A stretch of DNA of 64,000 bases from Lytechinus pictus. Lineage: Eukaryota. The stretch lies in NCBI RefSeq assembly GCF_037042905.1, contig NC_087258.1, forward strand, positions 8,246,001 to 8,310,000, read 5' to 3'. Numbering within the stretch: position 1 is the stretch's first letter; each line of letters starts with the position of its first letter. Of this stretch, positions 1-64,000 are shown piece by piece. The notes below the pieces were generated by a model, which did not search any database, was not told the DNA's origin, and worked only from the letters and a program-made list of their open reading frames with translations. The position numbers and the translations under genes are program-made.

Positions 1-590
1 AGTGGACCTAAGCCCTTTTGCAACTAAACTCTTCATATATAGATTCCGGGCTGGTGTTAAATCAACACCGGAGTTTTTGCAGTGTACCTTGACCATTTTA
101 TCAGTTATGCCGATCACGATCTTTAGGCGAATTAATTTTTATTTTCTTGAGACCTTAAATTTGTCCAGTTTTAGAGCAACGCATCACGAGCACCAATTTT
201 GCTCTAAAGTTAATGATTTTTTTGAATATTCGTATTATAACAGCCACCTAGAATAAATAAATAAGCTCTAATTCTGAAATACTAAAGCTGTCAAAGAAAT
301 CCTTTCCCAGAATGCAACAGTATGACCATGCACTGGTTGTGTGCATACTCATTTTCTGCTATCCTCTTTACAGCATTGAAACCACGGTGTTAAGGACAAC
401 AAAATCTCTATGTACTTCCAAAGATTCCTGATTTTCAGTTGATCATGGTCTAGCTCGTAATTCTTGTAACAAATTTCACACTTCATGTTATGTTGTTCTA
501 TTCAAATGTATTACTAAGGTTAACTATCGAAACTGATATCTCCTAAAAAGACGTTATTTTTTAATGTTTAATTGGTGTTGTTCTTCACAG

Positions 591-776
591 GGTGGAGAGA
601 TGCTGTATGGTCATAACGGTGCAGGAGGCCAGTTAGCATTTGCAGATACCAAAAACCAGCTTGGAATTGGATTTGTGAGCAGTGCTTTATCTCCTTATTT
701 CATCCGTGACGACCCAAGAACGGATGCTCTGCTTGCTGCTCTATACAAATGCATACAATCAATAGAGAACACTTAA
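591..776 (+). CDS. Terminal exon of a beta-lactamase-domain (LACT-2/EstB-like serine hydrolase) gene; upstream exons lie outside the window
   Basis: Acceptor ttcttcacag| at 590. Encodes GGEMLYGHNGAGGQLAFADTKNQLGIGFVSSALSPY...IENT*, with the GHxGAGG motif, and is clearly paralogous to exon 8 of the gene at 32388-32576 (FGHEGAGGQKAWADPKNQIGFSFVSNALSPY). Confidence 0.88.
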   Translation, partial: GGEMLYGHNGAGGQLAFADTKNQLGIGFVSSALSPYFIRDDPRTDALLAALYKCIQSIENT

Positions 777-905
777 AGAACATTAGAGTGAAGAAAGGAC
801 TTTACTTCTTGAGAGAGTTTTCGAACTGTCACGAGGACAAAACCGGATTTAAAAATTTGGTTTACTACTATTACATAGATGCATCAACGGAAAAAACAGA
901 CCTAT

Positions 906-2380
906 ACATCTATGATCTTCGTCTTCGTGATAGGCTGCAGAGCCCTTTGAAGATTACAGCAGATGATGATGATGATGATGATCATTCTACTAAAATTATA
1001 TAATGTTTTCTCTTTTAATTCCATATAAATGAACTGCTATTATCTGAATTCTCTTTAGGCAATAATTACATACTCCTTTGATAGAAGTTCCATGGAAATA
1101 TATTGAAGATGTACGATAAAAGTGTTACGCTCATACACATCGATTGCTTTGTCTAATGTGAATTCATATTTAATCATCCTTATATTCTGAATGACTCCTA
1201 AATGATCATTTTATATCAAGTATCGTTATTAAAGAAAAATATCTGACTACAAATTCTCTTTCTGGAATCATCACCTTCTTTTATTTTAGAATTCAATTTT
1301 ATAGTATACGCAACAAAAATATGATCTGCATTATACCACATTTTAAAAACAAGTTGTTATATTAAACATGTTAAACATAATACTAATAATGACCGTTTAT
1401 GACCATGAGTGCAATGGAAAGAATACTTCATGAGGTGAAAGATGAATGGATCATTCATTTAATCTTTTACCGAATGAAGTATTTTGTTAATTGCACGAAT
1501 GATGAGAACATTCATATGACACCTAAAAAAATATATTTTTTTATGAAATTTATGAAATTCGGTGCAAAATAAGTATGTTTATGCAGTGTGAGCTCGGTCT
1601 GTTGATTGTCGCGTAAATACAACACCCGTGCTGCAAACACGAATGGTTTTACTTGTGGTACCTGCAGTCAGGGTGCACATCTATGATCATTCTACTGAAA
1701 TTATTTAATGTTTTCTCTTTTAATTCCATGTAAATGAACTGCTATTATCTGAATTCTCTTTAGGCAATAATTACATACTCATTTGATAAAGGTTCCACGG
1801 AAATATATTGAAGACGTACGATAAAAATGTTACGCTCATACACATCGATTGCTTTGTCTAATGTGAATTCATATTTTATCATCCTTATATTCTGAATGAC
1901 TCATAAATTATCATTTTATATCAAGTATCGTTATTAAAGAAAAAATTCTGACTACAAGTTCTCTTTCTGGAATCATCACCTTCTTTTATTTTAGAATTCA
2001 ATTTTATAGTATACGCAACAAAAATATGATCTGCATTACACCACATTTTAAAAACAAGTTGTTATATTAAACATGTTAAACATAATACTAATAATGACCG
2101 TTTATGACCATGAGTGCAATGGAAAGAATACTTCATGAGGTGAAAGATGAATGGATCATTCATTTAATCTTTTACCGAATGAAGTATTTTGTTAATTGCA
2201 CGAATGATGAGAACATTCATATGACACCTAAAAAAATATATTTTTTATGAAATTTATGAAATTCGGTGCAAAATAAGTATGTTTATGCAGTGTGAGCTCG
2301 GTCTGTTGATTGCCGCGTAAATACAACACCCGTGCTGCAAACACGAATGGTTTTACTTGTGGTACCTGCAGTCAGGGTGC
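906..2380. repeat. Tandem duplication of a ~700-bp unit (906-1676 / 1677-2380)
   Basis: Two near-identical copies running acatctatgatc...attctact...gtacctgcagtcagggtgc. Copy 1 has an extra 66 bp at 918-983. Confidence 0.9.
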
Positions 2381-3117
2381 GCGCGTGCAGTGGAAAAATC
2401 ATATGGATCCAAAATTGCACGATGAATGGATCAAAAATTGCACGGTTGATAACGTCATTGTAAAATGGGCTGAATGACCGATATCAAACAGCCAATCAAA
2501 TGACAAGGATTTATCTAGTTGTCATATAAAATGAGTTATTGATTGAGGATATTGACGATACATTGAAAAATTATGCTGGATACTAGGTGGACGCAGAGTT
2601 CGTTATTACATAGAAGAGAGTTTTCGCAACTGTGACGCAGAACGATTTGGGCACATAGGGAATGTATTGTCAAATGCCCTTCAAGAAAAAGAGCAAACAA
2701 GAAAAAAAAAGTTTCGTCTGGATTCTGCATGGTCAAACGACATAATTACAATTTTCCGTTAGCTCTGAAACGGAGGACGGAACTGCTGATCCGATTCGCC
2801 AATTTTCGACAAAGACCTCACAACTATTCATTACGATTTGACTAACATTTACAATGCATTTGCTGTGTCCTAGGATTCGTTCTGTGACGCAGTGCGAAAA
2901 CTTTCTACTGACGAAGTCAGATCACACAGTCAAAGCGTGGCTATTAATTGTCATGGGTATGTGATACATGCATCAAACTGTGCCTATTGTGTTTTCCACA
3001 TTATTTTCACTTTGTGTTCATACAATTGACTATATTATGTCGACTACACACTGTGTTGACTATGCGTTCTTCCGGCAAGACTGACTGGGCGAAGAAGTCT
3101 GCGGATATAATAAATAA

Positions 3118-3121
<4 letters not shown>

Positions 3122-3173
<52 letters not shown>
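3122..3173. repeat. (AT)n microsatellite
   Basis: Uninterrupted AT dinucleotide run. Confidence 0.95.
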
Positions 3174-3175
<2 letters not shown>

Positions 3176-3380
3176 TTTATATACCACGTATAATGTCGAT
3201 AAGTAGTCCTAAATACGATTCTGCTTGGTATTTAAATTTCCGTACACTTTTTGGTTTTTGGGTCACTTTTGGCCAAGGAAGAAGTCTCACCGCAGTGCAA
3301 AGTGTCAAACCACATCGGGAGACCGATTATCGAATTCTGCGGACAGTTCAAAGTAGTTATAGTATAGACCTCATACCTAT

Positions 3381-3535
3381 TTGACCTTTGACCCGGTCAG
3401 CCGTTACCTTTGACCACATGACCTTTAGCCCGGTCAGCCGTGACCTTTGACCCGGTCAGCCATGCCCTTTGACCACATGAGCTTTGGCCCGGTCAGCCAT
3501 GACCTTTGACCACATGACCTTTAGTCCGGTCAGCC
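3381..3535. repeat. Subterminal TGACCTTTGACC / CCGGTCAGCC repeat array of the left TIR (mirror copy at 9424-9652)
   Basis: Three perfect TGACCTTTGACC copies (3382, 3441, 3500) plus variants on the left; six perfect GGTCAAAGGTCA copies on the right (9448, 9544, 9581, 9603, 9618, 9640). Confidence 0.85.
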
Positions 3536-4153
3536 AAGCCCTCTATAGCTAGCATGACCCGACGGCCATAACCCATACTTCCGGTCAGCCATGACGTCAC
3601 AATGAAAAGGTGTTAGTTACGCAACCACCGTGATGTCATCCCAGGGAAGCACCCTTATTGCACCATCGGTATTGCACCACCGCGGTGCACCGTTGCGTCA
3701 TCGCCACGTATTATCGGTCGACCTTATCACACGATGCAGCGACGTTACACGCGTATTTTTAGAATATAATACGATGCACAAAAAAGACATCTATACAGTT
3801 ATCTTTCTCCGCCTACCAGCAGATATGTCAAGTGCCTCGCGGTTCACGAAGCGATCAACCCATGCTAGGCCAACGTGAGCATGCATCCGTAGATTCCGTA
3901 AGAATCCGTAAAAATTTGCAAGAATATCCGTAAGAATCCGTAAAAATTTACAAGAATATCCGCAAGACTCCGTAGATTCCGTAAGAATCCGTAAAATTTG
4001 CAAGAATATCCGTAAGACTCCGTAGATTCCGTTGAATCCGTAAAAATATGTGAGTAATCGAAGTACCTTCACGCGCGTTTCATGATTACGTATTATTATA
4101 GAAGATTCAACGTTAATTTTCTTCATTTCCGAACAAATAATCATCGAGTCAAC

Positions 4154-4777
4154 ATGAATACCTTGGATATGTCCAACCGTTACGCTTGTTCACAATGCGA
4201 TAAAACCTATAGTAGGAAGTATGATATGCAGAGGCATGAACAAAATGAGCATTATACTGGAGAAGAAACGAGTGAAGATGAAGACTCCGACCCACCCTCT
4301 CAAATGCAAAGAGTTGAAGAATCCAACGATGATTCCGAAACGAGCGTATCAGAAAGCGATGGACACGAATCGTCAGAGACACATAACATGGATGAAATTG
4401 AAGACAGCCTCGCTTATCGAGGATGGTAAGAACAAGCCATGACAGCCACCAAGGACTTGAGAGACGAAAAATATCAGAAATATGTCTCAGAGGGAATGGA
4501 AGAAGAAGACGCTAAAGAAAAGGCTCACGTGAAACTACTGTGGGCCATCAAACGCATCTTTTTCGATCTTTACTCTCAGTTCTTGCGGCAGAACGTGTAC
4601 CTTGAAGACGCTGACATCAATCATGAAATCGTGTCCGATCTCACGGACAGATTAGAAAATGGCATGGATTTTCGGAAAGCCGTAAAGAGAGTGTTAGCCA
4701 GGCATGGTTCACAATTCGAAGGTTTATTCCAGTATCAAGATGAAGATGACAAAGAAGAGACGAATGACGACGAGTAA
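4154..4777 (+). pseudogene. Polinton cargo gene: C2H2 zinc finger + acidic linker + helical C-terminal domain, interrupted by one in-frame TAA
   Basis: MNTLDMSNRYACSQCDKTYSRKYDMQRHEQNEH carries a CxxC-x12-H-x4-H finger. ORFs 4082-4429 and 4439-4777 are in the same frame, separated only by TAA at 4427-4429 (SLAYRGW*EQAMTATKDLRDEKY...). Intronless; AATAAA at 5314. Confidence 0.7.
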
Positions 4778-5637
4778 GAGACGCGTGATACAGGTGGACA
4801 CCGGCACAACTGAAGATGTCACATCGCCTTGACAACAAAATACTTCCAAGACAGCATTAATAACGGAACCCTAAAATTTTTATCGTGAATATCAATCTAG
4901 TTTCTGAATGGCATAACAAGATGATACTAATGTTCCTAATATTGCGCACATATCCACCTTGTTAGGTGCTCAAGGCGCTCCTATATTACTTTAAGGTATA
5001 TTGCTGCAAAATGACGTTACAGATTTACGAAAAAGGGATCTGATACTTGTTTATGTAGTAGAAATGTTATGTTATTGGTGATTCGTAAAGAAAGATTGGA
5101 TACCTGTTCCTATAGTATGGCAGTATTGTCTTTAATGATGTATCATTATGGTTGTGTCATGAACGTTTATGGGCAGTATGGAATCGCTACATTTCTTTGA
5201 TAGAGAAAACAAAAGATTGTTTATAAACTTGATGTTATAACTTTTCGGTAAATCATTTTAACTCTAGCTAAAAACGTCTATATTTATGGTTACTCGTGCT
5301 TTGTATCAAAGTGAATAAAGTAAAATTAAGAAAGATTTGAGATTTTCGTATGACTCTTGCCTTATTTCTTGTTTATGTGCTCGTATGACAGACGTGGTTG
5401 TGCTCGGTAATAATGGAAATGATGCTGATGATTGAAATAACGGTGATAATGTTGACGATGATGATGTTTCTGATGTGAAAGATAATTCTAATAATACGGA
5501 TGATGCTGGTGATTGAAATAAAGGTGATAGTGTTGACGAGGCTAACGTTTGATATAATTATACTGATAATGATAATGATGCCGGTGTTTGAAATAATGGT
5601 GATAAGGATAATGACGCCGATGTCCAAAATAATAACA

Positions 5638-5998
5638 GAGAGCGAAGTTGGCTCAGTCGGTTAAGCGTCTGCCTGTCGAACCAAAGGCCGTGGGTTCGAG
5701 TCCACCCCAGGCGCATGACTGAAACCTGCGTTGTGTGTAAACGCCTCTCCCCTGATCCATAGATGGGGCTATGTTACAGCGGAAATACACCGTCCCTCGG
5801 ATAGGACGTTAAACGGAGGTCCCGTGTAGAGGAGAGTCACCGCCTTTACACGTTAAGAACCCACTGCACTATTCGCATAAGAGTAGGGGGAAACCCCGGT
5901 GAAGTGGTCCACCTGCACTCCCCAAATCAGTTATATCGGGAAGAGATTCAGTTCGCTTAAAATTCGCCTCCCGTGTACATGTGACGGCAAACAAATAG
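5638..5998 (+). mobile_element. tRNA-derived SINE with Deu/Nin-type central domain, inserted in the Polinton
   Basis: A box TGGCTCAGTCGG, B box GGTTCGAGTCC. Core CCGTCCCTCGGATAGGACGTTAAACGGAGGTCCC...CACGTTAAGAACCCACTGCACTATTCG..AAGAGTAGGGG resembles the Deu domain. Candidate TSD TAATAACA (5630-5637 / 5999-6006). Confidence 0.8.
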
Positions 5999-6584
5999 TA
6001 ATAACATAGTAATAGCTCTATGGTAATAGTAATCACGGTGATAATGTTGACGATGGTGGTGTTTGGAATACTTGAGAAATGTTGATGATACTGATGTGAA
6101 AAATAATTGCGATAATATTGATGATGCTGATGTTCTAAATATCGCATAATGTTCAGAATACGAAGGTTTATAATAATGGCGCTAATACTGACGTTGAGGG
6201 TTGCGTTAAATATGGTAATATACTTTAAGGCTAAAGTCCATTTCATTAGAGTTAGCGAAAAGTCCATTAGAGTTAGGGTAAAATCCAGCTTATCTCGATT
6301 TTCATCCCCATCATGTCCCTCCATCGCGTCCATATCAGATCTCGCGTCCCCTTCTTCATCCTCGAGGTTCGGGCGCTTTCCAAAACGCATGAACCTTCTA
6401 TAATAATACGTAATCATGAAACGCGCGTGAAGGTACTTCGATTACTCACATATTTTTACGGATTCAACGGAATCTACGGAGTCTTACGGATATTCTTGCA
6501 AATTTTTACGGATTCTTACGGATATTCTTGCAAATTTTTACGGATTCTTATGGAATCTACGGATGCTCGCGTTGGCCGTGCATG

Positions 6585-8947
6585 CATGGGCGGAAATCCC
6601 AGGGGGGACAGGGGGGACGTGTCCCCCCCTACTCAAAATAGTAGGGGGGACACAATATCAAATGTCCCCCCTACTATTTTTTGTCTTTTATGATGGTAAG
6701 AAATACATCATTCTAAATCGAAATAAAACATGTATTTTGAGACGAGTTGGGACGAGATGACCGAACTTTTGGGATGATGACCTTTTTTTTTCTTGTCACT
6801 TTTATGGTCTGAATAATTTTATCAACATTTGCTGCTTGCTCGCAAATTTTGATTTATCAGGTACCTATTATTTTCGGGTATTCCATAAAGTTTTCAAAAA
6901 TATCCCTTTTCAGGTCTGATTGTCAAGACGTATCAGCTAGCGCTGCACGCTGGCATTTTGATTGGCGAGTTATGTATGTTTCAATATTGATTATACAACA
7001 AACTACTTAAAATCCCCTTTTCACGACAGTTTATCAAAAATTTTAGCTCGCGATTTGCGCTCGCATTAATGGTTAAAAATATATTAACTGATGCATCCTA
7101 TTAATAATTACAAAGGTGAAATGTCTTGTTTTTATGCCATAATATCATCAGATTTCGCGCCCTCATTAGGCATTAATAAATATGATATTAATTTAATAAT
7201 TAAATTGTCCCTTTTTTTTATCTCGCGCTTAGCAAGAGGAATTTTCATGACATGTTTCTGTTTCTGTTTCTGTTTATGGTAACTCCCGTAGGAACTCGGC
7301 AGGACAGCATTTTTTGCTGGTAAACGCCAAGCTGGTATATAACCAATTACCTTGGAAACATTTTACGTCTAGGTTAATCAGTCATAGTGGCTGACGTAAT
7401 AGACGACAGATATCACTCTTGGGCCTTTGTATCAAAGTGGAGACAATGGCAGAGTTGGGATTCAAACTCACAACCTTGCGATTATGAGTCCAATGCTCTG
7501 CCTCTAACCACTGGACCACACGACCCTTACATGTCGTAAGGATGTCCCGGTCCTATGTCAAAACTCAAAGTAATAATAATGAAAATTTTAGCTCTTTTTT
7601 TAAAGTGCGATCCATATCTACCTTACAATTTTCCTCCAAAATGCTTGAAATATAAAGTTGTAATTGACTCTTTTTTTCAGATCGGAATATCAAAGTTTCA
7701 TGATTAAAGATGTATTTAGAATGCCTAGATTCTAGGTCGAAATATGAAACACGCGCGCGCATGTTTATTCAAATACTCAACTTGTTCTCTATTTAAATCA
7801 TTATCCAGTTTCAGATCACAATATCAAATTTTTTCTGCTCGCGCTTTGTGCTCGCATTATTAATGTAGGAAGCCCGGGGTAGGAAGACCCCCTATTACTC
7901 ATCCTTTTCATGATTTACAAAACATTGATTTTGATTGATTTATTTTATTTAAACACGGTAAAATGCCCTCGATCAGCCTATGGCTGTTTACAAAACATGA
8001 ACAGAGTGGCCCATTTTTAGGTCTAAATCTCGATTTTTTTTTCTGCTCGCGCTTCGCGCTCGCATCAATTGTTGAATTATATAGCTATCCTGTTCACGAT
8101 TACAAAAATTGATAAAAATTTTCCATTCTTTCTTTAGAAATTTTCACAAATTTTCAGCTCGCGCTTCGCACTCGCATTTTTTTATTGTTGAAATATGTAA
8201 TACCTTCATGGCTAAGTGCAAGCAGTCCTTAACATGTACCTTTTCAACAGGTACCAGTTCAAAACGTATATAAAAATTTTCTGCTCGCGCTTTGCGCTCG
8301 CATTATTAATACTCATCCTTTTCATGATTTACAAAACATGAATAGAGTGTCTCGTTCAGTAAATATTATAGGACTAAATCTCGAAATTTCCGCTCGCGCT
8401 TCGCGCTCACATCAATTGTCTACTTATATACCTATTCTGCTTGAGTTACAAAAAGTGCTTAGAATTTCCATTCTTTAGGTGAAAATGTCACCAAAAAAAT
8501 AAGCTCGCGCTTCGCGCTCGCATTATTTGATTGTTAAATGCTAACTGCACGCAGTCTTTAATAGGTATCTTTTCCATCAGTTCATTTCTGCTCGCGCTTT
8601 GCGTTTGTAGTAATTATTAAGTTGCATACACATCTTTTCAGGATAACAAACATTGCCCAGAATGTTCAAATTTTACGAAAAAATACATAACATTTCCAAA
8701 AAATTAGCTCGCGTTTCGCACTCGCATCATATTAATGAGGATTATGATATTATATATGAATTTATAAAAATAAAGCTAAGAAGTGACTAATGAGGACTAC
8801 CCCTTCAAAGAAACAAACACAAATCATCTTCGAGCTGCCGATCGGGGAAAATATGGCTGAAACAAATTTCCGCCCCCCCCCCCTATTGGCGAAGGCTGGA
8901 TCCGCCCCTGTGTCCCCCCTACCTTTGGGGAGAGATTTCCGCCCCTG
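6585..8947. mobile_element. Non-autonomous hAT-like element inserted in the right Polinton TIR
   Basis: TIR CATGGGCGGAAATC / GATTTCCGCCCCTG (13/14 match). 8-bp TSD CGTGCATG (6577-6584, 8948-8955). AT-rich interior with about 10 GCTCGCGCTTCGCGCTCGCA-type motifs. Confidence 0.85.
7256..7526 (-). mobile_element. tRNA-derived SINE inside the hAT-like element
   Basis: Minus-strand head GGGTCGTGTGGTCCAGTGGTTAGA...GAGTTTGAATCCC (A/B boxes) and an (AAACAG)n tail near 7256-7275. Confidence 0.65.
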
Positions 8948-9908
8948 CGTGCATGGGTTGATCTCTTCGTGAACCGCGAGGCACTTGACATATCTGCTGG
9001 TAGGCAGAGAGAGTCGGCTTTCACCTTTCCAATAGGATTGACCCCGGATATCCCAAGTTCAATGACACGCGTTGGCCGTGCATGGGGTGATCGCCTCGTG
9101 AACCGCGAGGCACTTGACATATCTGCTGGTAGGCGGAGAAAGATAACTTTTTAAATAGGAAACTGTACAGATGTCTTTTTTTGTGCATCGTATTATATGC
9201 TAAAAATACGCGTGCAACGTCGCTGCATCGTGTGATAAGGTCGACCGAAAGTCATTAATACGTGGCGATGACGCAACGGTGGTACAATACCGATGGTGCA
9301 ATAAGGGTAATTCTCTGGGATGACATCACGGTGGTTGCGTAACTAACACCATTTCATGGTGACGTCATGGCTGACCGGAAGTCTGGGTTATGGCCGTCGG
9401 GTCATGTTAGCTATAGAGGGCGTGGCTGACCGGACTAAAGGTCATGTGGTCAAAGGTCATGGCTGACTGGGCCAAAGGTCATGTGGTCAAAGGGCATGGC
9501 TGACCGGGCTACAGGTCATGTGGTCAAAGGGCATGGCTGACCGGGTCAAAGGTCACGGCTGACCGGGCTAAAGTTCATGTGGTCAAAGGTCATGGCTGAC
9601 CGGGTCAAAGGTCATGTGGTCAAAGGTCATGGCTGACCGGGTCAAAGGTCAAATAGGTATGAGGTCTATACTATAACTACTGTTCAATGCAGACAGAAGG
9701 TAAATTCAGTTTTAAATATGTTGCAAACACAATTTAAAATGTTTTTTTAGAAACCAACCGTCTATACTGAAGGACAGAGACATTTAACTCCATCTTCTTT
9801 TACCACACACACATGGATTGAGTTCACGATGTATCATGATGGTTTGACAGTAGTCGAAAAAATAATTATGATGATCAAATTCTTGATGATTTGTCTGGAT
9901 TTTCTCTT

Positions 9909-12900
9909 TTATTTACGAACTACAGCCCATCTCCGTCGAGCAATCAAGAATGCAAAGGTGAGGATGACGATTAAGCAGTTAATGGCGCCAAGAGTTAGAA
10001 ATACTGCTGTGTAAGACCCAGTTTTGTCCTTGATCAGACCTGAGGAATGAAATAAGATTGAAAAATAGTGATGCAACATTTACACAACAATAATACACGT
10101 GTTAATTTTCAATGCGCCTGTGGAGGTGTGTGCGGGTGAGTGTTTGTGGGTGTAAGTGTATGGTTAGTGTGGATGTATGTGGGTTAGGGTGTGTGTTTCG
10201 ATGCGGATACACATTCTTACCAGGGTTCTAGGGTTTGTTTCATTTAAAAAAAACAGATGGCCATGGGAATTCGCATCTTGTCATATGGTACATTAATCAC
10301 TCAAAATTCAGGTTACCAATAAAATGTTTTGTTTTTGTTCTCATTGAATTTGCATTTGTAATATACGTGGGGCCAGGCTCGACTAGCACTTGTGTTATTT
10401 TCTGGTCCCATTTACCATTGTATGTTTCTTACATTTATGTGTAACTATTAAGCAATTTGTTTCATAACCTGTGAACATGTGAATATTGTTGGTAAATTAA
10501 TCAATCAAATCAATGTATTTTACCATAGTAGTTACTTTAATGACCAAATTGCAGGATAAAGATCATTGTACTGCTATATTATACTCAAGCCCAAAGTTGT
10601 TTAATGTTATGAACAAACTATGGTTCTTACCCGAAAGTAGACTTCCAACACTTCCTCCGACGCCGTACATAAAACCAAAAATCCCTGATGCAACGGTGAA
10701 ATTTTCATTGGACACAGACCCCTTGATAAAAGCAGCCGAAGATATTCCAAAGCTGAAGATACACATCCCCTGGATAAATGCTGTGGCACACATAGTGGGA
10801 AAGGATGTTATCAACGGATCGAATAAGAAGGTAGTTGATGACACAATGCCCACAATCAGGAAAAAAAATATGAAGTCAAATTGGAAGAAGAGAACTGTAA
10901 CACATAAAATCCGTCCTAGAATGCCACCTCCACCAGCAATAGACGACAACAATACAGCTCTTGATATCGGAATCCCGTGCCATACCGCTCTTGGAACAAG
11001 GAATAGAATCCATGACTGTACTACGACTGATGCGAAAAAGAGACAGGGCAGTGAAATAAGTAAAAGTGGTTCCCGGATGATAATGGAATCCCGAAGCCAC
11101 CGATATAATCGAACTGTCCAGCCCCGATCTTCGCGATTTTTCGAGGTTGCTCTTGATGATGAAACGTCATCTGACCTATATCGCTCTTCATCCATTGTAG
11201 TCATCATCAAGTCTTCTCCATCACCGTCATCATCTGGATCAATTAACGGTTCTTCCCAACTGTTTCCTTGTTTCTGTGTCTTTGTGGATTTCTGATAACC
11301 TCGCTTACCTGTTCTGGCAGACCTAAGAGCACAACTGGCTGCAATAGCATGCATGCTGATACCTCCAAGGATGAGCATGGAGCCACTAAATCCATAGGCG
11401 TCTAGCGCCCGCTCGATGATGACCGGAACCAGTAATGCACCGGCAGTGCTTCCGAGGTTGCCTATGGCGTTCATAAGTACGAACCTTCCCTGAAAGTAAT
11501 CGTTGAGTAAGACCTTGGTTGGTAGATATCCCATCGACAGTCCAAATCCTAGAGAAGAGAAGAGAAAGAGGAAAGTGGAAAATGTAAGAGAATTGGCAAT
11601 TTTGAACCACAGTTATTTTCTGATCGCATATTAAAGAGAAATTCCAGTAGTTGCAGTAAACACTGATTTCATGAGAAAGTCTGTAAAACCAGGCTTAATT
11701 GTCAGTATATCATCGAGGATCTAGATCTGGTACAGTTACATAAACTGAACTTTGTGAAATATTGATATCTACGCTGAAAAATGTTCAGACTGAACTTCCC
11801 CAACACAGATAAGCGCACGTGGGACTGTGTATAATTATTGCTTTGAGCGTCGGGCCCGACGCTCTACCCGAATCCTGTGCTTATTTGCTGATTTCTCAGC
11901 AATTACACAATTTCTTCCAGAATCCTTTGGCACATGCGTTTTATTTATGCAAACAGACACTTTGGTGGTCATTTCATTGGATTCTGTACGAACTCATTTT
12001 GGTATCGTTACCAAAACTAGCATTTACATTTAAGCAAACATTTTTTACTGTTGTAAGTTCAAAAAACATGTCATGGATACATTAAACTTAGTCGTCATGG
12101 CTAACTTTAATCATCTTGGCAATAAGACAACTATATCCAAAATGTGAATGTCATCAAGGTGATGTAAATCATCTAAGCAAATGAATGTTAAAAAAACAAG
12201 TTTTTAATATACGATAAGATATATTATATTCCCCAGTGAATCGGATCAACCCGAAACTGTAAATGGGGGCGACGCGTCGTGGTCTTGTGGTTAGGAATCT
12301 CGTCTTTCAGTGAGAGGGACGTGGGTTTGAATCTCAGCCACAGCGTGTTTTCCTTCAGCAAGAAATCTATCCACATTGTGTTGCACTCAACCCAGTATAG
12401 GTGAATGGGTACCCGGCAGGATTAATTCCTTGAATGCACCAAGCGCCTTTAGCAGCTGGAGCTACAGCCGGCATGGCCGGGATAATATAATACAGTAGTG
12501 TGCCAATGAAGAGAAAACTAGATGCATAGGCGCCTCATAAATGCTAGGCCTATATATTATTGTCGACAGGGTGATATAAAACATCTCACCAAGTTTATGA
12601 CAAGCCTTCAACAACTACTAGTAGAGTAGGCCTAAATTGCTTTCTACTTTCATTTTTATAAAACCTTTTTGGTCAAATATGACAAATCAACTGGAGACAA
12701 CAACACCACCACAAGTTGGTTGCCACGGAGGAATTTGTCTTTCCAAGCAGACTTCCCAAAAATGGTAAATCGATATTGCAAGATACATGCTTATCAAATA
12801 TCAAGTCGATCCAGCAAAAAATGTCTTACTGGTCCTAGTTTCTTGCCAAGCCGACTTCTCCGAAACTTTAAGTCGACATGGCGACACAGATCTTCTAAAA

Positions 12901-15900
12901 AGTAAATATTTGTAAGCGACAAACTACTTCACATTTTATTTCAAAATATTTAACTGATTTCCATATTTGACCAAAGTAATTCACAATACATTTTGACGCT
13001 TTAAAGTCATGTCAGTTGTTTGACATCAATTTCATTTGATTACTATTTGACAAAATATTAGAAGGTAGCGAAGAATCCTTCATTCAAAGTTTATTCTTCA
13101 TATTTGTCTGTATAAAATTACCTGTTAAAGCAAGACAGAATCCAAGAGCAGTTACCGAAGTCAGATAGCCAGCTATGATGATTCCTGACGATGCCAGGAT
13201 AGCTCCAATAACCGCCATAACACGAACAGATACGCAACTACTCTTCAGTACATACGCCACGGGTAAAGCTACAAGTGGAAAGAGGATATTGGGAGGAAAA
13301 CCATACGAGAATTAATTTTAAAATTTTGAGATGAACTTTAAAGGTATGGTCCGGGCTGAAAATATTTATATCTTAATACATAGAGTACTGAGTAGAATTC
13401 ACTGAGCAAAATGCCGAAAATTTTATCAAAATCGGATAACAAAATGATAAAGTTATTGAAGTTTAAAGTTTAGCAATATTTTGTGAAAACAGTCGTCATG
13501 AATATTCATTAGGTGGGCTGATGATGTCACATCTCCACTTTCCGTTTTCTTATGTTATTACACAAAATCACAATTTTTTCATTATTTCATACTTGTGTGA
13601 ATAATACGTCTCCCTTATGAAATAAGTTGCAGCAATAAATATCTAATGCACTAAATCAGTTATCAATCCAATTTTTCTAGTTCTTGGAGGAAAAAATTTG
13701 AATAAACCTAATTTCATATAATAAAATACAAAAGAACAAGTGGGGAAGTGACATCATCAGACCAACTAATGAATATTCATGACGACTGTTTTCACAAAAT
13801 ATTGCTAAACTTTAAAATTCAATAACTTTGTTATTTGTTATCCGATTTTGATGAAATTTTCGGCATTTTGCTCAGTGAATTCTACTCTATTTATTAAGCT
13901 ATAAATACTGTCAGCCCGGACCATCCCTTTAATAGTGATATATTAGGTTCACTTTATTAAACGAAAGTTAATCGTTCAAATCGGATATGGCCCATAAATT
14001 ACCTATGCCACAAAAGTAGGGAGGGAATGGAAGTTTACCTGATAAACATTTAAAAGAGGAAAAGCAGAGTAACAAAAAAGTAAACACGAGCAAAGAGAGG
14101 GGGAGAGATAGTGCGTGCACTGGCAGTCAGAAAAACGGCCCAGATGGATAGGGGGTAGGAGAGCAATATATATAGAGAGGGAGAGAGGGGGGCAAAGAGA
14201 GGGGGAGAGTGAGAGAAAAAAAAGTATCGAGGAAGAGGGGGTAGAAGAAAATATTTAGTACCCCCCCCCCCCACACACACACCGTGTCACCCCCCCCCCC
14301 CCAACCCATCACAAGTGCCCATTAATAGTTCGGTGAATGCGAGACAGTGATTATTTCATCCACTATAACCAAACCTTTGATATTTTTTGTTAAAAGTCAT
14401 TCTCCTATTCTTTTTCTAAATATATCATTTTAATGCAATGACAAAAAAGGGATCAAATGCCAATTTCCACACTTCTATACTTACAACTTCCCTGCGTCAA
14501 AACACCATGAACAGGCGCGTATCCAGCTTCAGATGCTCCGTTTTATGGGCTCAATTGTCAGGGGACAAATACTCGATAGTGACTCTATTATGCTTCTGTG
14601 CATTAGCCCATACATTTCTTTGTCAAAGCAGATTTACAAGGATGAAAATAAATGGTGGCACAATCCCTTGGGGGGGGGGGGGGGCAAGGAGAAGGGAAAA
14701 GAAATCAGCCCTCATGCCGTAATAACCTTAACAGCGTAATATGAAATGCCGGGAAAATTAACAATTTATTATTTCAACAATCAATTAAGTCCAACAATCA
14801 TATTCGGGAAATTCAGAATGAGAATTTTTGAAGAAGTGTCATGTCAGTGCACAGTGGTTCACTCCTTGCATTATAGATCATATATGATCAAATCAGTGCC
14901 AATTTACTCCTTTTGAAAATAACATATTTGTATTTCCTTGAACCGACGCGTCGGTTCAAGGAAATACAAATATGTTGTAGAATTGTCTTAATTTATTGTT
15001 TATTGTCTCTAGTATAAACCGCCGTTCTACTCACGACTTCAACACATATCAGTGCGCGACTCATAATTCTTAGATATGATGTCCCTCGCTTCTTTTCGTT
15101 TCCTCGCCTTATGAATATTAGGTTCAAAAGGAACATTAACTCAATCATCACAATCTTTGGATCCCCCTACTCATTACATCACTATGAATTTTATTATGAA
15201 TTGAATTGACTCGTAATAATCCATGTGCATAACTATCTCTTGCTTTATTTTATGTTGCCCTGTATACTGTTCGTCTAGGACAGATAACCTGGGCTTCTTG
15301 TAATTGTTTCCTCTTTTATTAATAAAAAATGCTGGATACGCTAATGGTGAATGATTATTACAACCATTGGACGTTACAGCAGGATGCATGGTGGCACACA
15401 AACTCTGAAGTTAGTCGTGTACTTTTGAATATTTCTGACAATCTGTCTTGAGCAGTGATCTTGAATCATATAGGGATCCAACATCATGCAAAAATAAGAA
15501 CATATATTAAGTGCTAATTACAAGGATTTAAGGTTGGATGGAATAGATTTTGATTAACATTCAAGCCACCTTTAGTTTTTCGCTTTGGAGCCCCGCTTTG
15601 TACAACAGATGGGCCTACTAAACTGCTTCCAGACACTTAAAATCAGTGATTCACATGGGTTTTTTTTACATTACAACTTTATAAGCTAATCTCGTACTCG
15701 AAAATTTGAAATTCAATATCGTTTGAACTCACATCCAAACAACATCACCGCCGTGGGCATGCTACACACTAGGCCCAAAGACGATGCGTCCGTGGAAAAC
15801 ACAATTAGCATCGTTGGAATCAAAACTCCTAGCGACTTCATCGTAGCTACCTCAACGAACTGGACGATGAATTTACTCAAAACGATGACGTATTTCCATT

Positions 15901-15940
15901 TATCTTCTGATTCTTGAATGCCCTCCATCTTAGAAAACAT
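9909..15940 (-). CDS. Monocarboxylate transporter (SLC16/MCT-like, MFS), 4 exons, ~467 aa
   Basis: Exons 15940-15733, 13268-13122, 11548-10631 and 10039-9909; all GT-AG, all phase 1, total 1404 nt. Starts MFSKMEGIQESEDKWKYVIVLSKF..., has YFQGRFVLMNAIG, LDAYGFSGSMLILGGI and a long polar central loop, and ends GLIKDKTGSYTAVF...VVRK*. Two blocks of hydrophobic segments as expected for MFS. Confidence 0.9.
12266..12561 (+). mobile_element. tRNA-derived SINE (same family as 44051-44340)
   Basis: GCGTCGTGGTCTTGTGGTTAGG (A box), GGTTTGAATCTC (B box) and body TGCACTCAACCCAG...GAATGGGTACCCGGCAGGATTAATTCCTTG shared with the minus-strand copy at 44 kb. Confidence 0.75.
13342..13928. mobile_element. Kolobok-like MITE, family 1 (TTAA TSD, AGG termini)
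   Basis: TTAA|AGGTATGGTCCGGGCTGA...TCAGCCCGGACCATCCCT|TTAA with ~200-bp imperfect TIRs. Second copy at 33502-34069; fragments near 56417-56640 and 63170-63320. Confidence 0.8.
14921..14976. repeat. Perfect spacerless 56-bp palindrome in MCT intron 1
   Basis: AACATATTTGTATTTCCTTGAACCGACG|CGTCGGTTCAAGGAAATACAAATATGTT. Confidence 0.95.
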
Positions 15941-16614
15941 TCACTGTACTGTCGCTGAAAATGTTGGCATTTAGTTTTAGAATAATTGTAGACCGTATCT
16001 GGTCATACATAGGTAATCCGCCATAACTGATAATACACGATACGTTGAATTCTGTTGACACGTCTGTTTTCGCTTGACCATTGACATGGTTGACGAAATA
16101 TTAACGAGAGATGTGTATATTTATTGAAGTTAGATATAGCACTATGAAACTAACGTTAGCATGAAGGACAGGCGGCCAAGTCAGGCTGCATTCACACCTA
16201 CGAAATTCACAGTCATTACAATGAAATATCCATTAATATACCAGCAATACAATGGACAAAGGGGGGACCTTAAATGGCAAGACGAGATAACTCAATAGTC
16301 CTTATTTGGGTTAAGAACTCATGCATGGTATATAGAAAATGCTATTGTAATGTAAAGCTGCCACGTCCCTCGAAAATGCTATTGTAATGTAAAGCTGCCA
16401 CGTCCCTTGACTCCGAGGGACGTGGCAGCTTTACATTACCATGCATGGGACGTACAGTTTGGCTATTCACAGATAACCTTGGGGTTGGCTGGTCACATTA
16501 TGTCAAATAAATCTAAAAGTAAATTGTTGTACTCAAAATGTTAAAAAAATTCGTTCGCTCGCATTATTTTTTTAAAACTTAGTTGTTACATCCACCATAA
16601 TTTGGCACCCTCAA

Positions 16615-17044
16615 CCCAAAAAGGACTGGGGGCCATGAAGCCCCCCCCCCCGACGCTTCGCGCGATATTTCCGAAACGCAAAAAGATAGCGCCGCAAAAT
16701 TTTATGACTTTTTTCTTTGAAGTCTCGCGCAATTTTTAAGACTAAATTCGCAAAATATGGGTATACCACCGCGACGAAATGAGAAAAAAAAAATGAAGTG
16801 AAATAGGGTGTTAAATATGCAAATAATATTTTTCATTAATAAATTTGCATATTTTATTCAAAATGATTAAAAGATTTTTTTTTCAGATTTTTTTTATACT
16901 AGCTTGTAGTTTATGTTTTAAAGAATATGCGTGCCACATTTCGGCAAGATCGCGTGAACGGCGGCCGAGATCAGAAGAGGGCCATCATGCCCCCCCCCCC
17001 CCCCCCCCAGTCCTCACATCTCAAATAGCTCAGTCCTTTTAGGG
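16615..17044. mobile_element. piggyBac-like MITE
   Basis: TCAA|CCCAAAAAGGACTG ... CAGTCCTTTTAGGG|TTAA: CCC/GGG termini with a TTAA-like TSD. Confidence 0.6.
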
Positions 17045-17444
17045 TTAAAACTGTTTTCTCGTTACGCCGGTTCTATGACATATGCTCCAGCGAGAATTGC
17101 TCCGCTTATTTCACTACCAACAAATTATCATTATTACACTTAAAATAACAAGATGTCATATTATTAATTACAATCAATAATAAATGAAGCATGACATTAA
17201 AATATCGGATTTTCGCTGATGTGCATGTTGCATGTTAGTGTTTTTTCAACCCACGATCGACACTAATTTTTCGAGTTCGGTCGTCAATTTTTCTTGCAGA
17301 ATTTTGGATTTACAATGAAACCTTAGGAAACTTCTGTCAAATTAAAGGAAGTGGAAATAATAGAGGAATAAACTGAATATATGTGGAGGCAAGCACACAG
17401 TACAGCAGGGGAAGACCTGTTTCAATGTCCCTTTGTTATATTAA

Positions 17445-17447
<3 letters not shown>

Positions 17448-17493
<46 letters not shown>
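17448..17493. repeat. (TA)n microsatellite
   Basis: Dinucleotide run. Confidence 0.95.
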
Positions 17494-17496
<3 letters not shown>

Positions 17497-17577
17497 AAAT
17501 GATCTCCTCATTATAAGTAGGTTCAAACAAAGAAAAGTATAAAAACTCCGTGGACAGTAATATTTTAATATACTACT

Positions 17578-19008
17578 GGGGCGGTATTCTGAAAACCGTG
17601 TTAGTGCAAAAAACGGTGTTAGCTAACACGATTGGTATTCTGAAAATCGTGTTAGCACGAAAAACACGTGGCCCAAGTGGTAACACCGCGCAGGTCATGA
17701 AAAAAGCAGTGCGCAACGCGCAAACTCCATATGCGGTGTTAAGGAGGAAGATAACACGAAATTTGGTATTCTGAAAATGGTGTTAGCTAAAATTTTGTTC
17801 AAAGATAACACGAACATTTAACACAGCGTTAAGGAGAGGTTAAGTTGAGGCTGACGATGGCTGCAATTTTTCTAGCAGACGCAAACGTCAACAAGAACAT
17901 ATACGGGCATATAGCTATCGCCTTTCAGAATTTACTGTAATTTTCTTTCATTTTCCAGCTTTATTTTCCATCTACCTTTCTCTGTACTGACAGTGATTAA
18001 AGTTCAACAACAATTTCTTTGGAATTGTGAAATACACTTTAAGTGCATCTTTAACTTAGGTTAATTCAAATTATTACCATATGCTCATGTGTTATTTATT
18101 TGGTTCCTTTTTGCCAAAATATAAAAAAAGACCAAATTAGAGGAAGAAAATTAAAAACGTCTTTAAAAAAGTACAAACAGAAATTAAAAAGAAAAAATAT
18201 TAGCGATCGATTGGGGAACTCTTCTGCAATATTCATAATTTTTTAAACCCTTTCCAATGATTACAATTTTTTAGACTCTCAATGCTCCTAGGTTATCCTA
18301 AATTCATCTTTCCCGCCAGTCAATCTATTTGCTTCAGATGTGAGGGGAGGTACGTCGGGCAAAAGTGAAAAAAATAGGCTCCTATATTTTTTTTTGGCTG
18401 ATCGCTATACATCAAATTTTGATAAAGAAAAAATATACAATTTTGTATGTTTGATATTTCTATGTCAGGTTTATTTTTTCTTAAAGTGCTTTCATACTTG
18501 TCAAAATTTGCATTGCATATTTATTTTTTCAAGTTCTCAAAATTATTGGGGGCATGTATAAATTATACTTGCCCCCATATTTTAGGGGCGATCGTCCCCT
18601 GCCCGCTCCACACTCGATCGAGGCCTGTGTCTCCTGTCATAATTTCGTATCCATGCTGTCTGAAATAATCCATTCTTAATTGTCACAATCACCCCTCCCA
18701 ACGTTTCTTTCTAGCTCTAAATTTTATTTAGCTCTATGCGCTTACAAAATAATGTCACAATGCAGGCTTCGTGTAACCGAGCGCGCACTCCCCTTTCCCC
18801 TGAAAATTTTGTGCGATTTGTTTCTTTAACAGCGCATTTGATTGGATTAAATAGATGCAGAGTGGGAGGAGCCGAAGATAACACGAAATGAGATAACACG
18901 CAGATAACACGACAATACCGATTTGGGGGTATGTTAGGGGCGTGTTAAATCAGAGAGATAACACGATATTTAACACCAAAGTTAACACGATTTTCAGAAT
19001 ACCGCCCC
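17578..19008. mobile_element. Non-autonomous DNA transposon (PIF/Harbinger-like GGGGCGG termini)
   Basis: TIR GGGGCGGTATTCTGAAAAYCGTGTTA / TAACACGATTTTCAGAATACCGCCCC; repeated AACACG subterminal motifs. Confidence 0.7.
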
Positions 19009-19831
19009 TAGCCTGTCTTCTTTCGTTTCCCCTTTATGACGTATCCTTTTCGTCATCCTTTGTGCGCTTTTGCTCACTGTTTTGGATACGCGCATCTTTA
19101 TTACCGTGTTTACACTTAATCGGCTTTTGAATCGGCTAGCGGTTCTGAACCGCGAGCCGATGCAGCATCGGCTTTTTCATAGCGTGTAAACGCGAGTAAC
19201 TTGCATCGGTTCGCGGTTCAGAACCGGCAATTTGCACCACCAAAGTAGTAGGTTTAGAACCGCGAGCCGATGCAGAATCGGCTTTTTTACTACGTGTAAA
19301 CAGAAAGCCGATTCTGCATCGGCAATTTGTGCGCATTTCATTTACTTTACCATTGTGACGTAATTGTAAGCGCACTGATCCAGCGTTGTCTTTATTATGA
19401 CGTATATTGTTGGTGTGCGTATCATTTCAGGTTTTTGCATCGGCTCGCGGTTCTGAATAGTTCAGATTCTGAACAATTTTATTTAAGAGCAAAAAACTTT
19501 TTTCCTCGCCCGTACAATTCGGGATCACGCCATCTCTCGGCCTGGCAGCGGTTGGGGGATTGCTCTTAAAGGACAAGTCCACCCCAACAAAAAGCTGATT
19601 TGAATAGAAAGAGAAAAATCAAACAAGCATAACACTGAAAATTTCATCAAAATCGGATGTAAAATAAGAAAGTTATGACATTTTAAAGTTTCGCTTCATT
19701 TCACAAAACAGTTAAATGCACACCCTGTTCGGTATGCAAATGAGGGAACCGATGACATCACCCACTCACTATTTCTTTTGTATTTTATTATATGAAATAT
19801 GAAATATTTTGATTTTCTCGTCACTGTCATG

Positions 19832-21650
19832 CACTGGCGTAAATCCGTGTTGAGGGGTGGGGGGGATGACTGAAATATTTTGGCTTTTTTTTTTTTATCA
19901 TGTTTTTAGATATGCAAGGAATTGTAATTGATATGTCCACAGTGGCATACCGTGGGTCACGGCATTGTGGGGGCACCAGCAAAATTTTCGAATCACTGAG
20001 TGAGCGCGCGAAGCGCGCTCGGTTGCTAGTTATTCTGACCTAATAGAGACATTTTAAGGACAATATCATTGAACGGATATGTATCTCACCCGGGGGGGCC
20101 ACTTCCATTGACGAGTGGATACCATGCGCGACCATGGGGTCTCGAAAAGCACCCTAAACACGTATTTTCCATATTCTGAAACTGATCAAATAATGCGAGC
20201 GCGAAGCGCGAGCTGAATTTTTTATATTCACACCTAAGAAGGGACATTATAATCAAATTTGTGTAATCATGATAGGTACCTGTCTCGCTAAACAATGCGA
20301 GCGCGAAGCGCGAGCTGAAATTTTCGTATATTTTGACCCCAAACAGCGAGATTTTAAGGAATATATTTTAGGAATCCATTAAGAGTATGCATATCTCACC
20401 ATAGTCATCTAATGCAAGTGCCAAGCGCTTGCTGATTTTATTAGAATTACATCTGAACACATGAAACACTTTTTGTACTCATTGCAATCATGATTATCAT
20501 ACGCATCTCACTAATCAAATATTGCGAGCGTGAAGCGCGAGCTGAAAATTTAGATAATTTAGATAATTAAGACCTGAAGTGGGGCATTCTAAGGTTTCTT
20601 TGTAGGAATTAACTAGGACCATACGTATTTCATTAACCAAATGATGCGAGCGCGAAGCGCGAGCTGAAAATTTTTGATATTCAGATCAGAAGAAGGGACA
20701 TTTCAAGGACTGATTTTAGAAATTCATGAAGAGCAGACTTATCTCACCAATCCACTAATGCGAACGTAATCACGGACAGGAAATGTTTCATATATAAGAA
20801 GACCTTAACATGGGGCAATCAATTTTTGAGTCATGAAAAAGAAGCATATGTCACTACATAAAACAATGATAACTCAAGTGCTAGGAAATATATTTTGTTT
20901 ATATTGACTTGAAAACGGGATGTTTCAGTACAACAGGATTATATATCTCGTTAGCAGACAATGCGAGCACCAGGAACTATGAAGACGTAGGCCCTGGGCA
21001 AATTATGTTTCATGAAGTTATGATAAAAATATTTCTTATGTAATGTAACATAACATAATTATAATACAACATTATAATGAATAATATTTTCTTCTTTCCC
21101 ACTACGTTTCTCTTCCTTTCTCCCTCTTTTCTATTTTTCCCCATTTCCCCGTTTTTGTTTTGGTCAGCCGATGGGGGGGGGGAGCATGTGCCCCCCATGC
21201 CCCCCCCCCCCCGTAGTTACGCCACTGTATGTCCATATGGCAAATACCCCTCCAATATTATTATCTTTTTACCCCATGATGGTTTAATTATTTATTAGAG
21301 ATTACATTGAAAAAAAAATTGACATTCCATCTTAATCCCCTCCCAAAGACCCCAACATTGATGAATTGGAAGAAACAGGGATTTCTCTTCAATGTTATAA
21401 TAAGGACATAAGTATTTCGTTTGGAAATGGTGAACTGGCTCTTTATTTGCATTTTATGATTCAATAATATTGTTTTATTTGTTAAGCGGTATTTTAGGAA
21501 GAATTTTCACCAATAAAACAATTATCTCTTGTGATTTTTTTTTTATTTCTTTCGTAAAAAGTGGGGGGGATGTTTGTACAGGCCATCCCCCCCTCCTCGA
21601 AAAGTGGGGGGGATATATCCCCCCCATCCCCCCCGGGATTTACGCCAGTG
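19832..21650. mobile_element. hAT-like MITE (nest level 4)
   Basis: 15-bp perfect TIR CACTGGCGTAAATCC; 8-bp TSD CTGTCATG (19824-19831, 21651-21658). Confidence 0.85.
19940..21227. mobile_element. hAT-like element (nest level 5); same family as 29582-30581 in the opposite orientation
   Basis: CAGTGGCATA...TACGCCACTG; 8-bp TSD TATGTCCA (19932-19939, 21228-21235); GCGAGCGCGAAGCGCGAGC motifs. Confidence 0.85.
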
Positions 21651-22835
21651 CTGTCATGTGAAACAAAGTTTAGTTCCTCCCTGAATACATGGAATTCCAT
21701 TATTTTAACATTTTGTGGTTCAAGCAAGGGGGTCCTAATTGTCAAATTCATAAAAATTGAAATATTGTATAATTCAAACAATAAAAAACAAAAGAAATAG
21801 TGAGTGAGTGACATCATCGACTCTCTCATTTGGATGTAACTGGCTCGTTCATATAACTATTTTGTTAAAAATAAGCGAAACTTTAAAATGTCATAACTTG
21901 ATTATTTTACATCCGATTTTGATGAAGTTTTCAGCGTTATTCATGTTTGATTTTTCTCTTTTTATTCAAATCAGCTTTTTGTTGGGGTGGACTTGTCCTT
22001 TAAATAAAATCGTTCAGAATCTGAACTAGGTTCTGAACCGCGAGCTGTAACAACGTGTAAACGCAAACCAAAAGCCGATGCAGAATCGGCTTTTGGGTCT
22101 GAACCAAAAGCCGATCAAGTGTAAACACGGTATATGATGCATTATTTTGACGCAATCCAATAAATTTGTCATAACTTGACAAAGCCCTATGGGCGAAAAT
22201 TCGTTAAAATATTACTGTCCACGGAGTTTTTATACTTTTCTTTGTTTGAACCTATATATATACATATATATATTTATATTTGATTTTCTTTTTATTTTTA
22301 GTGGGGGTGCATATGAAACTCTTGCCGTATTGGGTGGGCCCAAGTTCCAATCACTATACCCTCTCATAAACCTAACATTAAAACCTATTGCAACCCTAAC
22401 CCTATAGGCCTAACTTAGACGAAATAAAGCAGGGAACAAATTTAGATTCAAATTCAATTCGGTTTTATTAAAATATATTCATCAAAAGGTCCGAAGACTA
22501 ACAATGTGAGTTCACAAACAAATTTCAAAAGCATAATATATATATATTATGCTTTTTAAATTTAAATATATATAATACATGTTCCATTTAAACAAATAAA
22601 TATAAAACATGTTCCATAATGCAATAACCTTGTAAAAAAAAGTAAATAAAAAGTGCAGGTGTGTATAATGAAACAGACTGAATTTAAAAAAATAACCGAG
22701 GACATAAAAACCCCACTGGCGTATATATTACAAAGTCAAAGTAGAAAATGCATAATCATTTTTAAAAAGCATATTGCACATGTACATATACAGTAGTAGT
22801 GTAGTACATAACATTATAGGCTTATAAGAGAGTCA

Positions 22836-22839
<4 letters not shown>

Positions 22840-22869
<30 letters not shown>
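22840..22869. repeat. (GA)n microsatellite followed by purine-rich low-complexity sequence
   Basis: Dinucleotide run. Confidence 0.9.
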
Positions 22870-22872
<3 letters not shown>

Positions 22873-23217
22873 GATTCAGTAGAATAGGCAAGCAGGTGAG
22901 GAGCAAGAAAGAGGAGCAAGCAGGGCAAGAAAAAGTATGAGAAAAGAGATGGAGACGGACCAAGGATAAAAGAAAGAAGAAATGAAGGGAAAGGGGAAAA
23001 GAAATAGGTCGATATAAAAGTACATGTAGCAGATGTCGTGTCACCCGATAGGCCAATGTCCCTCACACTGTCACACACAATAGTCAATACATGTATCTGG
23101 GCTCCGTAACACAAGGTTTGCGATTAATAGTAAAAATAATAATAGTAATAATAATAATAGAGTAATAATAGCAGGGCCCGCTGGGAGAAAATTTTTCAGA
23201 ACTGAAGTGGCTACCGT

Positions 23218-23378
23218 NNNNNNNNNNNNNNNNNNNNNNNNNNNNNNNNNNNNNNNNNNNNNNNNNNNNNNNNNNNNNNNNNNNNNNNNNNNNNNNNNNN
23301 NNNNNNNNNNNNNNNNNNNNNNNNNNNNNNNNNNNNNNNNNNNNNNNNNNNNNNNNNNNNNNNNNNNNNNNNNNNNNN
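23218..23378. other. Assembly gap (161 N)
   Basis: Run of N. Confidence 1.
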
Positions 23379-23534
23379 GGGCGTTTCATGAAAGGACTTG
23401 TCGGACGTTTTATCCGACAAGTCCCATTTTATCCGATAGTTACCAAAGTAACAGTACCTCTCAGCCAATCAACATCAGAGAAAGATGTCAGATCTGACAA
23501 CTTGTCGGATGAAAATGTTGATGAAACACTCCCC
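23379..23534. mobile_element. ~155-bp MITE family (GGGCGTTTCAT termini); relatives at ~28440-28504, ~45015-45152 and 52556-53092
   Basis: GGGCGTTTCATGAAAGGACTTGTCGGA...TGTCAGATCTGACAACTTGTCGGA...GATGAAACACTCCCC recurs in both orientations. Confidence 0.6.
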
Positions 23535-24479
23535 TGATTGGACCCTGGTCAAACTTAATGCGCGCGTAACATTGATATTGAGCGATTGATCGCTTATCTT
23601 TGTGTTATGGAGCACCAAATGTTTCTTCACGTGATGCGCGCGTTCACTAAACAACTTGAAGACATTATTACAATAAAACATATAGAGTAATCAGTGGCAA
23701 TAAAAGACAAATCATTCAACTGAACCATTTTATATGGTCTATCCCATGATCACGATGGCTGTTGTTTTAACGGAACTGGTTGTTTGTCTGGACAATAGTA
23801 ATTTCAGGAACGTTTATATTTTACCAATCGACCTGAAAGAAATATCAGGCAATTTTACGGCAGCAGAAATATTCACTATTTTTATTAGTATTATTATAAT
23901 CGTTATTACTATTATTATTGTTGTTGTTATTATTATCATGACTCTCATTATTTTTATCATTATCATTATTATCATTGTTATTCATTTATCTATTTTCTCT
24001 TTATTTATCTATTTATTATTTTCTTTTCATTTATTTTTTTTATGCACGGATATCGAGAAAATCCAGAGCAAAGGGCGATGTTTTCATCAATTCAATTGTC
24101 CGGACATCAACCCTATACTAAGGGTTTATTTCCTATAATTATATAATCAGTCAATATCTGTTGGAAAGCTAAGCCAAGACACCCCTCCCCTTTTGTCCAC
24201 CCTCCATCGCCCCATCCGGATTGATTTACCGTGTACCTGAGGCGGGGACAGAACATTTTTTAGCTTGTCATTGTACAAACAGCTTAAGTAAATTAAAGTA
24301 TGACGAATCTGACCCCGTACTGAGTGAAAAAAAAAAAATCGAGCGATGAGTCTGAAGGACCTCTGAGCCGGGCAAAGTTCACATATATCTAACCATGCTA
24401 ACGGTAATTTCAGAACTGTGCGATTGCTAACTAAAATCTCCTGCTTCACACTCGAACCAAAGTTCGATTCACCGGCATC

Positions 24480-27400
24480 ATGTCTTTGCTTCGTACTGCC
24501 ATCTTGGTTGCTGTTACAGCATGTCTTATTGCCTACCTACCAGGGTACTTCAAGAAGCCACCACCGATAGTCGTCCACGGCAAGGTAGCAAAGGGGTTCG
24601 AACCAGTTCTCCAGCAGTTCAGGTATCAGCATAATCCTTTTGAACAAGTAATGATATAGTCTGATGTGTGGCCAGAAATTTTGATAAAGAATAGGATAGA
24701 GGGAGTACATGCCCCGGGTATATTTCCTACTATTACTCTCTTATACCCAACTTTAATTTACGGAACTTACCATCAAGTATGTACATTACCATAGTGCTTA
24801 TTGCATAAAACATAGATTTTTCTTTTAACCGTTTAATTTCTGCATTGTAACACCTGGTAATTAAGTGACAGATTCGCATATCTTATCCACCTTTTCCATT
24901 TGTTTATTACGTTGACCATTCACGTACCGAAAGCATGGCAATGACACACTTTCAATCCTGTATCATGGAGTCAGCTTATACATATGCAGGATAAACCCTG
25001 TGCCAAACTTGACTTATAGAAACACGTGTGGGTGGACATTGGAAAATTGTCTAAAAGACATCCAATCAATTATTGTAAATATCTATTTCGTATTGCAAAT
25101 TTGATGATAATACAATTTTTATGTATTGTATTATTCAATTCGTGGGTATGCTTAGCGTGGGGACAGCTGCCCCTACTCCATCATTTTTTTTTGTTACATT
25201 GTTTACAGAAAATTTTCACAAATTTCACCAAAAGTGTGCACGGAATCCTTCAATTTGACTTAAGAAAATATGAAAGCTCCCCGATGAAAAGCCCGATCGA
25301 TTCGCTCCCTCGCTAACTAGTTCCTTCGGGGGGATGCGTCTTCCCCTCTTTTTTCTGGCACTTATCACGCTCATGACGGAGGAAGTGGTAATACAGGGTA
25401 TAGAGAGGAAAGAACCATGAGAACGGCAGTGTCGTTTTAGTTGTGTTCTGTGTAAGAGTATGTTGTTATGTAGATCATGTTTGATTAAGGGAAGACCTCA
25501 AACTGTGCTACTGAAATGTACTGTACATTTATATCGTGATTAATATGTTGAAAATTATCGTTCCCAGCATTTCATCGTTTAATCAGAGATAAACATGAGG
25601 TGAACTAAACTAACAAAATAAATTGGATGTACAGCTTCATAATTCATAACTAAGGGATTCAGTATCCTTTTTTTTAAAACATCATTAGAAAGAACTTTGA
25701 AAGTGGCACAGATACCCGTTATGGAGGATCAGCACTGGCCGTTTATCATAAAGGCAAGAAGATCATTGATGTCTGGGGAGGATTCGCCGATGTAGAGAGT
25801 AATGTAGAATGGCGGGAAGACACGATGACTGTCGTTTTCTCTGCGACAAAAGGTTAGATACAGAAGGTTGTTTTTGTACATGTAAAACCGAAAGCAATGA
25901 TCATGTGTGTTTGTTGTCTCAAATCTTTCTGTCATAAGTCCAACATTCCTTCACCCTATAGAAGCCAAAATCAAGGCTGGCATCTTCCATTAAAACTAAA
26001 CAAGATATTCCAGTTAACTGTCGGTCTTGTTGCGTGGCCCTAGGAACGACTTTTTTTTTTTACTGGGGGTGCTGATGTAAATTTGAAAAGCAAAAAAAAA
26101 GGGGGGGGGGTTCACTACAAAATGGAGGTCAAATTGGTCCAGAGATATTTGAAAAGCCAAAATTAAACAAACAAAAAAGTTTCACTAAAAATGAAGGCCA
26201 TTTATTTACATTTTTGCTTTTTTACACTCCTTCCAAAATACCTAGGGCTGCTTCCCAGGTCCATGTCTTGTTGGTTCTCAAACCAATGCTCTAAGTTAAA
26301 AGAACAGAGCCTCATTTTATTACATTTGTATAGCTTGTTTAGGGCCTGGGCAATATGTTGACATCTTTTTTATCCTCAGGAAAACTCTTTGCGTCCCTTT
26401 GTGTACATGAAATAAATGTAGTAGTCTTCAGACAGGAATTGGAGTTTGACCTTTGTTCCGTTTGCTCTTTACACGTGTCAATAGATCATGAAGATTGGCA
26501 CAGTATAGTCCATTCAGTTCATGTGTTGTGATCGATTGAAATTGTTTTCAAAATCTACGGTGCGTGCACGTAAATCTTCTTTTATCCGTCAGCCGCCTTC
26601 AGAAATAATAAAGAAATACTATTGACCATTCAACAATGACTGGCATTTTTTCTTTGAAGCCAAACAAAGAACACACACAATAACCTTAAGTGCCTTCAAT
26701 ACAGCCCGTTTGAAGGACCTTTTGAACGCCATTGGTTGATTTGAAAGAAAAAAACTCAATTCGTTATTATGAAATATCTTTCGTGTTAAACATACTCATG
26801 CATAATACTATATCATATATTACAATAATATAATTAGAAGATTTGATTGAAATATCACTATGACTATGTATATGCTGCTGATGGTTGATTATAAAGATAA
26901 AGACGATGGCGATAAAGATGGTGACGATGATGATAATAATGGAGACTATGGCGATGATGATGATAACGATTAAAAATGATGTTCATGAAAATGTTGTTTA
27001 TAATTGTAGGTATTGCTTCAATTTGCATCGCCATGTTGGTTGACAGGGGTTTATTAGATTATGATAAACCTGTATCAGAATACTGGCCAGAGTTTGCACA
27101 GAAGGGAAAAGGAAAGGTCACCGTCCGACAACTCATGGAACATAGGGTCAGTTCTAGATAAATAATTTTCTTCTTTCCTTTTTACCATTATCACGTATTC
27201 GACATTAACATTCAGGATAGCTCTCGGGTTTGTGACCTACTCAATCTTGCCATGCAACAAAGGCTAACAAGAGGAGTGTTTTTTATCATGCCGCAGACAT
27301 TATAGACAAAAGATAGCAGTGATTCCTGATATTGGGCCACTTTTCCTCAGCGTCTCGCCAAAGACTAATCACTATAATAAGGAGCATATGAAGTTTCCTT

Positions 27401-30400
27401 CTAGGCAAAGTTTGATACCATGACATTCTTGTCGAGGCAGTCAGGCCCACTGGTCAGACCAAAGAGATATCACCTCTTTCCTTGGTCAGACAGACATAGA
27501 CCACACAATGAAACGTCTTATAACCGTCTCGGGAACGAGACATTCCTCAAAGCACTGACACCATGAAATGTTTCTTTTTTTAATTTTCCATTTTCAACAC
27601 GGTAAATAATCATCATCTAGAAGACGTTGAATTTGTTTGCTCTAATACAGTTTTGTGGTTCATTTAATCATCATCCGACCTACACAGGCTGGCCTGACTC
27701 TCATGTCGCCGCCCGGTATGAATATTGAAACCCTAAGTGATGTAGCCCGAGCAGGGGAGTTAATGGCGACGGCTGAACCTCAGTGGGAAATTGATGGAGT
27801 GAAACACGGTTACCATGCCCTTACTTTCGGTCCTCTAACCAACGAGCTTCTCCGTCGAGTCGATCCTCAACATCGCACAATGGGGCAGTTCTTTGCGGAA
27901 GAGATTGCAAAACCTTTAGGTAAATCCTACCCTTACATTACGCTATGTTACCATTGCAACCAGTATTCATTAAGCCATCCATACTGTATGAAAATCCGAA
28001 TGTTTTCAATTATTGGTAGATCTATTACATGTTCGTTCATCATGCTCATCATCCATATTTAGTTGACATAAACATTTACCTGAATAATTTTTTTTCCATC
28101 GTGTTAAAAGTTATGTTCTTTTTGTATTGATTGTATTTATAATTGTATCTTTGTTTCTATAATACGCTATACTAAATTTCTACGTAGGATACATTTTCAA
28201 TTCACACCTAGCCAGGCAACTATGTATTGTGTTTTTACAAGAATACTTTTTGCGTAAATATATTACGTAATTTTATACATGTCCAAGATCTAGATCTAAG
28301 ACAGTGTGTCATTCTGATTTTGTTATCCTGTCAATACTTATTTTGATAAATGAAAATAAATGAAATAAATAAGTAAGTAATTCTTTTCCCACATCACACC
28401 ATCATTGTGATCATTAGAGTGGGCCCCGATGTGCGTGCTTCTCAGCCAATCAAAAAAAGCTTTCAAAGTCAGATCCGACAACTTGTAAGTCGATGAAACG
28501 CCCACTCTTTATGACGTGTTCGCCATGACAGGTGGATTGGACTTTCACATCGGACTACCGTTGGATCAGAAGTACAGAGTTGCTCGATTGATTGAAGGAA
28601 AGATTGGGAGACTATGGGGTCTAGACGATCCTACTATACGACAGATGACATTGCATTTCTTGCGGACATCATATTTCAGCAACATGAAACAAAATCAAGA
28701 AAGTATCCTTTCCACAGTAAGTAATTTTCTTTTACTGCCCACACAAAAGAACCCACAAGCTCTGATATTATTTTTCAAGCATACATTTGTACAACACCAA
28801 ATCAATCACTGACTAAATTTAAAGGGATATTTTTGCTTTCAAGATGTCCCACGATGATGTTCTGCATGCATCTGTCCCTTCCACCGACGCCTTCCAATGC
28901 TTATGAAGTCAATTTGAATTTGTCACTTGAATACAAATTATCAATGGAAATCTTAATGCTGATCGATTATTTGATATTGTGTATCCAGTTGTATTCACAT
29001 TGTTTCATTCATTTGTGAGTTGTAAGATTAAGTTGGGCTGAATTTCACGTATGGCTTTCTTTTATTTATTTGGTTTTAGCAAAAACTGCATTATAAAGGT
29101 AAAACAAATACTTAACATAGCACATAAAGTAACGCACACACTGAGCTTGTGATTCTAGAACTTTCAACAATAATAAACATGATAAAGTTCGAGAAAAAAA
29201 ATTTGTAAATGACTAAGAGAATCAAATATGATAAAGATCCGGATATAATATAACACTCCTATAACTACTGCTTTTGTTTTCTTTCTAATAGCTGGCATCT
29301 TTCAACAATCCCTATTTCCAAGCTGTTGAACTTCCCTCGGCGAATGGTATTGGGACGGCTCGGGCTGTCGCGAAGGTAAATCAGGGGTGGAGGGGTAGTC
29401 GAGGGCCGATCGCCACATCCCCTATGATTTTCATGTAGTGAAATAAAGGAAAAAAAGACGAAAAGACGAAAGAATTAAGATTATAAACCTATGATATATT
29501 ATCATTTAGTAATCTTAGTATTTGACGAATTAATTTAGTCTCCCTGTTGGTGTACTCATAGCTATAGGCTACATGTATGACCAGTGGCATAACTACTGGG
29601 GGCGCCCCCCCCCCCCATCGGCTGGTCAAGAAAAACAAACTGGAAAAAGGAGAAAAGGGAAGAGAAACGTAGTGGGAAATAAAAAAATTATTGTGCATTA
29701 TATTATTATATTGTGACATATATATATATATTGTATGTTATATTACATTAATATTTTTTCATAACTTTATGAAACATAATTTGCTCAGGGCCTATGTGTT
29801 CAACGTTCCTAGTGCTCGCGTTGTCTTTTTAACGAGATATATAATCCTTTTGTACTAAACATCCCGTATACACCAAATACACCAAATATATTTCCTCACA
29901 CTTCGAGTTATTGTTTTATGTAGTGACATATGCTTCTTTTTCATGACTACTTACAGTGATCGCCTCCTTTTAAGGTGGATTGGTTAGATATGTCTCCTCT
30001 ACATGAATTCCTAAATTCAGTCCTTAAAATATCCCTTTTTCTGATCTGAATATCAAAAATTTTCAGTTTGCGCTTCGCTCTCGCATCATTTGGTTAGTGA
30101 AATACGTATGGTTTTCATGAATTTCTACAAACAAGCCTTAGAATGCCTCTCTTTAGGTCTTAATATTTAAAAAACTCAGATCGCGCTTCGCGCTCGCAAT
30201 ATTTGATTAGTGAGATGTGTACATTAATCATGATTACAAGGACTACAAAAAGTACTTCATGTGTTTAGATGTAATGCTAACAAAATCAGCAAGCCTTGGC
30301 ACTCGCAATAGATGACTATGGTGAGATATGTATACTAAAATGTCCGTTTGGGGTCAACATATACAAAATTTTCAGCTCGCGCTTCGCGCTCGCATTGTTT

Positions 30401-32576
30401 CGTTTAGCGAGACAGGTACGTATCATGATTACAAAATTATGCTTATTTATAATGTCCCTTTTTAGGTCTGAATATCAAAAATTTCAGTTTGTGCTTCGCG
30501 CGCACCCACTTAAGAGACTCAAAATTGTTGCTGTTGCCCCCCCCCCCCCCCTCCAATGCCGTGACCCAAGGTTCGCCACTGTGTATGACCCGCTTTCATG
30601 AATTATGTTTCCTATTTTTATTTCTCTTTAAATGTCATCGATATATTTCGTTGTATTATGTTATTCAAGTTGTCCTCCCCCCCCCCCCCCCCGTGTCACG
30701 TCTTTTGGATGGTTACGTTAAAGGTCGGTCCCAGACGTAAATAATCATGTCTGATTGATACACGTCTGACAAAACTTAATTGTAAATGCTTACAACCTCC
30801 ACCCCCCCCCCCCCCCAAAAAAAAAGTAATAAAATAAAAATACCCATGCAGACGCCTAACGGAGGGGGTTACTTTTTATAATTGATGAAGATCGACAGCG
30901 GTCAAGCTCATCTGCAAGACAACATAAAAAATCACGGCATTTAACGGTACAGACTCCGTCTCCTATTTCTCTACCCAGATCTACGGGGTTTTAGCAGCCG
31001 GTGGTGTTGATCCAGAAACTAAGACAAAGCTGATGTCAAAGGAAAGGATTGATGCATTCATGAATGCCGTTACTGTCACACCAGATGAAGTATTGGGTCT
31101 TGACTTAGCCCACACTTTGGGAATGGTGACAACCAAGTATGTAATGGTAAGTGCTATTTAAAGGACAAGTCCACCCCAACAAAAAGTTGATTTGAAAAAG
31201 GGAGAAAAATCCAACAAGCAAAACACTGAAAATTTCATCGAAATTCAGATGTATAATAAGAAAGTTATGACATTTTAAAGTTTCGCTTAATTTCACAAAA
31301 CAGTTATATGCAAATCCTGGTCGGTATGCAAATTGGCAAACTGATGATGTCACCCACTCACTATTTCTTTTGTAGTTTGTTATATGAATTATGAAATATT
31401 CTAATTTTCTCCTCCTTGTCAAGTGAAACAAAGTTTTATTTCTCCCTGAACATGTGGAATTACCATTATTTTACCAGTTTATGGTTGAGTTAAGTTGGTC
31501 TTTATTGTCAAATCTGTAAAACTTGAAATATTGTATTATTCAAACAATAAAAAACAAAAGAAACAGTGAGTGATGGACATCATCGACTCTCTCATTTGCA
31601 TATCGCTGAGTTGTGCATTTAACTTTTTTTTTTAAATAAGCGAAACTTAAAAATGTCATAACTTTCTGACTTTACATCCGATTTCGATGAAATTTGCAGC
31701 GTTGTTTGTTTGATTTTTCTCTATCGATTTAAATCAACAATTTTCTGGGGTGGACTTGACCTTTAATTATTGGTAAGCCGGATAGTTCTGTAATTAATAT
31801 TTGAAATTATATTCCATAGATGCACACATGTGTCATTTCTCCCTCTCAGGCATTGGTCATTTGGGGATCGAACTGTGTGTTGTTTTCCCATCTGCTCATT
31901 GACTGTGTGTTATGAACTATTATTATTACAGGTGGACTTATTACACGACTACACTGCTCATAATGTTGCACAATTTTTTGATTATTTTTGTATTTTTATT
32001 TTTTATTTCTTTTTTTTGCTTTTGTAAGGAACTATAATTATGTTATATATGTTAAATATCGAGTACTACCCCTACAGATAAAGGCGCTAACAAGATAAAA
32101 CTGAAAATGAATGAGATGAAGAAATTGTGTTTACCACTTATCAAAATCATTTCATTTATCTTTTGGGGGCTGGGTTGGGGGAGACTACCTAGTTGCCATA
32201 CCAATTTGGATCAAACTAGTCAGATTGATTATGTATACATTCTGTGTTGTGGTAAAAAGAATGCTTTGCCTGTGTCAGTGGATTTTATCACCTCTACCGT
32301 GAATTAGACAAACTAATCATTTTGTATTGGTGAATACTCTCTTCAATCATATCTATGTACATCTTTGTTCTCTCTCTCTCCGTCTAGAACGGATCGATAA
32401 TGGGATTCGGTCATGAAGGTGCAGGCGGTCAGAAGGCGTGGGCTGATCCTAAGAACCAGATCGGATTTTCATTCGTCAGCAACGCGCTGTCTCCTTATAC
32501 GTATAACGGAGATGTCAGGAGCCAAGATATAACCGAAATTTTGTATGAATGCTTAAGAAAAGAGAAGTTGATTTGA
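24480..32576 (+). CDS. Beta-lactamase domain-containing protein 2-like serine hydrolase, 8 exons, ~433 aa
   Basis: Exons 24480-24622, 25689-25852, 27010-27146, 27688-27919, 28532-28716, 29292-29375, 30979-31146 and 32388-32576; GT-AG, phases consistent, 1302 nt. N-terminal hydrophobic signal/anchor MSLLRTAILVAVTACLIAYLP; catalytic SxxK (FSATK); YWPEFAQKGK; HGYHALTFG; ELPSANGIGTAR; FGHEGAGG. Confidence 0.92.
29582..30581. mobile_element. hAT-like non-autonomous element in intron 6
   Basis: CAGTGGCATAAC...GTTCGCCACTG; 8-bp TSD TGTATGAC (29574-29581, 30582-30589). Confidence 0.85.
30695..30777 (+). mobile_element. 5'-truncated copy of the SINE at 58041-58226
   Basis: GTCACGTCTTTTGGATGGTTACGTTAAAGGTCGGTCCCAGACGTAAATAATCATGTCTGATTGATACACGTCTGACAAAACT matches 58124-58205 with about 4 differences. 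Confidence 0.85.
31162..31762. mobile_element. Kolobok-like MITE, family 2, 15 nt downstream of the exon 7 donor
   Basis: TTAA|AGGACAAGTCCACCCC...GGGGTGGACTTGACCT|TTAA. Confidence 0.85.
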
Positions 32577-32754
32577 GGATCTTTTGAAATCTTGTGTAGT
32601 CTCCCCCACCCCAGCCCCCCAAAAGATAAATGAATAATATGATGACATGAAAATCATTAAACAGCAGTTGACGAAAGTGCACATTACTTCCAACAGCAGA
32701 TAAATCGAAGACTGGTTCTGGGGGATGTTTCACAAAGATTTAAGCAAGACTTAA

Positions 32755-33350
32755 AGGACAAGTCCACCACAACAACAACAAAAAATTCTATAAAAAGAAA
32801 AAAAACCAAGCGTAACACTGGCAATTTTACCAAAAGCGGATGTAAAATAAGGAAGTTATGACATTTTCATGTTTGCTTAATTAAAAAAAAAAGTTATATG
32901 CACATCCTAGTCGGTATGCAAATGAGGGGACTGATGACATCACCAACTCACAGTTCTCTTTTGTATTTAATCAAACGAAATATGAAATATTTTAATTTTC
33001 TACTCGTTGTCGTGTGAAATAACGTTTTATTCCTCCCTGAACATGTGGAGGTGATAATGTTTAACACGTTGTGGTTTAGTTAAGTTTGTCATTATTGTCA
33101 AATCTATCAAAAATTTAATATTGAATAATTCATATACAATGAAAAAAAAATTGTGAGTGAGGGACACCATCTACTCTCTCATTTGCATATAATTGAGATT
33201 TGCATATACGATTTTGTGAAAAAATAAGCGAAACTTTAAAATGTCATAACTTTCTTATTTTACATCCGATTTTGATGAAATTTTCAGTGTTGTTCTAGTT
33301 TGATTTTATATTGATTCAAATCAACTTTGTTTCTGGGGTGGACTTGACCT
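32755..33350. mobile_element. Kolobok-like MITE, family 2
   Basis: TTAA|AGGACAAGTCCACC...GGTGGACTTGACCT|TTAA. Confidence 0.85.
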
Positions 33351-33501
33351 TTAAAGTCGCACTTGAATACCGAGTTGCTAAAGGTATGAATGGCTTGACC
33401 GCGTCGATCAGATCGGTCAGACGCACACTACTACGTATCTATCAATAAGATCTCGCGTTGCATATCATGTACCCGTCGGCATTTAAGTGCGACTTTAATA
33501 G

Positions 33502-34069
33502 AGGGATGGTCCGGGCTGAAAATATTTATATCTTAATACATAGAGTAGAATTCACTGAGCAAAATGCCGAAAATTTCATCAAAATCGGATAACAAATAAT
33601 AAAGTTATTGAAGTTTAAAGTTTAGCAATATTTTGTGAAAACAGTCGTCATGAATATTTATTAGGTGGGCTGATGATGTCACACACCCACTTTCCGGTTT
33701 CTTATGTTACATAAAATCATAATTATTTCATACTTGTGTGAAAAATATGTCTCCCTTATATTGAAATAAGTTGCAGCAATAAATATCTAATGCACTAAAT
33801 CAGTTGTCAATCCAATGTTTCTAGTTCTTGGAGGAAAAAAATTGAATAAACCTAATTTCATATAATAAAATACAAAACAAGTGGTGATGTTACATCATTA
33901 GCCTACCTAATGAATATTCATGTCGACTGTTTTCACAAATTATTGCTAAACTTTGAAATTCAATAACTTTGTTATTTGTTATCCGATTTTGATGAAATTT
34001 TTGGCAATTTGCTCAGTGAATTCTACTCTATTTATTAAGCTATAAATACTTTCAGCCCGGACCATCCCT
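33502..34069. mobile_element. Kolobok-like MITE, family 1
   Basis: AGGGATGGTCCGGGCTGAAA...TTTCAGCCCGGACCATCCCT|TTAA; highly similar to 13342-13928. Confidence 0.85.
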
Positions 34070-34474
34070 TTAAGTCATACTTAAATATTTATGAACCCCC
34101 CCCCCCCCTGGAATCGACTTCTCTTTGAAGCTTACGATTTCCTTGTAGTTCATCAGAGACATATTAGTTTTTTTTTATCCACTCTAACGAGAAGGAAATT
34201 GAGGAGTAGAGAGAAGGAGACAATATCTCTATGTAATAATTGCAATCCTTTTGTGATATTGACATCATTTTTTATGTGCCATATCTTTTATATTAAAGAA
34301 TATTTGTTAATGAATGTACATCGATTTAATTCAAAGATAATAAAGAGCGGAAAGTGATTCTAGACGGTTGTTTATTTACATTGTCTGTGTTTTATCATGC
34401 GGGATGATTGGAAATAGAGGATAGAAAATCATAGGGCCATCGGAGGTAAGAGGAAAATAATCACATGGCATAAT

Positions 34475-34785
34475 GGCCCGTATTCTGAAGTCGGGTTTAA
34501 CTTTAACTCAGGTTTAAAGTTGTGGTTTAAGTATGGATAGCCAATTGTTACATAAATCACTAACAGTAGATATATACTATTTCACCTCACTTGGCTCTCA
34601 AATCATTCATAATTGTGTAGGAAATATAAATAGATTATTGTCTGCACCATCGATGAATCAGGAAAGAGCACAGTAAACATAAGAAACATACAACTTAATA
34701 GAAATTTTGACACTTTTTGGCTCCCCATAATTTTAGCACAGAGTTAGACCGTGGTCTAATTTAACCTGACTTCAGAATACGGGCC
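34475..34785. mobile_element. MITE with GGCCCGTATTCTGAAGTC TIRs
   Basis: AT|GGCCCGTATTCTGAAGTCGGGTT...AACCTGACTTCAGAATACGGGCC|AT. Confidence 0.75.
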
Positions 34786-35613
34786 ATAGTGATTAAAATG
34801 AGAGATCCCATTATTCATCGACATATTTTATTTCAGTAGATAATGTAGTAGTGATAAAGGATATTTTACCTGATTGCGCAAAAACACAAATTGGGGAATG
34901 GCTTACTGTCTTGTATATATAATTCAATTTTTCATCTCTATTCTACCTTACAATCTGTCAAATATATTATTTTAGAATGATTTATCCATCAACGTTTATT
35001 TTACAAAGAAACATTTACTGAAATTATGAACATCTCCCTGGTCTCATTATGATAATATCATGATTTCTTCCTACTCTTCTCGTATATAGTTAACAACGCA
35101 TGAGTATATTTTTTCTTGCTCTCGACAACTTTTGTTTTAACTGTCTTTTCTTCCTCAATTTTGAATAGAGTTTTACCACTACCCCTATCATGAATTCCTG
35201 GATCTGCCAATGAACAAACTGATTTAAGAGTTAATACATCATATCATTTACTAAACTATTGGATCGTAATGGTTAAAGCAAAAACTGCACGAATTTTGTA
35301 AATCTATTATCGAGATGGTTGTTAAACTCATGCACACGTAGCTTCAAAGAGAAGAGAAGCGTTTACTTGGTGACGACTAAAAAAATCTTCATGGTAGGCA
35401 ACAAAAATAGGATGTTACTTTTTTCTAAAAAAAAAAGAAAAAACATTCACAAAAAGTTGGAATCAAATTGTTTTCTTAGTATATTTCTTCATCTTTTCAT
35501 TTTGATGTTCATTCACTCAAACATCAATTTTATTTACATCTTCCTCTATGTAGTCTTTTCATGGGTAATCTACCTGTCACGTCACTAAATTGTGTTCGTC
35601 TTGCACGATGAAT

Positions 35614-38600
35614 CTATTGAAATAAATAATGAAGCACCAAGGAGATACAACAAACGATGGGGGAAAAGAAGATAATGGCGTCACTCCCTCCTGTTGTCAT
35701 GGTGATTGTGTGGTCGGCCGTCGTACCGTCTATATCATAAAGAGACAGTGAACAACATAAGGGCCAAAAATAAGAATACATGGATATTCATCTCTAAAAT
35801 GTTTAAACACTGATAACCTCACAAATACATCAATTGAATCAATTACAAAATATGAGAACACCACCCTACATGCACTTTCACACACACACACCCTCACACT
35901 AATAACCCATAACCTGCCTATAACCCTCTCATTCGCACGCATACACAACCCTCACACGTTCGCACACACGCTCACAAACACAACGCGCATCCAGGCACTG
36001 GCATATTCTTTCCGTATCACGCAAAACCCATTTTCTCTTCCACGCGCACACATTCTCACACTTGGTCCTCCATTGAATTTTAGAAAGAAGCCTCGCAGAT
36101 TTGAGGGTACCCTTTCGTTTTAAACTTCATCAAACTCATCGGCAATATGTCTTTATGTTACACGTACCTGTTGGATTGGTTTGAAGTATTTCGTCATAAA
36201 CCTCGTAGAGAGAAATAGTTCCGCTTACTGTGCTCGTAACCATCAACATGGCCACTCCCGTTACACTCTTGGATCCAGGAATGAACCTTTAGTAAAAAAT
36301 AAAGAACAAGTTAGTAATAGTTCACATGAATGTGCATTTTGAAAGACAGATAATATGATGATTAAAACGAACGGGGTATTATAGGGAATCTCCGTTCCTA
36401 CTAAATTGAGCATAATTTCATAAAATTACTTTCCAGTCATATAATGGGCGAATGCGATGAAGAAGAACGGTGCGATATTTGATGACATGATATTGATGAT
36501 GAACAATGATCAATTTATGACAATCTATGCATATAGAACGTGGTGTTGTTACAACTTGACATTTTTCATATATCTCTGGTTTCGAAAAAAATGTAAAGTA
36601 GAATATAATTTATTTTAAATCTATTAATTTTAAATCAGTCGTGAAATGCGTTTCATTTACGCTTATATCGCCATCAGTGAAGTGAAAGCGAAATAAAAGT
36701 AGCAATCATGATCTTACTTCATATCTTCCGGATCAAGGTCACCTAGGTTGCCATTGTTAAGAAGATTCTGGAAGGTATCGTTTATGCCACCAGCTCGATA
36801 CACACTTTCGAACGTCGGTACGACCTGGCCGACTTCAAGAGAGTAAATAAGGATCACCGATGTGCGATCGACACCGACGAAGAGGATACGACGTCCATCG
36901 AGTTCGCCGATCTCTACCGATTCACATTCAGGACCCTGCGCGTGTGAGTAGGAAGTGGGAAATATTAAAACACACGGACTTTGCTAATCATATTACAAAC
37001 TATGCATTTGGTATGAATATTAACTCGTATCGTAGACAAATTTGTTTTGCAATTGTATCAACAACTACGCCCATACGCATTCAATTGCCGAATTTTGTAA
37101 TAAATATTTATGAATTTATTTTGATATGAAAAATGGGGAGGATAAAACAGAGCAACGATTCTACGTTTATTGTAATGGATATCGAATCCAAACATTAATT
37201 CCATCCTTCCAATCTTGTAACTTTGCTATTATTATTAACTTTCTTCAAATACTTGATTGTGATTAGCTGTTGAGCCCTGTTACCATGGTAGATACCATAT
37301 TACAGCAAAGATGCCGTAGTTTCGTAACTCTTTATGAAAAGTGCCCCATAAACCTGTTCGTAAGTTACGCGTGACTTTGCGCACGTCTTGTGATATTTTC
37401 ATTGTAAACTAACATAGAGCTGACCTTGCACCGATGAACGGGGGTGGGGTGAGGGTCAAAACAAATTGAAGGGGACGTCATCTTTTTCTCAATTGAGGGT
37501 ATCATAGAAACTTCATGTCCCAAAAATCTCCTTTTCACACTCTTTTTTTCCTTTTCATCCTTTTTTCTATCCTTTTTTCACTACTTGAAAATCATAAACC
37601 CCCCCCCCATGGCACCACCTCTGTCTAAGGATATAGTCCAGTCGTTCGTAAAGTCGTGGCTATCTTTACGACCAGCTTTATGAAACTGCATCCCGGTGCC
37701 TTAAGTCATGATTAGTATTTACAGTATACATTGCCAATCGATTCATATTAATATGATTATCGTACCTTGTTATCGGAGCGCTTGTCAAAAAAATCAATTG
37801 GTTTGTCTTCGTCGGCATCATCAGGTTTCGTGTCCGTGTTGAAGACGTCAGGGTAGAACTTGGCTATCATCTTCTCCACCTCATCGCCACTGTCGTAGAC
37901 GAGTGTCATGTTGGAGGCCCTGAAGATGGAAAACCCTCGTGCTCCAAAGAAAAAAAGCTTCTCAAATTTGTCCTGGTTATCCTTACCGTCGACTTTGCTG
38001 AACATAAGCCGTCCTTTTGGTATATAATATATAATTTGTACAACAAAATAAAATAGGAAAATGAAATCTCAAACTTTAATCCAAAAAAACACGAAAGAAT
38101 ACGCTTGTGTCTCTGCTGTGTGCATGGTGTGTGAGAGGGGGTGTGTGCGAGGGTGTGCGTGTGTGCATGTGTATGGTATGCGTGGATGATTAATTGCCTA
38201 CGGGAGTGTGTGTGTAATGTGAAGGGCGGGGACTCGTCGCTTTCTTGTTTGTCCAATGGCCCAGATGATATATACACGTAGAAATTCGACCAGAATATGG
38301 GAATGCTTGTCTACTGGTCTACTGGTGGGAGTAGAACAGGACATTGCCTTGTTTCCCTAAAAATATATGTAAAGATATAATAATACGTACTTTTTAAATG
38401 TAATGAATAGCTGGCCTATTCGATTTTCACAGGCCTAATCTATGAGTGGAGTGATGAATAGATTACAAAGGTTCGGGTCTTTAGCTCGTGTGCTTGGTTC
38501 ATACGAACATAATGTAATGAAATATCCCGTACTCATTCCTTCTATTTGTTTCATCATTTCATTGATTACGGACATCTTTTTGGGGGGTGCTCTCCTGTCA

Positions 38601-41600
38601 GAAATTCCATCCACAAGGGATATTTGCGTGAAAGGCATAACGAAGGGAAGGTCTCATTAATCTAAAAAGGTTTTACTATTGCGGAAAATGTTTAATCGAA
38701 TCTGGCACGGTGTCAACTTACCTAGAATTTCATTGTCACTCACGTTAGTTATCAGATCGCTATTGAATGTTGACGAAAAATCCCCTGCAAGTCATCAAAA
38801 TAAAGCATTAACAAGTGATTAACGTTATACTCATGTTACAATATTTAACCAAAAGTGCATATTAAGGATGTTTTAAAAGCAATGAACGCATTAATTAAAT
38901 TGTAGTAATGGACCGAAAATTCCATATAATCAAAATATATAAATTTATTTTAGTGTAAGCTATGCAAGCCTTACGTTCTTGCCTGTGAATATTTGGGTCT
39001 AATAATGTTAAGTTTTAATTACATTTTTCTAACACACGCAACAACCTTTGGCATAATTACAAAGCAGTAAATTGTTATTTTAGATTTATTCATTCCTTAC
39101 TTTCTTTAGACGGAGTAGTCTCTTCAGTACACAAAAACTGTTTTTTCGAGAGAGCCCCGATTACCATAAAAGCATAAGCAAAAAGCTTCCTTATATCTAA
39201 TATCTAAAGTTGGTTGCAATACTTACAGAGTACATTAAGTGTAATTTGATTTTAAGTCACCTTCTTTGAAATCATTCCCCCTTTGGCTTTCTGTCCACTC
39301 ATCATTTCCCAGTTCATAATCCAAACTATTGCCCTCATTGGCTGTGATGATATATCCTACTCCATCGACTTCAAAATATTTGATACCATCGGGCTGGAAG
39401 AAGCTAAAGATGTCGTTTTGTTGAAAAACGATCCCTGAAAGTATGATTAAAATTAAGAGTGTGAGATGTAGCTGATTTAAATAAAAAGATCTATATTGGC
39501 AAGCTGGTAAATTTTATCAACTGGTTCCTCGTAATGAAAGCTGTTGATGAAAACTTTATCCATGTCACCGACTTATTCTTGTCTACCAAATATAGAAAAT
39601 ATAGGTAATTTAGAAATACAATTATAATCATAATTTCTTTTTTAAATTTTTGTCTCTTCGACGATGATTTCGGAGAAGCTTCCCAAATTGACCTAATAAT
39701 AAAAACCATGCGAGTCAACCGAGTAATAAAAATCACACTTCATTATAATGCGCCGTTAGGTCCAACTTACACTTTTCTATTGATACAGTGGGGAAAAATA
39801 AATGAATGAATACTGTTCCCAGTGATCACATGGAACACTTAAATAATAACAATTCTACACATGTCATTTACCATATACCTTGTGAGTAACAAATATTGAC
39901 ACCTCACAAATCCCCAATTTAAGAAAATACATACGTTTCGAACGCATAATCATTGTGTATGACTGGAAAGGGTATCTTCTTCCAAATAATTTGATACCAT
40001 ATTTATGTGGTACGTGTTAACACTTGGATCAGTGGCGTACCTGGCATATTTCGTCAAGGGGGGGCAAGCGACAAGAATGAGAAAGGTGGGGGGAGGGGGG
40101 TAGTAGGCATGGACGTGTATAGGCACAATTTTTTTCGAGGGGGGCTGATAATAATTGCCCAAATATCAACTTTACAGTTTTTAATTTTCGAGCGAGCGAA
40201 GCGAGCGAACGTTTTTTTCAATTATTATTTAGCCTTTTTACATGATGTGAGACGTGCAGAAATTATACATTCGGTCATAAAATTACCAATACACAAGGAT
40301 ATTTGGGCATTTCGCAATCCTCCTTTCCCTGCATTTTGCAGCCCACCCCCCCCCCCCATACACGTTTGGATGTGTAGGTCTGGCAGTGGCACTGAAGGTG
40401 GGAAAGGTTACCCAGGGAGTGCCCAATAAAACAGTTGGGATCTTGCTTCTACTGATATTTGCTATCGGGCGATTGCACTTTATTGTCGAAATTAATTCCG
40501 TTTTTTTTTTTATATCATTCCAGAAATGAAATGTATTTGATCGCGATCGATATATTTCTAATCAAGTGGTAATTGCAATGTTTATATTAACATACTTATT
40601 TTATTCCTCTTTGAAGGTGTTTACATTATGTTCCCAATTCTGCTGATTTGGAGAGGTTATAAAAAAGGTATTTGACATTGAAATCAGTTAAAAATAATAT
40701 GAAAATAATAATTGCGAGCGCGAGCTGATTTTTTTCTAAAAATTTAGACTTAAAACGATACATTTTGTGCACTTAATTATTAATACGATGGGTATCTTCC
40801 TTAATGAATTATGCGAGCGCGAAGCGCGAGCTAAAAAAATTGATATTCCTAACTGGACACTAGACATTCTAAGCAGTTTTATAGAATTGGTTTCTTAACA
40901 GTCGTGCGGTCGCGAAGCGCGAGCTAAAAACTTTTGATATTCCGACTTAGAAACTTGATATTCTAAGCACTTTTAGTAACCATGAACAAATTGGTTTCTA
41001 ACTGAATAATTAATTGATGCGAGCGCGAAGAGCGAGCTGAATATTTGAGATATTCCCCCCTGAAAAGTGAACATTCTAAGCACCTTTTAAAAAAAAAACT
41101 ATGAACAAGATGGTAGTTAAAAACAATTAATTGGTGTGAGCGCGAAGCGCGAATTGAAAATTTTTGATATTTCGACCTGAAAACCTTACATTCTGAGCAC
41201 TAGCGTACCTACGGGGGGGGCAGGGGGGGCACTCTGCCCCCCTGACGAGTCACAACCCATGCAAAAACGTATCTTTGCCCCCCCTGAAGGGCTTGAAAAA
41301 CCTTTTTTGCCCCCCCTCTGACGAGCTTGAAGACCTTTATTTATTTTTTTTATTTTTTTTTTTTTGCTTGTCAATTTTTTTCTAGTACGAAATCCTCTAT
41401 TTGTTATCGAAGACCTTTTTTTTTTTTTTTTGCTTGGCAAATTTTTTTCTGGTACGAAATCCGTTATTTGAGATCGAAGACCTTTTTTTTTTTTTTTTTT
41501 TTTTTCTTTTTTTCTTTTCAAATTTTTTGGCGGACGGTTTTGCCCCCCCTGTGGAAAATCCTAGGTACGCCACTGATTCTGAGCACTTCATTTAATTCTG

Positions 41601-44600
41601 AACAGGATGGAATTTTATGCGTTTGCGAAGCACGAGGTAAAATTGTTGATATTCCGACCTAAGAACTTGATATTCTAAGCAAATTTTGTAACCGTGAACA
41701 AATTGGTTTCTACTGATGTATTTTTGATTTTTTATATTCCGACCTGAAAACTGGACATTCTAACCACTTCATTTAACTATGAACAGGATGGATATACCTA
41801 AACAGTTATACGTGAGCACGAAGCGCGAGCTGAAATTTTTGATATTCCGGCCTAAGAACTGGATATTATAAGCACTTTTTGTAACCGTGAACAAATTGGT
41901 TTGTAACTAATAAATTGATGCGAGCGCGAAGTGTGAGCTGAAAATTTTTGATATTTCAATCTGAAAACTAGACATTTATTTTAGGTATCCAACTAAAAAA
42001 TTGATGCGAGCGCTTAGCGCGAGCGAAATTTTTATTGTTTTAATTACATTACCTAAAAGTTTTCTGTACCTTTTTCCTGTCCCTGGTCAGCCCAGTCCAT
42101 ATTCACTATCGGTACAGAGAGCTCCAAAAGTCGCATTGCGTAAAAATCACAATTTACCGATAAAAGTGTAAGGTTTAATTGACATTTACAGACAATGATG
42201 GTGGAACTAAAAAACCGAATCAGTTGGAACAGCCAAGTGTGCCCGAAATATTTCCAACAGTCTGCAGTCCAGTTTTTGTTTCCCTTTTCTCTTAAACTCT
42301 TTCTTCTTTTTCCCCTTCCCCTTTTTTCTTTCTTTCCTTTTTCCTCTTTTTCTTTCTCTTTTTTCGCTTCCTTTTTTTTTGCTCGTGACTCGTCAGGGGG
42401 GCAGTCTGCCCCCCCTTAGGTACGCTAGTGACTTGGATGATCAGGAGGTATTATTTACAGTGATGTATATTTCGATTTGCGCCAAAGTAATGCATGAATG
42501 CAATGAATGAACCCCAGATGCAAATGGTATCATAATCCTACATGAGTTAGTAAACGTATTTGAAAATCCTTTTTTTTTTATTGATGAGTTGAATTCAGAA
42601 ATAGAGAGTATGAGCAAAATAGTTTACCACCATCTTTGTCGCTTGCATCCAGGTAGAGGCTACTCCAGCTTTTTTCACCAAGTGGATAGATGTCTTCTAT
42701 CTCATCGGTTGTTAAATCTATGACAGCGATTGCGTTGTTTTTCTGAAATAACAAAAAAAACGTAGTGCTGTAAAAAGCCTATAATGTACTGATACTCAAA
42801 CAGTTTATTCAAGTAAATCAAGATCACTTCACCTCCCAAATATTTTGGTTTCTAACGCCGTTATGTATATTTCTGTACGACGATGCCTCGGATTGAATGT
42901 TGTACATAAATATTTATTCATTCTATGAAAGGTTTATATAACATATGCGTATGATGATATCTTGCTTGGAAACAATTATCATTTTCAACCACTTTGAACT
43001 ATTACAAATAAAGGGCCACCAGCTTGCAGCCGAGTCTCTACAATTTATTGATTGTGACACTGCCCCCCCGGTGGCGGGAGATAAAATGTAGAAAATTGTC
43101 GGGCAGAGGGTTGGTGCGTAATTTCCGGGAAAACGGGAAAAAAATAGATTACTTAAATTATTATTATTATAAACTGTCATAAAAGTATTTTTTAAGTTTT
43201 ACAGAGAGAAATTGGTAATGAACAAAAATTAAAAAAAATAAAAAAAAGTTGAAGGTGCATGCTGTGGTTGGAGAATAAATGTCAGCTTCCTTTCTAGTAA
43301 CAAGTGATGTGAAGCAAGGATGTACAATCGGTCCTATCTTTTTTTTTTACTTTTTTCTAGCAGCAGCATCTACAACAGTCATCAAAATCTTCACAACAAT
43401 AAGGCCTCATTCTCACCATGCAATTCAGCGACGGTCCTATGTAATTAACTGCAATGTGCTCTCCTAACAAGCTTTTCGTTGCATTTGAATGTACAATAAT
43501 TGTTACTTGCCGAATATTTGATGAGAATTATTGAAAGTTAGCTTCCATTACGTGACCTTGAAAGCGCCCACAATTTTTTTGTATAAGTCCTCAAGATTGT
43601 CTCAAACTAATTTCCATATAGCATACACGTACCTGTAATGCAACATATGCTTTAGTGTCATTTTTGTTATATGTAATGTATTCAGGCTCCATATTTTGTG
43701 AGAATGTATGTTCGCCATCGTCTAATTGTCCACGGTAAGAATAACGCACGCCTTTTCCCACGTATTCATCAGCTCTAAAAAAATATAAAATAAATAAATA
43801 AATAAAAATCAGAACAAAGGTTGTACGTTTGAAAATAAAAAGTTCCCAAGGAGCTCTCGCTGCCCAGACATGCTTAAAAATTAAATTTGGAAATTAAGAC
43901 TTCATGAAATAAAATGTGAAAATTCTCTGCACAAAGTTGTCATTCATATTCTTATTTCGGAGTTTTAGGAGTTATATCATATTGGCACAATTCATTTAAG
44001 ACACACAGATGTGTACTAAGATAATCTTGACAATTCTGCAAAGGTGTATTGATAATGATAATATCTCCATTCATATAGCGCTGTTACTATGTGCATATAC
44101 TCAACTGCGCTTTGATACGTGGTATCATAATTATCATTGCCCTGACCGTAGCTGAGCCGCCATATCGGCGCTAAAGCGTCAAGGAATTAATCCTACCGGG
44201 TACCCATTCACTTCACCTGGGTCGAGTGCAGCACAAAATGGGTAAATCCCTTGCTGTAGGAAAACACACCATGGCTTGGATTCGAACCCACGTCCCTCTG
44301 CTAGAAAGACGAGAGTCGTAACCACTAGACCATGACGCCCTTACCATCATCATTATCATTATTATTGAATAACGTCAATATTATTCACCTGTCATTGAAT
44401 TGAGTGAAGTTGAGCAGTGTAGAATTGTAGGTGGAGCCATCATGGGAAAGTCGAATAATGGATATCGTTCCCTCTGGATTGATCAATGCCGTCTTCTCAG
44501 CATTTTCTTTCGCTATTCCCTTATTAGCAACGAGGATGGTTAGGCAATCGTGTGAGAAATGAAGCATATCAGGTTTGCTGCCGACTTTAACCAAAGACGA

Positions 44601-46238
44601 AAGTAAGTAAATTAACGAACGAAAAAATAAAACCAATCAATTTTTATTTGATTTAATTTACTAATTTACTGATTTCCGTTCAGTTGTACATAATATGCTA
44701 AGCATAACACAACATGAACATAACAACAATGTTAACATAATTTTTTCAATCAACATCTGATAGTTATTGTTTCCATGAGGACTTATCATTGCGAGCTGAC
44801 GTTTAATTTAATTTTTATTAGTCCTATACCAATCAAATGGTCAGCTGTACAGTACATCTCACTGGATGAGAGATATATAATCAGAATGCAAATTAGTATA
44901 CATTGTGCTGTATATCTCTATGCCCACTCAGTATATTGAATACGCAGGTAAAACATGTGACCTCACAACCTGAAACGTTTGAAATGAATTACTCTGTTGT
45001 TCTGTGATCGGGGGGGGGGCGTTTTATCAACTTTGTTGGACTAACAAATTATCAGGTCTGACAACTTGCTTCATTTTGATTGGTTGAGATGGACTCTCAC
45101 TTTGGACCCTGTTGTATAAAACATCCGACTACTTCTTTCATGAAACGCTCCTCACAAAGCTTTCTTAAACATAATTTCCCCATGTGTTTCACTTTTATCC
45201 AACTTTTAACCAACTTGACCTCAAGCTAGACTTTCCTTTTCAACACTTACTCGGTATTTCCAGAAGCCTGTTCCACGTCTCTGCAGTTTTGTCGTAAAGG
45301 CTGTAAATCTGTAGAGTACCCGGATCTACTTTCGTATTTCCTTCAAGAACGAAGGCAACAAAGTCGCCGCAGGTCTCGATGTCATTGCATGTAAAGTCGA
45401 TAGTCATTCGATGAATAATGGTGGGCGTGGTCACATTTGACCAATCAGTGATATGGATATAATTGTCACCTGGGAAGAATAAAACGCCATACCGCTATGA
45501 TATGAATTTCAAAGTGATAGTCACAAATTAAAATGATGATTAGGCATATTGTTCCATGTTGCATAGACACTTGTTTTGTGCCAAGAAATAATCTACGTTA
45601 CATGCTTATGGACATATTCGAAATACAGAATTACTAATACCACAGTTCATCATACTTTTGTCTAGTCCATCTAGCGTAAATTGATTGGCCAAACTATACT
45701 TTTTTTGAGAAAAAAATAATAATCTTTGGAAAATATTGTAAAGGAATGTCCAATGTGGACAAAATAAAACTTAATTTGGAAATGTTAGATCAGGACATTT
45801 TTTAGATTTTTCACAACAGTAAATTTTAGAGGTTGACAATGACTTCTGAAAGATTGTCTGTACCATGTTCCGTGTCCATCTTACAATGAACCTCCATTAA
45901 ATCAAGTTAATTGAATACGATATTTTACTAAAATAACTTGGTGGTAGACTGGATGAATGTGTCACATGGAGGAAAAATCGGTTCGAAAGGTATAGGACAA
46001 ATAAAACATACAGAGAGAACTAAATAAACTGACCTCCTGTGTAGGCAATTTTGTTGGTAGCATCGTAGCCAGACTGTTCTGAAGCGCCCTCATCGATGCC
46101 ATAAAGACCAACTTCTTCGTTATATTCGTATGGTATGGAGATGGTAGCAACTGGACGAAGGGTTACCATCGCAGAAGCGATTGGTAAAACAACCAGTAGC
46201 GAAGCAATAAGGCCAATCTGCTGTCGCATCTCGTTCAT
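35614..46238 (-). CDS. msp130: MSP130-family mesenchyme-specific cell-surface glycoprotein (choice-of-anchor I / alkaline-phosphatase-related), 11 exons, ~604 aa
   Basis: Exons 46238-46034, 45469-45251, 44584-44389, 43774-43633, 42742-42628, 39434-39261, 38784-38722, 38013-37766, 36935-36718, 36286-36168 and 35729-35614; GT-AG, phases consistent, 1815 nt. Signal peptide; motifs GSKPDML, NPEGTISII, MEPEYI, LDASDKDGG, QPDGI, ITANEG, FGARGFSI, YDSGDE, DKRSDNKGPECE, GDLDPED, TVSGTISLYEV; hydrophobic GPI-type C-terminus. The symbol is family-level; the exact paralog is not determined. Confidence 0.9.
40030..42430. mobile_element. hAT-like non-autonomous element in MSP130 intron 5
   Basis: CAGTGGCGTACCT...AGGTACGCTAGTG; 8-bp TSD ACTTGGAT (40022-40029, 42431-42438); about 10 GCGAGCGCGAAGCGCGAGC-type motifs. 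Confidence 0.85.
41198..41575. mobile_element. Small hAT-like MITE nested, inverted, in a host with the same termini
   Basis: CACTAGCGTACCT...AGGTACGCCACTG; 8-bp TSD ATTCTGAG (41190-41197, 41576-41583). Confidence 0.85.
44051..44340 (-). mobile_element. tRNA-derived SINE (family of 12266-12561)
   Basis: Minus strand GGGCGTCATGGTCTAGTGGTTACG...GGGTTCGAATCC; shared body; (ATT/ATC)n-type tail. Confidence 0.75.
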
Positions 46239-48011
46239 GATGGGTGTACGTTTAAGTTGAGTCTTTCTGGAGAATATAGAAACAAATTTCGAGGATTATC
46301 TTTCCTGGAACTATGGACAAGTGTACTGACTGTGTGTGGTTTTTTTAACTTCCCTTTTCTTGGCTGCTGATACAAATGGTATGATACGAGGAGGCACAAG
46401 ATGATTATGACGAAAATGCTCATGATGATGATGATGGTGGTGGTGGTGGTGATATATCAGACTTATAGATCATTCACGACGAACAGGGCGAATTGGAGAT
46501 TACTAATACAATCCTACAAACTGTATAGACCTGAATGATGGTAGCTTTGTAAGTACATGTCCAGGGCAAAAGTGTCCAACAAAGTGATGTCCTAGGGAAA
46601 ATGTATATTTTTTCTGTTTTTTTTAAGGAGTTTTTTCTAATACAAATACATTGATTTAGAGAGTTTAAATGAGTTCTCTTATTTGGTGGTGATTAATAAT
46701 TCTTCTTTATAATACTTTATTATTCATTTACGTATCCAAAACGATACCGACGTACATATTCGTCATTAGTCATGGTCTATTTATGTCGAATGTAGAGTTA
46801 GCCTTTAATTTGACACATAATGTATTTGATTTGTTTCTATACAGTGATATTTCATGTATTCCATGAATGTAGGCCTACAGTTTTAAGACCTGGTGCCACT
46901 ATCCGACGGACACAAAACGTATTAATAAAGGACACAGCGGACGAGCAACATTTCGGGGGTGGCTCCGTCCGTTTTCATCCGCTCCAGAAAATGGACAAAA
47001 TGGGCGAACAATGAGATCACAGTGGAAGGATGCTCGATGGATATAGAATGTATGAAACACGTATGTAAGGGGAGTACACAGCGGAAACATTACGTTTTCC
47101 AACGGATGGCAAGATTATTTTCCGTTTTACATCCTCTCTGCATCCGTAAGTGCAGTGGGACCAAGCCTTTAAAATTCATGTGTGATAACTGGATAATAAT
47201 CCTTAGTATTTGCCTTCCATAACCATGATAACTACATATGGCTATGTAGCAGTACATGTAAGATATATGATCGTGACTGTAACTGTGTACTCTATGATAT
47301 TAAGGTCAAAATACCACATAAAAGTGCACATTTCCATTTATCAAATCTGACAATGATCTTATAAACCTGTACGATAACCCAGCATATGAAAGTGCAAAGA
47401 AAACTTACCGAAATTTAACAGGTACTACTTATCTAAGACTTGAGTTGTATAGTCTCGCCGTTCAGAAATCTGGATGTGACTCAGTAGTCACATAGAAAAT
47501 ACATATTTGCCTTTGGAAAATGTCAGAGCTATTTTCAGTTATGAAGGCATTCAGTAAATAGCCGGGTGAATAGGTGTACATATTGACACAAAAGGGCCGG
47601 TTAATTCCTTCAAAAATTATGAAAAGCCAACAGTCACAGATATTGAAAACAGACTTTTATACGAATTCAAGACTTTTTTTATTATTATTTAAAATACTTG
47701 TGTTCTGAATGTGTATTCAATTAAAATTAGCACAATAGTTGATTTTAATCTGGGTTTATATTATTATTTTGCGGGGGGAGATAAAAGTTATGTTCAAGGG
47801 CAGAATATTGCTGTACCAGAATTAACGTGTTTTTCGGGTGTTTTTACAACAATAACCCATTAAATAAATTTTTAAGTACAGTCATATTCAAATCAACACG
47901 TTGCGTATTTGAAAACCTGAAGAACTTAAAAGGCTAATGTCGTCAAAAACATTTTTCATAAAACCCAAAACTACAACCTCTATTTACTATGATAACCGTC
48001 TTGACTGGGTA

Positions 48012-48224
48012 ATGCCTCGCTCCCGAATCGTACGATCAGTTTCGAACGCCAAGATTGGCCTTTCGGAACTGATCGCGAAAATGTTTGGACCATTGAACTA
48101 TTTCTACGATCAGTACAATTGCCACGACCGATCTGATATGAACTGATACGGTCACTACGATTACGCCACGATTCAAAGCACAGTTTTGGTCGTAGTGCGA
48201 ATCGCGAAAGTGGGAACGAGGTAT
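48012..48224. mobile_element. Small MITE
   Basis: ATGCCTCGCTCCC ... GGGAACGAGGTAT imperfect TIRs; TACGAT-rich interior. Confidence 0.5.
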
Positions 48225-48979
48225 AAATAAAACAAGAAGCTTACGTCTACACGATTGCTAATTAATTATTTTTAAAATATTTTTACGATTAAGAGATGTT
48301 AAACATGTTAAAAGAATGTATTATCCCCGTACATCTTGGCCTTCTGGGAAAAGCGCAGTATAAGCAAAAAAGCAAAAAAAATCATTATACTTTAAAAACC
48401 ATGTCGTTACAAATTTAATTCGTATCCACATTTTACGCCTGTGTGGGTCGGGGTTCGGGTGCGTGTGTTTATATCATTGTTTTAGATTTAACAAACGTGT
48501 AGCAAGCAGATATGTTTATTTATACAATCTACCGTAATAGCGCAATTGTAGTGTTTATTTTTGTTAAAAAGATGTTTTTCTTCACCCATGGCTGAATAAA
48601 TGCCACACAAAATATCACCAACTGATTAAGAGTGAAAATATTTACAGGATGCATAAAAGCCGGTTATAATTTAATGTGATTTTTCGTAAGAAACCTTGTC
48701 AAAGCTCAGCGCAACGTCTTTCCCCGCAGGAATCCGGCAAGCAGCTTTTTATTACCAATCAACGCATTTCATTAAGTATGATGATGAATGTGGAAAGCCG
48801 CAAATAAAAGACGCGTATTAGCACGTGGTATCTGCTGAAACACATCGCACTGACTTTAGACAAGATAACTAGAAGAGTTCAACTCTAAACACTTTTTAAA
48901 TCAATTAATAGAGTGGAAATGAACATTTCATATTCAAAATATTTCACCATCCTCTCATTATTCTCTCCCCCTCATGCCC

Positions 48980-49294
48980 CTAGAAACGATTTTTACACCG
49001 GGGTGCTGATGTGAATTTGAAAAGCAAAAAAAAATAAAACTGAGGGGTTTTGAAGCTGATTTTGGTCAAGAAAATTTGTCAAGAAAAAAACAGGCTTCAA
49101 TTTAATTGGGTCCAGATAATTTTGACAAGCAAAAAAAGGATGTTCTACCACAACAAGTACGTCATTTTGGGTTACAGTTTTCAATTTTCCACATCTACCA
49201 GAATTACAGTGGGGTGCCGCCTATGGAGAATAATACACGCAGCACCCCCAAGGAAAATCTTAGGGGTGCAGCACCCTCGCTTCCCAGGGCCATG
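48980..49294. repeat. Dispersed repeat family (also ~26035-26265 and ~56050-56329)
   Basis: Shared AACGATTTTT.ACTGGGGGTGCTGATG.AAATTTGA...ATGGAGAATAATACACGCAGCACCC...CAGGGCCATG. Confidence 0.6.
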
Positions 49295-50930
49295 TCCCCT
49301 CCTCCTTCATATCTCTCTCTCTCTATCATTCTATCGTCCAATCTTTCCTTTCCTCGGTATTCCTCTATTTTTGTTTTCTCTTAATGAATGCTATTCCCTG
49401 AATATATTGGCTCGAATTTGAAAAACCACCACACCCACAGTCAATTGTTCATGTACATTAGCCGTAATTAACACAAATTAAAGTAATGTGGAAAAGCTGC
49501 AAAGAAAAGCCGCGTAGCGCTGGATTCCTGCTAAAGATAAAAAGGCGCAGACAAGTTCCCTAGGAGTTCAAGGGAAAAAATATTTGCCGTTATTAACAAA
49601 AATAATGTCAAAATTGTCATTTTCGTTTATTATCAGAATGTTTATATTTTTGGTGGAACTTATCGAAAAAAAAATTTTGTTCTCAAACCCGGGAAAATTT
49701 GCCTCTAAATATTTTTCTATCAAAGTCAGCAAAGATAGACCGAGTCACATCATTGGTAAGGCTGAAGTTGATTTTTTTTTTTAAGTCCTGATAAAATTAT
49801 ACAGTGTGGTAAAAACAAATATTGAATTTCCCAATATTTTTTTATCATCATTAAACCCTTTCAATCACATATCCCGTCGAACGGATACATCGAGATTAAT
49901 TCTTAAATAAATCAAATCCATCATTTAAATGGATTGAGTTCAGTAGAGCTTGATTAGGTTCCACTAGTTTTGCTCTTTCTAACGAGATTAAGAGACTTCC
50001 ATTACATTCAAAGTTGAAAAGGAAAGAGACAAACAGAGTCACCCTCATACATGAATTAACAACTCATTATTTTATTAAACACGAAAATGTAAATTTTGTA
50101 CACATTTCTCTAGACAAGTATGTTCTTTTAAATATATATTCTTTATTTCTTTCAAAACGTACAGGGATTAAAATTCATAGAAATTAAGTATAAAGTAATG
50201 TTTGTATACTCTTTATAAAAAAAACACTTAAATATAGCAGCTATTGGATTATTTACATATACGCACCGTACTAGTTTATAACCTCATTATGTTTAATTTT
50301 GAGAGTTTGAAAGGGAATTGTTATGGCATTCATTATTTTCATGCAGGTTTAAACAAAAGATGTAACAAAAAAATCAATGAACATACATTATATGAACATG
50401 TAGCAAAATATCAGAAAATAATATGATCAATTACTCGAGATAAATGCAAAAGTATAAGTATTAAAAAAGACTAAATATGAGAGCACTGGTACCAAGCATT
50501 AGGATAGAGATAGTTCAAGGAAAAAAATTTGGTGTAAGCTTAAAAGAGGATGAAAATTGGTGCCTAGAGTAAATTAGTACACTTTTACAATGGGAGGTTA
50601 TTCATGTAGGAAATTTCGACTACATTAATGGAAAACATTAGTCCCAACATATAAGGCTCTGGCTGCCTCTAAGAGGTGTTCCTAAAATCTTGGAAAGTCA
50701 TGCAAATCAAGAAAATGTTAAGACTCTTTCATATTGCAAGACGCAAGTAGATTCTAGATCAGCTATATTTGTGTATTTAAAATAAGGATCTGTCACTAAT
50801 CGAGCGATATTACGAATGACTGGTGATCCTTTCTTGAGGTAATTTATGCGCACAAAATTTCATTGGTGTGGATTTAACGCCTAGGAAAGGGTAACCAGTC
50901 GTTAGGAATAGCTTCATGAAACGCCTATCA

Positions 50931-51227
50931 GGGCCCCGTCTTACAAAGAGTTACGATTGATCCGATCAATCACAAGTATACGGAAATACATCAATGTCAT
51001 AATTTTTCTTTAGGAAATTTGTTCTATGTCCTTTGAAAACAAAGAGAAGAATACTGAATCGTCAAGAAAACAGTGAATGTATTGAATATACATCATTTCT
51101 AGAAAATATTTTGAACAAACATGTAATTTTTCGATGTTGGCGTTGCTTACTTTCCATAGTTGCAATCGGTTGAATCAATTGGATTAGATTGATTGGATCA
51201 ATCGCAACTCTTTGTAAGACGGGGCCC
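50931..51227. mobile_element. MITE with GGGCCCCGTCTTACAAAGAGTT TIRs
   Basis: 22-bp perfect TIR, extending imperfectly further inward. Confidence 0.8.
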
Positions 51228-51360
51228 ATGTCTTATTTCTGATGTTGAGAGTTTAAAAAAATCAAAATCATACCGACAACAAACAACACTGTTTTTAAAT
51301 AAAAAGATATAACGTTACTACTTTTCCAGCCAGGGTATAACACAGCTATTCAATATAAAC

Positions 51361-54300
51361 CTACCATTGGAGAATCAGAAAACCAAAGATTATAGAGAGA
51401 AAATACAGAACTTTGGAGGAAATCAGAATGATGCCGTTGCCTGTTGTCATGGTTGGGTTTGGTGGTTCTGAGAAAATATGAAGAATATTTAAAACTTCTG
51501 ATTATTACAGACGGTAGTGAAAGTTGTTAAGAGTTCGATGCACTATGCAATTCACTTCATTCATATTGCCAAATTTACCTCGAAGGGATTTTTTTTCTTA
51601 GTGCTTGCACAAGAGGACAAAACTGGTTAATATATATAATTTCATATTTCAGGTTAAAGTTCGTAAGAAAGCGAGGACAAATGGGTCGAAAACCAAAAGA
51701 AGAAGAAGAAAGAAAGAAAAATAAGGAGAAGAAGAAGAAAAGTAGAAGCAGAAAAAAGAAGATGAAGAAGACTTATAAGAAGAAATAGAGATAAAGAAGA
51801 AGAAGAAAAAGAAGAGGCAAAAAAGAGGAAGAATAAAGGAGAATAAACAGAAAAAGACGAAGACGAAGAAAAATAAGATAAGAAGGACATTTGAATACAA
51901 CCTATTGATATGGACAATCGCATTCCAGTGTTCTCACTACGTTCCTAAAACTAGTTTACTGGAAACTAGTTTAGTGGAAACTAGTTTAACGCGTAGTGAG
52001 AACGGTCGAAGCGGTCTTTGAAGCGATCTTCCAAACCAGTTTGGAAAACCACCTCGCGATGTAGTTTTCAAGATCGCTTTGCCTCGTTAAACTGGTTTTA
52101 GCGTAAGTGAGGACACAACCGTTCTTCGGGAAGCGATCTTCGCACATTTTGAGCGCGCTACTCCACACGACAGGTGTAGAATGCCTATGCTGCGGTTTCG
52201 AATTTCGCGCGAAACGTGTCACCCCACTGAGAGCGTTTCCATAGCAACAAGAGCGCTTTATGTGAAGTGATTTTGAAAACCACTTTCGTGTGATCATGTA
52301 GGTCCATGGTGTGATCAAGTGGGAACGCTAGCAAAGCGATCTTCCAAAGTGGTTTCCTGAATCGGTTTCCAGTAAACTAGTTTTAGAAAGCGTAATGAGA
52401 ACGGCCTCATATGTGTGAGTGACCTGGGTCCCGTAACACAAAGGTTTGCGATGAATCGCGAATATGAAAGAACCGCACTGATTGGTTCCCGGTCAGATCT
52501 TGATTGGTCATTGGTATTTAGCGATTGATTGCAAACCTTTGTTTACGGAGCCCAGGAGAGCGTTTCGTCTACATGTATATTTCGTCCGACAAGTTGTCAG
52601 ATCTGACAACTTTACTTGATTTTGATTGGCTGAGAATCACGGTTACTATGGTAACTGTCGGATAAAACAGACTTTGTCATTTCGGAGCCTTTAAAGTGCC
52701 ATCGACTTGACGACTTGGCGAGATCCTTTATCTTGCCATGTCGACATAATAACCTGATTATGTCGACATGGCGAGATACGTTATCTCGCCAAGTCGACTT
52801 GTAAAAAGTTATGTGTCGACATGGCGAGATATTTTATCTTGACAAGTTGACTTATAAAAAGGTATATGTCAACTTGGCGAGATATTTGGACTCTCGCCGG
52901 GCCTCGGACATTTCATATCTCGCCATGTTTTATAAGTCGACTTGGCAAGATCTCCCCATGTCGACATAATAAGGTTATTATGTCGACATGGCAAGATAAA
53001 GTATCTCGCCAAGTCGTCAAGTCGATGGCAGTTTAAAGGCTTCGTATGTCATATATGTCGTCCGACAAGTCCTTACATGAAACACTCACCAGGTTTGTAT
53101 TAATTTTTGTTTACAAGCAGATGTCTAAATCTCAAAACGTCTAACACCATCATGGCTAAACCCACTTGATCTACTTTTCGCATTTTGCCAAGTGAAAATT
53201 TAGTAAATAAACGGCGTATCTAATAGAATAATAATGATTCTTAGTTACCCAGGATAGCCAATTCAGGTTATATGAACTGTTCTCTCAGCATACAACGCAA
53301 TAATATTATACCCCTTCTCTATTTTAATATGTCGAGAGCCTACAAGAAGGCAAAATACAAAGGGGATCGAACACACGACCTCCTGTTCATGAGGCGGACG
53401 CTCTACCACTGAGTCACTGTGTCCGGTGGTATGTGGTGTGCAGACATAGCGATATGGCACGAAGTGGTTTTGCCTATCTTGAAATTGAACAAAATTGTGA
53501 ATGGGCCAATGGAAATTAGAACGAATGGTATCTCGGGATAATAATAGTATAGGTAAATTTACCCAGGGTAGCCACTTCAGTTTCGAAAAATGTTCTACCA
53601 GCGGGCCCTGCTATTATTAGACCATGATTTGGGATAAGACCAAACGCAAAGTAGAAACTGGGTGTTTAGACCGAATGGCAATTTACCATTAAGACGTGGT
53701 GGGGGTGCGGTGGATGGAGAGGGGGGGGGGGAACATACCTGTCGTGGACATGGTGGACGAGTCATTATAAACCTCGTAGAGGGAAATAGTTCCGCTTACT
53801 GTACTCGTAACCATCAACATAGGCACTCCTGTTACGCTCTCAGATACAGGAATAAACCTTTAGAAACAGAGATGAATGAAAAATAACTCCTCCTCAATAT
53901 TTTATTTACCTTTTAAGGAATTGAACAGTCTTGTCTTAATTTATATAATGTTTACTATGAAATATCAACCTCTTTTATTTAAATTGTAGCAAAGTACTAA
54001 AAAGGTTCAAGACTCTTTGGCTTCAGCAAAGGCCCACAGGTCCATGTCAGTTTCATTGATGTCGTGCACCCTTTTCCTCAGAAAATTTATTGAAATAATC
54101 AGGAAAGTTTCAATACTTCGTATTTCCAATTTGTCAAAGCATTGCATTTCAAAACAACATAATAACAAGGAAACTGCTTTCAGATGGTAATTTCCCAAAA
54201 TTTTCTTCAGAAATATTGCAGCATTTACTTGAGATCTTCAGGATCGAGGTCGCCCAGGTTGCGATTGTCAAGAAGGTTTTGGAACGTATCATCACGACCA

Positions 54301-55848
54301 CCCGCACGATACACGCTTTCAAATGTCGGTACGACCTCACCGGATTCGAGAGAGTAGATGAGGATCGCTGCTGTACGATCCACGCCGACGAAAAGTATAC
54401 GACGTCCACCGAGTTCACCGATCTCCACCGATTCACATTCGGGACCCTTTAAGGATAATAATTTTTTTCAGAAAACCAATGAAATTGGGATAGATGACAA
54501 AAGATGACAAAAGATGACAAAAACCTATATTATGCAATTGGTTTATAAACAGGGGTGGGGTCGGAGTATACAGTAGTTTTTTTTATTCTTCCGAGTCAAA
54601 TACAGTTGCTTTTCTGGATTACAATTTTAATAATAGAGCCTACATGTATTTTATATAGTGTAGGTCCACATATAAGAAATGTATGGGTCTTTCCGAATAA
54701 TAGTACATATTAGGCCTCCGAGTCCGTTATATCAAAGATACTTCCACGGAATCCTTGATTTTGATTGGCTGTTGAGCATTGTTACCATGGTAGTTGCCAA
54801 TTAATTACAAAGTTACTATAATAACATTTTTTATCAATCATGGCCCAGGCATTTGCAATAATATATGTACAGTACATTCCGACGGCAATTGAAAGTTTGG
54901 ATGAGTAAAATAAAACTAATGTCAATTAGAATATACCAGATTATCGGAGCGCTTGTCAAAAAAATCAATTGGTTTGTCTTCGTCGGCATCATCTGGTTTC
55001 GTGTTCGTGTTGAAGACGTCAGGGTAGAACTTGGCTATCATCTTCTCCACCTCGTCGCCACTGTCGTAGACGAGTGTCATGTTGGAGGCCCTGAAGATGG
55101 AAAACCCTCGTGCTCCAAAGAAATAAAGCTTCTCAATTTTTCCCGAACTGTCCAGACCATCGACGGTGCTGAAATGCAGACGTCCTGTCAATATAAAAAG
55201 GAATCATCATGCCAATGACATTTTTTTGTTTTCCCCGGGCGTGCTTGGGACTGTTTCATTAGGAAGCAGTTCTTAAAGTTATATATGAATTAAATAAGGA
55301 CGGAACTAAGAAGCGAGTCAGATATCCAAGCTTTTCCCTGTTTCAACAACGAATTGAGAACGTGTTTGAATTTTCATTCAAACCCTATCGATTGAGACGT
55401 CTTGAAAATATACCCTCATGTTAATTCAAATATCTAAATGAATGTATTACACATTAAGCATTGAGGTAAACAAATTTATTTTTTAAAAAAGAAAGAAAAG
55501 CTGCCTGATCGGAAATTGAAAAGAGCAGAAGCCGTGATACCACTCTAGAACTGCCTTTTGCACCAAGTTGATATTGTATTTTGGGATTATGTGTTATTGT
55601 TTCGCAAAATTTACATGAGGTTCCCTTATGATTAGGAGTACTATTTAGAGAATCTGATCGAAGTAATCAATCCGAAATAATATCATTTGTACATTGCACG
55701 GCAATAGACAGGAACAAAAAGACAATTAAACAGAAAATAAATTAATACAATAAACAAAATGAAAGAATACATAATGTTTGCTCACCAAGGATGTTATTGT
55801 CATCTAGTTTAGCTATCAGCTCGTCATCAAATGTGTCTGCAAAATCAT
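51361..55848 (-). CDS. Second MSP130-family paralog, exons 7-11 only within the window
   Basis: Exons 55848-55786, 55184-54937, 54446-54229, 53857-53739 and 51467-51361. Exons 7-10 have the same lengths (63/248/218/119) and phases as in the first paralog. Frame is open; GPI-type tail EPPNPTMTTGNGIILISSKVLYFLSIIFGFLILQW*. Exons 1-6 were not found in 55849-64000. Confidence 0.85.
51697..51885. repeat. (GAA)-rich purine low-complexity tract
   Basis: Almost exclusively A/G. Confidence 0.85.
51927..52406. mobile_element. Harbinger-like MITE
   Basis: GTTCTCACTACG..CTAAAACTAGTTTACTGGAAAC / GTTTCCAGTAAACTAGTTTTAG..CGTAATGAGAAC inverted ends. Confidence 0.7.
52424..52555. mobile_element. Short MITE (left end also at ~23097)
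   Basis: CTGGGTCCCGTAACACAAAGGTTTGCGAT ... ATTGCAAACCTTTGTTTACGGAGCCCAG. Confidence 0.65.
52681..53046. mobile_element. Fold-back element with 6-bp TSD, built from GTCGACATGGCGAGAT motifs
   Basis: TGTCAT|TTCGGAGCCTTTAAA...TTTAAAGGCTTCGTA|TGTCAT; ~95-bp arms; inserted into the 155-bp MITE family. Confidence 0.75.
53361..53424 (-). mobile_element. tRNA-like (CAT anticodon) SINE head fragment
   Basis: GGACACAGTGACTCAGTGGTAGAGCGTCCGCCTCATGAACAGGAGGTCGTGTGTTCGATCCCC; the 3' acceptor strand is missing. Confidence 0.55.
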
Positions 55849-58040
55849 CTAATAAGAAACACACCAAACGGAAGTGGATATGAAATTCATAATGAACATA
55901 ATTTTCTTTCGTATTGTCAATCCAACTAAATCATGCAAAATCAATTGATGAATCAAGAACATAAATATCAGAAAATTGTCAGTCTGTTTAATAGGTTATT
56001 CATTATTCTACCATAGTAATCAGCTGTACAAAGGTGCGTTCGCAGGCAGGGCACTGGGGACGATTTTTTTCTACTGGGGGTGCTGATGGAAATTTGACAA
56101 GAAAAAAAAACTATTTAAAAAAAGGTGCACTGAAAAATGGAGGTCATTTTGCTCCTGAGAAATTTGACAAGCAAAAAAAAAGAAGGGTTTCAATTGAAAA
56201 ATGAAGATCATTTTTGTTACATTTATCAAATTTTTCACACCTACCTGAATTCCAGGGGTGCTGCCTGTGCAGCCTATGGAGAATAATACACGCAGCACCC
56301 CTAGCATGCACCCCTCTTCACAGGGCCATGTCATCCTCGGTGGTTATATATTTCTTTTCAAATGCTGTGTAACCATTATGCTGTAAACACTTGACACCGA
56401 TTATATATATTTATCAAAGGGGTACTCTGGGCTGAAAATAGTTAAATCTATGTTAACAAAAAGTAATAAATAAAATTTCACTTTGCAAAACGCAGTGTCA
56501 TAAGAATGGCATAATCTGATAATAACAAAGTTATTGATATTTTAGTTTAGCATTGTGAAAACAGTCATACGTAAGCAGTCATAATACATAGGTGGGCTCA
56601 TGGGGTCATGTTCCAACCTTCTTTTTATGTTACATGGAATTGAAATTATTTGATGTTTCCATACAATCGCCAATAGGGAGGGGAGGAAAACAAACTTTTT
56701 TTCCATTTCATTCCGTAATCATGATAAAGGATAAGTATCTTCCTAGATAAATTATGCGAGCGCGAGCTGAGAAAATTAATATTCCGATCTGAAAACGGGG
56801 CAATTTAACAGGAAATAGATCACACCATTTCAATTGATTGATTGATGGCCAATAAATGACATAAACAAGGAAATAAATTAAATATTTTGAATACATGATC
56901 TCATCTTATAATCAGAGGGGATGAATGAACAGGTCATCCCCAAGTCCTGAAATAAAAGGGAATTCCTTGCAGATTTACGCCCATGACTGAACGTGAATAA
57001 ATATAATTTGCACCACTTAACATGAGTAAATAGATAGCAATCTTGTTAGCTGAACCTGACTACATGCTACTTAATACAAAAATTAGGATGGAGAGGTTTC
57101 CTGATGTGCTCATTATCTTTGTTATATCAAGAAGATTCTATGACTGGAGTTTCCTGTTTCCTGAAATGCTCATTATCTTTGTTATATCAAGAAGATTCTA
57201 TGACTGGAGTTCCAACAGGCAACACATTTATTCAAGCAGCTGTTCATTTCTAAAGAAGCACACAAGATAGAATGGCAGTAAAGACCTTTTTGATGTCCGC
57301 CTTCGAAGCCGCCAGTTTCAGCGAAGAAATCAGAGGAGTGAAATTTTACGAATATCCATTTGTATAAATTTTCCATCTTTGATATTAATAAACAAACTGA
57401 AAGTTAAACGCATGACAAGACATCAGTAGCGAAGCACTATTACCAGGATTACACTGAGATATAGGCCCAGATTATATCAATTAACCTTTAATTAGTGAAA
57501 AAAGTAAGAATTTGACCTTTTACTGAAACCAGCTTTTAACACTTTTCCGATCGTTTGCGGCAAATGAAAATTTCAAATGTGGTCGGTAGAATATTGCTAT
57601 TCATTATTGTATATGCCAGACGAGTGCCCGCACATGCCCAGTTGAGTAAATTTGAGTCATATTTCAGGACATATTGCATAGTTTATTTTCGCATGCCTCC
57701 GAATTATGTACTTCACATATAACCAGACCAGATGCGGCGAAAAGTAATTATCATCACAATAGCATATTTCCCTTTTTATATGACCTATAGCTGCGGGAAT
57801 CATTTGTCTACACAATTGCAAGAGATGTTGAGCAAAGTGCATGCCTGACATATACTTTCTGCTGGCGGTTTTTAACCTTGTTCAAAGGGATTCTTTTTGT
57901 TGTTACTCCATCTCAATTGAAACCTCCTTGGTTATATGATTGAATCATATCACATAAAACTTAATCAAGTTGTAGGAAATGCATTGTAGTTTACGGACGT
58001 AAAGAATATAAACAATACAATCTTGTAATTCTAGTACCCA

Positions 58041-58226
58041 ACTGGGCGTTGTGGCGTGCGCCTGTAATCCAAGCTATGTGGGGAAGTTACAAATTGATGC
58101 AGAGATTCGAGGTTCGATCCCTGGTCACGTCTTTCGGATGGTGACGTTAAAGGTAGGTCCCAGACGTAAATAATCATATCTGATTGATACACGTCTGACA
58201 AAACTCAAATACACACACACACACAC
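58041..58226 (+). mobile_element. SINE with 7SL/Alu-domain-like head, B box, Deu/Nin-like core and (CA)n tail
   Basis: ACTGGGCGTTGTGGCGTGCGCCTGTAATCCAAGCTA matches my recalled 7SL 5' end at 28/36. GGTTCGATCCC at 58111. Core TTTCGGATGGTGACGTTAAAGGTAGGTCCC. Second copy at 30695. Confidence 0.75.
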
Positions 58227-58704
58227 CATCTAGAGTGCCATTAACATTTTTCGTGGGACACGCTGTAGTATAAAGTTCATGGTGTTAGGTCAACACCACT
58301 GGCGTATTATAACTCTTTCCATTTGACATTTTAGCACTATAGGCTTGCCTTATTTAGTGTCACGTTCAAAATCCACGGTGCATACTAAACCGATTGATTC
58401 TACAAGCACTATAGAGTGGCCTGTCTACATGGGGGTATAGCAAGGAGATGCTACCCCCCCCCCCCCCACCCCCATCGAAAAATAAAAACATACAAAACGT
58501 GAATGTGGAAAGATTGTGAAAGTAGATTAAACCAGTGACAAACACGGAGAAGAAAATGGGCAGACCACATGGGCGTGGCCCTTACCTCACACACCAACCT
58601 CGCTCCTTCCTTCCAAATTGATACAAATAAAAATACATCTAAAGAAATAACATTGTCATTACAAAGCCTTTCGCATACAAAAATTTAGCAGTTGAACCTG
58701 AAAA

Positions 58705-60475
58705 TGTTTTCCCTTCAAAGAGAAGTCAGACCGCCAATTTAAGAAAAACCATTGGTTTAACAATGATCTAAAGAAGATGTGTAGGAAGAAAAATATCTTG
58801 TATCGAAAATATATAAAAAATCCAACTGAATATAGAAAAATAACTTATAATAAATATATAAATAAAGTAACTAGTGCAATACGGCAGTGCAAACAATTGT
58901 ATTATAAAACTCGTTTTTATAATGTACAGAATAATATCAGAAGAACATGGAACGTAATCAATGATCTGTTGAATAAAAAAGGCAACAGTACAACATATGA
59001 CTATCAATCATTTTGGCAGAAACGTATCTGATTGCAAGGAAATTGCAAATTTATTTAATAAATATTTTACAACTATCGGACTAGACATAACTAATACCTT
59101 GCCACAATCTTGCTGTACTTATGATCATTTCTTGCCACCCCAAAATTTGTTGAATTCATTTTTCCTTAGCCGCATACAACCTAGTGAAATAATTAAAATT
59201 GTGTCTGAACTTCAGCCAAACAAAAGTCCTGGTTATGATGGCATTGATTGTAATGTTTTTAAAAAAGCAATTCATCTTTTAGTCACACCTTTGTGTAGTA
59301 TTTTTAATTTGTCAATAGAAAAGGGAGTTTTCCCTAGTTCCCTAAAATTAGCCAAATGTGTATCCATATATAAAAAAGGGGATAGATCTGTATTATCTAA
59401 CTATAGACCAATTTCTATCCTATCTGTGATTTCTAAGTTATTGGAGAAACTTATACACAAACGGTTATTGTCATATTTATTTTACAATAATATTATATCT
59501 AAGAAACAGTTTGGTTTTAGACCCAATTATTCTACCTATATGGCATTAATTGATTTTTGTGATAAAATAGCGAATGCATTTGAAAATAAGCAATTTTTCA
59601 TTGGGATCTTCTTAGACTTATCAAAAGCTTTTGATTGTATAAATCATGACATTCTTACAGAGAAAATGAAATATTATGGTATCAGAGGTCTTGCTTTAGA
59701 TTGGTTTAAAAGTTATCTTTACAATCGCAGACAGTATGTACATTTCAATAATTATTCATCCCCTATACAAAACATTAATATTGGTGTTCCTCAGGGATCT
59801 GTTTTAGGTCCTCTACTTTTTATTATGTAAATAAATGACTTACATTTTATTAGTAATATATTAGATTCTGTATTATATGCAGATGATAGTAATTTTTTTA
59901 TAACTGGAAATGATATACAGAATGTCTGTGCAATACTAAATGGGGAGTTGTGTAAGATAGGCCAGTGGTTTTTAGCTAACAAGCTGAAACTAAATACTGA
60001 CAAAACATCGTGCGTGGTATTCCACACAATGTATATGCGACAGAACAATAATTTGTATGTACCAAATTACAAATATAATTTTTCTCGATCAACCGTTAAA
60101 TATTCTGGACCGAGTATATGGAATAGCCTTCCTAGTAGCCTGAAATCTTGCCAAAGTCTTTCGACTTTTAAACGAACATTCAAAAATTTTCTTCTGAACT
60201 TATATTGATTTGCCTTATCCGTTCCTCCCCCCCCCCCCTTGGTTTTCGTTTTGGTAAATCTTTTGTGTTATAGGGATTGACCTTTGAAAGGTCTTGAGGC
60301 CTATTGTTAATCCCACCACTTTCTGTTAATATTTACTATATTTATAATGTACCCTTTTGTATTCACGTTTGAATGTATTTTTTAATGTTTTTTTTTATGT
60401 GTTTTTTTATGCTATTGTACCTGTATTTTTACCAGATTGTGGAAATAAATAAATCTAAATCTAAAATCTAAAATA
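58705..60475 (+). mobile_element. 5'-truncated, decayed LINE (CR1/L2/Crack group) ORF2
   Basis: RT motifs KSPGYDGI, NYRPISIL, QFGFR, FLDLSKAFD, GVPQGSVLGPLLF and YADD (59876-59887). Frameshift near 58997, TAA at 59828, internal deletion near 60030. C-terminus GPSIWNSLP..FK; tail AATAAATAAA(TCTAAA)n. Confidence 0.92.
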
Positions 60476-61562
60476 AGGGAATTTAAATTGAGGACAAGTG
60501 GTCCTGTAAAATAAGTTCCCTTATACGCAATACAATGGAGTATTAATTTATAGATAGATAATAAGTTACCAATACTGGAAAACATAAAACATTGAAAAAA
60601 CAAAGACAAAAATAAAGAAAAACTTGATTAAACCAATTAGAAGCACGGTTAGTGACTTGCGTTTGATTGTTAGTTGTTTTTTAACGCAACTCTTTCTGCA
60701 ACAGGCCCCTGGACTAACATTATGCCATCGAGAAAATTCTTTGAAAATATTTGATCCAAATAAAGAAATATCTATTTAGTCACTGGTTCTTGAGCTCCGA
60801 ATCATGAGCTGAAGGTGCCTATGGCAAGGTTGTGCCCTCTCCATGTATAGGATTAGAGATCAGGGGTAAAAATACACATGCAGGGGTTCACAAGAATGGC
60901 CCCTGACAGCCTGGAATGCTCCCGAAGTGTAGATCATAGGGGAGCCGAATCGGCAGCTCACCCCCCCCCCCCCCCCCCATATGAAGGTGCAAAAGGGGGG
61001 AAAGAAAAAGAAGAAGATATAAATAAAAGGGAATGAAAGGATACATAATAAATTCCGTAGCATACTAGCATATTTCCGTGATCCTCACGGCTGAATGGGT
61101 CAAATTCTTTAGTTCGATCACAATAGAGACCTACAAATATATGGTTCGATTGACAGAATACACTAGCCTAAACGTTTACATTGTTTACTCACCTTCTCAT
61201 CGGAACTCATGTGTTGGATTTCGTTTCCTTCAAAATGTGAAATTTCTCAACTTTGTTTGTTTGTATTTATGTTGTTCGAGATAGTATTTGCTGTTTTAAC
61301 ATTTTTTTTTTATTTGCAAACGCATGAACCTCTAGTTCTCTGAGTATAGGCCATTCGATTTGGATGCTGATTTTTATGGTGATTTCTAACTGGGGACTTC
61401 AAATTTACCTAGCAAAAAATGGTTATGCACGGACATAGGGACGCGCCTGGCTCCTTGCATAACCCTTAATTTGAGAGTGCTTTTAATTCTTTCTTTGGAA
61501 GCCTCCAGTTATGGCCGCCAAATATTGCTGATCAATACATTGATGATCGCTCTGAACATAGC

Positions 61563-63826
61563 ATGGGGAAATTGTATGAAATGGTGTCATCCCCATGTTT
61601 ACCTATCGTGTTGTGCACCTTCATGTGGTCTTGCTATCACGTCGGCATAATGAAGGTGATTGGGGTCTATCTTGAAGACATCAGCAATGATCTTGGAACA
61701 ACAGCCACAGATCTCGGCTTGGCGCTTGGACTCCTCACTTTATTTTGCAATTTTCCAAGTAAGAATACCCTACACGCTCTTAACCTTCCCTATTAACTAC
61801 ACCCCTTTTCATCTCAGATCATTTCGTTTTGTTTATTTCCATTTCCAACGCATACATTTCGTTTCGTGCAATTTGATATAGCAGATTATAAACAATGAAA
61901 TATATAACAAATTTCTACGTACCCTACACTCCCCCAAACCTTCCCGATTAACTAAATTCTCATTTCATTGATGTATTTGCCTTTATACAGTTTTCAATGA
62001 CATCCCTTAGTGTTTTATTTTTGTAATAATTAGTCGAAAGCTCGTGAGTATTTCAATTTATTTTACGTATGGACTTATTCGGGTAACATATTTCAATTGA
62101 CTTCAAACAAATCAAGGTATTTTATTTCACAAATATGATACGAAGCTGGATCAATACACACCCTAATTTCTTTAAGCGAGATAATGTTTAAAGATAACTA
62201 CATGTATATATATCTATATGCATGATAGACTAACATTGTGGTGTTTAATCCAGTCCCTTGTTCTTTTTTCCTTAATGACAATAGCATATTTAGGTTATAT
62301 AATTATGTTTTTTCCCAGGCTTATAGAACATTAATGCGTGTGAATATATATTGTTAGAAATCATGAATTCAAAATGATGTTAATCACAATATTAATCTGC
62401 TCTTTGAATTACAACCACCATTCACAAAGGGGACAGAAGACACATCCCCCAAACAAAGATGTTAATGAAATAAACAAATAAATAAACAAGGATTAGGAAG
62501 AAATAGCATGTCTTCCATACCTTTTGGAAATTTAATGAATTGGCTCGCAAAATAATTTGCAAAAGTAGATAACAATTGTTCTCTACTTCTTTCATGCGCG
62601 CTATTCTATCTCATGAAATCTTAGCCCAAAATTGCACCAAATAGCACCAAACAAACGTTTTGGAGAAAATACGATATTTTTCAGTTGGTCGCTCCACAAG
62701 CTAGTAAGAGCAAAAATGTTCTGACATCTACGTTACAAAGTGTTTGAAGACAGTGGCAGTGAACAGCGATATTAATTTTTTAAAATCATATCTAAACATG
62801 CGTAAATAGTTTCGGAGGCAATTTGCGTCCCCCGCATAACAAAACAAATTCAAAAAGCTGTATATAAAAGCGTATATAAAAATAGGTTTTCAGTTTCTCT
62901 ATAGGCCTATACTGCGTGAACGTAGACCTTCACAATCTTACTCAGGCGTTACACAGATACACATATTACAATGTCAATCCACCCCTTCGAATTCTCAAAG
63001 AAAGACCAATTGAAAAAAGGAGGTCAGATTTTCTTTTTTGTTTACATGTAGGTATGTCATCGCACTTTACTGAAATGAGCAAATCAACGTAGGCCTATAT
63101 ATGAAGGTCACATCTGCTCATGATGGCCAATCCCTCTAGCTTCATCAGAATATATTCAAATAGTTTTTTATACAATTAAATACAAAAGAACAAGTGGGGA
63201 TATGACATCATCAGCCCACTTAAGGAATATTCATGAAGACATGCCTGAATAATGCAAATATTCAAAATTCAATAGCTTTGTTTTGTTATCCGATTTTGAT
63301 CAACTTTTCAGCATTTTGCTCGATGAATATCATTATGGTTCGATCCCCAGCTTGCTATTTATGCCCTTTTTATTTATATCAATAAAAAATATGCAATATG
63401 CTTTCCTCCATAATAACAACTTTATGAAATTCCGTGGAAAATCGGCGGGGGAAGTGGGGCGTGGCGGATCTAGCCACTATGGACCCAATATCAGGGGTTA
63501 TATTGATTTTGCACAATAGGCAGTAGACAGCCCCTCAAAACTACTGTCTCATCCAATTGGACCCTTGCGGGGGCAGCTTTTGTTTGTCATCGTCATTCTT
63601 GTTTCTGTTAATATGATAACATCTACAACAACATTTTTGTTATCCGATTTCGCTGATTGTGTTGATTTGTGGTTCTTTCCAGCTGTCATAATAGCTGCCC
63701 TCTATCGACGTCGTTCTATCCGTCGGAAGCTTCTGATATGTGGGGCGTGCCTTCCTCCACTTGGGATGGCTTTGATTTCCATGGCAACCAGTAATCTTCA
63801 TATCGCCATCAGTCTATCGATAGCCG
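61563..63826 (+). CDS. Second SLC16/MCT-like MFS transporter, first two coding exons; continues beyond the window
   Basis: Exons 61563-61758 (MGKLYE...VGIMKVIGVYLEDISNDLGTTATDLGLALGLLTLFCNFP) and 63683-63826 (TVIIAALYRRRSIRRKLLICGACLPPLGMALIS...SLSIAG). Same phase-1 intron positions as the gene at 15940. The frame is also open upstream to a possible acceptor at 61508, so the start is uncertain. Confidence 0.8.
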
Positions 63827-64000
63827 GTAAATTATTCATAATACAAATATTGATGGTCCTAATAAACCCAGTGTAGCCACTTTAGCTCTTATGAACCATT
63901 TCCCATCGGCCCCTACATAACATACCTTGTTTCAAATTCATACGTAGGATGTCGAACAATCTAACAAGAAAGAAGGTCCCATTTCCTAATCCGTTGGAAT

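Follow-up and report, generated by a model that had tools for sequence, protein, structure and literature searches.

Between positions 3352 and 9681 of the Lytechinus pictus sequence analyzed here (a stretch of 64,000 nucleotides, hereafter the window), we identified what is most probably an old and no longer active copy of a non-autonomous mini-element derived from a Polinton/Maverick, which would be mobilised in trans and whose only conserved gene would have a role in packaging. The copy in the window is a fossil of its family rather than a working satellite. The coordinates of all the features of this element are listed in the table.

The ends of the element, AGTAGT and ACTACT, can be read in the sequence, and so can the exact GTTCAA duplication that flanks it (at fixed positions, all six bases would agree by chance with a probability of 1/4096). 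Polintons/Mavericks have 5'-AG...CT-3' ends, typically, (AGT)2//(ACT)2 or (AG)3//(CT)3, and in vertebrates, Mavericks with (AGT)2//(ACT)2 ends and a 6-bp duplication carry inverted repeats of 46-1,447 bp (PMC8097293). Taken together, the (AGT)2//(ACT)2 motif, the duplication of 6 bp and the length of the inverted repeat mark the ends of the element as being of the Polinton/Maverick type, in agreement with the original prediction, in which the superfamily was assigned from the same ends, the GTTCAA duplication and inverted repeats estimated at ~760 bp. The right arm is divided into two pieces by the larger of two nested insertions; compared piece by piece, the arms are 95.9% identical in the outer piece (484 aligned bases) and 98.2% identical in the inner piece (164 aligned bases), and indels separate them further, among them a local duplication of 129 bp that lies in the right arm's outer piece. 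Both arms contain subterminal repeat arrays. A scan of the window for the TGACCTTTGACC motif yielded 14 matches, all within the two arms, against 0.24 expected, and the TCCGTAAGA-type unit of the inner-arm array is expanded to ~30 copies in L005, one of the related L. pictus elements described below. The description of this element as having intact ends applies to the termini themselves but not to the copy as a whole, in which the gene contains one stop codon, the two arms differ, and two further elements have inserted.

Features of the mini-element and its nested insertions in the window
Feature	Position	Strand	Description
Left target-site duplication	3346..3351	.	GTTCAA, letters read; same as 9682-9687
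Whole mini-element	3352..9681	.	6,330 bp in total; 3,590 bp after subtraction of the nested insertions
Left terminal inverted repeat	3352..4109	+	758 bp; inverted-repeat pairs I1-I8, blastn, arm comparison
Left subterminal tandem repeats	3382..3542	+	each with TGACCTTTGACC; 22/37/59-bp periods; Tandem Repeats Finder
Inner-arm array	3885..4049	+	~10-bp TCCGTAAGA-type units (32/50-bp higher order), directly 5' of the gene
Sole conserved gene	4154..4777	+	C2H2 zinc finger, acidic linker, four-helix C-terminal domain
Non-coding interior	4778..5636	.	degenerate AT-rich 35-81-bp repeats; Tandem Repeats Finder
Nested tRNA-derived SINE-like insertion	5637..5998	+	362 bp; 7-bp duplication TAATAAC on both sides
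Remaining interior	5999..6389	.	includes short open frame 6151-6417, minus strand, starting inside the right arm
Right inverted repeat, inner piece	6390..6584	-	mirrors ~3883-4109; pairs I3, I5
Nested non-autonomous hAT-like element	6585..8947	.	2,363 bp
Right inverted repeat, outer piece	8948..9681	-	D10 and I1, I2, I7, I8; arm comparison, Tandem Repeats Finder
Right-arm subterminal repeat array	9417..9651	-	within the outer piece
Right target-site duplication	9682..9687	.	GTTCAA, letters read

The two nested insertions, originally estimated at 2.37 and 0.37 kb, were both recovered, and size arithmetic gives almost exactly the ~3.6 kb of the element's own sequence that had been predicted. The larger insertion is flanked by an 8-bp duplication, CGTGCATG (6577-6584 and 8948-8955), has CA..TG inverted ends of the CAKGGGCGGAAATC type, and is filled with ~110-bp repeats of the GCTCGCGCTTCGCGCTCGC type. 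Elements of the hAT superfamily have 8-bp duplications and short CA...TG inverted ends, and their autonomous members encode a transposase. The ORF table contains no transposase ORF within the insert, which is therefore a putative hAT element, assigned by the length of its duplication. A second, independent copy of this element, with 88-98% identity, is present in L005 (2371-4668). The smaller, SINE-like insertion contains a tRNA-type A box at 5649 and a B box at 5693; it was called neither by ARAGORN nor by Rfam, and there is no second copy of it within the window.

Autonomous Mavericks span 12.7-24.6 kb and encode about eight core genes, and genes for an integrase and a protein-primed polymerase are part of the definition of Polintons (PMC8097293, PMC5499653). 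The tblastn searches and the ORF content bear out the original prediction that the element lacks genes for a polymerase, integrase, ATPase, protease or capsid. Comparison of mollusc Polinton proteins with the window by tblastn detected no remnants of the polymerase, integrase, ATPase or any other Polinton gene; there is no ORF for a protein-primed polymerase, and the polymerase fragment from a metagenome contig (L004) produced no tblastn match. Mollusc rve integrases likewise had no tblastn match in the window or in the related elements L001, L005 and L007, and remnants of the integrase, ATPase and polymerase are absent from every one of these small elements. Judging by ORF content, there are no capsid or protease genes, and none for the ATPase by tblastn. 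Apart from the conserved gene, the only ORF of at least 150 aa in the element runs through the SINE-like insertion, and Pfam searches with the two pieces of the gene and the ORF at the right edge yielded nothing beyond the zinc finger. Lacking a protein-primed polymerase, the element is therefore not an autonomous Polinton.

The single conserved gene is broken by one in-frame stop in the window copy. Its zinc finger has the pattern C-x2-C-x12-H-x4-H and scores 24.0 bits against a Pfam cut-off of 25.2 as a single sequence; searched against the PDB, the profile of the gene family matches C2H2 fingers at 1e-18. One such finger is poor evidence for sequence-specific DNA binding. The four-helix C-terminal domain has no existing annotation and no structural relative; AlphaFold2 models the gene product with a pLDDT of 86. 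Between intact copies, the gene has evolved under purifying selection (dN/dS of 0.17 for L005 vs L001, with dS of 0.64); on the short branch leading to the window copy, dN/dS is 0.58.

The provenance of this gene is indicated by mollusc Polintons, where the same finger-plus-helix module is the C-terminal tail of A32/IVa2-like packaging ATPases, fused behind the ATPase in continuous ORFs (P0091, P0125, P0127 and P0064). The ATPase families are recognized above the Pfam cut-offs, with 27.7 bits on Pox_A32 for P0125 (cut-off 22.8) and 23.6 bits on Adeno_IVa2 for L003 (cut-off 21). The module lies directly upstream of an integrase of the rve+chromodomain type in Argopecten (L003), Mya (L002), Mytilus (L006) and the metagenome contig L004, and in the latter, a protein-primed polymerase (PF03175) is also encoded near the module. 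The window gene is homologous to this C-terminal zinc-finger and four-helix module, and the fusion of the module to the mollusc Polinton ATPases, its position beside the integrase and its proximity to the polymerase show that the gene is derived from a Polinton and did not come from the host. Thus, of the predicted “single regulator-like cargo gene”, the zinc-finger gene is real, but as a homologue of an ATPase module it is not arbitrary cargo, and regulation is only one of its possible functions. The mollusc fusion proteins match the Pfam families of the adenovirus IVa2 and poxvirus A32 ATPases, whereas the window protein contains no ATPase domain and matches only the C-terminal extension, which lies outside the viral IVa2/A32 reference families. 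In the autonomous elements that we observed, all from molluscs, the module and the ATPase form one protein, and no stand-alone module was seen inside an autonomous echinoderm Polinton.

The element belongs to a family. At least three further elements of ~4-6 kb with the same arms-plus-gene layout were found at other sites in two assemblies. In L. pictus, L005 (CM073244.1) has AGTAGT//ACTACT termini with a AGTAGTTATGGG... end and the target duplication AAAGCA, its gene is 89-94% identical to that in the window, and an intact copy of it is present; it shares the AGTAGTTA end with the window element, the target duplications of the two differ, and their flanks have nothing in common. The second L. 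pictus element, L001 (CM073242.1), has AGAGAA...TTCTCT ends, the duplication GTAGTA and an intact gene of 225 aa, but its arms could not be aligned with those in the window. L007, from a second assembly, is 5.5 kb long with AGTAGTTAATG ends (AGTAGT//ACTACT) and has no clean target-site duplication. In addition, an identical 183-aa product is encoded on 7 contigs with differing neighborhoods and without hallmark Pfam matches nearby. Perfect 6-bp duplications that differ from GTTCAA flank both L. pictus sisters, so the family has been mobilised and the window element is not a one-off deletion; L005, with the same AGTAGTTA end and gene at a different duplication, also settles the check set in the original prediction against a solitary in-situ deletion. 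Neither blastn nor tblastx detected any match to the interior at 4778..5636 in L001, L005 or L007, so that this region is unique to the window copy, and no relatives were found for the remaining interior with its minus-strand frame.

These observations bear on two other explanations of the element as a whole. It is improbable that a full-length Polinton inserted at this site and lost its interior later, with nothing ever mobilised as a mini-element. The window copy is plainly decayed, its interior beyond the gene is unmatched in L001, L005 and L007, and 96% of vertebrate Maverick loci are degraded (PMC8097293), all of which would fit such a remnant; however, the additional elements with the same layout, two of them with other 6-bp duplications, and the identical product on 7 contigs without hallmark genes are not what local decay would produce, and independent deletions would not repeatedly spare this one gene, which is under purifying selection. 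Very unlikely, too, is another, perhaps undescribed, superfamily of inverted-repeat transposons with 6-bp duplications that captured the zinc-finger gene from a Polinton. Such an origin would be compatible with the lack of Polinton enzymes in all the small elements, for which no helper was identified, and with the strong divergence of the arms between the L001 and window subfamilies. Nevertheless, (AGT)2//(ACT)2 and AG-rich ends, when combined with 6-bp duplications and with long arms that bear subterminal repeats, constitute the Maverick signature, and the sole gene is itself derived from a Polinton. Ginger elements, which have 4-5-bp duplications, TGT... ends and a Gypsy-like integrase (PMC2836005), do not fit: the 6-bp duplication, the AGT ends and the lack of an integrase set the element apart from both Ginger1 and Ginger2.

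For a family of non-autonomous Polinton derivatives, the most plausible scenario is that the integrase of a full-size Polinton recognises the shared AGTAGTTA-type ends and thereby spreads the mini-elements, probably with the use of its protein-primed polymerase as well. The retained protein would then serve the propagation of the mini-element itself. From its fusion to the packaging ATPase in molluscs, the module would most likely serve to link DNA, perhaps the repeat arrays of the arms, to the packaging ATPase of the helper; with no structural relative of the four-helix domain, this functional assignment is drawn from the fusion alone. The main alternative is that the protein acts as a transcription factor, with the acidic region serving in activation, on promoters in the arms or on helper genes, which we consider possible but clearly less likely. 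The combination of a C2H2 finger with a long acidic linker is consistent with such a role, as are the start of the gene 45 bp inward of the left arm, with an array of short repeats, candidate binding sites, in front of it, and the TGACCTTTGACC motif in the subterminal repeats, which presumably resembles a nuclear-receptor DR1 site. The covalent attachment of the module to the packaging ATPase in molluscs, in contrast, points to the handling of virion DNA and not to transcription. The window copy decayed later, through the one stop codon, the hAT-like and SINE-like insertions, and the 2-4% divergence of the arms. No full-size element with the same ends was found in viral, metagenomic or prokaryotic DNA collections, where a shared 20-mer of the arms had no match, and the best 120 matches in the integrase search were of the mollusc type only. 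Given the relationship of the conserved gene to the tail of a packaging ATPase, it is possible that the mini-elements have long lived as parasites on full-size Polintons. A bolder possibility, which we regard as rather unlikely, is an echinoderm lineage of satellite Polintons, devoid of enzyme and capsid genes, in which the selected stand-alone module and the arm repeats steer the packaging or replication machinery of the helper to the satellite's own DNA. If it exists, such a lineage would be the animal-virus equivalent of phage satellites equipped with a packaging-specificity subunit of their own.

Phage satellites, such as PICIs with a homologue of the small terminase, supply a packaging-specificity factor of their own. 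The logic proposed here would be analogous, a capsid-less parasite keeping one protein that redirects the packaging motor of its helper, but there is no sequence or fold relation, and the role of the sea urchin protein is deduced solely from the mollusc ATPase fusion. Autonomous Polintons, among which Polinton-1_SP is a sea urchin representative (mentioned in PMC3014272), resemble the window element in their end motif, in duplicating 6 bp of the target and in having subterminal repeats within arms of several hundred bp, and the gene of the window element itself comes from a Polinton. The window element differs in having only 3.6 kb of its own sequence and no core genes. Transpovirons, ~7-kb linear elements with inverted repeats, arose by reduction from polinton-like viruses and need giant viruses for their propagation (PMC5499653). 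They are similarly Polinton-class genomes cut down to the ends and a few genes, including one for a small zinc-binding protein, and rely on the machinery of another virus, as the window family would; unlike it, they still encode a helicase, joined to a polymerase that has been inactivated, and travel in mimivirus particles. The window element, for its part, retains an ATPase-tail homologue and lies integrated in animal DNA between 6-bp duplicates of its target. Repbase includes Polinton families classed as non-autonomous, such as Polinton-1N1_DR of zebrafish (PMC9341505) and Polinton-N1A_NV of Nematostella (PMC11296320), so that elements of this kind are already recognised. Polinton-N1A_NV retains a capsid gene, and the window family stands apart in keeping, besides the arms, only one small gene, which is under purifying selection across diverged subfamilies and species. 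The window element is thus a non-autonomous Polinton derivative of this known kind, in a variant that retains a gene.

This variant suggests that Polintons, in the manner of phages and giant viruses, are themselves host to satellites. Polintons are regarded as transposons and viruses at once, and little is known of their life cycle in animals. The mini-element family points to the parts of Polintons that function in cis, namely, ends of the AGTAGTTA type and the arrays of subterminal repeats, and marks one protein module worth keeping even by a parasite's parasite. The link between the module and the ATPase provides a testable role for the unannotated domain in a gene family that comprises 137 clusters across marine invertebrates. 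For genome annotation, models of “uncharacterized C2H2 protein” in sea urchins and bivalves can be explained as genes of mobile elements.

Inspection of the element bore out the ends, the exact 6-bp duplication, the long inverted repeat and the approximately 3.6 kb of own sequence given in the original prediction: the flanking hexamer was read directly on both sides, and 3,590 bp belong to the element itself. The right arm mirrors the left but is split in two, and, compared piecewise, the arms are 95.9% identical over 484 aligned bases in the outer part and 98.2% identical over 164 in the inner part; they also differ by some indels, one of which is a 129-bp local duplication in the right arm. 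Neither the arms nor the interior recur elsewhere in the 64-kb window. An (AT)n-rich palindromic microsatellite (3105-3183) precedes the insertion site by ~170 bp.

Features of the window element, its nested insertions and the related small elements (coordinates without an accession refer to the window)
Feature	Location	Strand	Particulars
Window element	3352-9681		AGTAGT starts at 3352, ACTACT ends at 9681
Flanking duplication	3346-3351, 9682-9687		GTTCAA
Left arm	3352-4109
Right arm	6390-6584, 8948-9681		mirror of left arm, two pieces
Zinc-finger gene	4154-4777	+	starts 45 bp inside of left arm
SINE-like insert	5637-5998		362 bp; 7-bp duplication; tRNA-type A and B boxes
hAT-like insert	6585-8947		2,363 bp; splits right arm; 8-bp duplication CGTGCATG; CA...TG inverted ends
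L005	L. pictus CM073244.1		ends AGTAGTTATGGG.../...ACTACT; duplication AAAGCA
L001	L. pictus CM073242.1		ends AGAGAA.../...TTCTCT; duplication GTAGTA
L007	other assembly		5.5 kb; ends AGTAGTTAATG.../...ACTACT; arms ~1.1 kb

The hAT-like insert is non-autonomous and consists largely of ~110-bp GC-rich repeats with a GCTCGCGCTTCGCGCTCGC core, which are also present elsewhere in the window; related repeat blocks are scattered near 20185-20711, 30026-30399 and 40905-41956, and the L. pictus locus L005 carries an independent full copy (2371-4668, 88-98% identity). Neither ARAGORN nor Rfam recognized the other insert, so it is assigned as a SINE from its A and B boxes and its duplication.

The zinc-finger gene is the only convincing gene of the window element. 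Its product combines a canonical C-x2-C-x12-H-x4-H finger with a long acidic linker and a C-terminal domain that no Pfam family covers. From an alignment of 27 family sequences, AlphaFold2 predicted this domain to be a four-helix unit (mean pLDDT 86), and a fold search with the model yielded no structural neighbors below E = 0.1 in PDB or BFVD. A Pfam search of the domain and a PHROGs search with whole family members produced no match, and the family profile matched only C2H2 fingers in PDB. The window copy of the gene contains one in-frame stop. Aligning it with an intact relative at the nucleotide level also requires five short indels, of which four are not multiples of three; they represent either real frameshifts or low-complexity alignment noise. 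On the minus strand, a short open frame (6151-6417) begins just within the right arm, at its inner edge, in a position corresponding to that of the zinc-finger gene at the left arm. None of the loci compared contains a relative, and the frame may be a stump of a lost gene or a chance occurrence.

The origin of this gene became apparent from its wider family. An exhaustive HMMER search recovered 137 clusters at E below 1e-3, most of them of 200-240 aa with the same finger-linker-helix layout, along with some longer members in which a continuous ORF encodes an A32/IVa2-like packaging ATPase followed by the finger-plus-helix module (proteins P0091, P0125, P0127 and P0064). P0125 scores above the cut-off for Pox_A32, and an annotated Argopecten protein, P0110, is an ATPase-module fusion that ends just past the Walker B motif and is 37% identical to P0125 (3e-78). 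The finger in the fusion proteins is a C2HC variant, and the finger-plus-helix part of P0064 is colinear with the intact urchin protein (1e-15). Furthermore, an rve integrase with a chromodomain is encoded directly downstream of the gene in Argopecten (L003), Mya (L002), Mytilus (L006) and a metagenome contig (L004), the last of which also encodes a protein-primed polymerase (PF03175); on one more contig, genes for a 1,289-aa protein, a 551-aa protein and an integrase are consecutive. Because it is fused to packaging ATPases or linked to Polinton genes, the zinc-finger gene is a Polinton gene, and capture from a host is rejected on the same grounds. The label “cargo” in the original prediction is thus untenable, and “cargo regulator” has to be replaced, although the interpretation stands in outline. 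The ATPase-tail gene and integrase of Argopecten irradians lie within an inverted duplication of 2.4 kb whose copies are almost 100% identical (L003 2351-4796 and 9984-12437) with ends ACATGGGTCGG... and no obvious target duplication, which looks like a rearranged Polinton rather than normal arms.

Relatives of the gene show that its host is a sea urchin of the Lytechinus type. Sequences of three small elements other than the window element were available, namely, L005, L001 and L007. The L005 gene is 89-94% identical, with an intact copy included, and its inner arm is related to that of the window element. L001 has arms of ~620 bp with 54-bp repeats and contains a nested LINE; its intact gene encodes 225 aa and is 78% identical at the nucleotide level. 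L007 has no clean target duplication. In the organism it comes from, seven contigs code for one and the same 183-aa product; the genes have different neighbors, with no integrase, polymerase or ATPase domains up to 10 kb around them, and the same sample contains two more diverged subfamilies. The window element and L005 have no flanking sequence in common; the small elements therefore inserted independently, and a one-off deletion, a reading already at odds with the existence of sister copies, is ruled out. The expectation of further small copies thus held for the gene, which is found at sites with other 6-bp duplications (L005 and L001), but not for the rest of the interior, which has no relative in any locus compared.

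Two additional features of the L. pictus loci merit mention. The interior of L005 (6643-12779) is palindromic, with arms of up to 1,161 bp that are 100% identical and a truncated end fused to the middle of a gene copy; this palindrome may be a recent foldback-type rearrangement, a nested insertion or else an assembly artefact, and an NCBI gene model, P0016, runs through the duplication. In L001, a second open frame is present downstream of the zinc-finger gene (11393-11836 and 19295-19819), with ~62 residues at 89% identity common to two neighboring L. pictus copies and no counterpart in the window element.

The gene has evolved under purifying selection, with a dN/dS of 0.17 between the intact L005 and L001 copies (dS 0.64). 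Along the short branch leading to the window copy, dN/dS is 0.58, a value consistent with constraint having been lost recently. The window copy is a fossil.

Each arm contains two arrays of short repeats. The subterminal array has periods of 22, 37 and 59 bp, with TGACCTTTGACC within the units, whereas the inner array consists of ~10-bp TCCGTAAGA-type units immediately upstream of the gene. At up to one mismatch, TGACCTTTGACC occurs 14 times in the window, always in the arms (0.24 matches expected). It adjoins the ends in all three AGTAGTTA-type elements, that is, the window element (3382-3542 and 9417-9651), L005 (both ends; 6667-6757 and 11985-12739) and L007, where the orientation is opposite and the complement GGTCAAAGGTCA adjoins both ends (2586-2593 and 8041); it is not present in the AGAGAA-type L001. 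The motif appears similar to a nuclear-receptor DR1 site.

Intact vertebrate Mavericks measure 12.7-24.6 kb and have (AGT)2//(ACT)2 and (AG)3//(CT)3 ends, 6-bp duplications and arms of 46-1,447 bp (Barreat & Katzourakis, PMC8097293). The window element matches these in end motif, duplication and arm length but falls short in size. Membership in Ginger was rejected because those elements have 4-5-bp duplications and TGT ends (PMC2836005). Where PMC5499653 treats the definition of Polintons, polymerase and integrase are the defining genes; the window element has neither and is, therefore, a Polinton derivative rather than a strict-sense member. Given that Repbase names non-autonomous Polinton families, as mentioned in passages of PMC9341505 and PMC11296320, elements of this kind are already known. 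In the literature searched, which was a partial selection outside Repbase, we found no description of the ATPase-tail module or of mini-Polintons retaining it. The nearest conceptual parallel are the transpovirons, in which a Polinton-class genome is likewise cut down to the ends and a few genes.

A tblastn search with proteins from mollusc Polintons detected no remnants of integrase, ATPase or polymerase in the window or the urchin loci. A putative full-size Polinton helper would move the mini-element family in trans, its integrase recognizing the shared ends, as its protein-primed replication probably would too. The shared arm 20-mer had 0 matches in viral and metagenome collections, and in a protein search from the Argopecten integrase, aimed at a sea-urchin Polinton, the best 120 matches were all bivalve-type integrases. 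The retained protein would presumably benefit the mini-element. The main alternative for its role is a transcription factor, as might be expected from the combination of a finger with an acidic region and from the promoter-bearing arms. We favor an adaptor connecting DNA to the ATPase, given that in molluscs the packaging ATPase carries the module within the same protein; the repeat arrays in the arms would then be candidate recognition sites for this putative adaptor.

Elsewhere in the window, there is a run of 161 N (23218-23378), either an assembly gap or masked sequence. On the minus strand, ~0.9 kb from the element, a long open frame (10563-11534) matches the Major Facilitator Superfamily (PF07690, 46 bits) and probably represents an exon of a host transporter gene. 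Another open frame (58997-59830) encodes a reverse-transcriptase domain (RVT_1, 87 bits) and is a fragment of an unrelated retroelement.

Follow-up and report, generated by a model that had tools for sequence, protein, structure and literature searches.

The stretch analysed here, referred to as the window, is 64,000 nucleotides of the painted sea urchin Lytechinus pictus (assembly GCF_037042905.1, contig NC_087258.1, positions 8,246,001 to 8,310,000, forward strand). It carries a monocarboxylate transporter 2-like gene at 9912-15940 (-), whose four exons match the L. pictus protein at 100% and whose large exon lies at 10563-11534. Additionally, it contains an assembly gap of 161 N at 23218-23378, an exon of a second beta-lactamase-like gene at 27655-28062 (+) and, at about 2.6-8.7 kb, a beta-lactamase-like gene placed by synteny with an L. 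variegatus locus. A tRNA-derived SINE with a Deu/Nin-like core at 5791-5823 is found inside this latter gene at 5638-5940 (+). The element considered below lies at 58039-58226 (+), and is followed about 550 nt downstream by a 5'-truncated, frame-broken LINE fragment at 58777-60208 (+) with an RVT_1 domain and a C-terminal WNSLP...FK..LK motif. The closest database relatives of this LINE fragment are 67-78% identical and sit on short ENA contigs.

The element at 58039-58226 is a 188-nt composite SINE copy, well below the 1 kb limit of the SINEBase definition (PMC3531059), and it is interspersed and non-tandem as that definition requires. It consists of a GC-rich head (58041-58088) that resembles the 5' part of the Alu domain of 7SL (SRP) RNA, a bridge (58089-58133), a short core motif (58128-58161), a 3' stem-loop (58161-58197), and a tail (58197-58226) that reads GACAAAACTCAAATA followed by a (CA)8 microsatellite at 58211-58226. 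The preliminary description of this locus had placed the start at 58041, but the element probably begins two bases earlier, as both full copies known to us begin CAACTG. Every other feature listed in that description, including the 7SL-like head, the B box, the core, the tail and a truncated copy elsewhere in the window, was found in the sequence, and the observation itself is confirmed. Its figure of 28/36 identities to the 5' end of human 7SL was not re-examined against a human sequence.

The Rfam model Metazoa_SRP (RF00017) matches 58041-58135 at 30.9 bits, with an E-value of 1.7e-6 for a search of 351 bases (57950-58300) and 3.1e-4 when the whole window was searched against all 4227 families. 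This score is far below the Rfam gathering score of 70 because only model positions 1-48 are truly matched, with posterior probabilities near 1, while the remainder of the alignment is full of non-pairs. Hairpin-type chance hits with similar E-values occur in the same window: sub-threshold hits to plant or animal microRNA precursor models at 52720-52894, 14911-14993 and 16386-16437 (E 3e-4 to 1e-2) are most likely inverted-repeat or low-complexity hairpins and show how weak window-wide E-values of this size are. We therefore also aligned the head directly to the printed Rfam consensus, to which it is identical at 37 of 45 positions in register from position 1. None of 20,000 random Lytechinus 52-mers came near the score of this alignment (null maximum 36, observed 57).

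The first 48 nt fold on their own into the two hairpins of the Alu-domain 5' part, and both the covariance-model alignment and the predicted minimum-free-energy structure reproduce the GGGCG/CGCC helix, the UGUAAU turn (58063-58068) and the UCC...GGA hairpin. Helix 2 is formed by 58041-43 paired with 58085-87 and is closed by A-U, C-G and U-A pairs, helix 3 by 58044-51 paired with 58056-63 with the loop UGGC, and helix 4 by 58068-70 paired with 58082-84. In the SRP Alu domain the two loops contact each other, and of the residues involved, by our reading of the alignment, G13, G14 and C34 are kept in the head while C37 is U. The preliminary description had named a better match to a tRNA D-arm than to the host's 7SL as grounds for rejecting its reading. 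ARAGORN found no tRNA in the window and the Rfam tRNA model gave no hit on 57950-58300 even at E<=10, although the same model does hit the control SINE at 5638 (13.8 bits at 5642-5713). The head is thus not tRNA-like, and only the B box and a T-arm-like hairpin further downstream recall a tRNA. A convergent or chance resemblance, in which the head descends from a tRNA, an unknown Pol III gene or an older AT-rich head, could be argued from the short 47-nt similarity, the sub-threshold score, the commonness of box A-like GC-rich hairpins in Pol III genes and the partly similar, non-7SL-like front end of older relatives. Given the number of identities in register, the two hairpins, the turn and the loop residues, we consider this very unlikely.

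The bridge forms an imperfect T-arm-like hairpin carrying a perfect Pol III box B consensus, GGTTCGATCCC, at 58111-58121, about 70 nt from the 5' end. A box A-like segment, GGCGTTGTGG, lies at 58045-58054, at the position of the 7SL/Alu box A, and matches the human 7SL box A GGCGCGGTGG, as quoted by Kojima 2020 (PMC7245038), at 8/10. There is no run of four T inside the element, and a T5 run in the 3' flank at 58247-58251 is a possible Pol III terminator for this copy. These are motifs only, without transcription data, so that the presence of a working internal Pol III promoter is neither supported nor opposed by more than sequence likeness. The core motif TCGGATGGTGACGTTAAAGGTAGGTCCC at 58128-58161 matches 5791-5823 of the tRNA-derived SINE at 82% over 34 nt (blastn, E=0.003). 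It was not compared with the published Deu/Nin-DC core consensus, and a match of this length leaves membership in that superfamily undecided.

The 3' stem-loop has a 7-bp outer stem, CAGACGT/ACGTCTG, and a 6-bp inner stem, and is more stable than shuffled sequences (z=-2.3), whereas the predicted fold of the whole element is not (z=+0.3). It is presumed to be the recognition element for the reverse transcriptase of a partner LINE. A similar hairpin containing ATCTGATTGATAC and followed by (CA)n ends an unrelated repeat fragment at 15678-15730 (+) of L006, one of the sea urchin loci fetched for comparison (see below), and may be the 3' end of the partner LINE family. A stem-loop with a (CA)n tail is of the type used by stringent LINEs, but no LINE with this 3' end was found, and the evidence on a shared LINE end therefore points neither way. 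The adjacent LINE fragment at 58777-60208 was rejected as the partner because its 3' end has no similarity to the SINE tail.

Within the window there is only one head, but a 5'-truncated copy of the same young family, comprising the core, the stem-loop and the start of the tail, lies at 30695-30779 (+) and is 94% identical over 85 nt to 58124-58208 and 95% identical to the L. variegatus copy described below. An old tail-only fragment covering the stem-loop region (81%) is present at 48480-48522 (-), with no reverse-transcriptase ORF next to it. Target-site duplications are not evident at either full copy: the window copy is flanked only by TCTAG, 6 nt off the 5' end, and none is seen at the L. 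variegatus copy. The truncated copy lies between two C-rich direct repeats (18/19) that resemble a 19-nt target-site duplication. Similar tracts of the form CCTCC(A)C12-15, often followed by an A-run, recur next to the ends of transposable elements (window 30674-30692, 30796-30815, 58452-58476 and 60224-60237, and 25624-25654 of L007, introduced below), so this reading is uncertain and the question of duplications stands undecided. The origin of the tracts is unexplained.

To find further copies we fetched about 260 kb of sea urchin DNA through paralogues and orthologues of the transporter gene in the window (loci L001 to L008). One of these, L007, surrounds the L. variegatus orthologue of the window's gene and holds a near-full copy at 25691-25860 on the minus strand. 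This copy starts with the same CAACTG and has the same head (34/45 to the 7SL consensus, also beyond all random controls), bridge, core, stem-loop and tail, the latter with (CA)5. The two copies show 164 matches, 3 substitutions (1.8%) and 3 indels, whereas orthologous non-coding blocks of the two species are only 72-88% identical. The stem-loop is identical in both, and the one change in this region of the truncated copy falls in the loop. At box B the L. variegatus copy has GGTTCGAGCCC, as do the old type A relatives discussed below. A 7-nt indel removes the 5' strand of helix 3, and probably for that reason the covariance model does not report this copy. Its flanks do not align to the window, and the L. 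variegatus orthologue of the 58-kb site was not examined, so no empty site was compared.

These are thus two independent, recent insertions of one conserved master sequence in two species. Occurrence of the head at a single locus had been named in advance as a result that would undo the interpretation, and the L. variegatus copy removes this objection. It likewise contradicts a one-off product, such as a chimeric retrocopy made by template switching or a 7SL pseudogene interrupted by a SINE insertion, for which the single head in the 64-kb window would speak. No further 7SL sequence lies after the tail or anywhere else in the window, and we regard this possibility as most improbable. Contamination with human Alu or an assembly chimera is less likely still. 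The Alu-derived model mir-1268 also hits this stretch, at 28.6 bits, but the head is seamlessly joined to a sea urchin SINE body, occurs in two independent chromosome-scale assemblies of two species and differs from the consensus at about 8 of 45 positions.

Only two head-bearing copies were seen in about 325 kb, and copy number was not measured. Indirect support for many copies comes from DNA sequencing runs of only 4-67 million letters, which still hold about a tenth of the sampled words of the 901-base locus, and from many RNA runs under three organism labels, which hold 57-64% of the sampled words of the SINE. Scans of metagenome, genome and viral contig collections with a 21-mer of the SINE body returned 0 hits each, those collections holding no Lytechinus DNA with this element. 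A protein search through the ORF that runs across the SINE body only gave no candidates, searches for representatives and homologues of the reverse-transcriptase fragment gave no Lytechinus loci, and exact look-ups of the flank ORFs, intended to catch other haplotypes, found none on record. The other fetched loci (L001-L006 and L008) contained no further young copy, only old relatives.

The body of the SINE is older than the head. Relatives sharing element positions 57-149 at 70-76%, which we call type B, lie in the 5' regions of tandem MFS transporter genes in both Lytechinus species and were duplicated with them. Another relative, type A, lies at L001:15278-15416 with a paralogue in L001, and has an orthologue in L. 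variegatus, so it predates the species split. Old relatives of the body in the 5' regions and first introns of these genes were found at L001:15278-15416(-), L001:~10743-10880(-) and L002:~15129-15270(-), and at L002:10388-10481(-) and L004:10390-10460, 19857-19951 and 34293-34389(-). Alignments to relatives in L001, L002 and L004 run from element position 57 onward, so the bridge is shared with elements that have another front end. No relative of any type was seen in 60 kb of Strongylocentrotus purpuratus, which is too little DNA to conclude absence.

The type A front end is nevertheless co-linear with the young head (29/51 identical, 9/11 in the first 11 nt, GTAAT kept, p about 0.003 against shuffles). 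It is not significantly 7SL-like on its own (25/45, p about 0.07, no Rfam hit), and it carries an unrelated AT-rich 12-mer where the young head has the 3' strand of helix 3. The data therefore fit two histories. Either 7SL sequence was grafted or converted onto an older SINE, or the 7SL-derived head is old in this superfamily and its helix-3 half was lost or overwritten in the type A/B lineage, without a recent graft onto a foreign body. The second history gains some support because type A agrees with the 7SL consensus at two positions (9 and 37) where the young copy does not. The AT-rich patch, however, is shared by all three type A copies and seems present in type B, so it was in an active master and is not just decay. 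We consider this second history unlikely, but given the partial identity of the type A front end to the head, the history may not be a simple graft.

We favor the explanation, with a probability of roughly 0.7, that this is a copy of a young composite SINE of Lytechinus sea urchins whose 5' ~47 nt derive from 7SL RNA, namely helices 2-4 of the Alu domain with the UGUAAU turn, joined to the rear of an older SINE. What the analysis itself establishes are the motifs, the predicted folds, the conservation of head and 3' hairpin between copies and the 5' truncation of one copy, while the steps of the life cycle are inferences. In this view RNA polymerase III would transcribe a master copy from the 7SL-type box A-like segment and the tRNA-type box B and terminate at a T-run in the flank. 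The 5' domain would bind SRP9/14, bringing the RNA to ribosomes where LINE protein is being made, by analogy with Alu. The 3' stem-loop and (CA)n tail would then be recognized by the reverse transcriptase of a stringent-type LINE that inserts the copy by target-primed reverse transcription. No transcript start and no protein binding were shown.

The preliminary description had proposed an independent Alu-like origin in which the SRP9/14-binding domain replaced the 5' half of a tRNA head, and this interpretation is only partly supported. A dispersed SINE-type repeat with a 7SL-like, non-tRNA-like 5' end in an invertebrate is supported, but it was not shown that the rest of the head is half a tRNA, and the partial homology of the type A front end complicates a clean replacement. 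No 7SL gene lies in the window or in the fetched loci, and descent of the head from the animal's own 7SL gene was not examined. Our literature searches for an invertebrate 7SL SINE, or for strings of the element, found nothing, although Repbase and Dfam were not compared and Nisson et al. 1988, on a sea urchin Pol III repeat, was not considered. Described 7SL SINEs (Alu, B1, Tu, Urop and SINE1-1_EBu) are reported only from supraprimates, a shrew mole and hagfish, and all keep both ends of 7SL after a central deletion of about 183 nt.

The closest described case is SINE1-1_EBu (Ebu1-1) of the hagfish Eptatretus burgeri (Kojima 2020, PMC7245038), which like the element proposed here lies outside the supraprimates, was born as a chimera of a 7SL-derived head and an older tRNA-type SINE, and has a conserved body, a LINE-derived tail with a microsatellite and a non-L1 partner, although for the sea urchin element the partner LINE is only inferred. 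It is a young family of a few thousand copies. The hagfish head holds 96 nt of the 7SL 5' end plus about 45 nt of the 3' end, forming a full Alu domain, and uses 7SL-type boxes A and B, and the element has an RTE-derived tail with (AAC)n and makes ~17-bp target-site duplications. The sea urchin element has only ~47 nt of 7SL, a tRNA-type box B, a stem-loop/(CA)n tail and no clear target-site duplication. Alu, B1 and relatives of supraprimates, and Urop of the shrew mole (Kosushkin et al. 2026, PMC13023118), share with it a 5' end corresponding to that of 7SL with helices 3 and 4 and the UGUAAU turn, a box B about 70 nt from the start, and presumably a role in SRP9/14 binding. They arose from 7SL with a ~183-nt central deletion and so keep both ends of the Alu domain, are mobilized by L1 through a poly(A) tail, and many are dimers. 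The sea urchin element lacks the 7SL 3' part, has no A-tail and is a monomer.

The left unit of tree shrew Tu type II/III is of dual 7SL and tRNA origin (cited in PMC13023118), so that there too one promoter-bearing unit is built from both kinds of sequence. It belongs to dimeric or trimeric mammalian SINEs that descend from the common supraprimate 7SL SINE, and its junctions were not compared with those found here. The tRNA-derived sea urchin SINEs with conserved cores, such as the copy at 5638-5940 and Repbase SINE2-n_SP, share the short Deu/Nin-like core motif and the host genome, but their head is tRNA-like and their body and tail differ. The minimal 46-nt 5' Alu domain defined by Moldovan, Yin and Moran 2024 (PMC11760393) is the same piece of 7SL and almost the same length as the sea urchin head. 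In HeLa cells it is necessary for Alu retrotransposition, associates with SRP9/14 and can promote a round of retrotransposition, although it was studied as an engineered deletion construct driven by a Pol II promoter and dependent on L1. The sea urchin element is natural, and neither its binding nor its mobility was assayed. Its identity to 7SL (about 82%) exceeds the 60% required by SINEBase, but the overlap of ~47 nt falls short of the required 60 nt, and without the 7SL 3' end it also lacks one defining feature of SINE1 as described. It would work like a 7SL-headed SINE, but differs from the described ones in keeping only this 5' piece and using a tRNA-type box B.

7SL-derived SINEs are among the most successful mobile elements known, with Alu making up about 11% of human DNA, yet independent origins are described as extremely rare, and those described are all in vertebrates. 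A sea urchin family with only the first ~47 nt of 7SL would extend the phenomenon to invertebrates and to a different type of LINE partner, and would match in nature the minimal domain recently defined by mutagenesis of human Alu. It is somewhat more likely than not that this represents an independent origin in an echinoid, in which only the minimal 46-48-nt SRP9/14-binding domain was grafted onto an older SINE body mobilized by a stem-loop/microsatellite-recognizing LINE rather than L1. If so, the element would be a natural deletion experiment, showing that this small domain alone is the selected functional unit, whichever LINE partner is used. The long-standing idea that SRP9/14 binding and ribosome docking are what make 7SL heads advantageous thereby becomes directly testable in a second, distant system with good embryological tools.
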